Positions 1 to 64,000 of a DNA stretch of 64,000 bases are shown piece after piece. The stretch covers positions 360-64,359 of the forward strand of contig SCRA01000027.1 in the NCBI GenBank assembly GCA_004297985.1, in the 5' to 3' direction. A program made the position numbers and the translations under genes. A model generated the notes under the pieces. That model did no database searches. It saw nothing but the letters and a program-made list of their open reading frames with translations, and had not been told where the DNA came from. Within the stretch, counting starts at the first letter, position 1; each line of letters opens with the position of its first letter. Source of the DNA: a bacterium. Lineage in GTDB: Bacteria; Vulcanimicrobiota; Vulcanimicrobiia; Vulcanimicrobiales; SCRA01.

Positions 1-581
1 TGGGAGCGCGGCGGTCTCGCCGACCGCGCCGGCCACCCAAACCCCGGCCTCCTTCATGGTCCGCAGCGCCTGTGCGATGTTGGTCACCTGAGCGATTGGG
101 AGATGGGCGACGGCGCCCGCCGAGGCCTTGCGGACGGTGGCATTCACGCCGACGCTTCGGCGCTCGGGAATCACGATGCCCGTCGCGCCGGCGCCCTCAG
201 CCGTACGCACGATGGCACCGAGATTGTGCGGATCGGTCAGATGATCGAGAGCGACGATGAGGCGCAGCCCTTCGCCCGCGAGGAGATCGTCGAGACGCGC
301 GTAGTCGTAGGGATCCGAGAAGGCCACCACCTGCTGATGCGCCTTGAAGGGAAAGCGATTGAAGTAGGACGCCTCTTCGAAGCGCAGCGTGCAAGCCGAC
401 GCGTGCGCCGCCTCGATGATCTCTTGCACCTGCGGCTCGCGCGTGCGCTGCTTGCCGACGTGGATGCGCCGGAACTGCTCTCCGGCACGCAACGCCTCGG
501 CCACGGCGTGGATGCCGTACACCACCTCGTCCGCAGGGACGCGGGCCCCGGTTGCCTGAGTACGCTGGGTTTGAGCGCCGT

Positions 582-600
<19 letters not shown>
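1..600 (-). CDS. rlmB: 23S rRNA (Gm2251) 2'-O-methyltransferase, TrmH/SpoU family (3' end runs off window start)
   Basis: Hand translation from GTG at 600 gives ...DEVVYGIHAVAEALRAG... and LTDPHNLGAIVRTA (SpoU motif); canonical position after cysS; start approximate. Confidence 0.9.
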
Positions 601-2055
<1,455 letters not shown>

Positions 2056-2075
<20 letters not shown>

Positions 2076-2721
2076 CCTGCCCGCCGCGTTCCTCCAACAT
2101 GCGTTCTAGGCGCGCGATGCGCGCGCTCAGCTCCGCGATTTGCTCCATCTCCGGATCGGGCATCTCGACGCGCGGCCGCTCGGAGACGGCGCGGATCGGC
2201 ACGCCGTTCTGCGCAACGACGCGGCCAGGGATTCCCACAACAGTCGCATTGGGCGGCACGTCCTTGACCACGACGCTCCCTCCGCCAATCTTCGCGCTCG
2301 CGCCGATCGTGATCGCACCGAGTACCGCGGCGCCAACGCCGATCGTCGCCCCATCCTCCAAGGTGGGATGGCGCTTGCCACGCTGTAATGAGGTTCCACC
2401 GAGGGTCACGCCTTGATAGAGCGTGACATCTCGTCCGATCTCCGTGGTCTCGCCGATCACGACGCCCATGCCGTGATCGATGAAAAAGCCCGGGCCGATG
2501 GTGGCCCCAGGATGAATCTCGATGCCGGTGAGAAAGCGCGCGAACTGCGAGAGGAGGCGCGGCAGCAACGGCACCCGCGCACGCCACAGGGCGTGGACGA
2601 ACCGGTGCATCACGATTGCGTGGAACCCCGGGTAGCAGAGCACGACTTCCAGCCACGACGTGGCGGCAGGATCGCGCTCCAGCGCGGCGCGCAAGTCGGC
2701 CAAAAGCAATGGGGTACGCAT
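2056..2721 (-). CDS. cysE: Serine O-acetyltransferase
   Basis: [41 protein letters not shown]; hexapeptide repeats. Confidence 0.97.
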
Positions 2722-2804
2722 GGTGTCTCTACTGTTCCCTTCGGCGGGGCGGCCGTCGGCCGCCCGTGTGGCTGTGACGCGCGCGACGGCGCGCGGGTTT
2801 CACG

Positions 2805-2858
2805 CTAGCGGCTACAGCGTCGACAGCACGGGGCGAAGGGAGTCACGCGGATATCCAT
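2805..2858 (-). CDS. Putative cysteine-sensing leader peptide MDIRVTPFAPCCRRCSR (17 aa)
   Basis: ATG 2858 to TAG 2805, preceded by GGAAACC; three Cys codons in the last 7 codons; lies upstream of cysE with complementary segments reaching the cysE ribosome-binding region. Confidence 0.65.
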   Translation of the reverse strand: MDIRVTPFAPCCRRCSR

Positions 2859-2937
2859 GGTTTCCGGCGAGTTCGCGCCTGCGCGAGGCGCGCTCCTGCG
2901 TCGCCGAATATCAAACAAATATGATTGACTTAGTACA

Positions 2938-4410
2938 CTATTGAAGAGACGCAGCGAGACGCTCCTCGATTCGTGCGGCCCCCAGCAGAGGAAAGAGCAG
3001 GTTGAGCGGGGCGCCATGCTCATGTCCCGTGAGCGCGATGCGCAGGGAGCGATAGGCATCGCGCTTCTTCAGACCATGCTCCGCGGCTATCTTCGGCAGA
3101 TCGTGGGAGAGCGGCAGATCGTGGAGCGTGGAGACATCCGCTACGTAGCGGCGCACGCTCGCAAGATACGCGCGTACGGCGTCGCCGCGCAGCTCTTGGG
3201 CTTGCTCTGGAGCGAGCGCCTGAACCGGCGCGCAGAGCTCACGCGCGATCGGCACACCGTCGGCGATCGTCTCCAAGCCATCGCCGAAGGCGTCGACGAA
3301 CGTTGTCAGCCAGCGCTGCGCACCGGCGGCCGCACCATCGCTCGAAGGGATATCCAGCAGGTCCGCGGCGCTCAACGCCTCTCCCAGCAGGCGCTCGAAC
3401 TCGGTGCGCGGCAGACGCTGAAGATATTGGCGGTTCATCCAACGCAGGCGCCGCTCGTCGAAGACGGCTGGAGCGTGGTGAATGCGCTCCAGACTGAAGG
3501 CCGCCGCCAACTCCTCGAACGTGAAGATCTCGCGTTCGCCCTCCGGCGACCAACCCAGGAACGCGAGGTAGTTCACCAATGCCTGAGGGAGAAAGCCTTG
3601 TGCGCGAAACTCGCCGACACCCACCGTGTTGTGGCGCTTCGAGAGCTTCTGATGCTCCGCGTTGAGGATCAGCGGAACGTGGGCGTAGCGCGGCGGGCGC
3701 AGCCCGAGCGCCGCGAGGATCATCAACTGCGCCGGCGTGTTCGGCAAGTGCTCGTCGGCCCGCATCACCAGCGTGATGTCCATCGTGGCGTCGTCGACTG
3801 CAGCGGCGAGATTGTAGGTCGGCCAGCCGTTGGACTTGAGGATCACGAAGTCGCCCAGATGGTGGTGATCGAAGCGCACGTCGCCGTGGACGAGATCGTG
3901 TACCACCGTCTCCCCGGGCTCAACGGCGAAGCGCACCACCGAGGGACGCCCCTCCCGCTCGAACCCCTGACGCTGCCCCTCTTCGAGCGTGCGGCAGCGG
4001 CCGCCGTAACGCGGTGCCTTGACGCCCGCTGCGAGCTGCGCGCGGCGCTCTGTCTCCAGCTCCTCGGGTGTGCAGTAGCAGCGGTAGGCACGGCCAAGCG
4101 CGGTCAAGCGCGCCGCGACGTCCATGTAGATAGGCAGCCGCTCCGATTGCCGGTAGGGGCCGTATGCTCCACCCGTCACGGGGCCCTCATCGAACGCGAG
4201 ACCCAGCCATGCGAGATCGGCAAGCAGACCCTCTTCGCTCCCTGGAACGCTGCGCGTCTCGTCGGTATCCTCGAAGCGCAACACCGTCGTTCCACCCAAG
4301 CGCCGGGCCAGCAAGACGTTGAAGAGCGCCGTACGCGCGCCGCCGACATGCAGGCTCCCGGTCGGCGAAGGGGCGAAGCGCATCCGCAGTGGCGAGATCA
4401 ACTCGATCAT
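2938..4410 (-). CDS. gltX: Glutamyl-tRNA synthetase
   Basis: RFAPSPTG, HVGG, RFEDTD, PYRQSER, KLSKR; start set at ATG 4410, overlapping the ispF stop. Confidence 0.96.
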   Translation of the reverse strand: MIELISPLRMRFAPSPTGSLHVGGARTALFNVLLARRLGGTTVLRFEDTDETRSVPGSEEGLLADLAWLGLAFDEGPVTGGAYGPYRQSERLPIYMDVAARLTALGRAYRCYCTPEELETERRAQLAAGVKAPRYGGRCRTLEEGQRQGFEREGRPSVVRFAVEPGETVVHDLVHGDVRFDHHHLGDFVILKSNGWPTYNLAAAVDDATMDITLVMRADEHLPNTPAQLMILAALGLRPPRYAHVPLILNAEHQKLSKRHNTVGVGEFRAQGFLPQALVNYLAFLGWSPEGEREIFTFEELAAAFSLERIHHAPAVFDERRLRWMNRQYLQRLPRTEFERLLGEALSAADLLDIPSSDGAAAGAQRWLTTFVDAFGDGLETIADGVPIARELCAPVQALAPEQAQELRGDAVRAYLASVRRYVADVSTLHDLPLSHDLPKIAAEHGLKKRDAYRSLRIALTGHEHGAPLNLLFPLLGAARIEERLAASLQ

Positions 4411-4886
4411 CGCTCCAGCAAGGCAACAGCGCGCGCGCTCATCCCCTTCTCCTCGCCTTCGAAACCCAGCCCTTCGGGCGACTTGACCTTCACGCTCACC
4501 GCGATCACGGGTACGAAGAGCGCCCGTGCGAGATTCTCGCGCATCGCCTCCACGAAGCCTCCCAGGCGCGGCCGCTGCGCCACCAGAACGGCATCCACGT
4601 TGGCGAGATCCCACCCAACCTCGCGCACCGCGCCGGCGCACTCCGCCAACATACGCAGAGAATCGGCGTCTCTCCATTGCGGGTCACTCGTAGGAAAGCG
4701 CCCGCCGAGATCACCGAGCGCGGCGGCGCCGAGGATAGCGTCGGCAACGGCATGGGCCAAGACATCGGCATCGGAGTAGCCTTGCAGGCCCAGCTCGTGC
4801 GTGATGCGCACCCCGCCGAGAATCAGCGCACGTCCCGCCACCAACGGGTGGACATCATAGCCGTAGCCCACGCGGCTGCTGCTCAT
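4407..4886 (-). CDS. ispF: 2-C-methyl-D-erythritol 2,4-cyclodiphosphate synthase
   Basis: RVGYGYDVH, SDADVLAHAVADAILGAAALGDLG; alternative ATG at 4901. Confidence 0.95.
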   Translation of the reverse strand: MSSSRVGYGYDVHPLVAGRALILGGVRITHELGLQGYSDADVLAHAVADAILGAAALGDLGGRFPTSDPQWRDADSLRMLAECAGAVREVGWDLANVDAVLVAQRPRLGGFVEAMRENLARALFVPVIAVSVKVKSPEGLGFEGEEKGMSARAVALLER

Positions 4887-4887
4887 C

Positions 4888-5574
4888 TCATCGATGGCCA
4901 TGGGACTCCGCCAATCTCTCGACGACGTCGAGGTCCGTTGGATGCGTAACCTTGGGGTTGGGCGACTGGGCCGCAACGACCACCGCCTCGATACCGATGC
5001 GCTCGGCCAACGCCACGTCGTCCGTCTGCACGACACCGTCGCGGGCCGCCGCCTCGTGTGCGGCGCGCAGATCGCCGGCCGCGAACGCCTGCGGCGTCGA
5101 GGCTGCCCACAGCTCGCTGCGCGGCAGCGTCTCGATGACGCGCCCGCGCTCGTCGACGCGCTTGATCGTGTCGACGACGGGTGAGGCGAGAACGGCTGCG
5201 CGCCCCGCACGTGCCGCTTGCAGCGTCGCGCGAACGTCGGCGACGCTCACCAGCGGACGCGCGCCGTCGTGCACGAAGATGCCATCGCACTCCGCGGGAA
5301 CCGCAGCCAGTCCGCGAGCCACGCTCGCTTGGCGGGTCAGGCCCCCGGGAACCACCGCCGCCAGTTTCCCCGCGGCAACGGGGCTCAGCAGCTCCGCCAT
5401 ACGCTCGCGCTCGTCAGCCTCGCAGGCCACCACGATGGCGGCCACCTCCTCCATCGAAGCAAAGGTCGCCACGCTCCACGCCACGAGCGGCCGTCCCAGC
5501 AGTTCCGCGAGCTGCTTGCGGCGCCCGAAGCGCCGCCCTCGCCCCGCCGCCGTGACGAGCGCGCACCATCGCAT
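4888..5574 (-). CDS. ispD: 2-C-methyl-D-erythritol 4-phosphate cytidylyltransferase
   Basis: AAGRGRRFG..KQ, GGLTRQASV, VHDGARP, TPQAF, KVTHPTDL. Confidence 0.95.
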   Translation of the reverse strand: MRWCALVTAAGRGRRFGRRKQLAELLGRPLVAWSVATFASMEEVAAIVVACEADERERMAELLSPVAAGKLAAVVPGGLTRQASVARGLAAVPAECDGIFVHDGARPLVSVADVRATLQAARAGRAAVLASPVVDTIKRVDERGRVIETLPRSELWAASTPQAFAAGDLRAAHEAAARDGVVQTDDVALAERIGIEAVVVAAQSPNPKVTHPTDLDVVERLAESHGHR

Positions 5575-5576
5575 AC

Positions 5577-6644
5577 CTATCGTTTGGGCCTCGCGAAGAT
5601 CATCCGCCCGGCCACCGTCTGCAAGACGCTGGTGACCTGTACGTCGGCGTGCTCGCCGATCAACCGCTTACCGTTCTCCACCACGATCATCGTGCCGTCA
5701 TCCATATAGCCGACGCCCTGGTTCTGTTCCTTGCCGTCACGGATGATGCTGACGTTGAGCTCCTCGCCGGGGAGCACGACCGGCTTGACGGCGTTGGCAA
5801 GCTCGTTGATATTGAGCACGCTCACCCCCTCGAGCTGAGCGACGCGGTTGAGGTTGTAGTCATTGGTGAGCAGCTTCCCCTTGCGGTCGCGCGCCAGGCG
5901 CACGAGCTTGGCGTCGACTTCGTGGATGTCGACGTAGTCGGTCTCGGCGATCTCCAGGTCCATGCTCTCTTGAAGCGTCGAGAGCGACTCCAAGCCGCGG
6001 CGCCCTCGCGTGCGCTTGAGCGAATCGAGGGAGTCCGCGATCATCTGCAGCTCGCGCAGCACGAAACGCGGCACCACCAGCGGCCCGTCGAGAAAGCCCG
6101 TCTTAGCGATGTCGACGACCCGCCCGTCGATGATCACCGAGGTGTCGACGATCTTGGGGATCGCGCGCGGCCCCGTTGCGGGCGCCGCCGCGCCGCCGGT
6201 GCGCGCCAGCCATCCCAGACGCTGCTTGACGCCGACGCGCGCGCCGAGAAAGACGCAGAAGACGCTGAGGATCAGGTAGAGCGCGAGGCCGATGTAGGTC
6301 CCGGCGGCGCCCGCCACCGAGAACCACTCAAGCAGCACGAGGCGGATGAGGAAGGCGATCAACAAGCCGACGATCAAGCCGATGGCCCCGCCCACGATCT
6401 CCGGCGGCGACATGCGCTCGATCGAGCTCTCTGCCTCCGTCAGCTCGCGTTCGAAAAGCTGCTCCACCGACGGCGCGATCAACACGCCGAGCGCGGCGCC
6501 GATGACGGGGGTCACGAACAGAAAGGTGAACTGCCAGTACTCCCCCGCAACGTGCTGTGAGAGCAAGTGCAGGTAGGCCTCGCGCCCCAAGAGGAACCCC
6601 GTGGCGGCGAGAATGACGGCGAAGATCAGGCGTAGCACGATCAC
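5577..6644 (-). CDS. Membrane PIN/TRAM domain protein (YacL family)
   Basis: N-terminal TM helices, DTSVIIDGR, RGRRGL, TNDYNLN, QGVGYMDDGTMIVVE; conserved position before ispD; start GTG 6644 inferred. Confidence 0.9.
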   Translation of the reverse strand: MIVLRLIFAVILAATGFLLGREAYLHLLSQHVAGEYWQFTFLFVTPVIGAALGVLIAPSVEQLFERELTEAESSIERMSPPEIVGGAIGLIVGLLIAFLIRLVLLEWFSVAGAAGTYIGLALYLILSVFCVFLGARVGVKQRLGWLARTGGAAAPATGPRAIPKIVDTSVIIDGRVVDIAKTGFLDGPLVVPRFVLRELQMIADSLDSLKRTRGRRGLESLSTLQESMDLEIAETDYVDIHEVDAKLVRLARDRKGKLLTNDYNLNRVAQLEGVSVLNINELANAVKPVVLPGEELNVSIIRDGKEQNQGVGYMDDGTMIVVENGKRLIGEHADVQVTSVLQTVAGRMIFARPKR

Positions 6645-6648
6645 GACC

Positions 6649-7794
6649 CTATGGCCGGCCCTCGGTCCTCGCGCCAGCCGTGATGAACTCTGCGCATACG
6701 TCATTGGCGAGGAAGCGGCCGCGTGGCGTCAGGGCGATCCGCCGTTCCGAGGCGATGATGAGACCCGCGGCCACCAGCCGACCGATCGCGGGTCGGTATG
6801 AAGACAGAATGTCGACGCCGTAACGTTGATTGAACGGCTCGACCTCCACCCCCTCCGCTGTTCGCAAGAGAAGCATGATCGCCTCACCTGCCGCCGCATC
6901 TCCGCGCAGGTGCTCGCGCTCCCGCGGAACCTCCGTGCCGGCCTCGATCGCCGCGCAGTACGCCTCCAACGACTTCGTGGCAACCGAACGCTCGCCTCCG
7001 AGATAGGAGGCGGCGCCGACGCCTAAACCCAGGTACTCGCCGTTCTGCCAGTAGGTCCAATTGTGCGCGCAGCGATGGCCGGGACGCGCGAAGTTCGAGA
7101 TCTCGTAGTGCTCGAAGCCAGCGCCTTCCAGCGTTTCGATCGCCGCGGCGTAGAGCTCCGCCTCGCCATCTGCGTCGAGGAATGCGGACGGCTCGCGCGC
7201 TTGCCACGCCGCATACGGGGTCCCCTGCTCGACGGTGAGGCCGTAGCACGACAGATGGTCGACCCCCAGCGCGATCGCCTTCTCGATTGAGTGCCGCAAG
7301 CTCTCGACGGTCTGCCCGGGCACGGCGAAGATCAAGTCGATGCCGATCGAGCGCGCTCCTGCCCGGCGCGCCGCGGCGACGCAGGCGGCGATATCGTCGG
7401 CGCTGTGGCGCCTCCCCAGCGTGCGCAACTCGGCTTCGTCGAACGATTGCACGCCCACGGAGAAGCGCGTCACTCCCTGCGCGACGTACGCCGCGAACCC
7501 GTCGAAAGAACCGGCATCGGGATTCACTTCGACGCTGATCTCAGCACCCGGTGGCAGAGAGAAACGCTCGCGAACGGCACGCAGCACGGCCAGCAGATCC
7601 TCGACGGGAAGCGCGTTGGGCGTACCGCCGCCGAGGAAGACTGTCTCGCCCTGCAAGGCCGGTGCAACCCCGATCTCCACCAGCAGCGCGTCGACGTAAC
7701 GACGCGCCTGCGAGCGGCGATACGGCCACTTCGCAAAGTCGCAGTAGGGGCAGAGGTACGGACAGAACGGGAGATGGACGTAGATGGCGGCCAT
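6649..7794 (-). CDS. hemW: Radical SAM heme chaperone HemW
   Basis: YVHLPFCPYLCPYCDF, GGGTP, YEISNFA, HNWTYW. Confidence 0.9.
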   Translation of the reverse strand: MAAIYVHLPFCPYLCPYCDFAKWPYRRSQARRYVDALLVEIGVAPALQGETVFLGGGTPNALPVEDLLAVLRAVRERFSLPPGAEISVEVNPDAGSFDGFAAYVAQGVTRFSVGVQSFDEAELRTLGRRHSADDIAACVAAARRAGARSIGIDLIFAVPGQTVESLRHSIEKAIALGVDHLSCYGLTVEQGTPYAAWQAREPSAFLDADGEAELYAAAIETLEGAGFEHYEISNFARPGHRCAHNWTYWQNGEYLGLGVGAASYLGGERSVATKSLEAYCAAIEAGTEVPREREHLRGDAAAGEAIMLLLRTAEGVEVEPFNQRYGVDILSSYRPAIGRLVAAGLIIASERRIALTPRGRFLANDVCAEFITAGARTEGRP

Positions 7795-8640
7795 CTACCC
7801 GACCGAGAAGACGCCGGCGGCCCCCGGGCCGCCGTGCACGCCGATCGACGGTCCGGCGGCCACCACCGTGATCTCCTGCGCCGGCGACGGCAGGCGCGCG
7901 CGCAACCGCTCCACCAAACCTGCGGCGATCTGCGGCGCGTTGGTGTGCACCACGCCCAGGCGCGCCCGCTCCGGGTGCATCACGTGAGCAACCGCGGCAT
8001 CCGCCACGTCGTCGAGGCCGCGCGAGAACGTACGCGCTTTGCCGAACTCGTGCGCCTCGCCGTCTTTGACTTCAATGATCGCGACGATGCGCAGGATTCC
8101 GCCGATGAGCGCTTTGGCCTTGCCGAGGCGCCCACCTCGTGCCAGATGATTGAGATCGGGGAACACGGCGTACCCGTGCTGCGACGCACGCCATGCGTGG
8201 AGCGCGGCGAGGATCTCGTCGACACCTCCGCCATCTCGCGCCATGCGTGCCGCACCCGTTACCAACAGCCCCAGGCCTGCGGTGGCCGTCTGCGAATCGA
8301 AGCACTCGATCCGGTGCTGCGAGAAGGCCTGTGCCCCTGCGCTGGCGGCATTGATCGTTCCCGAGAGCTTCGCGCTGATGTGGACGGAGACGATCTCACG
8401 CTTCGCCTCGACCAGCGGGCGATAGGCATCCTCGAAGGCCTGCGCCGTCGGCTGCGAAGTACTCGGCAGGACGCCGCCGGCGGCCATGCGCGCGAAGAAC
8501 GCCTCGCGTGCCAGCTCGACGCCGTCCAGGAAGCGCTGCTCGCCGAAGTTGACGAAGAGCGGGACGACCGCGATGCCCAGCTCGCGCGCGACGGCAGGAT
8601 CGAGATCGGCCGTCGAGTCCGTAACGATCGCGACGCTCAT
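7795..8640 (-). CDS. DegV family fatty-acid-binding protein (FakB-like)
   Basis: IVTDSTADL, TSQP, ISAKLSGT, GGRL, HGGPGA; adjacent to plsX and fakA. Confidence 0.93.
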   Translation of the reverse strand: MSVAIVTDSTADLDPAVARELGIAVVPLFVNFGEQRFLDGVELAREAFFARMAAGGVLPSTSQPTAQAFEDAYRPLVEAKREIVSVHISAKLSGTINAASAGAQAFSQHRIECFDSQTATAGLGLLVTGAARMARDGGGVDEILAALHAWRASQHGYAVFPDLNHLARGGRLGKAKALIGGILRIVAIIEVKDGEAHEFGKARTFSRGLDDVADAAVAHVMHPERARLGVVHTNAPQIAAGLVERLRARLPSPAQEITVVAAGPSIGVHGGPGAAGVFSVG

Positions 8641-9674
8641 CGATGCAGGGAGCTATCCCGCGGATGCGCGATCTCGTCGGCGATGGTCGTGACGAGCCCG
8701 CGATCGACGGCAACGGCCGCCGCTTGAATCGAGTTACGAATCGCCAGCGCTTTCGCGCGTCCGTGCGTCACGATGCAGATGCCTTGAAGCCCCAACAGCG
8801 GGGCACCTCCGTAGCGTTCCCAGTTGAGTTTCTCGGCCAACGGGCGCAATGCGCGGCTGAGCAGCAACGCCCCCAGCCTGCCGAGTATCCCCGACGACAT
8901 GATGCTCTCGCGCAGCAGCGTGAAGAGCTGGGTGATCATGCCCTCGCCGAACTTCAGCACCACGTTGCCAACGAAGCCGTCGGCCACCACCACGTCGGCG
9001 CCCCCGGACATGATGTCCTTCCCTTCCACATTACCGACGAAGCGCACCGGAGCCTTCACCAGGAGCTCGTGGGCGGCCACGGTAAGGGCATTGCCCTTGG
9101 TGGCCTCCTCGCCGATGGAGAGTACGCCCACGCGCGGGCGTGCGATGCCCATCACGGTGCGCGCATACGCGTCACCCATCAAGCCGAACTGCAGCAGGTA
9201 CTCCGGCTTGCAGTCGACATTCGCCCCGGCGTCGAGCAGCAGCACCGGTCCGCTGGGCGCAGGGAGGACGGCGGCGATGGCGGGACGCTTGACGCCGCGG
9301 ATGCGCCCTAGACTGAGCAAGGCGATCGCATGAAATGCCCCCGTATTGCCGGCGGAGACGACTGCGGCGGCCTTACCGTCGCGCACGAGGTTGACGGCAA
9401 CCCCCAGGCTCGTCTCGTCGGCGCGCCGCGCCGCCTGCGCCACGTGCTCGTCCATCGCGACGGGGATACCGCGCACGTCGACGATCTCGATGCCCGCGAG
9501 GTCCTTCACGGCGACGCAGGCCTCGATCGCGCTGCGATCCCCGACCAGCACGACCTCCGCGATGCCGTCGCGGGCGGCTTGTACGGCGCCGGCGACGATC
9601 TCCTGTGGCGCGTTGTCCCCACCCATGGCGTCGACGGCAACGCGCGGCACGCTCTTGGGGTCGTTATCGCTCAA
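8637..9674 (-). CDS. plsX: Phosphate acyltransferase
   Basis: VDAMGGDNAP, SAGNTGA, LDAGAN, DGFVGN, YGGAPLLG. Confidence 0.96.
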   Translation of the reverse strand: MSDNDPKSVPRVAVDAMGGDNAPQEIVAGAVQAARDGIAEVVLVGDRSAIEACVAVKDLAGIEIVDVRGIPVAMDEHVAQAARRADETSLGVAVNLVRDGKAAAVVSAGNTGAFHAIALLSLGRIRGVKRPAIAAVLPAPSGPVLLLDAGANVDCKPEYLLQFGLMGDAYARTVMGIARPRVGVLSIGEEATKGNALTVAAHELLVKAPVRFVGNVEGKDIMSGGADVVVADGFVGNVVLKFGEGMITQLFTLLRESIMSSGILGRLGALLLSRALRPLAEKLNWERYGGAPLLGLQGICIVTHGRAKALAIRNSIQAAAVAVDRGLVTTIADEIAHPRDSSLHR

Positions 9675-11271
9675 GGGAGATCACGTACTCCGAGTTCGGC
9701 TGCCCGCCGTAGTAGTATTGCACCTCGAGATGGGCGATCTCGGTGCGCAGCCGCTGGGCGACGCGCTCGGCGTCCCGCTCCTTTTGGGCTGCTCCGTAGT
9801 AGAGCGTGAGCAACCCTCCGTCCTCCCCGCCCATCCGCCGAGCCACGGCCAGCACGGTGGCGTCGATGGTCCCCTCGGTCAGCATCTCGCTCCCGACCAG
9901 GCCCGTGAACTCGCCGCGCGAGATGGCGATCCCGCCGAACATGGCGTCCTTCCCAGCAAGGAAGACGCTCCCCACCACCATCGACCGCGCCGCTGCCTCC
10001 AGCTCCTCCACGCTCGGCTCCTCGTGCGCTCGGGCTCCGAGCGCGAAGAGAGCACCGATACCGTGCGCGGGGTCGCGCGTTGCCACGACGCGCACCTCGC
10101 GGCCCTGAACGAGTGCCGCGGCCTCGCGAGCCACCAACAGCAGGTTGGGGTCGTTGGGCAGCAGATAGACCACGGGCTCGAGCACCGAGTTCGAGGCCAG
10201 TACCACATCGCGAACGGAGAGCCCCGCGTGGCCATCGCTGCGCAACACGACCTCGGCGCCCAAGTCGCGATAGATCTCGGCGAAGCCCGCCCCCGGCACC
10301 ACGGCCACCACACCCCACGGTTTGCTCGGACGCTCCACCACCATCACGTTGTGCTGGCGCTCCATGTTATCGACCTTCAAGCGCGTCACGCGTCCCAGCG
10401 CCGCCGCGGCCGCCGTCACACGCTCCGGCTCGTCGGTGTGGATGTGGACCTTCAGCACACCTTCGCCGCCGATGACCAGCAGTGAGTCGCCCAAGCTGTC
10501 CAGCTCCGTGCGCAGGCGCCGATCGTCGCACCGGCTCTCCTCGAGCACGAACTCGGTGCAGAATCGGTGCTCCTCGACGCGCTGTTTGGCGGAGAAGACG
10601 GCGCTGCGCTGAGGGCGGCGCGGGAAAGCCGTGGTGCGCGCGAGGTTGCCGGGCAGAAAGCGCAAGATCCCTTCGAAAAAATAGACGAAGCCCGTGCCGC
10701 CTGAGTCGACCACTCCGGCCTCCTTGAGAACGGGGAGCTGCTCGGGCGTGCGCTCGAGCGCCTCGTTGGCCTGCTTTACCATCCCTGCGATGAGGTGGTA
10801 GAAGTCGGCTTCCCGCAGGGAAAGCTTGTAGGCGGCGTCGGCGGCCGCCTGTGCCACCGAGATGATCGTCCCCTCCACGGGCTTCAGCAGCGCCGCGCGC
10901 GCGGCCGCCACACCATCGCGGAGCGCGACGGCGAAGTCGAACGTCTCCAGCGCCTGCTTGTGGCGCACGCTATGCGCGAATCCGCGCAGCATCTGCGAGA
11001 TGATGACGCCGGAGTTGCCTCGTGCCCCCATCAGCGAACCCATCGCGGCCGCCGCCGCTGCCTCGGCCACGCCGCTGGCGTGCGCCTTGCGCACTTCCAA
11101 CAGCGCGCCGCGGACCGTCAGGTACATGTTCGAGCCCGTGTCGCCGTCGGGCACGGGGAAGACGTTCAGGTCGTTGACGACCTGACGATACTTGCGCAAA
11201 AAAAATGTCCCCGCGGCCAAAAATCTGCGCAATGCACGGCCGTCGGCCAGGGTGACTGTCCACGCTGACAT
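9664..11271 (-). CDS. fakA: DAK2-domain fatty acid kinase subunit (YloV/FakA)
   Basis: LNVFPVPDGDTGSNM, GARGNSGVI, PVEGTI, VVDSGG, KVHIHT, C-terminal GGQP. Confidence 0.93.
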   Translation of the reverse strand: MSAWTVTLADGRALRRFLAAGTFFLRKYRQVVNDLNVFPVPDGDTGSNMYLTVRGALLEVRKAHASGVAEAAAAAAMGSLMGARGNSGVIISQMLRGFAHSVRHKQALETFDFAVALRDGVAAARAALLKPVEGTIISVAQAAADAAYKLSLREADFYHLIAGMVKQANEALERTPEQLPVLKEAGVVDSGGTGFVYFFEGILRFLPGNLARTTAFPRRPQRSAVFSAKQRVEEHRFCTEFVLEESRCDDRRLRTELDSLGDSLLVIGGEGVLKVHIHTDEPERVTAAAAALGRVTRLKVDNMERQHNVMVVERPSKPWGVVAVVPGAGFAEIYRDLGAEVVLRSDGHAGLSVRDVVLASNSVLEPVVYLLPNDPNLLLVAREAAALVQGREVRVVATRDPAHGIGALFALGARAHEEPSVEELEAAARSMVVGSVFLAGKDAMFGGIAISRGEFTGLVGSEMLTEGTIDATVLAVARRMGGEDGGLLTLYYGAAQKERDAERVAQRLRTEIAHLEVQYYYGGQPNSEYVISLER

Positions 11272-11317
11272 CGGGAGGGCGTTTACGATGCTCGCTCGGC
11301 GACTCCTCCGGCCGGGA

Positions 11318-11347
11318 TTGCGTCGCGCCTCTTTCGTGTGTTATAGT
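11318..11347 (+). promoter_or_regulatory. Putative sigma-70 promoter for rpmB
   Basis: TTGCGT-18nt-TATAGT with extended -10 TGn. Confidence 0.55.
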
Positions 11348-11394
11348 ACCGTGGTTGTCGCGCCTCTTGGCGCAACCCAACGAGGAGTATGGTC

Positions 11395-11589
11395 GTGGCG
11401 AAGCGCTGCCAAGTCTGCGGGAAGGGTCCCACCACCGGAAACAACGTGAGCCACGCGATGAACAAGACGCGTCGCCGCTGGTTGCCCAACCTTCAGTCGG
11501 TACGCATCGACGATCGCGGAACCCACCGTACGGCACGCGTCTGCACGCAGTGCTTGAAGTCCAAGCGGGTCACTCGCCTCGTCGGCTGA
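11395..11589 (+). CDS. rpmB: 50S ribosomal protein L28 (zinc-binding C+ form)
   Basis: [32 protein letters not shown]; start GTG 11395 or ATG 11389 after GAGGAG. Confidence 0.96.
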
Positions 11590-11631
11590 CGCGCTGCCGG
11601 CGTCCCGCATCGCCGGCGTCTGCTCTCATCG

Positions 11632-11660
11632 AAAAGCGGCGCCGGACAGCGCCGCTTTTT
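11632..11660. terminator. Bidirectional intrinsic terminator between rpmB and thiL
   Basis: AAAAGCGGCGC-CGGACA-GCGCCGCTTTTT between convergent genes. Confidence 0.8.
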
Positions 11661-11679
11661 TAAACGCCGCCGGGTTACC

Positions 11680-12660
11680 CTAACGCCGCAGGGCCTCCCA
11701 GCCCTCCACCTCCAGCGGATGCTGGACCCCGCCGCGGCTCACCACGACTCCGGTACCGGCCTCCAGGCGCCCCACGAGCAGCAGCGGGCGCCCCAGGCGC
11801 GCTCGCACCCGCTCCGCCAGATAGCCAAAGGCCCGTCGCTGAACCGTGCAGAGCAATTCCAAGTCGTCGCCGCCTTCGAGAGCGAGGTCTTCCGGAGCTG
11901 CCCCCATGGCCTGGGCCACCGCCCGGCACGCGGGATCGACGGGGAGGGTGTCGGCGTCGATGAGCGCCGCCGCCCCGCAAGCGGCTGCCAGCCGCGGCAG
12001 ATCGGCGGCGAGGCCGTCGGAGAGATCCATCATTCCACGCACAGAGCGCGAGCCGCCGAGGAAGCGGCCGGCCGCCACACGGGGCTCGGGGCGCCGGTAG
12101 GCCGCAACGGCCCGCTCCACCAGATGGGGATCGAGGAGCTCACGATCGACCTCCCCCTCCACGATCGCCAGACCCGCCCGGCAGAGCCCAAGCGGTCCGC
12201 TGACCGCCAGCACATCCCCCGCGCGACCATCGCCACGACGCTTGAGGTTGCTTGGCCGAACCTCGCCCACCACCGTGACCCCCAGCGAGAGCACCTCGCC
12301 GCGCGAGAGATCGCCGCCGACGATCTGCACCCGGTGACGAGCCGCTAGCTCGGCCATTCCTTGATAGAGCAGGACCACCCCGCCTTCGTCGAGGTCCCCC
12401 GGTATGACCAGTGAGACCACCGCCAGCAGCGGGCGGGCACCCATCGCTGCGGCATCGGAGAGGCTAGCGGCTAGCGCCCGCCAGCCGGCATCTTCCAGGC
12501 TTACCGTGGTACGCCGAAAGTCGATCCCCTCGGTACACTCGTCGACGGTGATAACTTGCAGTTGGCCGGGAGCGGGGCTCCAAACGGCGGCATCGTCGCC
12601 GATGCCCAGGCGCACGCGGCCCGCAGGCGCGCCGAGCGCTGCGCGCAGCGCCGCAACCAC
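11680..12660 (-). CDS. thiL: Thiamine-monophosphate kinase
   Basis: GIGDDAAV, SLSDAAAMGA, VGGDL, DLSDGL, GGDDLEL; true start may be CTG at 12675. Confidence 0.93.
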   Translation of the reverse strand: MVAALRAALGAPAGRVRLGIGDDAAVWSPAPGQLQVITVDECTEGIDFRRTTVSLEDAGWRALAASLSDAAAMGARPLLAVVSLVIPGDLDEGGVVLLYQGMAELAARHRVQIVGGDLSRGEVLSLGVTVVGEVRPSNLKRRGDGRAGDVLAVSGPLGLCRAGLAIVEGEVDRELLDPHLVERAVAAYRRPEPRVAAGRFLGGSRSVRGMMDLSDGLAADLPRLAAACGAAALIDADTLPVDPACRAVAQAMGAAPEDLALEGGDDLELLCTVQRRAFGYLAERVRARLGRPLLLVGRLEAGTGVVVSRGGVQHPLEVEGWEALRR

Positions 12661-12671
12661 GCTCGCCTCGT

Positions 12672-13352
12672 TCAGCGGACGTCCCCTAGCGCGCGGCGCG
12701 TGCGCTGCACGGCGGCCGCTGGATCACCGCCGCCGAAGATACTCGAGCCCATCACCAGCACGCTCGCGCCGGCCTCCGCGATCTCCGCAGCGTTCTCCGC
12801 GCCGATACCGCCATCGACCTCGATCTCGATCGCGCGCCCACGCCGTTCTACCAGCGCCTCGGCTTGGCGAACCTTCTCCATGGCGCGCGGGATGAAGCGC
12901 TGGCCGCCGAAACCAGGATTGACGCTCATGATCAGGATGAGGTCGAGGTCGTCGATGAGGTCCTCCAGCAGCGCCACGGGCGTTGCGGGGTTGAGAGAGA
13001 CGCCTGCCTTGGCCCCCAGCTCCTTGATTCGTTGGACGACGCGGTGGGCGTGACGGCATGCTTCCCAGTGGACGGTGATCGTGTCGGCGCCTGCCTTGCG
13101 AAAGTCTTCGACGTAGCGCTCGGGATCTTCGATCATCAGATGGCAGTCGAAGGGCAAACTCGAGAGCGGGCGCAGATCGGCGACGATTTTCGGTCCCCAG
13201 GTGATGTTCGGGACGAAGCGCCCATCCATCACGTCGAGATGGATCCAGTCGGCGCCGGCTCCTTCGACGGCGCGAATCTCCTCGGCGATGCGCGCGAAGT
13301 CCGCCGAGAGAATCGAAGGTGCGATCTTTGCGCGATGCGCCGCGGCGCTCAT
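12672..13352 (-). CDS. rpe: Ribulose-phosphate 3-epimerase
   Basis: IAPSILSADF, HLDVMDGRFVPN, MSVNPGFGGQ, VDGG. Confidence 0.98.
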   Translation of the reverse strand: MSAAAHRAKIAPSILSADFARIAEEIRAVEGAGADWIHLDVMDGRFVPNITWGPKIVADLRPLSSLPFDCHLMIEDPERYVEDFRKAGADTITVHWEACRHAHRVVQRIKELGAKAGVSLNPATPVALLEDLIDDLDLILIMSVNPGFGGQRFIPRAMEKVRQAEALVERRGRAIEIEVDGGIGAENAAEIAEAGASVLVMGSSIFGGGDPAAAVQRTRRALGDVR

Positions 13353-14341
13353 ACTTTAGCCTCATCGACGAGATCTTTGTTGAGATAGGTGTCCAGCGTG
13401 CCGTTTCCCACGAACGTCAACGTGAAGTCGAGCTTCTGCCCGGCGCGCGCATAGGAGTCATAGGTCGTCCACGTTCCCGTGGCGTCGTGGGCCACCATCT
13501 TCACCTCCACCTCGCTGTCGCGCTGGGGCACCGTGACGGTGGCATGCACTTGACGAACCGTATAACCCGTCTCCCCCGGGCCGGCGCTGACTTGCAGGCT
13601 GACATACTGCGACGAATCTACCTGCAGCCCCGCGGCCGGCGACTGGCGCACCACACGCCCCCGCGGCGGCCCAGCGTGCCCGAATGGCGTCCAGACGATC
13701 TGTCCGAGCTGGACGTGCGTGTCGCGGGCGCGCTGCAGCGCCTTGGGGAGATCGACGCCCGTCAGCTCCGGCACCTTGATGAACGGAGGCGGACCCTTGG
13801 AGATGCCCAACGTCACCGGGGTACCCGCCCGCACGCTGGTGAGCGGCGGGGGATTCTGCTCGACCACAGCGTCCGTGGGAGCCTGGCTATTCTCGACGCG
13901 ATAGGTCTTGGACAGTTGCAGTTGGAGGGTTCCCAGCTCTAAACGCGCCTGGCGCAAGGAGTCGTACCGAAGATCCGGCATCGAGACGAGCTTGACACCC
14001 GAGGAGACCAGTACGGCCACGGCGCGCCCGGGGCGCACGCTCTTGCCGTGCTCGGGCTGCTGCCCCATCACCACGCCCGTGGGATAGGTATCGCTGGCCT
14101 CATTCGCCGCCACGGTGATGCGCAGCCCCGAGCGCGATGCCTGACCCTCCGCATCGGGAAGGGCTAGGCCGACCAGTTGCGGCACGATGACGATCGTCTC
14201 GCTGGGCACGGCGAAGCCGAAGAGCGTCTTGCCGAACCAAACGAAGACGCCTGTGGCAAAGGCCAGCGCAAGCGGAAAGCCCCACGTCGCCCAGTCGATT
14301 CGCCCGAGTGTCGGCCGTGGGCGCGGCGCCTGGCTGCTCAC
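13349..14341 (-). CDS. Membrane-anchored PASTA-repeat protein (3 PASTA domains, no kinase or PBP domain)
   Basis: One N-terminal TM segment, then three VP/MP.L.G...Q.P..G..V....VS repeats and a beta-rich C-terminal domain. Confidence 0.85.
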   Translation of the reverse strand: MSSQAPRPRPTLGRIDWATWGFPLALAFATGVFVWFGKTLFGFAVPSETIVIVPQLVGLALPDAEGQASRSGLRITVAANEASDTYPTGVVMGQQPEHGKSVRPGRAVAVLVSSGVKLVSMPDLRYDSLRQARLELGTLQLQLSKTYRVENSQAPTDAVVEQNPPPLTSVRAGTPVTLGISKGPPPFIKVPELTGVDLPKALQRARDTHVQLGQIVWTPFGHAGPPRGRVVRQSPAAGLQVDSSQYVSLQVSAGPGETGYTVRQVHATVTVPQRDSEVEVKMVAHDATGTWTTYDSYARAGQKLDFTLTFVGNGTLDTYLNKDLVDEAKV

Positions 14342-15090
14342 GCGCCGGCGAGGGCCTCCAGATCGACCCCGGAGAGATCGACGTTGGAGTACACCTGCTG
14401 CACGTCTTCATGCTCCTCGAGCGCATCCAGCAGTTTGAGTACCGCGGCGGCCGCCTCGCCCACCAGCGCGACGGTCTGCTTGGGCTCCATGGAGAGACGC
14501 GCCTCCGTCACCTTGAGACCGCCGGTGGTCAACGCCTCGCGCACCGTTCTCAATGCGGAGACATCGGTGACGATCTCGCTGCGCTCCGGATCGTACCGTA
14601 CGTCGTCGACGCCGTCGACCAGCGCCGCTTCCGTCAATTGATCCTCGCTGCGGCCGGCGCTCTCGACCTCCACCAGCCCGCGCAGCTCGAACTGCCAGCT
14701 CACGCTCCCCGTCTCACCGAGCGTCCCGCCATTGCGGCTGAAGAGGAAGCGCATCTCCGAGGCGGTACGGTTGCGGTTATCGGTAGCGGCATCGACGATG
14801 ACGGCAACCCCGCTAGGGCCATAGCCTTCGTAGCGTACCTCCTCGATCTCCCGCCCGCCTTCCCCGCCCGCGGCACGCGCGATGGCACGCTTGATGTTGT
14901 CCGTCGGCATGTTGTTCTCGCGCGCCTTCTCCACGGCCATCTTCAGACGGTAGTTGGCCTCGGGATCGGAGGAGCCGCTCTTGGTGGCGAGGATGATCTC
15001 CTTCGAGAGTCTGGTGAACAGCGCGCCGCGCTGGGCATCGACTTTTCCCTTACGCAATTTGATGTTGTGCCACTTGGAGTGTCCGGACAT
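14338..15090 (-). CDS. yebC: YebC/PmpR family protein
   Basis: MSGHSKWHNIK, YEGYGPSG, TDNRNRT, DVQQVYSN. Confidence 0.97.
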   Translation of the reverse strand: MSGHSKWHNIKLRKGKVDAQRGALFTRLSKEIILATKSGSSDPEANYRLKMAVEKARENNMPTDNIKRAIARAAGGEGGREIEEVRYEGYGPSGVAVIVDAATDNRNRTASEMRFLFSRNGGTLGETGSVSWQFELRGLVEVESAGRSEDQLTEAALVDGVDDVRYDPERSEIVTDVSALRTVREALTTGGLKVTEARLSMEPKQTVALVGEAAAAVLKLLDALEEHEDVQQVYSNVDLSGVDLEALAGA

Positions 15091-15132
15091 GGTTGTCTCT
15101 TTCTCTCTTCTTTTCCAGTGTCCTAAAGGACA

Positions 15133-18100
15133 CTAGATCCAGCGCGTTCCCATCAGCCACATGAGCATCCGCTTCTGCCATTCGTCGTATGGGATCGGGG
15201 TTCCGACCCATATCGGGAACCAGAAGAGGAACGCCCAGGCGACCGCGGCCAGGAAGGCGATGACGGCGATGCGCCCCCAGCGCCCGAAGCTCCTCCACGC
15301 CTCCTGGAGCACGAGGGCGTTTGCCAGGCAGATGATGGCCAGGTTCGGGAAAAAGTGGTATTCGAACGTGATGCGCGGGCTGATCATCCATGGCAGCCAC
15401 TGCCAGAGGTAGGCGCCGATCAACAGCGCATAGCCCTTGTGCCGGCGCACCAGGCCGACGAGGAACATCACCGGGACGCTGAGCAGGCCGAACCACCAGT
15501 TGACCGGGTTGGGGAGCGCCAGGATCTCCGCCACCAGGTGCTGTGCTCCGCCGAAGTCGTGGTAGTAGTAGGAGATCGGCCGCCAGATCAGCGGCCACTC
15601 CCACCAGCGGGCCTGGTACGGATGGGTCGCCTTCAGCTCGTCGTGATAGAGGAACATCTGGCGCTGCAAGCCCATCAGGTCTGCCAGGTTGTGCCCCAAC
15701 GCGAAGTACGGTATGTATGAGAGTACGTAGACGGCGGCGCCTACCAGCAGGATCGCCGCATAGACGACGTCGAGCGGAATGCCGCGCGGGTTGCCCCATT
15801 GAGCGGGCCTGCACCACCAGCGCTGCGAGGCGATCACCGCCAGCCCCATCAAGACCCATCCCAGCGTGAAGAAGCCGTTCCACTTGCTGTCGATCACGCA
15901 CGCGAGAGAGAGTGCCAGGAGCCACATCCAAAGCGTCGCATCACGGGAGCGCAGGCGCAGCGCGCCAGGCTCGATCGCCAGCGTACCGTCGGGCGCAAAG
16001 CACGCTTTCCCCTCCGCGGTGTAGTAACGCTCGCCGCCGTCGCCGGCGAAGCTCACTTCGAGCCCCGCGCGCCTGTAGGACGCCCCCTTCTTGCCGCCGC
16101 CATCATTGGCGGCCGCCTCGACGCGGACATCTCTCCCCGCCGTCTCAACGGTACTTCCGTCGGCATAGCACGCGATCAGGCTCCCACTGCCGTAGAGACG
16201 CGGGAGCAGAAGGCGGGCCGCCAGATATGCCCCCGTCGAGAAGACGACGAAGATGGCGATGCGCGCCGCTATGTCATCGGGGCGTCCGTCGCCGTACACG
16301 ATCGGCGGGCGCGCGAGCACCCACTGCGCCATCAGGCCCACGACCACCGAGGCGGCGACCCCAGCGCTCAACGCCGTCTGCCAGCCTTCGCGCAGACGCT
16401 CGACCACGCGAATCTGCGCGGCGATCACGTAGCGATAGGCGCAGTAGAGCGAAGCCAGCGAGAAGAACGCGACGGTGACCTCCGGCGTCGCGATGCGTGA
16501 CTGGACGAGGTGGAATCCGCTGAGAATCAGCAGGGCGGATGCCACGGCGGCGAAGGGCGTCGAGCGCAGCAGACGCTTAGCGAAGGCATAGAGAAGCGGA
16601 ACGGTGAGACTGCCCATGAACGCCGAAGCCAAACGCCAGCCGAAGCTCGTGAAGCCGCCGGGATAGCCGCCGTTGACGATGATGCCCAACGCGATCAGCA
16701 ACTTGGTGAGCGGGGGGTGTGTCCACTCGAAGACGTCCTTGTGCTGGAGATACTCCTTGGCTGTGCGCGCGTAGTAGATCTCGTCGAAGATCTGCACCTT
16801 GGGGTGGGCGATGCCGATCATCGCCACGATGAGACAGATGATCCCCAGACCGATCGCGATCAGCCAGTCCAGGCGCGTCAACGCTGCCGTCCCCTCCAGC
16901 GGGGAGAACCAAGAGCGCAGCCGCATGCCGAACAGCTCCAGGGGCTTGGCTTCGTTGTTCGCCGCCGTCGTTCGCTCCTCGCCGCCGAGATAGCCGTAGG
17001 CAAGGTACGCAAAGAGCAGAACGTTGAGCACCGATGCGGGGTGGCTCACGAGCGGCATCAAATTCGTGGGATCGAGCCCCGGGACGTGTCCCTGAACGAC
17101 GTTGAGATACGCGTACGAGTAAAGCAAATTGGCGAAAAACGTCGCCGAGAGGACCAATGCCCCGACCAGATAGCGGCGAGCCAGCGGCGCCATCAGCACA
17201 GCGATCGCGAAAGCGTTATAGACGTAGCGCTCGTGCATGCGCGTGGCGAACAGGAAGAGCGCCAGCGAGATCAGCAGCGCCGCCTCGAGGAACCCGCGCT
17301 CATCGCGCCGCTGCACGAAGCGCCAGAGCACCATGGTGGATGCCGCCAGTACGAGCAGCACGCCCCACACGGACTGTGGAAGGAAGGCGATCCACTGACT
17401 ATCCGGCTGCCAGAAATTGCGAGCCACTGCGTAGATGTTGAAGGCATTGATCGAGCTGTACGGATAGACCGACGTGCCATGAACGTAGCGATCGAAGAGC
17501 CAGCTCAACGTGGAGAGCGGATTCAACGGCGCGGGGGCAAACGGCGCCGCGATCGCATAGCCCACCACCACCGCCACCAACGGACCCAGCACCAGGCGTG
17601 GCGTGAGGCGCGGAGCACCATCGTGCACGGCGTCGTACGCTAGCAGGAGCGGAGCGAGCACGAAGGCCTGCGGCTTGATCAAGACGGCGGCGGCAAGCAG
17701 CGCCCAGGCCCAAAGCGACCGGCGGCGCAGTGCCGCCAACAGCGCGCCCAGGGTGAAGAGCGCGGAGACGGCGTCCACCTGCCCCCAATAGGCGGAGACG
17801 TAGATTGCCGCCGGATTGAAAGCGAAGAGCGCCGCCGCAGCGAGCGCGGGAAGGCGCCCCACAAAGCGCAGCGCGGCGGCGTAGATCACTGCGGCACAGC
17901 CCAAGTCGGCGAGGATACCGGGCAGCTTGATCAGATCGCGCAGGACGTAGTAACCGGCGCTCGCATCCGAAACATGGAGCGCGTGATAGAGCCACCCCGT
18001 CGCGGCCAGCACCCAGAGATAGCCAGGCGGATAGTCGACGAAACTGGTGCTGTGGTAGAAGGCGCGGATGCCGTGGTCGTAAAGCGTGAGCGCCCAGCTC

Positions 18101-18255
18101 TCGAACGAGGCGATATCGTTCGCATAGCCCTCAGCGGGCAGGAAGAGCAGACGTACCGCCAGGGCGAGTGCCAGGATGCCGAGCAACGGCAACGCCTCGC
18201 GCACGGCGGCGCTCTCCGCGCGGCGCACGGAGAGATCGGCATTCTTGGACGCCAC
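15133..18255 (-). CDS. Lipid-carrier-dependent glycosyltransferase with two GT-C modules (GT87/PIG-M-like N-half, PMT/GT39-like C-half)
   Basis: N-half DYPPGY, FNPA..SAYWGQVD, KPQ, MHERY; C-half FDEIYY, HPPLTK, GWR, SKW, HPYQARWWEWP, F.YH..P. Confidence 0.8.
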   Translation of the reverse strand: MASKNADLSVRRAESAAVREALPLLGILALALAVRLLFLPAEGYANDIASFESWALTLYDHGIRAFYHSTSFVDYPPGYLWVLAATGWLYHALHVSDASAGYYVLRDLIKLPGILADLGCAAVIYAAALRFVGRLPALAAAALFAFNPAAIYVSAYWGQVDAVSALFTLGALLAALRRRSLWAWALLAAAVLIKPQAFVLAPLLLAYDAVHDGAPRLTPRLVLGPLVAVVVGYAIAAPFAPAPLNPLSTLSWLFDRYVHGTSVYPYSSINAFNIYAVARNFWQPDSQWIAFLPQSVWGVLLVLAASTMVLWRFVQRRDERGFLEAALLISLALFLFATRMHERYVYNAFAIAVLMAPLARRYLVGALVLSATFFANLLYSYAYLNVVQGHVPGLDPTNLMPLVSHPASVLNVLLFAYLAYGYLGGEERTTAANNEAKPLELFGMRLRSWFSPLEGTAALTRLDWLIAIGLGIICLIVAMIGIAHPKVQIFDEIYYARTAKEYLQHKDVFEWTHPPLTKLLIALGIIVNGGYPGGFTSFGWRLASAFMGSLTVPLLYAFAKRLLRSTPFAAVASALLILSGFHLVQSRIATPEVTVAFFSLASLYCAYRYVIAAQIRVVERLREGWQTALSAGVAASVVVGLMAQWVLARPPIVYGDGRPDDIAARIAIFVVFSTGAYLAARLLLPRLYGSGSLIACYADGSTVETAGRDVRVEAAANDGGGKKGASYRRAGLEVSFAGDGGERYYTAEGKACFAPDGTLAIEPGALRLRSRDATLWMWLLALSLACVIDSKWNGFFTLGWVLMGLAVIASQRWWCRPAQWGNPRGIPLDVVYAAILLVGAAVYVLSYIPYFALGHNLADLMGLQRQMFLYHDELKATHPYQARWWEWPLIWRPISYYYHDFGGAQHLVAEILALPNPVNWWFGLLSVPVMFLVGLVRRHKGYALLIGAYLWQWLPWMISPRITFEYHFFPNLAIICLANALVLQEAWRSFGRWGRIAVIAFLAAVAWAFLFWFPIWVGTPIPYDEWQKRMLMWLMGTRWI

Positions 18256-18290
18256 ATAGCCTCCTTAGTGTGTCGTAGCCGCTAGCCGTT

Positions 18291-19286
18291 TCACGCGCTC
18301 CGGCGCCCCCCCTGCGCCAGAAACCCGCGTACCCCGCCGCCGACGTCGAGGCCGCGCTCACGCGAGATCACCTCCGCCTCACCGAGGTAGCGATCGAGGG
18401 CCGCCTCGGCGGCCTCCCGCGCCCCTGCGCGTTCGAGCGCGAGGCGCGCGGCCTCGGCCTGCTCCTCGTCGAGTCCGTCACCACCGCGGTAGAGGCGAGC
18501 CACTTCTTGCGCGCCGGAGGCGATCCCCCAGACGACGGGATAAGTCCACTTGCGCCTGCGCAGATCGGCCAGGCTGGGCTTCCCCGTCTCCTCGGAGCGC
18601 CCCCAGATACCCAAGAGATCATCTTGAATTTGGAATGCCAGACCGTAGAGCCGCGCCAGCTCACCATAGGCATGTGCGCGCGACTCGGCGGCACCGGCCG
18701 CGACGGCGCCCATCTGCGCCGTCGCGCGGAAGAGCGCCGCCGTCTTCCCCTCGATCATCCGCAGGTAGGCGGCGAGATCGACCGAGCGCGCGGTCTCGAA
18801 CGACATATCCAGCGCCTGTCCCGCACACATCTCGAGTTGCGCCTCGTGCAGCAGACGCAACGCGGCGACGACGCGCTCCGCGGGGAGCTGCGCCGTGTTC
18901 TCAAGCAGCGCAAGATAGGCCATCGAGCAGAGCGCGTCGCCGGCATTGATGCCGTGGGCGACGCCGTACCGAGACCAGACCGTCGTCCGCCCATGCCGCA
19001 CGTGGTCGCCGTCCTCGATGTCATCGTGAATGAGCGAGAAGTTGTGCAGCAGCTCGACGGCGACCGCCGCGTCGAAGGCCGCCTCGACGCTTGCGCCCTC
19101 GGCTTGCGCCACCAGCAGACAGAGCTGGGGGCGCAGACGTTTGCCGTGCCGTCCTTCGTCGGCTAGGCCGAAGTGGTAGGCCACCATCTCGTAGACGGGG
19201 GAGCCGCCGGCGAAGTGCGAGATCCAGCGCTCCAGGCGCTCCTCGAACGTCGCCAGCACTGGCTGCGGCACGCTCATCGACTCCAC
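18291..19286 (-). CDS. Polyprenyl diphosphate synthase (GGPP synthase-like)
   Basis: GKRLRP, SLIHDDIEDGD..RHG, INAGD, GQALD, KTA, FQIQDD. Confidence 0.93.
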   Translation of the reverse strand: MESMSVPQPVLATFEERLERWISHFAGGSPVYEMVAYHFGLADEGRHGKRLRPQLCLLVAQAEGASVEAAFDAAVAVELLHNFSLIHDDIEDGDHVRHGRTTVWSRYGVAHGINAGDALCSMAYLALLENTAQLPAERVVAALRLLHEAQLEMCAGQALDMSFETARSVDLAAYLRMIEGKTAALFRATAQMGAVAAGAAESRAHAYGELARLYGLAFQIQDDLLGIWGRSEETGKPSLADLRRRKWTYPVVWGIASGAQEVARLYRGGDGLDEEQAEAARLALERAGAREAAEAALDRYLGEAEVISRERGLDVGGGVRGFLAQGGRRSA

Positions 19287-19287
19287 A

Positions 19288-19875
19288 TCACCCTTCGTGT
19301 AGCGCCTTGATGCGCGCGAGCACCTCGCCGCTGAAGATCGCCAGCTCCTCGCGCGTCGCCTTGGAGCCGGCGGGGTGGAACGCCGCCGGCTCGCCGAAGC
19401 GTACGCGGATCTTCGCTAGGCGCGCCGCGCGGTTGGTTCCGATGATCGCGGCGGGGACCACGCTCGCGTGAGAGAGATAGGCCAGCAGCGCGACTCCAGC
19501 TTGCGCCGAGCGTTCCTCGCCTTCCTTGACGCGCCCGCCCTCAGGGAATATCCCGACGCAGCCTCCGCGCTCGATCACCTTCACGGCGGTGCGAATCGCC
19601 GCGACGTCGCCCTTGCCGCGCTCCACGGGGAAGGCGCGGACGAGCGCGATCGCCGGGCCGAGCAGCGGGATAGCGAACAGTTCCGACTTGGCCATGTACG
19701 CCACCCTGCGCGGAACGGCGCAGCCCAACACCGGGGGATCGAAGTACGAAACGTGGTTACAGGCGATGATCAACGGGCCCTCGAGCGGTACGTCCTTCGC
19801 CCCTTCTACCCGCATGCGCCAGATGCTGCGAAAGAGCACGTTGAGGGCGAATCTCGCGACGTCGTAGGCTTCCAC
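19288..19875 (-). CDS. plsC: 1-acyl-sn-glycerol-3-phosphate acyltransferase
   Basis: NHVSYFD, FPEG motifs; next to cmk. Confidence 0.9.
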   Translation of the reverse strand: MEAYDVARFALNVLFRSIWRMRVEGAKDVPLEGPLIIACNHVSYFDPPVLGCAVPRRVAYMAKSELFAIPLLGPAIALVRAFPVERGKGDVAAIRTAVKVIERGGCVGIFPEGGRVKEGEERSAQAGVALLAYLSHASVVPAAIIGTNRAARLAKIRVRFGEPAAFHPAGSKATREELAIFSGEVLARIKALHEG

Positions 19876-19878
19876 GTA

Positions 19879-20565
19879 TTACGCCCCCGCCGCGGCGCCG
19901 GAGGCCACCCACGAGACGATCCGCTCCACTACCTCCTCGGCGCGCAGCGCACTCGAATCCAGCACAAGAGCACCTTGAGCGGGGACCAGCGGCGAATCCA
20001 CGCGCGTGGTGTCGGTGTGATCGCGCCGCTCCACTTCCGCGCGCAGCGCCTGCGCGTCGATCGTGCTTCCCGCAGCCTGCATCTCCTCCCAACGGCGGCG
20101 CACGCGCTCGGCGACAGAGGCCGTAAGGAAGACTTTGAACGGGGCACCGGGCAGAACGACGGTGCCAATATCTCGCCCCGCCATCACCACAGCGCGGTGG
20201 CGCGCGATCTCGCGCTGGCGCTCAACCAGCACGCGGCGCACCTGAGGCTGCGCGGCGACCGTGGAGACCGCGGCGGTGACGGCGCCGTGGAAGAGCCGCG
20301 CGGTGACGTCCGCGCCGTCGAGATGAACCGCATAGCCGCGCGCCTCCGCCGAAGGCTCCAGATCGATACGATGGCGCTGCAGAAGCTCGGCGAGCGCCTC
20401 GCCGTCGTCGAGCTCGACACCGTCGCGCAGCGCGGCCAGCGCCACGGCACGATACATCGCACCGGTATCGACGTAGAGGAGATTGAGGCGTCGGGCAACC
20501 ATCAGGGCCACGGTCGATTTCCCGCTGGCCACGGGGCCGTCGATTGCAATATGTGGGAGCGTCAC
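19879..20565 (-). CDS. cmk: Cytidylate kinase
   Basis: IAIDGPVASGKST, DTGAMYR, GRDIGTVV; start GTG 20565 inferred. Confidence 0.95.
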   Translation of the reverse strand: MTLPHIAIDGPVASGKSTVALMVARRLNLLYVDTGAMYRAVALAALRDGVELDDGEALAELLQRHRIDLEPSAEARGYAVHLDGADVTARLFHGAVTAAVSTVAAQPQVRRVLVERQREIARHRAVVMAGRDIGTVVLPGAPFKVFLTASVAERVRRRWEEMQAAGSTIDAQALRAEVERRDHTDTTRVDSPLVPAQGALVLDSSALRAEEVVERIVSWVASGAAAGA

Positions 20566-20625
20566 GGGGTGGTGGCTTCGCGCCTGCACAGGCGCGCCCC
20601 CTGGCTCCCCCGAATCGGCGCCGAA

Positions 20626-21984
20626 ATGGCCAAGGCCGCCAAGACGATCTTCTTTTGCTCATCCTGCGGGTTCGAGTCGCTGCGCTGGCTCGGGCGTTGT
20701 CCCGGCTGCGAAGGCTGGAACACGTTCGCCGAAGCGCCGGCGGCGTCGCAGATGCGTCACACCGCGGAGCGCGCGCCGGCGCCCTCGCTCGTTGCTCTGC
20801 GCGACATCGAGATCGGCGACGAGGAGCGCATCTCCACCGGCATGCGCGAGTTCGACAACCTGTTGGGCGGGGGCGTCGTACCGGGGAGCGTGATCCTCGT
20901 CGGAGGCGAGCCGGGTGTCGGCAAATCGACGCTCCTGCTCGACGTCCTCGCGCGCCTCGCGCGGCGCGCGGGCCCCGTCGTCTACCTGAGCGGCGAGGAA
21001 TCGGCGGCGCAGACGAAGCTGCGCGCGGCGCGCCTGGGCTCGGCCGACGACGTTCTGGTGGTCGCGGCATCGAGCCTAGCCCCGGCGCTCGACGAGATCG
21101 AGCGCGCCGGCGCGCGCATGCTGGTCGTCGACTCGATCCAGACGGTCTATCTCGAAGGCTGCGAATCCGGCATCGGCAGCGTGGCGCAGGTACGGGAGTG
21201 CGCGCAAGCGCTCCAGCACTTCGCCAAGCGCACGGGCTGCGCGACGTTCGTCGTCGGTCACGTGACCAAGGACGGTGCCATCGCGGGTCCTCGGCTGCTC
21301 GAGCACCTGGTCGACACCGTGCTCTACTTCGAAGGCGACGGCGCCGCGGGGCTACGCGTCCTGCGCTCGTACAAGAACCGCTTCGGCTCGGTCGACGAGA
21401 TCTGCGTCTTCACGATGGGCGCTGAAGGCCTGCGCGAGATCGCCGAGCCCTCGAAGCGCTTTCTTGAAGGACGCTCGACTCACGCGAGCGGCTCCTGCGT
21501 CGTTCCCGGCATCGTGGGCAGCCGCCCGATCCTGCTGGAGGTGCAGGCGCTGCTTGCGGGAGCCGCGTACGGCACGCCGCGGCGTCTGGCATCGAGCCTC
21601 GATGCCAACCGTCTGGCGATCGTGCTAGCCGTGCTCGAGAAGCGCGCTGGACTCCTGGTAGGCGGACAGGACGTCTACGCCAGCGTCGCGGGAGGCCTGC
21701 GGGTAAACGAACCCGCGGCCGACGTTGCGCTGGCGCTCGCGATCGCTTCCGCCCACCGCAACAGAGCGCTCCCTCACGATCTCGTCGCCTTCGGCGAGCT
21801 CGGCCTCTCCGGCGAAGTGCGCGCCGTCGGTCAGAGCGAGCGACGCCTAGCGGAGGCGGTGCGGCTAGGTTTTCACACTGCCATCGTACCGCATGCAGCG
21901 CGCCCGGCTGCCGCGCCCAAAGGGTTGCACGTCATTCCCATCGACGAGGTCGGCCGCGCCATCGCCGCCGCCTTCGAGTTATAG
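20626..21984 (+). CDS. radA: DNA repair protein RadA/Sms
   Basis: CSSCG...CPGC zinc finger, GGEPGVGKST, KNRFG, GELGLSGEVR; start ATG 20626. Confidence 0.97.
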   Translation: MAKAAKTIFFCSSCGFESLRWLGRCPGCEGWNTFAEAPAASQMRHTAERAPAPSLVALRDIEIGDEERISTGMREFDNLLGGGVVPGSVILVGGEPGVGKSTLLLDVLARLARRAGPVVYLSGEESAAQTKLRAARLGSADDVLVVAASSLAPALDEIERAGARMLVVDSIQTVYLEGCESGIGSVAQVRECAQALQHFAKRTGCATFVVGHVTKDGAIAGPRLLEHLVDTVLYFEGDGAAGLRVLRSYKNRFGSVDEICVFTMGAEGLREIAEPSKRFLEGRSTHASGSCVVPGIVGSRPILLEVQALLAGAAYGTPRRLASSLDANRLAIVLAVLEKRAGLLVGGQDVYASVAGGLRVNEPAADVALALAIASAHRNRALPHDLVAFGELGLSGEVRAVGQSERRLAEAVRLGFHTAIVPHAARPAAAPKGLHVIPIDEVGRAIAAAFEL

Positions 21985-21994
21985 GAGTCCGGCG

Positions 21995-22867
21995 ATGGCG
22001 CTCTTCGAGTGCGTCCCCAACTTCTCCGAGGGGCGCGATACGAGAACGGTAGACGCGCTCACCCAGGCGGCGGAACGCGCCGGCGCACGCGTCCTGGACC
22101 GCACTGCGGACGCGAAGCACAACCGTTGCGTCCTGACGCTGGTGGGCCAGGCTCACGAGCTCTCCGAAGCCGCTTTCGCCATGGCGCGCGTTGCCGTGGA
22201 GCGTATCGATCTTCGCTTACACCACGGCGTCCATCCACGCATCGGCGCCATCGACGTCCTGCCGTTCGTCCCGCTGCGCGAGGTGGAGATGGGCGCGGCC
22301 GTCGACCTCGCACGCTCGACGGCACGCCGGCTGTGGGACGAGCTGCGCCTCCCGTGCTATTTCTATGAAGAGGCCGCCACGCGTCCCGAGCGGCGCGATC
22401 TGGCCCGCGTTCGTAATCTCGGCTTCGAAGCCTTGGCGGCACGCATGCGTGAACCGGGCGGCGCTCCCGACGTCGGAGAGGCGGCGCCGCACCCCACCGC
22501 TGGGGCCGTCGCCGTCGGCGCGCGCCGTCTGCTCGTGGCGTGGAACATCGTCGCAGAAGGCATCGACATGCGTACGGCGCGCGTGATCGCGCAACGAATG
22601 CGCGGCCGGGACGGCGGCCTGACCACGCTCAAGGCGTTGGCCTTCCCGCTGGACGGCGGACGCGTCCAGCTCTCGTTCAACCTGACGGACAGCGCGGCCA
22701 CTCCGCTGCACCGCGTCACCGAGCTGGCTCGGCGACAGGTGACGCGCGCCGGCGGACGACTCGTCGGCGGCGAGCTGATCGGCCTGGTTTCGTTGGAGGC
22801 ACTGAGCGCCGCCGCTGCGCACTACGGAGCTCTCCAGGGGCTCACGGCAAGCGACGTCTACGTCTGA
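21995..22867 (+). CDS. ftcD: Glutamate formiminotransferase
   Basis: ECVPNFSEGRD, HNR, HPRIGAIDVLPFVP, HPTAGAVAVGAR; AGGAG RBS before ATG 21995. Confidence 0.9.
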   Translation: MALFECVPNFSEGRDTRTVDALTQAAERAGARVLDRTADAKHNRCVLTLVGQAHELSEAAFAMARVAVERIDLRLHHGVHPRIGAIDVLPFVPLREVEMGAAVDLARSTARRLWDELRLPCYFYEEAATRPERRDLARVRNLGFEALAARMREPGGAPDVGEAAPHPTAGAVAVGARRLLVAWNIVAEGIDMRTARVIAQRMRGRDGGLTTLKALAFPLDGGRVQLSFNLTDSAATPLHRVTELARRQVTRAGGRLVGGELIGLVSLEALSAAAAHYGALQGLTASDVYV

Positions 22868-23388
22868 ACTTTTTCGCCCTGGATGGTCACCACGATGAAG
22901 ATCGTGCCCTTCTTGAGCACGACGTCCTTCCCGTTGCGCACATAGTCGTAGGCCTTGGTGATCAGCCCCATCGAGGGTATCGGCAGATAACTGGTGTAGA
23001 ACGGCAACTGTGGATCGGCACCCTTGCGACGCAAGTCGCTGACTTTTCGATCGACGATCACTTGCAGCTCACCGCCATGCGGCAGACGCAGATAGCGCGC
23101 CTCCAACAGCAGCGATCCCTGGCGGCTATGGGGGCCGGCCGGCTGCGCGTCGGAGACGATGCCCACGCCGGCCGCGTGGGTGGGAAGCACCGTCTTGCCG
23201 CCGATCTTCAGCGCCTCAATCGTTTGGAAATGGTAGAAGTCGCCGGCCGTTGCCGTCGCGGAGTCCACGGTTTCGGAGAGCGCAACGGCGATCACGGTCC
23301 CGGCGGGAATCACCGTGCTCGGCGCAGGCGTGGGGGCGGTTGCTACGACGGCCGGCGGTGTCGGCGGCGGTCCAAGAATCATCCGCAT
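22858..23388 (-). CDS. Hypothetical protein, Pro/Thr-rich N-terminus plus TrbI/VirB10-like beta domain
   Basis: IPAGTVIAVAL.ETVDS...GD pattern and C-terminal VVLKKGT; family assignment tentative. Confidence 0.55.
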   Translation of the reverse strand: MRMILGPPPTPPAVVATAPTPAPSTVIPAGTVIAVALSETVDSATATAGDFYHFQTIEALKIGGKTVLPTHAAGVGIVSDAQPAGPHSRQGSLLLEARYLRLPHGGELQVIVDRKVSDLRRKGADPQLPFYTSYLPIPSMGLITKAYDYVRNGKDVVLKKGTIFIVVTIQGEKVQT

Positions 23389-23445
23389 GCGTTCGGGTCA
23401 AGTCTTGGTATATCTTCGCCGATGTTGGGAAAGAGCGAAAATGCG

Positions 23446-23898
23446 ATGCTGGAAGAGGTGAAGTCGACGCCATATTGGCGGGGTGAGGTCCCCAATCAGC
23501 CTGAATTCGTCAGCACCGCCCGACACTGGATCGTGGCGATGAGCCGCCACCTCGGAGCAGATGATCAAACATCGGCCGACGTTGAATTTGCCGTCGGCGA
23601 GGCGCTCGCCAATGCCGTGGAGCATGGCCACCGGGTTGGCCGCGACAACCGCAAGATCACGCTGAGGATCCATCGGACGAGCGACCACCACTTGGTGGTC
23701 GAAGTCGTCGACTCCGGCGCCGCGTTCGATTTCAGCCGTCAGGGCGTCCGCTCGGACGACGAGTATCACGCCCCTCGCGGCTTCGGCATCTTCCTGATGC
23801 GCGAGCTGATGGACGAGGTGCACTACGAGCATCGCCGCGCGGGAAACGTGGTGCGCCTCATCAAGCGCATCCCAGAGGCGCACGAGCACGTCTCGTAA
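23446..23898 (+). CDS. RsbW-like anti-sigma factor (HATPase_c_2)
   Basis: AVGEALANAVEHG, VVDSG, GFGIFLMRELMDEV, GNVVRLIK; start ATG 23446 or 23422. Confidence 0.88.
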   Translation: MLEEVKSTPYWRGEVPNQPEFVSTARHWIVAMSRHLGADDQTSADVEFAVGEALANAVEHGHRVGRDNRKITLRIHRTSDHHLVVEVVDSGAAFDFSRQGVRSDDEYHAPRGFGIFLMRELMDEVHYEHRRAGNVVRLIKRIPEAHEHVS

Positions 23899-23932
23899 GT
23901 AGACAAGAGGAGCCGCACCCTCTCCAGCGTAA

Positions 23933-24250
23933 CCGCCCCTTGCAAGGAGGCGGCGCCGAGCCGTTGCAGCTATCGATCCCCGACAAGCCCTCATAGCTAT
24001 CCTCGACAGCCTCGATGCCGCGCGAGCGCGACAGGACGTTCCTGCAGCGCAAGCTCTGCTTGGCAATCTGCCGGAGACGGTCGCGACCTGGCTGACCGAT
24101 CCGCGAGATCGTGTCTTCATCGCCAACCTCGTGGCCTACGCGGAGCGTTGGACGGCGATCACGCCCCGCTCCGACGATTTTTTCGATGCTCTCTCCCTGG
24201 TCGTGGCTTCGCTGCGCGAGCGCCTCGGCGGTGGAGAGCGAAGGAGGTAA
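23933..24250 (+). CDS. Unannotated ~100-aa helical hypothetical protein without a canonical start codon near its 5' end
   Basis: Stop-free frame reading ...AAIDPRQALIAILDSLDAARARQDVPAAQALLGNLPETVATWL...LRERLGGGERRR*; its 3' end contains the bdhA RBS. Confidence 0.45.
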   Translation, partial: PPLARRRRRAVAAIDPRQALIAILDSLDAARARQDVPAAQALLGNLPETVATWLTDPRDRVFIANLVAYAERWTAITPRSDDFFDALSLVVASLRERLGGGERRR

Positions 24251-24254
24251 ACGA

Positions 24255-25052
24255 ATGTCCGCACTTGATGCGCACGGGCGCGTAACGCTGGTGACGGGTG
24301 GGAGTCGCGGCATCGGCCGCGCCATCGCCGAGGCGCTCGCGAAAGAGGGGTCGGATCTCGCGATCGTCGATCTGGACCTCGCTCAAGCCGAAGCCACGGC
24401 AAAGGAGCTGGCCGCGGCGCACGGCGTCCGCGCACGCGCCTACGCCGGCGACGTGCGGAAGGCCGAAGAGATGACCGAACTCTGCGCAAGCGCGGCCAAG
24501 GACCTCGGCGGCATCGATCACGTCGTCAACAACGCCGGCGTGCAGTTCGTGTCGCCGCTTCCGGAGTTCCCCGAGGACAAGTGGAACTTCGTGATAGACA
24601 TCAACCTCAACGGCATCTTCCACGTCACCAAGGCCGCATGGCCCTACCTGCTCCAGCGCAAGCGCGGGCGCATCGTGAACATCTCCAGCGTCCACGGCCT
24701 CGTTGCCTCGCCCTTCAAGCCCGCGTACATCGCGGCCAAGCACGGCGTCGTCGGCCTAACGAAGGCAGCCGCTCTCGAAGGCGCCGAGGCCGGCATCACC
24801 GTCAACGCGATCTGCCCAGGCGCGGTGATGACGGACATCATTCGCAACCAGATCCCCGAGCTGCGCGCAGCCTACGGCCCCGATCTCAGCGACGAACAGG
24901 TGCTCGAGAAAGCCTTCCTCTACGCCATGCCCACCAAGAGGATGATCGACCCCACCGAAATCGGTCACCTCGCGGCCTTCCTCTGCTCCGACGGCGCCAT
25001 GTCCATCACCGGCGCCGCCATCCCCATCGACGGAGGTTGGGCGGCGCACTAG
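24255..25052 (+). CDS. bdhA: 3-hydroxybutyrate dehydrogenase (SDR)
   Basis: TGGSRGIG, NNAGVQFVSP, SVHGLVASPFKPAYIAAKHG; AAGGAGG RBS. Confidence 0.85.
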   Translation: MSALDAHGRVTLVTGGSRGIGRAIAEALAKEGSDLAIVDLDLAQAEATAKELAAAHGVRARAYAGDVRKAEEMTELCASAAKDLGGIDHVVNNAGVQFVSPLPEFPEDKWNFVIDINLNGIFHVTKAAWPYLLQRKRGRIVNISSVHGLVASPFKPAYIAAKHGVVGLTKAAALEGAEAGITVNAICPGAVMTDIIRNQIPELRAAYGPDLSDEQVLEKAFLYAMPTKRMIDPTEIGHLAAFLCSDGAMSITGAAIPIDGGWAAH

Positions 25053-25077
25053 CGGCGCCCAACCTCCGTCGATGGGG
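25022..25077. repeat. Perfect 22-bp inverted repeat whose left arm is the bdhA coding 3' end
   Basis: CCCCATCGACGGAGGTTGGGCG (25022-25043) / CGCCCAACCTCCGTCGATGGGG (25056-25077). Confidence 0.9.
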
Positions 25078-25104
25078 TGTCGCCTTTCGATTCGCGTTAG
25101 CGCC

Positions 25105-25531
25105 GGTAGACGAGGGGACACCTCACTCCGGGACCGCGGCTCGCACATCCTGTGCGACCGCTTAGTTCCGCGCGCTTCCGGCTCGCCCCACCTCGTAAAC
25201 TCGGCGGGGACCCCATACTTCTTTAAAAGCGGTTTGGCATGCGCCAAACCGCCGCCTCGCGCGCTCCATAAGTCCCTTCGTGAGGAGTCCCCTCGTCTAC
25301 CTCACGCCTCCCATTCCGACCGCAAGATCTCCGCTTCACGACGCGCGCCGCTAGTGCGCGAGAGGGAGGAGGCAGTACTTGCGTCACGGCCAGGCAGTGG
25401 CCGCGGACGTGGAGGGGCCCCGCGAAGGGACTCTCTGGAGCGAGCGAGGTCAGGATGACCGGAAGCGAGCGGAACGAGAGTGTGCCGCACACGAGGTGCG
25501 GCACGCGGTCCCGGAGCGGGGCCGCTCTACG
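25105..25531. repeat. Two related REP/REPIN- or MITE-like elements in inverted orientation
   Basis: Element 1 (25105-25301) is bounded by GGTAGACGAGGGGAC inverted repeats; element 2 (~25408-25531) by CGT(A/G)GAG(C/G)GGCCCCGC inverted repeats; internal segments shared in reversed order. Confidence 0.7.
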
Positions 25532-25555
25532 CCCGCGGCCGCAGACGTGTGAATG

Positions 25556-26380
25556 TTAGGCGCTAACGCCGAAGTCGCGTAGGGCGGCGTTGAGCGAGGT
25601 CTTGCGGTCCGTCGACTCCTGGCGTTGGCCGATGATGAGGGCGCAGGGAACCTGAAATTCGCCGGCGGCGAAGCGCTTGGGCATCGTGCCGGGGATGACG
25701 ACGCTGCGCGCCGGGATACGTCCGCGCGTTATCACGGGCTGAGCTCCCGTCACGTCGACGATCGGCGTGGACGCCGTCAGCACGACGTTGGCGCCGAGCA
25801 CGGCCTCGCGCTCGACCACCACGCCCTCCACCACGATGCTGCGCGAGCCGATGAAGCAGCCGTCCTCCACGATCACCGGCTGCGCCTGCGCGGGCTCCAA
25901 GACTCCGCCGATGCCGACGCCTCCGGAAAGGTGAACGCCTTTGCCGATCTGCGCGCAGGAGCCCACGGTCGCCCAGGTGTCGACCATCGTCCTCTCGTCG
26001 ACGTAGGCACCGATGTTGACGAAACCCGGCATCAGGATGCAGCCGCGCGCAAGGAACGAGCCGTAGCGCGCCACGCCGGGCGGAACGCAGCGTACGCCGA
26101 GGGCGGCGTAGTTGCGCTTGGTCGGCACCTTGTCGAAGAACGTCAGCTCCGTCTGTGGATCGTACAGCTCGCGGCTCTCGTGGCGCGCGAAGTAGAGCAA
26201 AATCGCCTGCTTCACCCATGCATGCGTGACCCAGCCGTCGGGTCCCGGCTCGCAGACGCGAAGCTCTCCGCGATCGAGCAGGTCGACGATCTCGTCGACG
26301 ACGCTCCCCGCGGCACCGCGTACGGCGGCGTTATCGGTGGCGAGCTGAGCCACGGCGTGCTCCAGTGCGTTCCTCTCCAT
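25556..26380 (-). CDS. dapD: Tetrahydrodipicolinate N-succinyltransferase
   Basis: [45 protein letters not shown]; start ATG 26380. Confidence 0.95.
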
Positions 26381-26489
26381 AGCGCCCTCGGGTTCGCGAG
26401 AAACGCTCCGCGATACCTGGCGGCAACGAATTTTCACGACCGGGGCCCCTAGACGGAAAGATGGATACGACTCCAGAACACACGGGACC

Positions 26490-28502
26490 ATGCCGAATAC
26501 GCCAGCCGACGATCTGAACATCAACGCCATCCGCTTTCTGAGCGTCGATGCCATCGAGAAGGCGAAGTCCGGGCATCCCGGTCTTCCGCTCGGAGCCGCC
26601 GCGATGGCCTATGCGCTGTGGACGCGCCATCTCAAGCACAGCCCCTCGAACCCGCACTGGTTCAACCGCGACCGCTTCGTGCTCTCGGCGGGCCACGGCT
26701 CGATGCTGCTCTATGCTCTGCTCTACCTGACCGGGTACGGTCTCGAGCTAGACGATCTGCGGGCCTTCCGCCAGTTGGGGAGCCGCACGCCGGGCCACCC
26801 GGAGCGCGATCTCGCCCCGGGCGTCGAAGTCACAACGGGGCCGTTGGGCCAGGGATTCGCCAACGGCGTCGGCATGGCCATCGCCGAGGCGAACCTGGCT
26901 GCACGCTTCAACCGTCCCGGCCACACGATCATCGATCACTTCACGTACGCGATCGTCAGCGACGGCGACTTGATGGAAGGCGTCACTCAGGAGGCGGCCT
27001 CGGTTGCCGGCCACCTCGGTCTGGGAAAACTCATCTATCTCTACGACGACAACCACGTCTCGCTGGCAAACGCCACCGACGTCACGTACACGGAAGGCAT
27101 CGAGCCGAAGTACGAGGCTCTGGGTTGGCACGTACAGTTCGTGGGGCACAACGAGGCATATGACGTCGGAGCAGTCGCGCGCGCGATCGAGGCGGCGCAG
27201 CGCGTCGACGATCGTCCCTCGCTCATCATCGTGCGGACCACCATCGGCTACGGCTCCCCGGTCGCCGATTCCTACAAGTCGCACGGTGAGGCGCTCGGCA
27301 AGGAGAACACCGAGAAGACGAAGGAGGCCTTGGGCTGGCCGCTCTACCCGCCGTTCTACGTCCCTGAGGAGAGTTTGGCGTTCTTCCGTGGGGCCGTCGA
27401 GCGCGGGCGTGTTGCAGAGAACGCCTGGGAGACGCGATTCGAGCACTACGCCGCCGCTTTCCCAGCAGAGGCTGCGGAGCTGCGCCGGATGATCGCCGGT
27501 GAGCTCCCCGAAGGTCTGGCCAAGGCCATTCCCACCTTCTCGCCCGAGGACGGCGAGATCGCCACACGCGATGCCGGGGGCAAGGTGATGAACGCTGTCG
27601 CTGCTCTCTTACCTGAGCTCATCGGCGGCAGCGCCGATCTCGATCCCTCGACAAAGACTTACCTCAAGGGCTTGGGCGACTTCCAGCGCCAGACGCGCCA
27701 AGGGCGCAACATTCACTGGGGCATCCGCGAACACGCCATGGGCGCAGGCTCGAACGGTTTGGCCGCCCACGGCGGCCTGCTCCCCTACACGGCTACTTTC
27801 CTGACGTTCTCGGACTACATGAAGCCTGCGATTCGCCTCGCCGCGCTCAGCAAGCTGCATGTGGTCTGCGTCTTCACCCACGATTCGATTCTCTTGGGCG
27901 AGGACGGACCGACGCACCAGCCGATCGAGCATCTCGCGGCGTTACGTGCGGTGCCGGGGCTGACCGTGCTGCGTCCCGCCGACGCCAACGAGACGGCGGC
28001 GGCATGGCTGCACGCACTGCACGACCGCGGGCGCCCCACCGTCCTCGTGCTGACGCGCCAGAAGCTCCCAGTGCTGGCGGGCACCGCCGGGGCTCCCATC
28101 GAGCGCGGCGCATACGTGCTGGCGGAGGCCGGCGGGGCGCTCGATCTGATCCTCATCGCCACCGGCTCCGAGGTCTCGCTGTGCCTGCAGGCCCGCGCAC
28201 TCCTGGAGCAACGAGGCATCGGCACACGCGTCGTCTCGATGCCATCGTGGGAGCTCTTTGAGGACCAGGAGCAAGCCTACCGTGACGAAGTGCTCCCGCC
28301 GGCGGTAGGGGCGCGCCTCTCGGTAGAGGCTGCCGCGACGCTGGGCTGGAGCCGCTGGGTCGGCGACCACGGCGCGTGCGTGGGTATGCATACCTTCGGC
28401 GAGTCTGCCCCCATCGCGGCCGTCGCCGAGCACTTCGGCTTCACCCCGGTGCACGTGGCAGAACGTGGCGCCGCGCTCGCCGTAGGCGTGGCGAAGCGTT
28501 AG
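26490..28502 (+). CDS. tkt: Transketolase
   Basis: [48 protein letters not shown]. Confidence 0.98.
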
Positions 28503-28535
28503 ACTTGTAGACGAACCAACGAGAGGAGACCCGTC

Positions 28536-31415
28536 GTGAACACCATCCAGCAACTGACGAGCTGCGGGCAGAGCGTCTGGCTCGACAACATTCGTCGCGC
28601 CATGTTCGCATCAGGCGAGCTCGAGCGCCTGATCGCCGATGGGGTGCGGGGCATGACCTCCAATCCCACCATCTTCTCCAAAGCGATCGGTGCGGGCGAC
28701 GACTACGACGAGCAGTTGCGCGAGCTGCTCGACGCGGGGCTGAGTGGGCCGCAGGTCTTCGAGCGCCTTGCCGTATCGGACATCCAGCGTGCCTGCGATG
28801 CCTTTCGCCCGCTCTTCGACGCCTCGCACCACGGCGACGGCTTCGTCTCCATCGAAGTCTCGCCAAAGCTGGCGCGCGACACGCAGGGCACGATCGAGGA
28901 GGCGAGGCGGCTCTGGCGCGAGGTCTCCCGCCCCAACGTGCTGGTGAAGATTCCCGGCACGCCGGAGTGCTTGGCGTCCATACGCCAATGTCTGACCGAA
29001 GGCATCAACATCAACATCACGCTGCTCTTCGGCAACGAGAACTACGAACAGGTGATTTGGGCCTACATCGAGGCACTGGAAGCCCGCCTAGCCGCCGGTA
29101 AGCCGGTCGACGACATCCACTCCGTCGCTTCCATTTTCGTGAGCCGCATCGACACCGCCGTCGACAAGCAAATTCAAGCGCTCGTCGCCAAAGGCGAGGA
29201 CTTCTCGAGCCTGCTGGGAACGATCGGCGTCTCGCACCTCAAGCAGTCCTATCGCCTCTACCGGCGCATATTCGAGCAGCACGAGCGCTTCAAACACCTT
29301 GCGGCCAAGGGCGCCCGAGTCCAGCGTCCGCTGTGGGCATCGACAGGCACCAAGAATCCCGCCTACTCCGACCTGCTCTACGTGGAGAATCTGGTCGGCC
29401 GCAACACGGTCAACACGATGCCGACCCAGACGCTGCAGGCGCTCCTCGATCACGGCACGGTGACTGCCGAGACGGTCGTGCAAAATCTCGATCAAGCCGG
29501 CGCAAACCTCACGCGTCTACAGCGCGCCGGCATCTCGCTCTTCGACATCACGAGGCGGCTGCAGGACGACGGCGTGGTGCTCTTCGTGGAAAGCTACGAC
29601 GAGCTGATCGCCACCATCGAGACAAAGATGGCCAGCCTGCGCCGCAAAGGCGCAGAGCGCATCACGGCCTCGCTTGGATACTCCAAGGGCATTGCCGACC
29701 AAGCGCTGACGAGGCTGCACGAGAACCGCTTCGACGAGCGTTTGTGGAAGAAAGACGCCTCGCTCTGGTCCAACCAGCCCGCACACGTGAAGATCATCGA
29801 GAACGCGCTGGGCTGGCTCGACGTGCCGCAGAAGATGCTCGAGTATCTCGCCGATCTTCAGGCATTTACGGCGGAAGTCAAGGCGGCCGGCTTCAGCGAC
29901 GCCGTCGTCCTGGGCATGGGCGGCAGCTCGCTGGCCCCGGATGTCTTCCGCTTGACCTTCGGGCACCAACCCGATGCCCCGCGCCTGCACGTGCTCGACT
30001 CGAGCGATCCGGAACAGATCGCCTCCTTGGAGAAGGAGCTCGATCTCGCGCACACGCTCTTCTTCGTCTCCAGCAAGAGCGGGACGACCGTTGAGCCCAA
30101 TGCCTTCTTCCGCTACTTCTACGAGCGCGTGCAGAAGACGATCGGCTCGCAGCGTGCCGCCAAGCACTTCGTGGCTATCACAGATCCCGGCACCGCCTTG
30201 GAGCGTGAGGCGCGCGAGGGCAATTTCCTGCGCTGCTTCACGAACATGGCCGACATCGGCGGCCGCTATTCAGCACTCTCGCTCTTCGGCCTGGCTCCCG
30301 CAGCCGCGGCCGGCTACGACGTGAAGGGCCTGCTCGCCGGGGGGAATGCAGGCATGGCCGCTGCCGGCTCCTCCGTGCCGGAAGATCACAACCCTGGCGC
30401 GCGTTTAGGCGCGATCATCGGCGGCTTGGCGAAGGCGGGCCGCGATAAGCTCACGCTCGTAGCGCCGCCAGCGGCCGCTGCGTTCGGCTACTGGCTCGAG
30501 CAGCTCATTGCCGAGTCCACCGGAAAGGACGGCACGGGCGTCGTGCCGATCGAAGGCGAGCCGCTGGGCGATCCGCACAGCTACGGCAACGACCGCCTCT
30601 TCGTCGCCGTGGCCGATGGTCTGGCGGGCGATCCACCCGGTTCCGGCGGCCCACGCCCCACGATCGACCGCGACGTCGAAACAAAGCTGCGCGTGCTGGA
30701 AGAGGCAGGACAGCCCGTGGTGCGCCTCACGATGGCATCGCTCGCCGAGCTCGGGCAGTGGATGTATCTCTGGGAGATCGCAACGGCGGCCGCGGGCTCG
30801 CTGCTGGGCATCGATGCGTTCGATCAGCCCAATGTCCAGGAGTCGAAGGACAATACCAATTCCCTGCTGGCCGCTTACAAAGAGAAGGGCACCTTCGGCG
30901 AAGCGGAGCCGGCGCGCGAGTACGGCGAGGGCCTGGCTATCTATCCGCTGGCCGGAAGCCCCCACATCGCCGCGACCGATCTCACGGAGGCGTTGGCCTC
31001 ACTCTTCGCGTTGCTGCGCCCAGGCGACTACCTAGCCATCAACGCCTACCTGCCGATGAACCAGCACAACGTCGATGCGCTGCGCGAGCTGCGCGTGCTG
31101 GTGCGCGACAGGTACAAGGTAGCCACGACGGTGGGCTTCGGGCCGCGTTTCCTCCATTCGACCGGCCAGCTCCACAAGGGCGGCCCCAACACCATCGTGG
31201 TGCTCCAATTGACGGCGGAGCATGGCGCCGCGCTCTCGATTCCCGGCATGGGAACGTCGTTCGGCACGCTCGAGCATGCGCAGGCGCTCGGCGACTTCCA
31301 ATCACTGGATGCACGCAAGCGCCGTGGCGCACGCCTGCATCTGGGGGCGAACCTGGAGCGTGGGCTCGAGCGCCTCTTGTGGGCCGCCCACGACGCTGTG
31401 ACAGCGCGCGCCTGA
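28536..31415 (+). CDS. tal: Bifunctional transaldolase / glucose-6-phosphate isomerase
   Basis: N-half GQSVWLD, TSNPTIF, QRPLWASTGTKNP; C-half GMGGSSL, SKSGTTVE, GGRYSALS, FDQPNVQESK, GQLHKGGP. Confidence 0.94.
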   Translation: MNTIQQLTSCGQSVWLDNIRRAMFASGELERLIADGVRGMTSNPTIFSKAIGAGDDYDEQLRELLDAGLSGPQVFERLAVSDIQRACDAFRPLFDASHHGDGFVSIEVSPKLARDTQGTIEEARRLWREVSRPNVLVKIPGTPECLASIRQCLTEGININITLLFGNENYEQVIWAYIEALEARLAAGKPVDDIHSVASIFVSRIDTAVDKQIQALVAKGEDFSSLLGTIGVSHLKQSYRLYRRIFEQHERFKHLAAKGARVQRPLWASTGTKNPAYSDLLYVENLVGRNTVNTMPTQTLQALLDHGTVTAETVVQNLDQAGANLTRLQRAGISLFDITRRLQDDGVVLFVESYDELIATIETKMASLRRKGAERITASLGYSKGIADQALTRLHENRFDERLWKKDASLWSNQPAHVKIIENALGWLDVPQKMLEYLADLQAFTAEVKAAGFSDAVVLGMGGSSLAPDVFRLTFGHQPDAPRLHVLDSSDPEQIASLEKELDLAHTLFFVSSKSGTTVEPNAFFRYFYERVQKTIGSQRAAKHFVAITDPGTALEREAREGNFLRCFTNMADIGGRYSALSLFGLAPAAAAGYDVKGLLAGGNAGMAAAGSSVPEDHNPGARLGAIIGGLAKAGRDKLTLVAPPAAAAFGYWLEQLIAESTGKDGTGVVPIEGEPLGDPHSYGNDRLFVAVADGLAGDPPGSGGPRPTIDRDVETKLRVLEEAGQPVVRLTMASLAELGQWMYLWEIATAAAGSLLGIDAFDQPNVQESKDNTNSLLAAYKEKGTFGEAEPAREYGEGLAIYPLAGSPHIAATDLTEALASLFALLRPGDYLAINAYLPMNQHNVDALRELRVLVRDRYKVATTVGFGPRFLHSTGQLHKGGPNTIVVLQLTAEHGAALSIPGMGTSFGTLEHAQALGDFQSLDARKRRGARLHLGANLERGLERLLWAAHDAVTARA

Positions 31416-31438
31416 ACCGGCGAGCGAGGAGGACATCG

Positions 31439-32347
31439 ATGCAGATAGGAATGGTCGGACTGGGCCGGATGGGTGCCAACATGACGGAGCGCCTGTTGCG
31501 CGGGGGGCATCAAGTCGTCGTCTACGACCGCAGCGCACAGGCCGTCCAACGCGTCGTTGCCATGGGCGCGCGCGGCGCCGCCTCGCTCGAGGAGCTGGCC
31601 TCCTCACTGTCGGGCCCACGGCGCGCCGTCTGGGTGATGGTTCCCGCGGGCGATCCCACGGATCAGACGATCACCACACTTGCCGCGCTCCTCGGCAAAG
31701 GCGACGTCGTCATCGACGGCGGTAACACGAAATACACCGACTCGTTGCGTCACGCACAATTCCTGCGCGAACACGGAGTCGGGTTCTGCGACGCCGGCAC
31801 CAGCGGCGGCATCTGGGGACTCAAGGAAGGCTATTGCCTGATGGTGGGTGGCGCCGCTGAGGACATCACCTACGCGGAGCCGGTCTTCCGTACGCTCGCG
31901 CCTCCCGACGGTTACCTCCACACCGGCCCCGCGGGATCCGGCCACTTTGCCAAGATGGTGCACAACGGCATCGAGTACGGGATGCTGCAAGCATACGCCG
32001 AGGGCTTCGCGGTCCTCGAGAAGGCCCCGTTTACCTACGACTTGGGCGGACTCGCCCATCTTTGGAACCACGGTAGCGTGGTACGCTCGTGGCTGCTGGA
32101 ACTAGCGGAGCTGGCCTTCCGCGACGATCCCGGACTCGAGCGAATCCGCGGCTTCGTCGACGATTCCGGCGAGGGGCGCTGGACGGTGGAGGCCGCCATC
32201 GCCGAGGACGTTGCCGCGCCGGTCATCACCGCCTCGCTCTTCGCACGCTTCTCCTCGCGCGATCCCGACGCGTTCTCCGCGAAAGTCATCGCGGCACTGC
32301 GCAACCAGTTCGGCGGCCATCCCGTCAAGACCGAGGCGTTGACCTAG
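31439..32347 (+). CDS. gnd: 6-phosphogluconate dehydrogenase (short decarboxylating type)
   Basis: GLGRMG, IDGGN, AKMVHNGIEYG, DSGEGRW, RNQFGGH; GAGGAGG RBS. Confidence 0.95.
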   Translation: MQIGMVGLGRMGANMTERLLRGGHQVVVYDRSAQAVQRVVAMGARGAASLEELASSLSGPRRAVWVMVPAGDPTDQTITTLAALLGKGDVVIDGGNTKYTDSLRHAQFLREHGVGFCDAGTSGGIWGLKEGYCLMVGGAAEDITYAEPVFRTLAPPDGYLHTGPAGSGHFAKMVHNGIEYGMLQAYAEGFAVLEKAPFTYDLGGLAHLWNHGSVVRSWLLELAELAFRDDPGLERIRGFVDDSGEGRWTVEAAIAEDVAAPVITASLFARFSSRDPDAFSAKVIAALRNQFGGHPVKTEALT

Positions 32348-33910
32348 ATGACGGTCACCACGACCGTAACGGCAGTTGGCGGCAAGAGCAACCCGCTGCG
32401 CGCGGGGCTGCAGAGCAACCGCATCTTCGACCCCTGCACGATCGTGCTCTTCGGCGCCACGGGCGACCTCACCAAGCGCATGCTGATGCCCGCGCTCTAC
32501 AGCTTGCGCCTCCAGGACATTCTGCCCTCCGACTTTGCGATCGTGGGGTACTCGCGCTCCCCCTGGTCTGACGAGCAATTTCGCACGGCCATGAAAGAAG
32601 GCATCGCGGAGTTCGCCCAACTCGGCCAGCCGGAGGGCCCCGTTTGGGACGATTTCGCTCGCCGGCTCTCGTATATCAGCGGCGACTTCGATGACGTCTC
32701 ATGCTACGTGAAGTTACAGCGGCACCTCGAGAACGATCTCACCGAGTTCAAGACGCGCGGCAACGTCCTGTACTATCTGGCGACACCGCCGGTGGTCTTC
32801 GGCGAGATCGTCAAGCACCTGGACCTGGCCAAGCTCGGCCCGAAGTCCACCAAAGGCTGGTGTCGCCTCGTAATCGAGAAGCCTTTCGGAACCGATCTCA
32901 CCTCCGCGCGCGCGCTCCAACAAGAGATCGAGAAGGTCTTCCCTGAGAAACAGATCTACCGCATCGACCACTATCTCGGTAAGGAGCCCGTGCAGGACTT
33001 GATGGCCCTGCGCTTCTCCAACGTGATCTTCGAGCCGCTCTGGAACTACCGCTACATCAAGAGCGTGCAGATCACCGCGGCGGAAACCGTTGGCGTAGAG
33101 CAGCGCGGCGGTTACTACGAGCGCGCCGGAGCCCTGCGCGACATGCTGCAGAACCACGTCATCAACTTGATGACACTCGTCGCGATGGAGCCTCCAGTCT
33201 CCGCCGATGCCGATGCCCTGCGCGACGAGAAGTTCAAAGTACTGCGAGCAGTGCGCCCAATCCCCGTCGAGCGGATGGACGAGTTTGCCGTGCGTGGGCA
33301 GTACGACCGCGGAGAAATCGCCGGCAAGGCGGTCTGCGCCTACCGCGACGAGCCCGATGTGGGCACGGATTCGCCGACAGAGACGTACGCGGCGCTCAAA
33401 CTACTCGTCGACAACTGGCGTTGGGGCGGACAGGTCCCGTTCTACCTGCGCAGCGGTAAACGCCTCAAGCGCAAGAACAGCGAGATCGCCATCGCTTTCC
33501 GCAATGTTCCGCACCGCCTCTTCGGCGAGCGCGGCGACGAGTTCGAAGCGAACTCGTTGGTCGTCAAGATTCAACCGGAGGAAGGCATCTCGCTCTCCTT
33601 CAACGCCAAGTATCCGGGCCAGGCGATGCACATCCGGAGCGTCTCCATGGACTTCGCCTACGGGCAGGGCTTCGGCGTCAAGATCGCGCCGGCGTACGAG
33701 CGCCTCTTGACCGATGCCATGCGCAATGACGCGACGCTCTTCACGCGCTGGGACGCCGTGGAGGCAGCCTGGGAAGTGGTGATGCCGGTGCTCGATCGTT
33801 GGCAGAACGCGCGCCCCGAAGATTTTCCGAACTACGCCCCCGGCTCGCAGGGCCCCAAAACCGCCGACGCCATGCTGGCGCGCGACGACGACTCCTGGAG
33901 ACAGTTATGA
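32348..33910 (+). CDS. zwf: Glucose-6-phosphate 1-dehydrogenase
   Basis: FGATGDL, EKPFG, RIDHYLGKE, RDMLQNH. Confidence 0.98.
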   Translation: MTVTTTVTAVGGKSNPLRAGLQSNRIFDPCTIVLFGATGDLTKRMLMPALYSLRLQDILPSDFAIVGYSRSPWSDEQFRTAMKEGIAEFAQLGQPEGPVWDDFARRLSYISGDFDDVSCYVKLQRHLENDLTEFKTRGNVLYYLATPPVVFGEIVKHLDLAKLGPKSTKGWCRLVIEKPFGTDLTSARALQQEIEKVFPEKQIYRIDHYLGKEPVQDLMALRFSNVIFEPLWNYRYIKSVQITAAETVGVEQRGGYYERAGALRDMLQNHVINLMTLVAMEPPVSADADALRDEKFKVLRAVRPIPVERMDEFAVRGQYDRGEIAGKAVCAYRDEPDVGTDSPTETYAALKLLVDNWRWGGQVPFYLRSGKRLKRKNSEIAIAFRNVPHRLFGERGDEFEANSLVVKIQPEEGISLSFNAKYPGQAMHIRSVSMDFAYGQGFGVKIAPAYERLLTDAMRNDATLFTRWDAVEAAWEVVMPVLDRWQNARPEDFPNYAPGSQGPKTADAMLARDDDSWRQL

Positions 33911-34896
33911 GCGTCGATACCATCGTCGCCGAACTCCACCGCCTGCGCGGGACGCAAAGCGAGCACGAGGTGATGGGAGCGACCGCCTCCACCTCGACGC
34001 TGATCGTCTACGCCGGCGATCCCGAGGCGTTTTCCGAGGCCACCGGACCGGCGCGCAAGATGGCCATCGCCCACGGTGCGCGCCTTCTGCTGCTCGATGC
34101 CAGCGGCCGCAGCAGAGAGGCACGCGTCTGCGCCTTCTGCGGACGCGCAGGGAGCGAGACGATCTGCTGTGAGGAGATCACCCTGCCCATCGATCCCAGC
34201 CGATCCGGCGTCGCGGTTGCCGACGTGGAGGAGCTGCTTCTCCCCGGGCTGCCAAGCTATCTCTGGTGGAGCGATGGCCGAGTCGAGACCCCTCTCTTCC
34301 GCGGGCTACATGCTTTGGCCAAGCATATCGTGGTCGACACCTCGCTCGCCGCCGACCCTACGGTGGCTCTGATCGAGCTCGACCGCATGCTCTCGCACGA
34401 TCCGCACGCGTACCTCTGGGATATCGCCTGGCTGCGCAATGCACCATGGCGCGAGATGGCTGCGCGTCTTTTCGATGATCCAGAACGCGCCGCTGCGCTC
34501 GCGCGCCTCGAGGCAATCGAGATCGAAGGCGGCTCGCTAGGCGAGGCGGCGCTGATGGCCGGCTGGATCGGCGCCCAACTGGGTTACACGGTGCCGGAGC
34601 GTTCACACCATTTGCGTACGGCTACGGGCGCGCGCGTCTCCTTCGCGCATCGTGGTACGCCGCAACCGGTATGCGCCGTGCGCCTGCGTACCGACACGCT
34701 CACCTTCTCCGCCAGCCTCGAAGGAAGCGCCAGCGTCTGTTTGAGCATGGAATCGGCGCAAGAGCAGCGCAGCCGGTGCGAGCCTCTGATGGCACGTGCA
34801 CTGGACGATCTCGTGCGCGAAGCGCTGTACGGCATCGGTGCCGACCCGGCCTTTCCACAGGCGCTCGCGCTGGCCGCCGGGCTGGTCGCAGGGTGA
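33907..34896 (+). CDS. opcA: G6PDH assembly/effector protein OpcA
   Basis: ATGA overlap with zwf; ICCEEITL, LLLPGLPSYLWW, D.AWLR..PWR. Confidence 0.85.
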   Translation: MSVDTIVAELHRLRGTQSEHEVMGATASTSTLIVYAGDPEAFSEATGPARKMAIAHGARLLLLDASGRSREARVCAFCGRAGSETICCEEITLPIDPSRSGVAVADVEELLLPGLPSYLWWSDGRVETPLFRGLHALAKHIVVDTSLAADPTVALIELDRMLSHDPHAYLWDIAWLRNAPWREMAARLFDDPERAAALARLEAIEIEGGSLGEAALMAGWIGAQLGYTVPERSHHLRTATGARVSFAHRGTPQPVCAVRLRTDTLTFSASLEGSASVCLSMESAQEQRSRCEPLMARALDDLVREALYGIGADPAFPQALALAAGLVAG

Positions 34897-35633
34897 GCGC
34901 ACCGCGCGTGCATGGCGAACTGCGCGTCGTCGCCGACGAGCACCAGCTCTGGACCGCACTAGCCGATCTCTTCGTCGCTCTGGCGCACGAGGCGATCGCT
35001 CGCCACGGCGCCTTCACCGTCGCGCTCGCCGGCGGCACCACACCCAAAGGAGCATTCGCGCTGTTGGCGCAAGAGCCGCGCCGCTCGCAGGTAGAGTGGG
35101 GGCGGCTCTCCGTCTTCTTCAGCGACGAGCGCTGCGTGCCGCCTGAGGATCCGCAGTCGAACTACGGTCTGGCCAACCGCACCCTGCTCTCGCAGGTAGC
35201 GATCCCGGCGGAGCACGTGCACCGTATGCGGGGCGAGCTCGCTCCGCAGCAAGCCGCCGAGGAATACGCTAGCGTGCTGCGCGATGCCCTCGGCGACGAT
35301 CCCGTACTCGATCTGGTGATGCTGGGGATGGGTCCGGACGGCCATACCGCATCGCTCTTCCCGGGAACATCGCCCGTTGGAGAGCAACGACTCTTGGTAG
35401 CGGCACCCTTCGTCCCGAAGTTCGGAGCTCACCGTCTGACGATGACCCCGCGCATGATCAACCGAGCGCGCCGCGTGGTGATCGCCGCCGCCGGCGCGGA
35501 GAAAGCCGAGGCCCTCCAGCACGCGCTGGAAGGCCCGGTCGATCCGAATCTCACGCCCGTGCAGGTGGTACAGCCGATCGGCGGAGCGCTGATCTGGCTG
35601 GTCGATCGCGCGGCAGCGTCGCTGCTCACCTAG
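34893..35633 (+). CDS. pgl: 6-phosphogluconolactonase
   Basis: ALAGGTTP, DERCVPP...SNY, LGMGPDGHTASLFP. Confidence 0.96.
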   Translation: MSAPRVHGELRVVADEHQLWTALADLFVALAHEAIARHGAFTVALAGGTTPKGAFALLAQEPRRSQVEWGRLSVFFSDERCVPPEDPQSNYGLANRTLLSQVAIPAEHVHRMRGELAPQQAAEEYASVLRDALGDDPVLDLVMLGMGPDGHTASLFPGTSPVGEQRLLVAAPFVPKFGAHRLTMTPRMINRARRVVIAAAGAEKAEALQHALEGPVDPNLTPVQVVQPIGGALIWLVDRAAASLLT

Positions 35634-35655
35634 GGCGATCCTAGGGCGCGCACAC

Positions 35656-37179
35656 TCACTCGCGCACCATCGCCGGCACGCCGCGCCGTGGCCGGCGCAT
35701 GACGAAAACTAGCGGTGCCAAGGCAATCGACATCAACGCCGTCCACCACGCCGTGTCGGCGAAGGCCATCGTCATCGCTTGGTGCGAGACGAGGTCGTAC
35801 AGTGCCAGCGGCGAGGAATGCGTGAGATAATCGACAACGGGCAGGCGGTGCAGAGTGGCCGCGCCCGCCAGCGACGCATAGTGGAAAGCGTCGCGCCGGT
35901 CGAGGATCGTCACCAGCACGGCCGTCGCGATGGAGCCGCCGAGCTGGCGCGCCAAGTTGAAGAACGCCGAGACCTTGGGTGCGTCACGCGGCGGCGCCGA
36001 AGCGAAGATGGCCACGGAGAGGGGCACGAATAGTTGCGAGAGCCCCACGCCGCCCAAGATGAGCATCGGGGCAAACGCCCAGAAGCCCGTGCTCGTGGTC
36101 GTCACCACCGCCTGCATGGCACTCGCGATACCGACGAGCACGAAAGCCCCACCGATCACCCAGCGCATATCGATCCTGCCGCGCATGATCAAGATCGCGG
36201 CAAGCGGAGTCAACAGCCCGATCGCCGCCGCCCGTACCATGATCAGGTATCCAGAGAGCGTCGCCGTGAAGCCGAGCATCGACTGCACGAACTGCGGCAG
36301 GATCAATATCGACCCGTAGAGGCTGATACCCAGCGTCATTCCCAGGAGAGAGCCCGCAGCGACGCCGCGATTCTTGAGAATGGAGAGATCGACGATCGGC
36401 TGCTCGGCGCAGAAGAGCTCCCATACCACGAACGCGACGGTCCCCACGACGGCCACGATGGCGAAGAAGATGATCCCCCCATCGGAGAACCAGTTCTTTC
36501 GCTCCCCCTCCTCCAGCACGTACTGCAGCGAGCCGATGCCCGCGGCCAAGAGCGCGATCCCCGGCAGGTCCACCGGCAGACGGCGCGGGCGCTGGGGGTT
36601 ACGCAGGAAGAGCAGCGTCAACAGCGCGGCTAGTACCCCGGGAACGACGTTGATGAAGAATACCCAACGCCACGAGAGCTGATCGGTGATGATGCCGCCC
36701 AGCGTAGGGCCGATGGTCGGGCCCACGATGACGCCCAGCGAGAAGATCGCCTGCCCCTTACCGATCTCCGCGGAGGGATACGTCTCCTGCAGGATCGCCT
36801 GCGACGTCGAGATCAACCCGCCGCCGAAGACTCCCTGTACCACGCGCCAGAACACCAGCTCCGCGAAAGAGGTGGAGAGGCCGCAGAGGACCGAGGCGAT
36901 GGTGAAACCGATGATCGAGGCGGTGTAGTACTCCCTACGGCCGAAACGCAGTTGGAGCCACGGCGTCAGCGGGATGACCACCACGTTGGCTACGATGTAG
37001 CCGGTGACGACCCAGGCGGCCTCGTCGATGGTGGCGCCCAGGTTCCCCTGGATGGTAGGCAACGCGACGTTGACGATCGTGCTGTCGACGATCTCGAGCA
37101 TGGTGGCAAGGCTGATCGCAAAGGTCACCAACAGCCGTCGCCACCCGTACTCCACGACGGAACTCTGATAGTGTTGCAC
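35656..37179 (-). CDS. emrB: DHA2 (EmrB/QacA) MFS efflux permease
   Basis: Multi-TM MFS; LEIVDSTIVNVALP, GPTLGG, WRWVFFINV, RQLGGS. Confidence 0.9.
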   Translation of the reverse strand: MQHYQSSVVEYGWRRLLVTFAISLATMLEIVDSTIVNVALPTIQGNLGATIDEAAWVVTGYIVANVVVIPLTPWLQLRFGRREYYTASIIGFTIASVLCGLSTSFAELVFWRVVQGVFGGGLISTSQAILQETYPSAEIGKGQAIFSLGVIVGPTIGPTLGGIITDQLSWRWVFFINVVPGVLAALLTLLFLRNPQRPRRLPVDLPGIALLAAGIGSLQYVLEEGERKNWFSDGGIIFFAIVAVVGTVAFVVWELFCAEQPIVDLSILKNRGVAAGSLLGMTLGISLYGSILILPQFVQSMLGFTATLSGYLIMVRAAAIGLLTPLAAILIMRGRIDMRWVIGGAFVLVGIASAMQAVVTTTSTGFWAFAPMLILGGVGLSQLFVPLSVAIFASAPPRDAPKVSAFFNLARQLGGSIATAVLVTILDRRDAFHYASLAGAATLHRLPVVDYLTHSSPLALYDLVSHQAMTMAFADTAWWTALMSIALAPLVFVMRRPRRGVPAMVRE

Positions 37180-37213
37180 CGTAGGCCGTCTCTTCTAGCG
37201 CGTGCGCACGATC

Positions 37214-38566
37214 TCAGCGAATCTTGACGTTGGTAACGACGTTCATGCCGGGGCGCAGCGGCGTCTGCGGAGGGTTGGCTCCGTCGAGTTCGATGCGAAC
37301 CGGGATGCGCTGCGTCACCTTCACGAAGTTACCCGTTGCGTTCTGCGCCGGGATGATCGAGAAGGTCGAGCCGGTAGCTGGACCGATCGCAACCACATGT
37401 CCGGAGAACGTCTCTCCCTTGTAGGCGTCAACGGCGATGTCGACGTGCTGGCCAGGATGCATGCCGGCGATCTGCGTCTCTTTGTAGTCGGCGGTGATGT
37501 AGATCTTGTCGAGCGGCACGATCGCGAAGAGCATCTGCCCGACGGCCACCATTTGGCCGACCGTGATGTTCTTCTCCCCGACCACGCCGTCGCTGGGCGC
37601 GTAGACGGACGTGTATGCGACGGCCGACTGCGCCTGGGCCAACGCGGCCTTCGCGTTCTTCACCTGCGCCTGTGCCGCTTCGGCCTGTGCCTGTTGCGCG
37701 GCGACCTTATACGGCGTCGAGTTCTCGGCGAGCTTGCCGCTAGCCGTGATCACGGCCGCACGGGCCGATTCCACGCCGGCCTGCGCGGCACGGTAGCGGT
37801 CACCGGCGGCATGTACGGCGGCATCGGCCGCCTGGGCGTTCTGCTGTGCCTGCTGGTACTGCGCGAGCGCACCCGCCGCCTCAGCGCGGACGGCATCGAG
37901 CTGGTTGGCTGCCACGGCACCTTCGTTGACCAACTGCGTGGTGCGGCGCAGATCGCTTCTGGCCTTGGCCAGCGATGCCTCGGCGGCCGGCACGGCGGCG
38001 TCGGCCGCGTTGGCCTGTGCTTGCGCGCTAGCCAACGCGGCCTGCGCGCCGGAAAGGTTGGCCTGCGCACCCAGAACATCGGCCCGCGCGGAGCCTACGC
38101 CGCCCCGTCCCTGCTGGACTTGCGCTCCCTGCGTCGACTGCGTCAGATCGACGCCCACGCTCGCCTGGCTCGCCTGGGCTTGGGCAGCCGCCAATGCCGC
38201 CTGCGCGGCTTGCAGGCGGTCGAGCTCATCGCGGTCGGCCAGACGCGCCAACAACTGCCCCTTGCGCACACTCTTATTGGTGTCTGTGAAGATGGCCTCG
38301 ACGCGCTCGGCGATCTTGGAGTTCACCTGAACGATGTCGGCGTCCACGGTCGCGTCATCGGTGCCGAGGTGGGCGTGCGCGTAGAGGAACCATCTCGTGC
38401 CGAAAACGATGGCGAGCAGCGCGACGATCACGCCGGCGATCATCAGCACTCTGCGGCGCTCCGGAGACATCCCGTTGCTCTGCTCTACCGGCGTCTGCTG
38501 CTCTCGCGAGACGGAGGCGTTCGCATCGACCGTTGCGGCGGGCGTCTCGACGCTCGTGCTACTCAT
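37214..38566 (-). CDS. emrA: HlyD/EmrA family membrane fusion protein
   Basis: TM anchor, TDDA, coiled coil, ADYKET, PAQNATGNFVKVTQRIPV. Confidence 0.92.
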   Translation of the reverse strand: MSSTSVETPAATVDANASVSREQQTPVEQSNGMSPERRRVLMIAGVIVALLAIVFGTRWFLYAHAHLGTDDATVDADIVQVNSKIAERVEAIFTDTNKSVRKGQLLARLADRDELDRLQAAQAALAAAQAQASQASVGVDLTQSTQGAQVQQGRGGVGSARADVLGAQANLSGAQAALASAQAQANAADAAVPAAEASLAKARSDLRRTTQLVNEGAVAANQLDAVRAEAAGALAQYQQAQQNAQAADAAVHAAGDRYRAAQAGVESARAAVITASGKLAENSTPYKVAAQQAQAEAAQAQVKNAKAALAQAQSAVAYTSVYAPSDGVVGEKNITVGQMVAVGQMLFAIVPLDKIYITADYKETQIAGMHPGQHVDIAVDAYKGETFSGHVVAIGPATGSTFSIIPAQNATGNFVKVTQRIPVRIELDGANPPQTPLRPGMNVVTNVKIR

Positions 38567-39149
38567 GGCGGAGAGTACCTTTCAAGAAGATGTCGGTGTA
38601 GTGGGCGATATCGCCTTGCGTGGTGGGGCTCTGCTCGTCCCACAGTCGTTTGCCCATAACGTGGGCGAAGATCATTCCCGAAAAGGCGCGCGTCAGGCGC
38701 CGGGGGTCGCCGGAGAGTCGCCCCGCCACCACATGACGGCTCATGAAGCCTTGGATCGCTAGCTGAATCCGCCGCGGCCCCTCGAAGAGCGCGGAGCTGC
38801 CGTCCAGGGACGAGTCGTTGAGGTGCACGCGGATGAGGTCCTCGATGTGTTCCATCCCCTGGGCCAGCGTGAATCCCACGCGGATGAGGTCGGCGCGAAG
38901 ATCTCCCGTCTCCTCGACGATCTCGGTGATCTTCTGGTGCATGCAGCACCGGCCGACCATCTCTGCCAGAAGCCGTTCCTTGGAGCCGAAGTGGCGAAAG
39001 AGCGTAACCTCGTTGACCCCGGCCTCCTGGGCGATCTCCCTTGTGGTCGCCCCGCGGCTGCCGTTGTTGCGGACGTAGACCTCGCGCGCAGCCGTGAGGA
39101 TGCGGTCGCGGGTCTCTTCGGGGCTGCTCTGACGGTGCGCGGTCTCCAT
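38559..39149 (-). CDS. TetR/AcrR family transcriptional regulator
   Basis: TRDRILTAA..GATTREIAQEAGVNEVTLFRHFGSKE HTH; start ATG 39149. Confidence 0.93.
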   Translation of the reverse strand: METAHRQSSPEETRDRILTAAREVYVRNNGSRGATTREIAQEAGVNEVTLFRHFGSKERLLAEMVGRCCMHQKITEIVEETGDLRADLIRVGFTLAQGMEHIEDLIRVHLNDSSLDGSSALFEGPRRIQLAIQGFMSRHVVAGRLSGDPRRLTRAFSGMIFAHVMGKRLWDEQSPTTQGDIAHYTDIFLKGTLRHE

Positions 39150-39152
39150 GGC

Positions 39153-39194
39153 TGATGTAAGCACATACTTACATCACCGCGCGATTTTTGTCAA
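39153..39194 (-). promoter_or_regulatory. TetR operator palindrome and -35 element
   Basis: TGATGTAAG-N6-CTTACATCA (39153-39176) just upstream of the tetR start; TTGACA on minus strand at 39194-39189. Confidence 0.75.
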
Positions 39195-39217
39195 GTCCTA
39201 AATAGATTGGCTCTTAA

Positions 39218-40003
39218 CTATTTCTCATGATCGAGGGCGGCGCGGACCCGCGCCATCCACGTACCGAAGCGCGGGTCCTCGTCGGGGCTGGCCACGCCCG
39301 TATAGAGCACGATCACGTAGCGCCGCCCGCCGGGCAGTATCAGGATCCCCCCGTCGTGGCTGACTTCGTCCGTGTCGCCCGTCTTGTGGGCGAAGTGGTC
39401 CCCCGATCGTAGACCCAAGGGGAGCTTTCCCCGCCAATACTGCCGTCCGAGGGAGGCCAGCACCCGCTCGGACCCCGGCAGCCGCCGCGCATCGAGGGCG
39501 GTCAGCAGCGCCGCGGCGTCTGAAGCCGGGTGGGCGTTGCGCCCCGTGGCCTGGGGATCCTCGATCAGCGGGAGGCTCCCCGAGAGCTTGCGGCGCACCG
39601 CCGTTCGCGTCAGGCCGATGGCTTGGCAATAGGCGGTGATCGACTCCCGCCCCAAGAGGTCGATCAGCTGGTTGGTGGCCACGTTGTCGGACCGCGAGAG
39701 CATCAGGTCGATCAGCTCGTCCAGCGTAGCACGGTAGTTGACGTGCATCGGGCTGGGTGCGTCGTTGGCGGTCATGTTGCGCTCCGCCACCGTGACGGAA
39801 GACGCCAGCGCCAACTCGCCGGCGGCGACCCGCGCATGAGCCGCGACGGCGATCGGCACCTTGATCATGCTCGCCGGATAGAGCGGGAGATCGGGGTCGA
39901 GCACGGCCCGTTCCCCAGGACGGTCGAGCCGCTCCACCACGGCGCTGGCGGGAGCGAGATGGGCCTCGCGCGCCGCGGCCGCCAGGCACTCTCCGTCGAT
40001 CAC
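39218..40003 (-). CDS. Class A beta-lactamase-fold serine hydrolase, no signal peptide
   Basis: SMIK (SxxK), SDN, HKTG; GTG start overlaps the upstream stop (GTGA). Confidence 0.85.
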   Translation of the reverse strand: MIDGECLAAAAREAHLAPASAVVERLDRPGERAVLDPDLPLYPASMIKVPIAVAAHARVAAGELALASSVTVAERNMTANDAPSPMHVNYRATLDELIDLMLSRSDNVATNQLIDLLGRESITAYCQAIGLTRTAVRRKLSGSLPLIEDPQATGRNAHPASDAAALLTALDARRLPGSERVLASLGRQYWRGKLPLGLRSGDHFAHKTGDTDEVSHDGGILILPGGRRYVIVLYTGVASPDEDPRFGTWMARVRAALDHEK

Positions 40004-41334
40004 GCGGGGGCGTTCGCGTGATCGAGCGGGAGCCGCAAGCGCTCTGCGACCTTGCGCAACTCCTTGCCGATTCTCTCGTTGCCGTAACGCTGGGCGCGAC
40101 GGCGGTCGCTGACTTTGCGCGCACCGACGAAGGTCTCCACCACGATTCCCGGATCCGAGACGTAGACCAACTGGTTGACGGGATGCGACCAAGGATGGAA
40201 CGACGGATGCGTACGGTCGATGACGCACCAATCGGCGTAGCAGCCCGCCGCGAAGTCTCCGGCTTCGACGCCCACGGCGCGCGCGCAATCGCGCGTGCCC
40301 ATGAGCCATGCGTCCCGAGCGCTGAGCGTAGCCCCGTCGAGCGTAGCCGTCTTCTGCAGGAACGTGGCGGCGCGCATTTCGTCGTAGATGCATGGGCGCA
40401 GATCGCAGTCGGTCCCCAGACCGATGCGGACGCCACGGCGGCGCAGGCCGACAAGGTCCGCGATCCCGTCGCCGAGGTACTGATTGGTGACGGGGTTGTG
40501 GATCAGCGCCGCACCGCGCTCCCCCATCAGATCCTTCTCCTCCTCCGTCTGCCAGATGGCGTGCACGGCGACGAAGTGGGGCCCCAGCACCCCCAGCGAA
40601 TCGAGATAGGCGATCGGCGTCAGCCCTGTGCGCGCCTTCACCTGCTCCACTTCATAGCGCGCCTCGGCCACGTGCATGTGCACGGGAACGCCCAACTCGC
40701 GCGCCAGGTCCACGGCGGCACGCGTCATCTCCGGTGAGGCGGCATGCAGAGAGTGCGGGGCGGGGCACACGAGAATTCCCGCGGAGCGCAGCTCCTCGGC
40801 CAGAGCGATCGTGTCGCGCCGTGCCGAGGCGATATCCTCGCGGAAGATCGGCGGTGCGTAGGAGGCATCCATCCATGCGCGCGCTACCACCAAACGGATA
40901 CCGCAGTCGATGGCCGCCTCGACCAGCTTCTCCAGCCGCGCCGTACCCGCGCCGTTCACGTAGAAAAATTCGACGACGGTCGTGATGCCGTTGCCGAGCA
41001 TCTCGACGAAGGCCGCGAGCGCCACCCAATAGAGCTCCTCCGGCTCGAGCTGGGGAATGATGCGGTAGAGCGCATCGTCTCGCCACTTGTCGAAGCCCCA
41101 GTCGTCCGCCCAGCCGCGCAGTAAGATCTGGTAGCAGTGGCTGTGGCCGTTGACGGCTCCCGGGGCGAGCAGACGGTCCTCCCCGTAGTCCATGCACGGG
41201 AGGTCGGGATTGGCGGCCACAATCGCCGCACCCTCGCCGGCGCGCGCGATGCGATCCTCTTCCACCACGAAGGCGAAGTCGTGCACCGCCTCGCCGCCGA
41301 CGATCGCATGGCGCGCGCGAACCACCTGCTTCAC
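40000..41334 (-). CDS. Metal-dependent amidohydrolase (HutF/SsnA-like deiminase or deaminase)
   Basis: NGHSHCYQ, VVEFFY, PHSLHA, HVAE, VHA, GTD; GTGA overlap with hutI. Confidence 0.8.
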   Translation of the reverse strand: MKQVVRARHAIVGGEAVHDFAFVVEEDRIARAGEGAAIVAANPDLPCMDYGEDRLLAPGAVNGHSHCYQILLRGWADDWGFDKWRDDALYRIIPQLEPEELYWVALAAFVEMLGNGITTVVEFFYVNGAGTARLEKLVEAAIDCGIRLVVARAWMDASYAPPIFREDIASARRDTIALAEELRSAGILVCPAPHSLHAASPEMTRAAVDLARELGVPVHMHVAEARYEVEQVKARTGLTPIAYLDSLGVLGPHFVAVHAIWQTEEEKDLMGERGAALIHNPVTNQYLGDGIADLVGLRRRGVRIGLGTDCDLRPCIYDEMRAATFLQKTATLDGATLSARDAWLMGTRDCARAVGVEAGDFAAGCYADWCVIDRTHPSFHPWSHPVNQLVYVSDPGIVVETFVGARKVSDRRRAQRYGNERIGKELRKVAERLRLPLDHANAPA

Positions 41335-42599
41335 GTGTAGACCTCCCCTGCGGCCACCACCGCCGTTGCGAGATTTCCGCCGAAGCTCCACCCCAGCTCG
41401 CGCGGGTGCGCCATCTCCATGATCACTGCGTCGGCTCGCGCGCCAGCCTCCAGCGTTCCGGCCGTCAGGCGCAGCGAGCGCGCCGCCGCAGAGGTCACGG
41501 CCACCAGCGCCTCCGCCGCGCTCATCCCCAGCAGGCGCCGCCCTAAATGCGCGGCCATCTGCAGGCTGGGGCATGGCGCCGTACCGGGATTGAAGTCCGT
41601 CGCCAGAGCCACCCGTACACCCGCATCGAGCAGCGCACGGGCCGGCGCCGCCCTGGGCACGTCCATGTACCACAGCGTCGCCGGGCAGAGTACCGCCACC
41701 GTGCCCGCGCGTGCCAATCCGGGGATGAAACGCGGATCCATGCAATTGAGGTGGTCGGCGGCATCGAGGCCCAACTCCTCGGCAAGCGCCGCCGCGCCGC
41801 CATCGGCGAACTCGTCGCAATGCAGGCGCAGACGCAGGCCGTGACCGCGTGCCGCAACGAGATAGCGCCGCGTCTGCTCCACCGTGAAGTAGCCCGGCTC
41901 GCAGAAGGCGTCGGCGTAGACCGCCCCCGCGGCCCGCGCGTAGGGCAGCGTCTGCTCGATCAGCGCATCGACGAAGGCGTCGTCGTCGCCGGGATATTCC
42001 GGTGAGTGCGTGTGCGGACCCGTGAGCGTGGGGACGACGCGCGGCATCGCCTTACGCTTGGCGACATCGGCGATCGTGCGCAGTAACGCGAGCTCGCCGT
42101 CGGTGCGCAGGTCGTAGCCGGTCTTCACTTCGGCAGTCGTCGTTCCATGACGGAACATCGTGCGCAAATGTGCCGCGAGCGCTCGCTCGCGCACGTCATC
42201 GGTGGCCGCGCGCGTCTGTTCCACGGTATACGCCATACCGAGCACGGGGCTCTCGCCGTCGAGCCGCGCGGCGAAATCCGGCTCACGATCGCCGACGTAG
42301 AGCGGATGCGTGTGGGCATCGACGAACCCGGGAAAGACCACCCGCCCCTCGAGGCTCAGCTCCACGACGCTGCGACGCTTTCCCGAGGGAAGCGCGTGGT
42401 AGGCCTCGCGAACGTCGCGCTCCTGGCCAACCGCCATGACTACGCCGTCGACGGCCAGCAGCGCGCCTTCGCGATAGAGGCCGAGACGCTCGAATGAGAC
42501 GCCGGACTGGCTCGCGTCGTGCGCGCCCTCGTTGCTCACGAGCGTGCCGCCGTAGAGCAGGAGCGAGCCTCCACGCACCTTCGGCCCACCCGAGCCCAC
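41331..42599 (-). CDS. hutI: Imidazolonepropionase
   Basis: PGFVDAHTH, GTTTAEVKTGY, DAFCE.GYF, HCDE, ALATDFNPG; start approximate. Confidence 0.9.
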   Translation of the reverse strand: MGSGGPKVRGGSLLLYGGTLVSNEGAHDASQSGVSFERLGLYREGALLAVDGVVMAVGQERDVREAYHALPSGKRRSVVELSLEGRVVFPGFVDAHTHPLYVGDREPDFAARLDGESPVLGMAYTVEQTRAATDDVRERALAAHLRTMFRHGTTTAEVKTGYDLRTDGELALLRTIADVAKRKAMPRVVPTLTGPHTHSPEYPGDDDAFVDALIEQTLPYARAAGAVYADAFCEPGYFTVEQTRRYLVAARGHGLRLRLHCDEFADGGAAALAEELGLDAADHLNCMDPRFIPGLARAGTVAVLCPATLWYMDVPRAAPARALLDAGVRVALATDFNPGTAPCPSLQMAAHLGRRLLGMSAAEALVAVTSAAARSLRLTAGTLEAGARADAVIMEMAHPRELGWSFGGNLATAVVAAGEVYT

Positions 42600-42601
42600 G
42601 T

Positions 42602-44251
42602 TTACAACCGCCAATCGATGCCTCGTTCGTCGGCCGTGGCGATGGCTTCGTCGTACCCGGCGTCGGCGTGGCGCACCACCCCGATGCCAGGATCGGTGGT
42701 CAGCACCGCCTCCAGCTTCTGGCGCGCCAACGCCGAGCCGTCGGCAACGACGACCATACCGGCGTGTTGGGAGTAGCCGATGCCGACGCCGCCACCGTGA
42801 TGGATGGAGACCCACGATGCGCCGGCGGCGGTATTGAGCAGCGCGTTGAGCAATGGCCAGTCGGCGACGGCATCGCTGCCGTCCTTCATGGCCTCGGTCT
42901 CGCGATACGGCGAGGCCACGCTTCCCGTGTCGAGGTGATCACGCCCGATCACGATCGGTGCGCTCACCTCGCCCGACGCTACCAGCTCGTTGATGCGCAG
43001 GCCGAAGCGCGCGCGCTCCCCGTAGCCCAGCCAGCAGACACGCGCCGGCAGACCCTGGAAGGCGATGCGTGCGCGCGCCATCTCGATCCAGCGCCGCAGA
43101 TGAGCATCGTCCGGGAAGAGCGCCACCAACTCGTCGTCGATGCGCGCGATGTCCTGGGGATCGCCGGAGAGTGCCGCCCAGCGGAAGGGGCCCTTGCCGC
43201 GGCAGAAGAGCGGGCGCACGAATGCCGGCACGAACCCGGGGAAGTCGAATGCGTTGCTCACGCCGCCGCGGCGCGCCTGTTCGCGGATATTGTTGCCGTA
43301 GTCGAAGACCACGGCGCCGCGCTCTTGGAAGGCAAGCATCGCCTGTACGTGCTGCGCCATCGAGGCGACGGCGCGGCGCTCGTACTCTGCGGGGTCTGCA
43401 CCGCGCAGCTCGGCTGCCTGCGCCAGGCTCAGACCGGCGGGGACGTATCCGTTCAAGGGATCGTGGGCGCTGGTTTGATCGGTCACCACGTCCGCCTTCA
43501 GCCCACGTGCCAGCAGCGCCGGCAGCTCCTCGGCGGCGTTCCCCACGTAGCCGATCGAAACCGGCTCTTTGCGGGCGCGCACCGACTCGATCATCGTCAG
43601 CGCATCCAAGCGCGAAGAGGCGATCATGTCGAGATAGCGCGTCTGCAGCCGCCGCTCGAGGCGTGAGGGATCGACGTCGATGCACAGAGCGATACCGTCG
43701 TTCATCGTAACGGCCAGCGGCTGGGCGCCGCCCATACCGCCCAGGCCGGCGGTCAGCACCACGCGCCCCAGGAGACTTCCGCCGAAATGCTGATTGGCAA
43801 GCTCCGCGAACGTCTCGAACGTGCCTTGGACGATGCCCTGCGAACCGATGTAGATCCACGAACCCGCCGTCATCTGCCCGTACATCATCAGGCCGCGGCG
43901 CTCGAGCTCGCGAAAGTGGTCCCAATTCGCCCACTTTCCTACGAGATTCGAGTTGGCGATCAGCACGCGTGGAGCGCGCGGATGGGTCTTGAAGACGGCC
44001 ACCGGCTTGCCGGACTGGACGATCAGCGTCTCGTCGTTCTCGAGGCGGCGCAGCGAGCGAACGATCTTGTCGAACGAATCCCAGTCGCGTGCGGCCTTCC
44101 CGCTCCCGCCGTAGACGATGAGATCTGCCGGACGCTCCGCCACCTCGGGGTCGAGATTGTTCATCAGCATGCGTAGTGCCGCTTCCTGCTCCCACCCCTT
44201 GCACGAGCGCTCGCGGCCGCGCGGTGCGTGGATCGGTGTCTCTACGTTCAC
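42602..44251 (-). CDS. hutU: Urocanate hydratase
   Basis: [55 protein letters not shown]. Confidence 0.97.
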
Positions 44252-44304
44252 GGCGTCATCTCCGGGTGGTAAAAGAGAAAGGTGAGCTCGAGGCTCCGAT
44301 GCGA

Positions 44305-45846
44305 TCACAGCGCGCCGACCGTCGCCTCGACGGCGCGCACCATCTCTCCCGAACGCAGCAGAGCACGCAGCGCCTCGATGTCCGGCGAGGGCGGGCGATC
44401 CTCGACTAGCGGGGGAACCACCGCGCGCCCCGCCTCGTAGGCGGCTCGAGTTCCCGCAGCGCAGTGCAAGGGGCGCCGGCAATCGACGGCGGCCAGCGCC
44501 CCCAGCAGCTCGCAGCAGAGCGCGCCTTCGACGTTGTCGAGCACGCGATCGAGGTTTCGCGCCGCCGTCATTCCCATCGAGACGTGATCTTCCTGGCCCG
44601 CACTGGTCGGAATGGAGTCGACGCTGTTCGGCCACGCCAGGCCCTTGTTCTCACTCACCAGCGCCGCAGCCGTGTACTGCGCAAGCATGAGTCCGCTCTG
44701 CACGCCGCTCTGCGGCGCGAGGAAGAGCGGCAGGCCGCGTTCCTGCGCATTGAGCAGCAGATAGAGGCGGCGCTCGCTGATCGATGCCAGCTCCGCCATC
44801 GCCATCTTGAGCACGTCGCACGCCAGCGCCACGGGCTGGCCGTGAAAATTGCCTCCGGTGAGGAAGGCGTCGTCTTCCGGGAAGACCAGCGGATTGTCCG
44901 TCACCGAGATCGCCTCGATCTCGAAGACGCGCCGCGCGTAAGCGGCGGCGTCGCGCACTGCGCCGTGCACCACAGGGATGCAGCGGAACGAGTACGGGTC
45001 CTGAACGCGTCCGCAATCGCGGTGCGATTGCATGATCTCGCTCTGCGCCAGCATCTTGCGCAGGTTCTCCGCCACGTGCGCCTGGCCCGGGTGGGGACGC
45101 AAGCGGTTGATGCGATCGTCGAAGACCGCGTCGGTGCCGAGGAAGCTCTCGAGGCTCATCGCGCCGACCACGTCGGCGGCGGCGATCAGACGCTCGGCAC
45201 GCAGCAGCGCGAGCACGGCGACGCCCGTCATCACCTCGGTCCCGTTCACCAGCGAGAGGCCCTCCTTGGGATGGAGGACGATCGGCTCCAGGCCCGCCCG
45301 CGAGAGCGCTTCACGTGCCGGCATACGCTCCTCTCCAAAATAGGCATCGCCCTCGCCCAGGAGGGTGAGCGTCATATGGGCCAGCGGGGCCAAGTCGCCG
45401 CTGGCGCCGACCGATCCCTGCGAGGGGACGTACGGCGTGACGCCGCGATTGAGCAGCGCAAGGGCCAGCTCGACGACGACGCGCCGAACCCCGGAATGGC
45501 CGGCGGCAAGCGTCGATACGCGGAGCACTTGAGCGGCACGCACCTGCGGGATCGCGAGGGGTGCCCCCGTGCCGGCGGCATGGGAGCGCACGAGATTGAG
45601 CTGCAGCGCGCGGGCCTGCGAGGGAGGGACCGCGACGTTGGCCAGGCGGCCGAACCCGGTCGTCACCCCGTAGATCACGGCGCCGCGCTCGAACTGACGT
45701 TCCACTGTCCGCCGCGCCGCCTCGACGGCGCTCCACGCCTCGTCGACGACTCGGGCAGGATGGTTGAAGACGGCGACGGCCTCGACGTCCTCGAGATGCA
45801 GATGCCTCCCGTCGATTGTGATTTCAGATTTCAACGAGGTGGTCAC
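44305..45846 (-). CDS. hutH: Histidine ammonia-lyase
   Basis: [22 protein letters not shown] (MIO ASG), [22 protein letters not shown]. Confidence 0.96.
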
Positions 45847-45997
45847 GGCCAAGCCCTTCGCGCCGCTCCAAAGCGCCCCCTTGGCCGTGCTTGGGCAGCC
45901 ACCAGGCACGCGCGCGGGGACGCGCGAATGATCGACCACCGCCTCATCGCTCGCCGGCGTCTGTCGGCAGAGGCCCTTACTCTCTTGGGAGGATTTC

Positions 45998-47134
45998 GTG
46001 CGTAACATGACTCGCGTACTCATCGCGGCCGCTGCCCTTGGCGGCACGCTGGCCGCGGCGACCGGCGCCGGCCTCGCCGCCTCGCATCCCGACCTCAAAT
46101 GGACGGCGATCTTCGATGCGACAGGCCCCGCCGGCGCCTATGGCACCTCGCAGAAGAATGCGACGGAGCTGGCTCAGGCCGACATCGATGCCGGCAAGAT
46201 CGACGCCGGCGGACAGAAGATCTCGATCGACGTTCAAGACTCCGCGACCTCGCCGGCGCAGGTCATCAACATCATGCAGTCGGCGTTCGGCAGCGGCACG
46301 TCGCTCATCATCGGCCCGACGCTCTCGAGCGAGGCCTTCAAGTCCGATCCGCTCGCCGTAAAGGCGAACATCTCCGTACTCGGCGTCTCCAACACCGCCA
46401 GCGGCATTCCCGCGATGGGCCCTTGCGTCTTCCGTAACTCGCTCTCCGAGGCGCAGATCGTCCCGGACGTGATCGAGGCCGCGAAGAAAGCCTGGCATGT
46501 GAAGACCGCCGCCATCATCTACGGTGATGACGATCAGTTCACCAAGGCCGACTACACGATCTTCAACGCCGAGCTGCCCAAGGCAGGCGTGAAGGTCGTC
46601 GACGTCGAGACGTTCCACAAGGGCGATGTCGACTTCAAGGCTCAGCTCACCAAGATCAAGGAGGCCAAGCCGGACGTCGTGGTCTACGGCGCGCTCTACG
46701 CCGAGGGCGCCAAGCTTCTCGCTCAGGCACGTCAGGTGGGCCTGAACGCGCACGAGATCGGCGGCAATGGCTTCAACTCCCCGCAGATCATCGCGCTGGC
46801 CGGCAAGGCAGCCCAGGGCGTGATCGTCGGCGCGGCCTGGTACTCCGGCGCAGAGACCAACGGCAATGCCGCCTTCGTCAAGAACTACACGGCGAAGTAC
46901 GCGAAGTCACCAGACCAGTTCGCGGCACAGGCCTATGCGGGTGCGCAGATCGCGGCCGCGGCGGTCAAGAAGTCGCACCCCAGCGATGCCGCCGGCATGT
47001 GCTCGGCGCTCAAGGAGCTGGGCAGCGTTCAGACCGTCATCGGCCCCTTCAAGTTCGCCTCGACGCGTGATGCCGACGCCCACGGCTTCATCGTTCAGAT
47101 CAAGAACGGCACGTTCGCCAAGTTCGGGGATTAG
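45998..47134 (+). CDS. Liv-type (HAAT) ABC transporter substrate-binding protein
   Basis: Signal peptide, TGPAGAYG, DFKAQLTKIK, PDQFAAQAY. Confidence 0.9.
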   Translation: MRNMTRVLIAAAALGGTLAAATGAGLAASHPDLKWTAIFDATGPAGAYGTSQKNATELAQADIDAGKIDAGGQKISIDVQDSATSPAQVINIMQSAFGSGTSLIIGPTLSSEAFKSDPLAVKANISVLGVSNTASGIPAMGPCVFRNSLSEAQIVPDVIEAAKKAWHVKTAAIIYGDDDQFTKADYTIFNAELPKAGVKVVDVETFHKGDVDFKAQLTKIKEAKPDVVVYGALYAEGAKLLAQARQVGLNAHEIGGNGFNSPQIIALAGKAAQGVIVGAAWYSGAETNGNAAFVKNYTAKYAKSPDQFAAQAYAGAQIAAAAVKKSHPSDAAGMCSALKELGSVQTVIGPFKFASTRDADAHGFIVQIKNGTFAKFGD

Positions 47135-47164
47135 CACTCGGGAGAGAGCCATTCACCGCCAAAC

Positions 47165-47201
47165 AAGGGGGGACGGGAGCAAAAGGCTCCCGCCCTCCCT
47201 T
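47165..47201 (+). other. Intercistronic stem-loop after the SBP gene (likely mRNA-stabilising)
   Basis: AAGGGGGGACGGGAGC-AAAAG-GCTCCCGCCCTCCCTT, no U-tract. Confidence 0.65.
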
Positions 47202-47218
47202 CGCGAAATGGGGGGACC

Positions 47219-48103
47219 GTGTTCGACCAGCAGCTCGCCAACGGCATCTTTCTCGGTGCGGTGTATGCGCTATTCGCCGTCGGTTACACGCTGATCTTCG
47301 GCGTGCTCGACATCTTGAATCTGGCGCACTCGGCCATCTTCATGGCCTCGTCATTCGTGGCGCTCGCGCTCGTCCGTCACGGCATGCCGTTCTGGGCGGC
47401 CTTCCTGGTGGCGACCGCCTTCGGCGGCGCGTTGAGCGTGGTGCTCGACCGCGTCGCCTTCGCGCCGCTGCGCGCGCGCGGCGTCGGCGGCGGAGCGCTG
47501 GGCCCTCTGATCTCCTCGATCGCCTTCGGCATCATCGTGGTCTCCGTGGTGCGCGGAATCTTCGGCCCCGACGAAGTGGGCTACCCCACCGGCGCCGTCC
47601 TCAGCGCCAACCTCCATCTCGGCCACGCGACCTTCACGGCGATCGACCTCTCCGTGCTCGTGATTTCGCTCGTGATGATGATCCTGCTCAGCATGCTGTT
47701 GAAGGTCACGCCGCTCGGGCGCGCCATCCGCGCCGTCGCCGAGAATACCAAGGCTGCCTCGCTGCTGGGCATCGACGTCGAGCGGACCATCGGGCTGACC
47801 TTCCTCATCGCGGGGGCACTGGGGGCGGCCGCCGGCATTCTGATCGGCGCGCAGTTCAACGCGGTCGGCATCCTCATGGGTCAGCGCATCGAGCTCAAGG
47901 GATTGGCCGTCATCATCCTCGGCGGCATGGGCTCGATTCCCGGCGCCGTCCTCGGCGGCTTCCTGTTAGGATTGCTCGAGGTCTTCAGCGTCGCGTACCT
48001 CTCCTCAAGCTACCGCGACGCCATAGCATTCGCCGTCATGTTCCTTATCTTGATCGTGCGGCCAGCCGGCCTGCTCGGCAAGCGCGCCGCACGGACGGCG
48101 TAG
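47219..48103 (+). CDS. HAAT ABC transporter permease (LivH-like)
   Basis: QQLANG..GAVYAL.AVGYTLIFGVL.ILNLAH, GRAIRAVAEN, GGMGSIPGA. Confidence 0.92.
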   Translation: MFDQQLANGIFLGAVYALFAVGYTLIFGVLDILNLAHSAIFMASSFVALALVRHGMPFWAAFLVATAFGGALSVVLDRVAFAPLRARGVGGGALGPLISSIAFGIIVVSVVRGIFGPDEVGYPTGAVLSANLHLGHATFTAIDLSVLVISLVMMILLSMLLKVTPLGRAIRAVAENTKAASLLGIDVERTIGLTFLIAGALGAAAGILIGAQFNAVGILMGQRIELKGLAVIILGGMGSIPGAVLGGFLLGLLEVFSVAYLSSSYRDAIAFAVMFLILIVRPAGLLGKRAARTA

Positions 48104-48107
48104 ATCG

Positions 48108-48983
48108 ATGGAATGGTTGGTGCATTTCTACGCGTTGCACTCGAAGCTGATCGATCAGATCGGCATCAACGCGATCTTCGCGCTCTCCCTCTCGCTTACG
48201 CTCCAAGCGGGGCATCTTGCGCTGGCCAACGCCGCCTTCGGCGGGATCGCCGCCTACGTTGCCTCGCTGCTCTCGCTCTCGCGCGGCTGGCCGCTGAGCG
48301 TCACGACGCTGATCGGCGCCGCGGCGGCCGCCGCCGTCGGGGCGGTGATCGGCCTGCCGGTAACGCGCCTGCGCGGCGTCTTCCTGGCCATCGCCACCAT
48401 CGGCTTCGGCGAGATCGCGCTGATCGTGGAGAATAACCTCTCGATAACCGGCGGCGCCGAGGGACTCTCGCAGATTCCCAACGAGACGACGACCTGGAAG
48501 ATCTATCTCGTGCTGGCGATCCTGGCCTTCTTCTTCTGGCGGCTGCGCCGAACGCGCGCCGGCTGGGCGATCGCCGCCGTGCGCGAAGACGAGTACGCTG
48601 CCGCTTCGTTCGGTATCGATCCCGCCCGCGTGAAGTTCTGGACCTTCGTGGGCAGCGCCGCCATCGCGGGCATCGCGGGATCCCTCTACGCCCACGAGAA
48701 CTTCTTCATCTCGCCGGGTGACTGGGGCTTCTCGCGTATGATCGACATCCTCGTCTACTGCGTGATCGGAGGTGCGGCCAGCCCGTGGGGTGCGATGCTC
48801 GGCGCCGCGATCATCTCGCTCCTTCCGGAGGTCTTCCGCTTCTTGCACGACTACCGCGACATCGTCAACGGCATCGTGCTGCTGGCCGTCGTCATCTTCG
48901 CCCCACAAGGAATCGCCGGCCTCTGGTCCCGCGATCAGCGGGGGCGCAAGGCCGCGGCTGCCGCGGAGGGCCAAAGCCGATGA
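48108..48983 (+). CDS. HAAT ABC transporter permease (LivM-like)
   Basis: RLRGVFLAIATIGFGE, TGG.EG, AVREDE. Confidence 0.92.
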   Translation: MEWLVHFYALHSKLIDQIGINAIFALSLSLTLQAGHLALANAAFGGIAAYVASLLSLSRGWPLSVTTLIGAAAAAAVGAVIGLPVTRLRGVFLAIATIGFGEIALIVENNLSITGGAEGLSQIPNETTTWKIYLVLAILAFFFWRLRRTRAGWAIAAVREDEYAAASFGIDPARVKFWTFVGSAAIAGIAGSLYAHENFFISPGDWGFSRMIDILVYCVIGGAASPWGAMLGAAIISLLPEVFRFLHDYRDIVNGIVLLAVVIFAPQGIAGLWSRDQRGRKAAAAAEGQSR

Positions 48984-49750
48984 GCTCCCTCCACTACCAT
49001 GACGTCGGCATCAACTTCGGCGGTGTGCATGCGCTGAGCGGCGTCTCGTTCGACGTGCGGAGCGGCCACGTCGTGGGCCTCATCGGGCCCAACGGCGCCG
49101 GCAAGACCACGCTCATCAACGTGACCACCGGTGTCGTCGCGCCGACCGCCGGCAGCGTTACGCTCGACGACGCACCGCTCTCCGGGCGGCGCCAACATCA
49201 GATCGCGCGCCTGGGCGTCGCACGGACCTATCAGAACATCCGCCTCTTCCCGCGCATGACGGCGATCGAGAACGTGGTCGTCGGGGCGACACGCATTCGC
49301 CGTGACCCGGACCTCGGGGCGTTCGTCTTCCTCCCCGCGGTGCGCCGAGCGCGCATCGAACTCGAGGAGCATGCGCGCTATCTGCTCCATCGCGTGGGCG
49401 TCCCGCGCGACGAGTGGGAGACGGCGGCCAGCGTGATGCCCTACGGCTCGCAGCGGCGGCTGGAGGTCGCGCGCGCGCTGGCGATGCGTCCGCGCGTGCT
49501 GCTCCTGGACGAGCCGGCCGCGGGGATGAATCCCGCTGAGACGGCGGGCCTCCAGGCGCTGATTCGCTCGATCGCCGAAGAAGACGTCGCCGTCATGCTC
49601 GTGGAGCACGACATGCCGCTGGTGATGGGAACATGCGATCGAGTGGCCGTGCTGAACTTCGGGGAGCTGATCGCCCAGGGCACGCCGGCCGAAGTCTCGC
49701 GCGACCCTGCCGTCGTCGAGGCGTACCTCGGATCGGAGGCCGCGCAGTGA
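48980..49750 (+). CDS. HAAT ABC transporter ATPase (LivG-like)
   Basis: GPNGAGKTT, RTYQNIRLF, LLDEPAAG, EHDM. Confidence 0.93.
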   Translation: MSSLHYHDVGINFGGVHALSGVSFDVRSGHVVGLIGPNGAGKTTLINVTTGVVAPTAGSVTLDDAPLSGRRQHQIARLGVARTYQNIRLFPRMTAIENVVVGATRIRRDPDLGAFVFLPAVRRARIELEEHARYLLHRVGVPRDEWETAASVMPYGSQRRLEVARALAMRPRVLLLDEPAAGMNPAETAGLQALIRSIAEEDVAVMLVEHDMPLVMGTCDRVAVLNFGELIAQGTPAEVSRDPAVVEAYLGSEAAQ

Positions 49751-50466
49751 GCGACGTGCTGCTGCGCGTGGAGAGCCTCCACTCCGGCTATGGGCGCATC
49801 GAAGTGCTCCACGGCGTCTCGCTCGAGGTACGCGAAGGCGAGCTCGTCTCGATCGTCGGCGCGAACGGTGCGGGGAAGACCACGCTGCTGCTGACGCTCA
49901 GCGCGCTGGTGCGGACGCGCGCGGGCAGCACGACGCTCGACGGCGTGCGCCTCTCCGGACTGCGGCCCCATGCCATCGTGGCGCGCGGGCTGATCCACGT
50001 CCCCGAAGGCCGCTTGATCCTCGCGCAGATGTCGATCGAGGAGAACCTCCAGCTCGGTGCGGCACGCACGCCGGCCGCCCAGCGGCGCGCCGCCATCGAT
50101 GCGATGTACGCCCGCTTCCCCGTCCTCGGCGAGCGGCGTGCGCTGCCGGCGGGCTCGCTCTCCGGGGGCGAGCAGCAGATGCTGGCCATCGCGCGCGGCC
50201 TGCTGGCCAAGCCGCGTTTGCTGCTGCTGGACGAGCCCTCGATGGGCCTGGCGCCCAAGCTCGTCGACGCCATCTTCTCCATCATCGCCGAAGTGCGGGC
50301 CAGCGGCACGGCCGTGCTGCTCGTCGAGCAGAACGCACGCAAGGCACTGGCACTGGCCGATCGGGCCTACGTGCTGGAGCGCGGGCGAATCACGCTCTCC
50401 GGGCCGGGTAGCGAGCTGCTGCACCAGCCCGCCGTCGTCGAAGCCTACCTCGGATCACACGCCTAA
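49747..50466 (+). CDS. HAAT ABC transporter ATPase (LivF-like)
   Basis: GANGAGKTT, VPEGR, LSGGEQQMLA, LDEPSMGLAP. Confidence 0.93.
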   Translation: MSDVLLRVESLHSGYGRIEVLHGVSLEVREGELVSIVGANGAGKTTLLLTLSALVRTRAGSTTLDGVRLSGLRPHAIVARGLIHVPEGRLILAQMSIEENLQLGAARTPAAQRRAAIDAMYARFPVLGERRALPAGSLSGGEQQMLAIARGLLAKPRLLLLDEPSMGLAPKLVDAIFSIIAEVRASGTAVLLVEQNARKALALADRAYVLERGRITLSGPGSELLHQPAVVEAYLGSHA

Positions 50467-50495
50467 GTGGCATGGCGCGGTCCTCCGTCGTTCCA

Positions 50496-51026
50496 TTATG
50501 GGTGGGATCGGTAGAGCACACACCGCTGGAGCGACGTGCCGAGAGCGTGAGGATGATCGAAGTCATCGTGCGGATCGTGTGTCATGCCGAGGCGTTGCAT
50601 CACGCGTTGTGATGGAATGTTGCTTGCGGCCGTGAGCGCGACGACTTCGTCCAGCTTCAGGGTGGTGAAGGCGTAATCGAGCACGGCGCGCCCGCCTTCG
50701 GTGGCGTAACCGTTGCCCCAATGTTCGCGCGGTAAGAGCCAGCCGACTTCGATCGCGGGTGTGAAAGCGGCCGTAAACTTCACGTTCTGTAGCAGAATGA
50801 TCCCAGCAAACGACGCGCCGCCGTTCACCTCGATCGCCCAGTAGCCATAGCCCTTGGTCTCGAGCAGCCGGCGATAATGGGTAGCCGCCGCTTCGGCGCT
50901 GGCGCGCGGTATGGGTGTGGGCGAGACGTACCGCGTCACATCGGGATCAGCCGCCATGGCGAGATACGGTTCCATGTCGGCGTCGGTCAATGGCCGCAGC
51001 CGCAAGCGCGGCGTCTCGATGATCAT
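50496..51026 (-). CDS. GNAT (RimJ/RimL-type) N-acetyltransferase
   Basis: IETPRLRLR, EVGW, WGNGYATE, N.PSQRVMQRLGM; start ATG 51026. Confidence 0.9.
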   Translation of the reverse strand: MIIETPRLRLRPLTDADMEPYLAMAADPDVTRYVSPTPIPRASAEAAATHYRRLLETKGYGYWAIEVNGGASFAGIILLQNVKFTAAFTPAIEVGWLLPREHWGNGYATEGGRAVLDYAFTTLKLDEVVALTAASNIPSQRVMQRLGMTHDPHDDFDHPHALGTSLQRCVLYRSHP

Positions 51027-51309
51027 GACGCTGCGTTCTTCGCGATTGGCGCCGAATAATCGAAACCGGGATTCTCCATATGACCATCCTTTTCGGGCCA
51101 ATGCCGGGCGATTCCGGCCGTTCTTTTGTGCTCTTGGCCAGCCAAAGCGTCGGCGGTCGAAATCGAGTCGCAAAACGCCGTTTTCGGCTTCACCCGTCGG
51201 GTTCGTCACATTTGCCTGACATGCTGTGCGCAAATTAGCTGCTTATCATAGCAACATCCCTCGACTCGTCAGCGACTTTACGAAGTCATCTGGCGAACGC
51301 GGGTATACA

Positions 51310-51992
51310 TCATTGTCGCGCCTCGAGACCTGACGTTGAGGCGATCCCCTGCGCAGCCGTTCCTAGGGATACGAGGTCGCGTGTGAAGAGCGACACCAAA
51401 ACGTTCGACGAAACGCAGCCATTGCTTGGAATCAGAAGGCGACCGACCGAATCGATGTAGATTGGCGCTGAACCGACGTCAACTGTTGTCGATTGCACAG
51501 CTTTGGCGTCACCGTGCGGATAGCGCGTGAGTATCGTCTTACCGTCACCGCAGCCGCCACTGAGTACGTACAGGTCGCCGGTGTGCGACTCTGCCATGTT
51601 GTCCCGCCGTAGATCGACGTGTCTCCTGCGAAAGCCGCCACCTTCCGTTGCCGACCTGTCAGAACGTTGACGCAATAGACGTCATTTCCGTTCGCTTCCA
51701 CAGCTCCACATTCGTCCGATATGATGACGTCGTTGCCAGATGTTCTTACTAACGTAATTCGAGCAGGCGACGAGACACGAAGCGCTACGTCCTTCACGTG
51801 CCAGCCATTTACAGCATGGGAGACTACAGAGAGTTGCCGGTCGCCCGCTGCTAAGAACGTGATGTTCTGGATCCCTAAATGCTGCTCTTTGGGCATGGAG
51901 CAAGCTGGAGTAAGGAGAGCTATTAGAACCAGCATAAGCGCATGGATGACGCGTGGTTTAGGTACGCTAAGCGAATAGCACGCGCGATTCAT
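51310..51992 (-). pseudogene. Probably frameshifted lipoprotein with beta-propeller-like blades
   Basis: Lipobox-like LLTPAC; protein-like sequence continues in another frame after ~51605 (MAESHTGDLYVLSGGC...IDSVGRLLI); region visibly lower in GC. Confidence 0.5.
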
Positions 51993-52343
51993 GAGCGGCA
52001 TGCTCCAGGCAGCGTTCGCAAATTGTTCAATAGTGCCAACAATTGCGCGCTCGCTAGGCTCGAGACGTGCGACGGCCGCAGATCACGGATCTGAAGCGCG
52101 GCGCGGGCCAGCGAGTGCTTACCCAACGACGCAATACGCCCGTCCGTCAGAACATAAAAGGATCTCTAAGCGATGTCATCCCCTGCGAATGGCATCCTTT
52201 GTATAATTTCTGTAAAAGAACTTTCCAGCCGCGGCCGCAGCCGATGCTTTCGAGCCGGCACGAGGCCCGCCACCGGCCCACCGTTGCCCAAGTATACGTA
52301 GGGCCTAGGATCATATGCCTGGGAAAGGAAATCGAGGCCCTTC

Positions 52344-53060
52344 ATGGTGCACGTCGGGACAAGCGGCTGGAGCTTCACGCAGTGGCGCGACCACTTCTAC
52401 CCGCACGAACTTTCGCAAAAACAATGGCTCGCGTACTATGCGCGACACTTCTCCACCGTCGAGCTGAATGCCGCATTCTATCGCGTCCCGAGCGATGCGA
52501 CGATCGCAGGCTGGCGGGACGGCGTGCCCGGCGGGTTCCTGTTCTCCGTCAAGGCATCGCAGCGGCTCACGCATCGGCGTGAGGCCCCAACCATCGTTGA
52601 CGTCGAGTGGTTCGTCACGCGGCTCGAAGCGCTCGGGGATCGCCTCGGGCCGTTTCTCTTCCAGTTCCCGCCGACGCGCAAACGCGACGACGAATGGCTT
52701 CGGGCATACCTCGCCGCCCTTCCAGCGGGCTCCCGCTACGCGTTCGAGTTTCGCCACCCTTCGTGGTACGACGACGCCATTTTCACGGCATTGAAAGAGC
52801 GCGGCGTCGCGCTCGTCATGAGCGATCATCCCGGTGCGGCGTCAGAGGCGGTGCGGACAACGGACTTCGGCTACGTGCGTCTCCGCGGCCCCGCAGGAAA
52901 CGACGAGCGCTATCCGCCGGAGGAGCTGGATGCAGCCCTGCGCCGCATCCAGCGGCTCTTCGATCCAGCGTGCGATATCTACGTCTACTTCCACCACGGT
53001 GTCGCAGGCATCCAGGATGCCCTGGCTCTCCCGGAGCGTTGCGGCATCAGCCCGCGCTGA
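52344..53060 (+). CDS. DUF72 family protein
   Basis: HVGTSGW, YYARHFSTVELN..FY, VKA, QFPP, EFRHPSW, YVRLRG. Confidence 0.92.
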   Translation: MVHVGTSGWSFTQWRDHFYPHELSQKQWLAYYARHFSTVELNAAFYRVPSDATIAGWRDGVPGGFLFSVKASQRLTHRREAPTIVDVEWFVTRLEALGDRLGPFLFQFPPTRKRDDEWLRAYLAALPAGSRYAFEFRHPSWYDDAIFTALKERGVALVMSDHPGAASEAVRTTDFGYVRLRGPAGNDERYPPEELDAALRRIQRLFDPACDIYVYFHHGVAGIQDALALPERCGISPR

Positions 53061-53087
53061 GGTCGAGAACGCCGATCCGTTGCGGCG

Positions 53088-53723
53088 TCAACGGCGCACC
53101 GTCAGGAGGCGCAGCACGTCGTGCGGATAGGGACACTCCGGGCGCGGGCAGCGCTCGCCCTCGACGCGCTCTTTCGCGACCAACTCCCAGGGCGCCATCG
53201 CTCGCACTTCCTCCTCCGTGAACAGCGTCTTGATATGGTGGTGTGCGAAGAACGAGCGCTCGGCGCGCTCCTCTTGGGCTGCCTCGCGGCGCATGCGCTC
53301 CTCGGCACCACCGGCTAGATGGACCGAGAGATAGAGATAGCCTCCTGGCGCGACCGCACGACGCAGACGCTCCGCGACATCGACGGCACGCGCGATCTTG
53401 AACGCGTGAAGGACGATCGCGGCGATAACGATGTCATAGGAGCGTTGCGGCTCCCAACTCCGCAGATCGACGGCGCTTGCATGGAGTGCCAGCCCGGCTT
53501 CGCGCGCGCGGGACGCGCAACGCTCGACCGCGGCCTCGGAGCTGTCGATCAGCTCGGCCGCGACCCCCGCGCGCGCGAGCCAGAGCGCATGGCGGCCTTC
53601 ACCGCCGCCGGCGTCGAGCGCGCTGCGCACGCCCCCGAGCGGCAGGTGCTGGACCAAGAACGCGTCGGGGGCCTCGCCGTAGACGCTCTCGGAGCCCGCA
53701 TAGAGTGTATCGAAAAAGCTCAT
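53088..53723 (-). CDS. Class I SAM-dependent methyltransferase (TehB-like)
   Basis: ALDAGGGEGRHALWLAR, YDIV, APGG; ATGA overlap with the upstream crotonase gene. Confidence 0.85.
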   Translation of the reverse strand: MSFFDTLYAGSESVYGEAPDAFLVQHLPLGGVRSALDAGGGEGRHALWLARAGVAAELIDSSEAAVERCASRAREAGLALHASAVDLRSWEPQRSYDIVIAAIVLHAFKIARAVDVAERLRRAVAPGGYLYLSVHLAGGAEERMRREAAQEERAERSFFAHHHIKTLFTEEEVRAMAPWELVAKERVEGERCPRPECPYPHDVLRLLTVRR

Positions 53724-54517
53724 GTACCCGTATACCTCCCGCGGCGGCGTTCGCTGCGCGCGGCCAACGCCTCCCAGTGATCGGCCGAGATCCAGGCACC
53801 GGCAAAGGCCGCTGCCTCGCGCTCCAAGTCCTCGTCGGCATCGCCCAGCGGCACATTCAGCATCTGCTTGATGGTGCGTACGGCGAGCGGCGGATGGGAT
53901 GCGATCTTCCGGGCAATCTCGAGCGTCTCCGCCAGCGCAGCGCCTGCCGGGGCGATGCGGTCCACGAGACCGTACGTCAAGGCCCGCGGCGCGTCGACCA
54001 CTTCGCCCGTCGACATCAGCAAGAAGGCCGTTGACCGCGCGAGCAGCTCCCGGGCACGGGAGATACCGCGCCAGGCGGGAGTCACGCCGATCGTCACTTG
54101 TAAGAAACCTACGCGTCCCCGCTCGTCCAGCACGCGCGCATCCGCGGCGAGGGCGAACTCGAGCCCTCCGCCGTATGCGTCGCCGTTCATCGCCGCCAGC
54201 ACCGGAAACGGCGCGTTACGGATAGCGCGTGCAAGACGCTGCATTCGCAGCGACATCTCCTCGGCCTGTTCGCGCGTCCGTAATCCCGCGAACTCCTTGA
54301 GGTCGCCGCCGGACGTGAAAGTCTTCTCACCGGCCCCGGTGACCACAAGGCAGCCCAGGAGCGGATCGCCTGCGGCCTCCGCGAGCACCTCGGTAATCTC
54401 ATCGATCATGCCGAGGCTGATCGCATTGTGAACCTCCGGGCGACTCAGCGTAATGATGAGGACATGCTCGCTCGCGCGCCGGTTTAAAGCGATCGTCGCG
54501 TAACTCTCGCGCGCCAA
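53720..54517 (-). CDS. Crotonase-superfamily enzyme, possibly an alkylmalonyl-CoA decarboxylase (ECHDC1-like)
   Basis: RPEVHNAI, FTSGGDL, AYGGGLE; second catalytic Glu replaced (GFLQVTIGVTPAWRG); start TTG 54517 after AAGGGGG, or ATG 54541. Confidence 0.8.
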   Translation of the reverse strand: MARESYATIALNRRASEHVLIITLSRPEVHNAISLGMIDEITEVLAEAAGDPLLGCLVVTGAGEKTFTSGGDLKEFAGLRTREQAEEMSLRMQRLARAIRNAPFPVLAAMNGDAYGGGLEFALAADARVLDERGRVGFLQVTIGVTPAWRGISRARELLARSTAFLLMSTGEVVDAPRALTYGLVDRIAPAGAALAETLEIARKIASHPPLAVRTIKQMLNVPLGDADEDLEREAAAFAGAWISADHWEALAARSERRRGRYTGT

Positions 54518-54527
54518 AAAAGCCCCC

Positions 54528-54556
54528 TTGTCTAAAAACATTTAGTATGCTATCGT
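54528..54556 (+). promoter_or_regulatory. Putative sigma-70 promoter for the mutase operon
   Basis: TTGTCT-17nt-TATCGT with extended -10 TGn in an AT-rich divergent intergenic region. Confidence 0.45.
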
Positions 54557-54667
54557 GCCAGTATAGATCAGTTTTCAGCGAGAATCTAGTGGCGTTGAGC
54601 GCCGGGCAGGCTCCACTCGAATCGAGCAACCTCTAGCGATGTGGTATAGGGGGGTGTCGGCGTTTCA

Positions 54668-56263
54668 TTGAGCGAGAAGCGTGACTTTACGACGCCGTCG
54701 GGCATTCCGCGCAAGGCCTTCTACGGACCCGCCGATTGGAACGGATCGCGCTACGCCGAGCAGGTGAACGACCCCGGCGTCTTTCCATTTACGCGCGGCG
54801 TCAAGAGCGAAGGCTACCGGCGCAAGCTCTGGACGATGCGTCAGTACTCCGGCTTCGGCACCGCTCAAGAGTCGAACGCGCGCTACCGCTACCTCCTCGA
54901 CCAGGGACAGACCGGCCTCAGCGTCGCGCTCGACCTCCCCACCCAGCTCGGTTACGATTCCGACGACCCGCGCGCCGAGGAGGAAGTCGGGCGCGTCGGC
55001 GTCGCGATCGACACGCTCGAAGATATGGAGCATCTCTTCGCGGGCATCCGCCTCGACGAGATCACGACCTCCTTCACCATCAACGCCACCGCGGCCGTGC
55101 TCCTGGCGATGTACGTCGCCGTCGCCAAGCGCCAAGGCGCCGATCTACGGCGCATCTCCGGGACGATCCAGAACGACATTCTCAAGGAATACGTCTCGCG
55201 GGGCACGTGGATCTACCCGGTCGAGGCCTCGCTTCGCCTCATCGTCGATACCATCGAGTACTGCGCCGGCGAAGTCCCGCGCTTCAACGCCATCAGCGTC
55301 GCCGGCGCGCACTTTCGCGATGCCGGTGCGACCGCCGTACAGGAGCTCGCTTTCACGCTCTCCGACGGCATCACGTACGTCGAGCGCTGCCTTGCGCGCG
55401 GAATGGCAGTCGATGCCTTCGCAAGCAATATCAGCTTCTTCTTTTATACGCACAGCGACTTCTTCGAGGAGATCGCGAAATATCGCGCCGCCCGCCGCAT
55501 CTGGGCGCGCGTGATGCGCGAGCGTTTTTGCGCGCAGAATCCGCGCTCGTGGGCCTTCCGCTTCGGCCTGGTCTGCGGCGGAAGCACGCTCCAGGCCGAA
55601 CAGCCCATCAACAACGCGATCCGCGTCGCCTACGAGGCGATGGCCTCGATCTTCGGCGGTGCGAGCTCCATCTTCACCGCCGCCTGGGACGAGCCGTTCG
55701 CGATTCCTACGGAGCAAAGCGCTGAGCTCGCCCTGCGCACGCAGCAGATTCTCGCCTTCGAAACCGGAAGCGCCGAGGTGGCCGACCCTCTGGGAGGGTC
55801 GTACTACGTCGAGTCGCTGACGGACGCGACGGAGCGCGAAGTCTGCGCATTGATGGAAGAGATCGAGGGGCAAGGCGGGATGGTTCCCTGCGTCGAGAGC
55901 GGCTACATCCAGCAATTGATCGCCGACCAGGCCTACCAGCGCCAGCGGCGTCTCGAGTCCGGCGACGAGGTGGTCGTCGGCGTCAACTGCTTCCGTACCG
56001 AAGGCTCGACACGCAATCTGGAGCTCTTCCAGATCGACGATTCCTCCGTGCATCGCCAGATCGACAGCCTGCGCGCCGTCAAAGAGCGTCGCGACGGCGC
56101 GCGCGCCGAGCGGGCGCTCGAGGCGCTGCGCGCGGCGACGGGGAGCGGGGAGAATCTGATGCCGCCGTTGATCGAGGCCGTCGAATCCCTGTGCACGCTG
56201 GGCGAAATCTGCGGCCTGCTGCGCGGCATCTTCGGCGAGTTCCGCGAGCCGATCGTCATCTGA
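54668..56263 (+). CDS. AdoCbl-dependent acyl-CoA mutase, large (substrate-binding) subunit
   Basis: [66 protein letters not shown]. Confidence 0.93.
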
Positions 56264-56658
56264 TGCGCATCGTCATCGCTAAGCCCGGACTCGACGGACA
56301 CGATCGCGGGGCGAAGGTCATCGCGCGTGCTCTCGCTGATTCCGGCGCGGAGGTGATCTATACGGGATTGCGCCAAACGCCCGAGCAGATCGCGGCGACC
56401 GTCGTTCAAGAGGATGCCGGCGCCGTGGGTTTGAGCATCCTCTCCGGGGCGCACGTGAGCCTAAGCCGCAAGCTCATCGCATGTCTGCGGGCACAAGGCG
56501 CCGGAGATATCCCGGTGCTGGTGGGCGGAGCGATCCCGCCCGGCGACGTCGAGACCCTCCGTGCGTTGGGCATCGCCGAAGTGTTCCCCACCGGATCCCC
56601 GCTGGCCGAGGTCGTCGCCGCCTTCATGCGTTACGAGCGCGATGGTGCAAAGCGATGA
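56263..56658 (+). CDS. AdoCbl-dependent mutase, small cobalamin-binding subunit
   Basis: [10 protein letters not shown] (DxHxxG), SILSGAH, GGAIP; ATG overlaps the large-subunit stop. Confidence 0.95.
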
Positions 56659-57377
56659 ACGCCGCGATCCGGCGCATCGAACCGCTTCCCCTCGACCGCG
56701 CGTCGTCGCTCTCGGTGCGCACCCTCACCCATCTGCGCGACCTCATCATCGCGGGACGCATCTTGCCGATGACTTGGCTGCGCATGGCCGACATCGCCGG
56801 CGGGCTCGGCACGAGCATCACCCCGGTCCGTTCCGCGCTCCTGGCGCTCGAGCGCGAAGGGCTGGTGGAGATCGCCAAGGCACGCGGCGTGCGCGTGATC
56901 CCGATGACGCGCGCGGATATTCGCGACGCGTATCTCATGCATGAATTTCTCTGCGGAGAGATGGCTGCTCGTGCCGCGCTTACCATCGATGAGCCGCTGC
57001 TCCAGGCATGCCGGGCGCTCCAGCGGCGCATGGAGCGTGCGCTCACGCAACGCTCCAGCGAAACCATCGATGGGCTCAATTGGGAATTTCATCGTGTCAT
57101 CAACGGGTGCGCGCACTCACCGCGCCTTGCCCGCATGCTCCGCCAGGTGACGCGCAGCGTCCCGCACGCGTTCCACCGCCTGGTTCCCGGATGGTCGAGA
57201 AAAGCGATGCCACACCATCGCGCTCTCATCGAAGCTCTGGCATCGGGCTCCGCCGAAGCGGCGCGCACGACGGCCCAACTGCACGTGCGCGTCGGCTGCG
57301 AGCTTCTGCTCGTACGTCTCGAACGTTCAGGTTACTGGAAGAAAGGGACTCATTCACCGCTATCGTCATCATCGTAA
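56655..57377 (+). CDS. GntR/FadR (FCD) family transcriptional regulator
   Basis: [35 protein letters not shown]. Confidence 0.9.
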
Positions 57378-57387
57378 GGAGGCTGCC

Positions 57388-58590
57388 ATGAGGAGAACCC
57401 GCCTGCAGGTGATCGCCGCCGGGGTTGCGGCAACGGCTTTTGTCTTCGTGCTCGGAGGCCCACGCCTTGCCGCGAGCGCCGCCGACAAACCCATCGTCAT
57501 CGGAGCATCGATCTCGGAGACGGGGGCCTACGCCGACAGCGGCAAGCTCGCGCTTCAAGGGTACCAGCTCTGGGTCAAGCAGCAGAACGCCACGGGCGGC
57601 CTGCTGGGACGCCAGATCGAGCTCAAGACCTACGACGACGCAAGCGACCCCGCCACGGCGGTGCGCCTCTACCAACGTCTGATCGATCAGGACCACGTCG
57701 ACCTGATCGTCGGCCCATACTCCAGCGCGGTCACGGCCTCGGTGGCCAACGTGGCGCAGCAGCATCACATGCCCATGATATCCCCCGAGGTCGCCTCCAC
57801 GGCGCCCTTCCAGCGCGGGTTCACGGAGATCTTCCAAGGCATCCAGATCGCCGCCGACTACGTCGAGGGGCCGATGGCGATCGCCAAGGAGAAGGGCTTC
57901 AAGACGATCGCCGTTACCGGTGAAGACACCCTCTTCCCACGCTCGGTCGTCTCCGGGGTCGATGATCTCGCGAAGAAGATGGGCATGACGATCGTCTTCA
58001 ACCAGCTCTACCCGCATAACGCCTCCGATTACTCCTCGATCGTCGAGAAGATGAAGCAGTCCAATCCCGACATCGTCCTGGCCGCTTCGTATCTTCCCGA
58101 CTCGGTGGGTCTGCTGCGCGCGATGAAGCAGGCAAACTTCGCGCCGAAGCTCGTCTACGAAGGCGTTGGCCCAACCGAGCTCTCTTTCGGCACCCAGAAC
58201 GGGAAGGATGCCGATGGCGTGATGGGCACCGGTAACTGGAGCGCCGAGCTCAAGACGCAGGGGAACGCAACGTTCGTCAAGGCCTTCGAATCGACGTTCG
58301 GCCATCCGCCGGACTACCATGCGGCATCGAATTACGCGGCGCTCGAGGTACTGGGCGAGGCCGTCAAGCGCGTGGGCTCGCTCGACTCCGCGAAGCTGCG
58401 CGATCAACTCGCTACGTTGACGATGCCGACCGTCATGGGCACGTACAAGGTGGATCCGAAGACCGGTATCCAGCAAGGCTACAAATCGCTGGTCTTGCAG
58501 TGGGTGAACGGGAAGCAATTCGTCGTCCATCCCAAGTCGTTGGCACAACAGCCGCCGGCTCTGCCATTTCCTTCGTGGTCCACGCGCTAA
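57388..58590 (+). CDS. HAAT ABC transporter substrate-binding protein
   Basis: Signal peptide, IGASISETG, GGLLGRQIEL..YDD.SDP, GPYSS. Confidence 0.9.
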   Translation: MRRTRLQVIAAGVAATAFVFVLGGPRLAASAADKPIVIGASISETGAYADSGKLALQGYQLWVKQQNATGGLLGRQIELKTYDDASDPATAVRLYQRLIDQDHVDLIVGPYSSAVTASVANVAQQHHMPMISPEVASTAPFQRGFTEIFQGIQIAADYVEGPMAIAKEKGFKTIAVTGEDTLFPRSVVSGVDDLAKKMGMTIVFNQLYPHNASDYSSIVEKMKQSNPDIVLAASYLPDSVGLLRAMKQANFAPKLVYEGVGPTELSFGTQNGKDADGVMGTGNWSAELKTQGNATFVKAFESTFGHPPDYHAASNYAALEVLGEAVKRVGSLDSAKLRDQLATLTMPTVMGTYKVDPKTGIQQGYKSLVLQWVNGKQFVVHPKSLAQQPPALPFPSWSTR

Positions 58591-58603
58591 GAATCCGACC
58601 GCG

Positions 58604-59479
58604 ATGCATGCAGCGCTCATCGGCCAACTGACGATCGACGGCCTGCTGGTCGGCGGTGTCTATGCGCTCTCGGCCCTGGGGCTCAACGTGATCTTCGGGG
58701 TGATGCGCATCGTCAACCTTGCCCATGGCGAGTTCGTCATCGGGGCGGCGCTGCTCGCCGCGGTCCTCTTCGAGCGGTGGCACGCGAATCTGTTCGTCGT
58801 GCTGCCGCTCGCCTTCGTGCTGGCATTCGGGCTAGGCGCGCTGATCCAGCGCGCCTTTCTCCGGCGCCTGCCGGAGGATCTCGCGTCCGCGGAGACCACG
58901 TCGCTGCTGATGACCTTCGGACTCTCGTACTTTTTCGTCGGGGCGTGGCTCGCGTTCTTCAGCGGAAACTTCCGCTCCGTTCCCTATCTCACCGGCGCCT
59001 GGACGATAGGACCCTTCTCCATCGCGCAGGCGCGCCTAGTCGCCTTTGTCGCCTCCGGCATCATCGCAGTGCTGTTGGCGATGTTGCTTCGCTACACCGC
59101 GCTCGGACGCTCGATCCGCGCCACCAGCCAAAACCTTCAGGGCGCGCTCGCGTGCGGCGTCGACGTCGAGCGCGTGCGCACCCTGAGCTTCGCGCTGGGA
59201 ACCGCGATCGCGGCAGCCTCCGGCTGTCTTCTCATCCTCATCTTCACCGTTAACCCCGAGACTGGAGCAAACGTCACGCTCGCCTCCTTCGCCGTCATCG
59301 CACTCGGCGGTCTCGGGAACTACGCCGGTACGCTGGTTGGAGCGGCCGTCATCGGCCTTGCTGTCTCGTTCACCGGCTACTTCGCCACGGCGCAAGTGGC
59401 GCAGGCCGCTCCCTACGTGCTCTTCATCCTGGTGCTGCTGGTGCGACCGGCGGGTATCCTGGGAAAGAGCGGCGCATGA
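58604..59479 (+). CDS. HAAT ABC transporter permease (LivH-like)
   Basis: GGVYAL.ALGL..IFGVM.IVNLAHGE, GRSIRA, GGLG. Confidence 0.92.
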   Translation: MHAALIGQLTIDGLLVGGVYALSALGLNVIFGVMRIVNLAHGEFVIGAALLAAVLFERWHANLFVVLPLAFVLAFGLGALIQRAFLRRLPEDLASAETTSLLMTFGLSYFFVGAWLAFFSGNFRSVPYLTGAWTIGPFSIAQARLVAFVASGIIAVLLAMLLRYTALGRSIRATSQNLQGALACGVDVERVRTLSFALGTAIAAASGCLLILIFTVNPETGANVTLASFAVIALGGLGNYAGTLVGAAVIGLAVSFTGYFATAQVAQAAPYVLFILVLLVRPAGILGKSGA

Positions 59480-60407
59480 GAGGGCGCGCGCTGATCGCGT
59501 TCATCATCGTGGTAACGATCCTTGCGCTGGTGCCGCCGTTCCTGAACGGCTACGCGCGCTCGTTGCTCTACATCACCGTCCTCTACGTCGCGCTAGCCTA
59601 CGCGTGGAACGTCATCTCCGGCTACGCGGGCTACCTGTCGTTCGGCCAGGTCACCTTCTTTGGCTTGGGCGCCTATACGACCGCAATCTCGGTCGTCCGT
59701 GGGCATCTGCCGTGGTGGGAGGGGGCGCTGCTAGGCGGCTTGATCTCCGCGGCGCTGGCCGTTCCGCTGGGCTACCTGATGTTGCGGCTGCGCGGCGCGT
59801 TCTTTGCTCTGGGCATGCTGGGCCTGGCACAGACGCTCCAAGTCGTCGCCAACTCCTGGCAACTGACGGGCGGCGGTGCGGGACTCTTTCTCCCGCCAGG
59901 ATCGAATGCGCTTCCCGTCTACTACTGGACGCTGGTCATCGGGCTACTCACCTTCGCCGCTACGCTTTTCATCGATCGGAGCGCGTTCGGGCTTCGCCTC
60001 CAAGCCCTGCGCGAGGACGAGCAGGTGGCCTCGACGCTCGGCGTCCACGTCACCACGACGAAGGTCTGGGCCTTCGTCATCAGCGCGATCGTGCCGGGAC
60101 TGCTCGGCGGCGGCTACGCCTGGTATCTGACCTACGTGGAGCCGGTCTCGGCCTTCGCCACGCGCTTCGATCTCCAAGCCGTGGCGATGACGATCCTCGG
60201 CGGCATCGGCACGGTCTGGGGGCCGCTCATCGGCGGGGTGCTGATGTCGCAGGTCTCCGAGATGCTCGCCGCCCAGTACCCCCAAGCCTACCTGATGAGC
60301 TTCGGCGGTCTGGTGGTGGTCTTGCTGGTCTTCCTCCCGCGCGGTATCGCCCCGGCGGTCAGCGCGGCGCTCGCGCGGCGCCGCGCGCGCGGGGCGCAGG
60401 GTCATCA

Positions 60408-60411
<4 letters not shown>
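59476..60411 (+). CDS. HAAT ABC transporter permease (LivM-like)
   Basis: WNVISGYAGYLSFG..FFGLGAY, RLRGAFF, ALREDE, GGIGTVWGP. Confidence 0.92.
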
Positions 60412-61168
<757 letters not shown>

Positions 61169-61172
<4 letters not shown>

Positions 61173-61882
61173 GCATGCTGAGCGTTCGCGACCTCAACGT
61201 CTCCTACGGGGACTTCAAAGCCCTTCACGGCGTGAGCTTGGAGGTCGACGAGGGAGAGACCGTCGTCATCGTCGGCGCCAACGGCGCCGGCAAGACCACG
61301 ACGATGAAGAGCATTGCGGGCATTCTTCACGTGCGCAGCGGGGAGATCCAGCTCTGCGGCGAGCGTATCGAGCGCAAAAGCCCGCGAGAGATCGTGGAGC
61401 GCGGACTGGTCCTGGTCCCCGAGGGACGCCATCTCTTCGCCGAGATGACCGTCCAGGAGAACCTGCTGGTCGGTGGGCAAGCGGTACGCTCCCGCCGCAA
61501 CCTGCGCGCCAATACCGCGGCGATGGAGGAACGCTTCCCCATTCTCGGCCAGCGCCGCAGTCAGGCCGCCGGAACGCTCTCCGGCGGCGAGCAGCAGATG
61601 TTAGCGGTCGCCCGCGCGCTGATGTCCGAACCGCGCATCATCTTGATGGACGAGCCCTCGATCGGCCTTTCGCCGTTGTTGACGGCACGCATCTTCGCCA
61701 TGGTACGGGAGATCAACGGGATGGGCATTACCGTCGTTCTGGTAGAGCAGAACGTGGTGCAATCGCTCGAGCTGGCGACTCGCGCCTACGTGATCGCCGA
61801 GGGGCGTGTGGTCTTACAGGGCGGCGCAGCCGAAATCCGCGGCCACGCCGACGTCAAACGCGCATATTTGGGAGAAGTATGA
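61169..61882 (+). CDS. HAAT ABC transporter ATPase (LivF-like)
   Basis: GANGAGKTT, VPEGR, LSGGEQQMLA, DEPSIGLSP. Confidence 0.93.
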
Positions 61883-62982
61883 AGACATCGCCGACCACGA
61901 CAGAGCTACGCCCAGGCGAGGACCTCGTGGAGACCTACTTCGATCAGCCCTGGTCCGACGGGCTCCCCGTCGTCCCGCCGACGCCCGAGAAGGTGGCGGC
62001 GATGGTGGCGTCCCTCGGGAACGAGGGCGCCCACCTCGAGTGCCGCGTTCCGCCGCGCTACGGCAACCTCACGCGCGAGGTGCTGGCGGTCAATCTCGTG
62101 ATGGCGGGATGTAAACCGGAATACGCCCCGGTGGTTCGCGCGGCGCTGCTCGCCCTCTGCGATGCGCACTTCAACCTCAACGGCGTCCAGGCAACCACGC
62201 ACATGGCGGCACCGCTCCTGGTGGTCAACGGTCCGGTCAGACACGAGATCGGGATGAATGCCGGCTGCAACGTCTTCGGCTCCGGGAACCGCGCCAACGC
62301 CACGATCGGACGCGCGATCCGGCTGGTCTTGCTCACCGTGGGCGGCGCGAAACCGGGTGACCTCGACAAGAGTACGTTGGGCCACCCGGGCAAGTACACC
62401 TACTGCATCGCCGAGAATGAAGAGGCGAGCCCCTGGGCACCCTACCACGTCGATCGCGGCTACGCGCCGGAGCAGAGCACGGTCTTCGTGATCGCCGCCG
62501 AGCCGCCGCATAGCGTCACCAACCACGTCGCCAACGACCCGCAGGGCATCCTCGACAGCATCGTCTCGGCGATGAGCACCTTCGCACATAACAACTCGGT
62601 TTCGGGCGGCTCATGCGCCGTGGTCATCGGCCCCGAGCACGCCGCCACGATCGCGCAGCACGGTTGGACTCGCAACGACGTACGCAACTACCTGTGGATG
62701 AACACCACCAATACCTTCGACCAGATCAGCTTCGGTCACCGCTACGGGAAGATCTACAACCGCAACCTACCGCGCTGGTACAAGCGCGAAGACGGGGCGC
62801 GCATTCCCATCGTAGCCTCACCTGACGACATCCATCTCTTTGTCGCCGGCGGCGAGGCGGGCCGCTTCTCCGCCTTCATCCCAGGCTGGGGGCACATGAC
62901 CAGCCCAGTCCTGCGCGCGATCGATGGAGAGGCGCCCATGGCGGGAGGACCGCTCTGCGTCGATGGAACCTGCCGCCTGTGA
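61879..62982 (+). CDS. Uncharacterised UGSC-associated protein (WSDGLPVVPPT type) with C-terminal CVDGTC
   Basis: WSDGLPVVPPT, AVNLVMAGCKPEY, GNRANATIGRA, ENEE.SPW; ATGA overlap with the ATPase gene; directly upstream of the UGSC gene. Confidence 0.8.
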   Translation: MKTSPTTTELRPGEDLVETYFDQPWSDGLPVVPPTPEKVAAMVASLGNEGAHLECRVPPRYGNLTREVLAVNLVMAGCKPEYAPVVRAALLALCDAHFNLNGVQATTHMAAPLLVVNGPVRHEIGMNAGCNVFGSGNRANATIGRAIRLVLLTVGGAKPGDLDKSTLGHPGKYTYCIAENEEASPWAPYHVDRGYAPEQSTVFVIAAEPPHSVTNHVANDPQGILDSIVSAMSTFAHNNSVSGGSCAVVIGPEHAATIAQHGWTRNDVRNYLWMNTTNTFDQISFGHRYGKIYNRNLPRWYKREDGARIPIVASPDDIHLFVAGGEAGRFSAFIPGWGHMTSPVLRAIDGEAPMAGGPLCVDGTCRL

Positions 62983-63013
62983 GCGAGAGCAGACACCTGA
63001 AGGAGAAAGCACG

Positions 63014-63529
63014 ATGATCTACGATCCGACCGGCGTCGTCGAGGCCCAGCCCAAACCGCTCGCCCCACGCCTAGCTAACCTGCGCGGTCTACGCCTAGGC
63101 GTCCTCGACAACACCAAGTGGAACGGCAACAAGCTGCTGCGAGCCATCGTCGCTCTGCTGCAACGCGACGACGGCATCGGCGAAGTCCGCTACTACAAGA
63201 AGGAGAGCTTCTCGAAGTCGGCCGACCCGGCGCTGATCGCAAGCATCGCCGCCGAGAACCAGGCGGTGCTCACCGCGATCGGCGATTGAGGCTCGTGCAC
63301 GTCGTGCTGTATGCACGACGCCATCTCGCTCGAGGAGCTCGGTATCCCTAGCGCCGTCGTCGTGACGGAGGTCTTCCTCCACGAGGCCCAAGTGCAGCGC
63401 GCGGCGCTGGGCATGGAGAGCCTCGACCCCGTAGTGATCGCCCATCCCTTGAGCACGCTGACCGAGGCGCAGATCGAGGAGCGCGCACGCGAAGCGGTCG
63501 CCCAAGCGCGCCAACGCTGGTTGGGTTGA
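63014..63529 (+). CDS. UGSC-family selenoprotein (171 aa, Sec92 encoded by TGA 63287-63289)
   Basis: The two ORF-track fragments 62924-63289 and 63311-63529 are in one frame joined by a single TGA, giving AIGD-U-GSCTSCC; AAGGAG RBS before ATG 63014; SECIS-like hairpin follows. Confidence 0.88.
63290..63320 (+). promoter_or_regulatory. Bacterial SECIS-like element
   Basis: Perfect 8-bp stem CGTCGTGC/GCACGACG with loop TGTAT; loop starts 18 nt after the UGA and has G at position 2 followed by U. Confidence 0.75.
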
Positions 63530-63554
63530 ACCGAGGAAGGAGCACCGTCCGGAT

Positions 63555-64000
63555 ATGTTGAGTCCTGATCGCAGCGAGTTCGAGCGAGAGATCGTCGACG
63601 AGGTTCGCCGCTTCGTTGATCGTGAGATCCGGCCCGTCGCCCACGCGATGGAGCAGAGCGATACCTTCCCGGCCGCACTCGTCGAGCGAATGAAAGAGCT
63701 GGGGCTCTTCGGGGCGACGATTCCCGAGGAGTACGGCGGCGTCGGCCTGAGCGTCGTCTCGTACGCCTCCATCATCGAGCAGATAGCCCACGCATGGATG
63801 AGCGTCAGCGGCATCCTCAACAGCCACCTCATCATGTGCTACGACATCTTCCGCGGCGGGACGGAGGAGCAGCGCGCCCGCTGGCTGCCGCTGATGGCGA
63901 CGGGCGAGCGCCGCGGGGGCATCGCGCTCAGCGAGCCCGGCGCGGGGACCGATCTTCAGGCGATACGCACCACGGCGACGCGCGACGGCGACTGGTACGT
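63555..64000 (+). CDS. Acyl-CoA dehydrogenase (partial, runs off window end)
   Basis: Hand translation MLSPDRSEFEREIVDEVRRFVDREIRP...ELGLFGATIPEEYGG...GTEEQRARWLP...ALSEPGAGTDL. Confidence 0.92.
   Translation, partial: MLSPDRSEFEREIVDEVRRFVDREIRPVAHAMEQSDTFPAALVERMKELGLFGATIPEEYGGVGLSVVSYASIIEQIAHAWMSVSGILNSHLIMCYDIFRGGTEEQRARWLPLMATGERRGGIALSEPGAGTDLQAIRTTATRDGDWY

Follow-up and report, generated by a model that had tools for sequence, protein, structure and literature searches.

A distinct clade of B12-dependent acyl-CoA mutases paired with an atypical crotonase, beside a UGSC selenoprotein pair

Gene content and boundaries of the locus

The window analyzed here is a bacterial DNA stretch of 64,000 nucleotides, and the gene order, coordinates and families of its final part, 53088..64000, were confirmed by Pfam and NCBIfam profile searches. 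The plus-strand run begins with the large subunit of an AdoCbl-dependent acyl-CoA mutase of a distinct clade (54668..56263; family match, residues and tree), followed by a B12-binding small subunit with an intact DGHDRG motif (56263..56658; family match) and a GntR/FCD regulator (56655..57377) that accompanies the mutase in 7/7 phylum genomes (this count, like all distribution counts below, includes related genomes, which are not independent of one another). Family matches place next a HAAT (LivK-like) substrate-binding protein (57388..58590) and the ABC importer genes livH (58604..59479), livM (59476..60411), livG (60408..61172) and livF (61169..61882), so the five-gene HAAT importer of the initial annotation is present as a full set. 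Solved structures related to the LivK-like protein are all distant (best E 3e-24), and it has orthologues at about 60% in genomes G294 and G199. Dicarboxylates are not usually carried by HAAT systems, which counts against the route proposed below.

The run continues with the UGSC partner and UGSC selenoprotein and ends with a 388-aa acyl-CoA dehydrogenase bearing a GEG motif (63555..64000, plus strand, extending past the window to C10:65080). Its tight packing was read correctly at the outset, with 1- or 4-base overlaps at six of ten junctions and gaps of 10-31 bases at the other four. The initial annotation had the run continuing further, and suggested a search downstream for a CoA-transferase or ligase, meaB, an epimerase and ETF. 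However, in the contig sequence past the window a convergent arg operon faces the dehydrogenase; since the latter is therefore the final gene, none of these follows it. Within the window, likewise, no CoA-transferase, MeaB or epimerase was found.

Divergent from the mutase, on the minus strand, lie a crotonase-fold protein (53720..54541) and a SAM-dependent methyltransferase (TehB-like by family match; 53088..53723). The 126-bp region between crotonase and mutase (54542..54667) is presumed from its sequence to be a shared promoter region; no sigma-70-like site was called within it. The same divergent crotonase/mutase layout is found in G294 and G199, which resemble the window except that a CoA-transferase occupies the position of partner, UGSC and dehydrogenase. 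The methyltransferase, which the initial annotation described as a divergent pair with the crotonase, is a bystander outside the conserved module. It occurs in only 2 of 48 other loci of the mutase clade and is kept (75%) directly behind argD in the congener G001, which lacks the mutase and in which the whole block is absent from the matching site.

The mutase clade, its crotonase and the dehydrogenase

The mutase has the features of the acyl-CoA mutase family, a PF01642 large subunit and a B12-binding domain with DxHxxG. Like the two-subunit methylmalonyl-CoA mutase (MCM) of P. shermanii (1REQ), it combines a TIM-barrel large subunit with a B12 subunit and, aligned in that enzyme's numbering, retains Y89, Q197, R207, H244 and E370; it differs in carrying F117L, Y243A, E247D, H328G, Q330V, H364F and N366A and in belonging to a separate clade. 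In MCM, Tyr89 and Arg207 hold the substrate carboxylate, Tyr243 is thought essential for radical control, and the Y243A change cripples the enzyme. In the isobutyryl-, 2-hydroxyisobutyryl- and pivalyl-CoA mutases Tyr89 and Arg207 are replaced; the window enzyme, unlike these, retains both. The MCM pocket of Tyr243, His328, Gln330 and Asn366 is missing, the window having A, G, V and A.

These changes extend well beyond the locus. A243, D247, G328, V330 and F364 occur in 120/120 of the nearest homologues listed, which were chosen by similarity to the same region. Among 80 GTDB loci, G328 and V330 are retained in 37, and 36 of these have A243. In a quick-search tree of 65 rows, 31 rows form a single clade (SH-aLRT 99) separate from MCM-, ICM- and ECM-type rows. 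Members of the clade occur among Eremiobacterota-labelled proteins, in Actinomycetota (19 of the 241 Actinomycetes sampled), on plasmids of Pseudomonadota and elsewhere, and its proteins are labelled methylmalonyl-CoA mutase in databases. The earlier suspicion that the mutase may be other than an ordinary MCM is thus borne out by the pocket changes and the separate clade. Cultured hosts include Sulfitobacter dubius DSM 109990, Paraburkholderia and Streptomyces.

The crotonase-fold protein, by family match and co-distribution part of the module core, is predicted to be a substituted-malonyl-CoA decarboxylase. Mutase and crotonase are present in the identical 7 of 401 phylum genomes; among 241 Actinomycetes each is found in 19 and both in 18 (the centre genome counted), and the crotonase is found in 34/37 genomes bearing the clade mutase, so the initially proposed association holds. 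The protein retains the first catalytic Glu and has Gln at the second, as do the crotonases in 30/30 clade-associated loci read. Crotonase-type malonyl-CoA decarboxylases (ECHDC1, MmcD, CarB) lack the second catalytic Glu of hydratases, and the decarboxylase-like character first assigned to the window protein is consistent with this trait. The loss is also compatible with other crotonase reactions. The top NCBIfam and PDB matches are generic enoyl-CoA hydratases and include no decarboxylase, CarB scoring far lower (E 1.6e-21).

In other genomes a class III CoA-transferase adjoins the mutase in 42/48 clade loci, and contig C29 of the window's own genome encodes a 56%-identical match to the CoA-transferase of G199 and G294. 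On four proteobacterial plasmids, mutases with these residues are encoded in a compact operon of the order IclR-crotonase-mutAB-CoA-transferase-MeaB-like, and in three of the four a TRAP/TAXI/TTT transporter comes next. Single queries of the 48 other clade loci found no epimerase, no Ccr and no hydantoinase, and a xanthine-oxidase-type match in one.

The dehydrogenase is likely an accessory. Its best plasmid relatives are 65% identical, one of them within a lyase-MaoC-PrpD-ACAD-transferase cluster, a layout for which the available text of PMC12290011 describes methylsuccinate use. The GEG motif is listed for methylsuccinyl-CoA dehydrogenases in the accessible part of PMC8360864. However, the genome has a separate itaconate-type cluster with a different dehydrogenase, 32% identical to that of the window, and the assignment is therefore loose. 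A second dehydrogenase type occupies the same slot on C29.

The UGSC selenoprotein and its partner

The UGSC partner is an unnamed 367-aa protein with a C-terminal CxDGxC motif (61879..62982, plus strand). It has no Pfam or NCBIfam match, and at least 120 homologues at 74% or above; no fold clearly matches its predicted model (pLDDT 89). The UGSC selenoprotein (63014..63529, plus strand), when translated through the TGA at 63287, exceeds the cut-offs of PF24696 and NF041046 and has Sec92 (63287-63289) in a UxxCxxC-type site. Folding gives a SECIS-like hairpin with an 8-bp stem and a 5-nt loop at 63300..63320 on the plus strand, with a z of only -0.7 to -2.4 when taken alone. Across 69 aligned homologous loci, 56 have TGA and 13 have TGC or TGT, and the hairpin is retained in the TGA forms and absent from the Cys forms. 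The genome also encodes selB and tRNA-Sec. Selenocysteine at TGA 63287 is thus well supported at the sequence level, as the initial annotation had it.

The predicted model of UGSC appears to be a flavodoxin-like parallel alpha/beta fold of alternating beta-alpha units, matching flavodoxin/Rossmann-like structures (best Z 11.1, rmsd 3.3, 133 aligned). In contrast, the available text of PMC2398784 suggests a thioredoxin-like fold for UGSC. It names a UGSC partner 'Unknown_1'; the window protein belongs to the same UGSC family, paired with the partner in 62/80 loci, and we infer that the window partner is 'Unknown_1'. UGSC does not match PF07355 or TIGR04483/TIGR01918 (PrdB/GrdB selenoprotein B), but PrdB shows a weak likeness to it around Sec (E 0.0043 when scored with the UGSC model; in hhalign, P 0.0015 and a probability of 16%). 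PrdB cleaves C-N bonds (PMC13188914), and the UGSC pair probably acts as a thiol/selenol reductase of the PrdB kind on a substrate of its own. For UGSC itself the locus adds little, being one more setting of an already known pair.

Does the pair belong to the mutase pathway? The initial annotation made a Sec-dependent step a requirement and proposed mutase/UGSC co-occurrence as a check, which largely failed. The pair adjoins the mutase in 3/48 other clade loci, all in congeners, and of the 37 distant genomes that bear the mutase, 31 lack the partner family. Within the phylum, 18/24 genomes with a partner orthologue lack the clade mutase. Given this distribution, the UGSC pair is, on genomic grounds, a separate mobile module, which across the sampled genomes adjoins the mutase in this genus alone, and a required Sec step is unsupported beyond it. 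Within the genus, a single pathway for a heteroatom-substituted dicarboxylate needing both enzymes would fit the block being retained in 4/5 genomes, in which livF overlaps or abuts the partner gene, the presence of a partner orthologue in 6/7 mutase-bearing phylum genomes (four of this genus, two with the genes unlinked) and the likeness to C-N-cleaving PrdB. A PrdB-like selenoenzyme and its partner could then reductively strip the heteroatom from an imported succinate derivative before mutase and decarboxylase dismantle the branched or quaternary skeleton. Both the joint pathway and this chemistry are unlikely. In addition to the rarity of adjacency and of the partner family across the clade, a CoA-transferase replaces the pair in G294 and G199, the mutase is found in 0/80 metagenome partner loci (only about 10 of which reach far enough upstream), and the pair occurs in many unrelated settings. 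If the joint pathway were true, it would provide the first substrate for UGSC and bring Sec and AdoCbl chemistry together in a single pathway.

A proposed route and its relation to known enzymes

We propose that the core mutase and atypical crotonase convert a bulky 2-substituted succinate, taken up from outside, into a beta-oxidisable acyl-CoA, the UGSC pair being separate (probability about 0.6). The dicarboxylate would enter by the HAAT system, with the divergent promoters under GntR control, and would be activated by a class III CoA-transferase encoded elsewhere, the C29 protein being a candidate. The mutase, as its family and residues suggest, would shift the thioester of an R-succinyl-C1-CoA to give a substituted malonyl-CoA; the free carboxylate would still be held by Tyr89/Arg207, and the space cleared by Y243A, H328G and N366A would accommodate the substituent. 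Decarboxylation by the crotonase would pull the reaction forward, and the dehydrogenase may, as an accessory, oxidise either what the decarboxylation yields or the alternative, C4 isomer of the thioester. On this proposal we judge the chances about even that the substituent is an alkyl group larger than methyl or is gem-dimethyl, as in 2,2-dimethylsuccinyl- to isopropylmalonyl- to isovaleryl-CoA, with an aryl group or a methyl group each half as probable. Possibly, though with the odds against it, the clade is the dicarboxylate counterpart of pivalyl-CoA mutase, opening 2,2-dimethylsuccinyl-CoA. Of the substrate first suggested, a bulky substituted succinate stands as the best class; nothing found points to sulfur.

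Other readings of the mutase and crotonase were weighed against this one. That the mutase is an ordinary or decayed MCM paralogue would fit the retained Y89 and R207, the database label and the crippling effect of Y243A in MCM, but is very improbable, as contig C82 already carries a canonical MCM-type gene and several phyla share the fixed changes in intact reading frames. Catabolic reversal of ethylmalonyl-CoA mutase, from methylsuccinyl-C1-CoA through ethylmalonyl-CoA to butyryl-CoA, would account for H328G, common to ECM-type rows, for the methylsuccinate/itaconate-type clusters of the dehydrogenase relatives, and for crotonase motifs that presumably resemble those of the ethylmalonyl-CoA decarboxylase ECHDC1. 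However, ECM-type rows retain Y243 and Q330 and lose about 80 cubic angstrom of pocket side chain against about 250 here (rough sums of side-chain volumes), Streptomyces and Frankia genomes hold both the clade mutase and an ECM-type enzyme, and the genome already has its own itaconate-type cluster, making the reversal rather unlikely. It is more doubtful still that the clade is the known phenylsuccinyl-/benzylmalonyl-CoA mutase IaaGH, differing only in its decarboxylase partner. Loss of Tyr243 would fit a phenyl ring, and the available text of PMC8360864 gives the same two-subunit layout with CoA-transferase and regulator, but the absence of hydantoinase and the single xanthine-oxidase-type match among the 48 other clade loci, with one query each, and the GEG motif, against GGG in IaaF, argue otherwise. 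Finally, the mutase may be read correctly and the crotonase still serve as a hydratase, isomerase or hydrolase, upstream or downstream of the mutase step. One retained Glu is enough for several crotonase reactions, and the top matches are generic hydratases. Because retention of Y89/R207 implies a malonyl-type product, decarboxylation would be needed, and the compact plasmid operons hold no other decarboxylase; we consider such a role improbable.

Few acyl-CoA mutase specificities are known, and this clade is labelled MCM although the loss of Tyr243 is fixed. Mutase, crotonase and CoA-transferase form a three-enzyme set amenable to direct assay. Confirmation would add a B12-dependent way of degrading branched or quaternary-carbon dicarboxylates, as well as a family of bacterial malonyl-type decarboxylases.

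Among known systems, ethylmalonyl-CoA mutase (Ecm/MeaA), reportedly described by Erb in 2008, is marked by His328Gly and shares with the window enzyme this residue and a dicarboxylate-type site (ECM-type rows L281, L288 and L289). The window mutase is instead split rather than fused, has N366A rather than N366P, has lost Y243 and Q330, and lies on another branch with Ccr near 0/48 clade loci; this identity was rejected, as Asn366Pro, the fused B12 domain, the ECM clade and the Ccr context are all lacking. Aromatoleum IaaGH, IaaL and IaaF, in the available text of PMC8360864, follow the same order of CoA transfer, mutase and decarboxylation of a bulky malonyl-CoA. They differ, by operon context and dehydrogenase motif rather than IaaH sequence, in that a crotonase is the predicted decarboxylase here, GEG replaces GGG and no indoleacetate upper pathway lies nearby; single queries did not find the iaa operon context with GGG-type IaaF at the window or clade loci. 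The hexylmalonyl-CoA mutase MatBQ/ActD is, in the accessible part of PMC5719088, also a two-subunit enzyme, proposed for long-chain alkylmalonyl/alkylsuccinyl-CoA, but it is biosynthetic and accompanied by Ccr and epimerase, neither of which single queries found in the 48 other clade loci. The window dehydrogenase is likened to the (RS)-methylsuccinyl-C4-CoA dehydrogenases (references PA0879 / E6A55_22600) through its relatives' gene context, which has the layout in the available text of PMC12290011; unlike those itaconate clusters, the window operon lacks Ich and Ccl. An actinobacterial mutase beside an F420 enzyme of TIGR03564 (MSMEG_4879 family) belongs to the same clade as the window mutase and has the same residues, at 58-64% identity. 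Its neighbours are instead CoA ligases, paired dehydrogenases, P450s and thiolases, and its M. smegmatis genes we take to be MSMEG_4881/4880.

A mutase clade with an altered pocket

Aligned with P. shermanii MCM, whose residue numbers are used here, the two-subunit AdoCbl acyl-CoA mutase of the window keeps Y89, Q197, R207, H244 and E370 and carries the changes F117L, Y243A, E247D, H328G, Q330V, H364F and N366A. The initial annotation had allowed that the enzyme could prove an ordinary methylmalonyl-CoA mutase, and the changed pocket residues set it apart from the P. shermanii enzyme. A243, D247, G328, V330 and F364 are present in all 120 nearest homologues, a set biased by its selection on the same region. 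The signature recurs in 37 of 80 GTDB loci, mainly from Actinomycetota, and is found on plasmids of Paraburkholderia, Marinobacter, Sulfitobacter, Diaphorobacter and Streptomyces. A quick-search tree places 31 of its 65 rows in a single clade (SH-aLRT 99). Ethylmalonyl-CoA mutase (ECM)-type rows have G328 in common with this clade but retain Y243 and Q330 and branch elsewhere in the tree. The nearest named homologues are labelled Candidatus Eremiobacterota. A literature search of partial coverage returned no description of the clade, and the accessible part of PMC6759758 holds nothing on residues.

The source genome (G000), in which the window is C10:360-64359, encodes at least four further mutase genes, one of MCM type (C82:37085-38683) and three lacking Y89/R207. 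The latter carry F89/Q207 (on C21 and C78, probably one gene broken by a contig end), I89/Q207 (C58:11160-12833) and the odd combination V89/L165/Q207 (C16:7764-9362). On a Shinella plasmid (L267:6104-12985), a V89/L165/Q207 mutase, possibly with another specificity of its own, shares an operon with aminotransferase, MeaB, crotonase and CoA ligase genes. Retrieved loci L039, L072, L062, L081 and L078 hold Y89/R207 mutases with differing pockets (I287/A364/S366 or S287/F328/G330/A366). In a single case, Diaphorobacter, a second mutase operon adjoins the clade operon; its L89/N207 is presumably the pivalyl-CoA mutase pattern.

Genes that travel with the mutase

The divergent crotonase (53720-54541, minus strand) and the mutase are each found in seven of 401 genomes of the phylum, the identical seven. 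Among 241 Actinomycete genomes, a sample centred on G409 and counting it, 19 encode the mutase, 19 the crotonase and 18 both, the exceptions being the unpublished G451 with the mutase alone and G515 with the crotonase alone. Related genomes in these counts are not independent, and Fisher values, which take no account of kinship, carry no weight here. The crotonase is present in 34 of 37 clade genomes, and Gln occupies the position of the hydratases' second Glu in all 30 crotonase loci read; in the ESM Atlas only generic hydratase clusters were found for it. Genome G294 also has a second, frame-broken crotonase copy 10 kb from the intact one (L215:5813-6509 and 15790-16557).

Most other clade neighbourhoods (42 of 48) include a class III CoA-transferase. 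Its actinobacterial and proteobacterial forms are 49-63% alike, and those of G199 and G294 are about 30% identical to them; both of these genomes keep crotonase, mutAB, GntR and importer, with the CoA-transferase at the end. Near the mutase genes of Actinomycetes lies an F420 enzyme (31 of 37), as do CoA ligases, paired dehydrogenases, P450s and thiolases; this setting suggests that the clade genes there carry out the final steps of a longer degradation pathway. On proteobacterial plasmids the genes make up a compact regulator-crotonase-mutAB-transferase-MeaB-like unit, followed by a transporter in three of four. This layout suggests that the substrate is a small dicarboxylate and that its product feeds into central metabolism.

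The island and its UGSC pair

The gene inventory first drawn up for 53088..64000 is correct, as is its tight packing: six of ten plus-strand junctions overlap, and the remaining gaps are 10-31 bases. GntR (56655-57377) precedes the HAAT importer livK/H/M/G/F (57388-61882), whose binding protein has structural relatives that are all distant. The run had been thought to continue past the window; instead, the acyl-CoA dehydrogenase (from 63555) ends at 388 aa, facing a convergent arg operon. Since this operon comes next, no CoA-transferase, meaB, epimerase or ETF gene lies downstream; elsewhere G000 has two meaB and 12 CoA-transferase matches. In the congener G001 the methyltransferase (53088-53723, minus strand in the window) sits only a few bases behind argD, so the crotonase-to-dehydrogenase block is an island, gained in G000 or lost in G001, and the methyltransferase belongs to the older neighbourhood. 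That layout and the neighbourhoods of clade loci remove the methyltransferase, earlier paired with the crotonase, from the pathway. In a promoter and terminator scan, signals were no more frequent than in shuffled sequence. A second HAAT importer (46000-50466), conserved in G001, has no tie to the island.

The UGSC selenoprotein (63014-63529) stands as annotated, since reading TGA 63287 as Sec gives 171 aa, over both family cut-offs. Among 69 homologue loci, 56 have TGA and 13 a Cys codon, the hairpin downstream of the TGA is retained in the TGA forms, and G000 carries selB and tRNA-Sec. The predicted model (pLDDT 93) appears to be a flavodoxin-like alpha/beta protein, unlike the thioredoxin-like fold guessed for UGSC in the accessible part of PMC2398784; the UGSC profile had no significant match among PDB sequences. 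A PrdB-like selenoprotein of G000 matches UGSC profiles weakly (E 0.0043; hhalign P 0.0015), and a kinship of the two may be taken as a lead only. Its stand-alone gene (C21:5364-6032; L207:1237-1905, minus strand) encodes UxxC, matches TIGR04483 at E 1e-55, below cut-off, and is flanked by GGDEF-like and peroxiredoxin-like genes, with no adjacent prdA seen. The 367-aa partner (61879-62982), aligned without seven locus-derived rows, has no family match and no clear fold match. Class I fumarases were the top Foldseek group for its model (TM 0.25; Z 5.6, rmsd 5.6, 189 aligned; best Z over all structures 6.2), and the putative fold likeness is a lead at most. A partial-coverage literature search returned no UGSC pathway.

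The full block occurs in four of five genomes of the genus; in G003 the dehydrogenase is located elsewhere. The initial annotation joined mutase and UGSC pair in one system linking B12 and selenium, a co-occurrence that largely fails outside the genus: the pair is adjacent in three of 48 clade loci, all from congeners, and the partner family is present in six of 37 distant clade genomes. Of 401 genomes in the phylum, 24 encode a partner orthologue (one of these, G232, is unpublished), and 18 of the 24 lack the mutase. Among 80 metagenome partner loci, UGSC comes next in 62 and none has a mutase, only about 10 extending 7.3 kb upstream. In other settings the pair adjoins CoA-transferases, TRAP systems, thioredoxin reductase or dioxygenase. 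Against reading the pair as a separate module, six of the seven mutase genomes have a partner orthologue, two unlinked; a B12-selenium link nevertheless appears quite improbable. G000 has a second UGSC-partner pair in TGA form (C22:45300-48400, L125), among CoA-transferases, a CitE-like lyase, MaoC proteins, a CoA ligase and TRAP/HAAT transporters, and about 65 kb of G001 (C32:1-65000, L118-L121) holds eight partner-family copies among CoA-dependent catabolic genes, two fused to a UGSC-like domain.

A possible route and its precedents

Beside the observed family assignments, residues, clade, co-distribution and Sec signals, a mutase-crotonase route for a substituted succinate may be proposed, to which as a whole we give a probability of about 0.6. 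The transporter would import the substrate, CoA activation would occur in trans, and a 1,2-shift would convert R-succinyl-C1-CoA to a substituted malonyl-CoA, which the crotonase would decarboxylate, with oxidation afterwards. Because pocket side-chain loss is, by a crude estimate, about threefold that of ECM-type rows, the residues favour either a substituent bigger than a methyl group or gem-dimethyl substitution.

The dehydrogenase is FadE3-like and retains the catalytic Glu within its GEG motif; close relatives adjoin MaoC, PrpD, lyase and CoA-transferase genes. Such a layout is tied to methylsuccinate use in the accessible part of PMC12290011, and this context points to branched succinates, loosely, because the dehydrogenase is absent from G294 and G199 and the cluster of this kind in G000 uses another. 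That itaconate/methylsuccinate-type cluster (C29:95455-102214, L308) encodes a ThDP enzyme, Ich-like, PrpD-like and Ccl-like proteins, a dehydrogenase and a CoA-transferase; in genome G002, a CoA-transferase 96% identical to the last immediately follows the methyltransferase.

As far as the accessible parts of the two sources describe them, IaaL-IaaGH-IaaF (PMC8360864) is a precedent for the proposed mutase-crotonase route, and MatBQ (PMC5719088) a precedent in the reverse direction.
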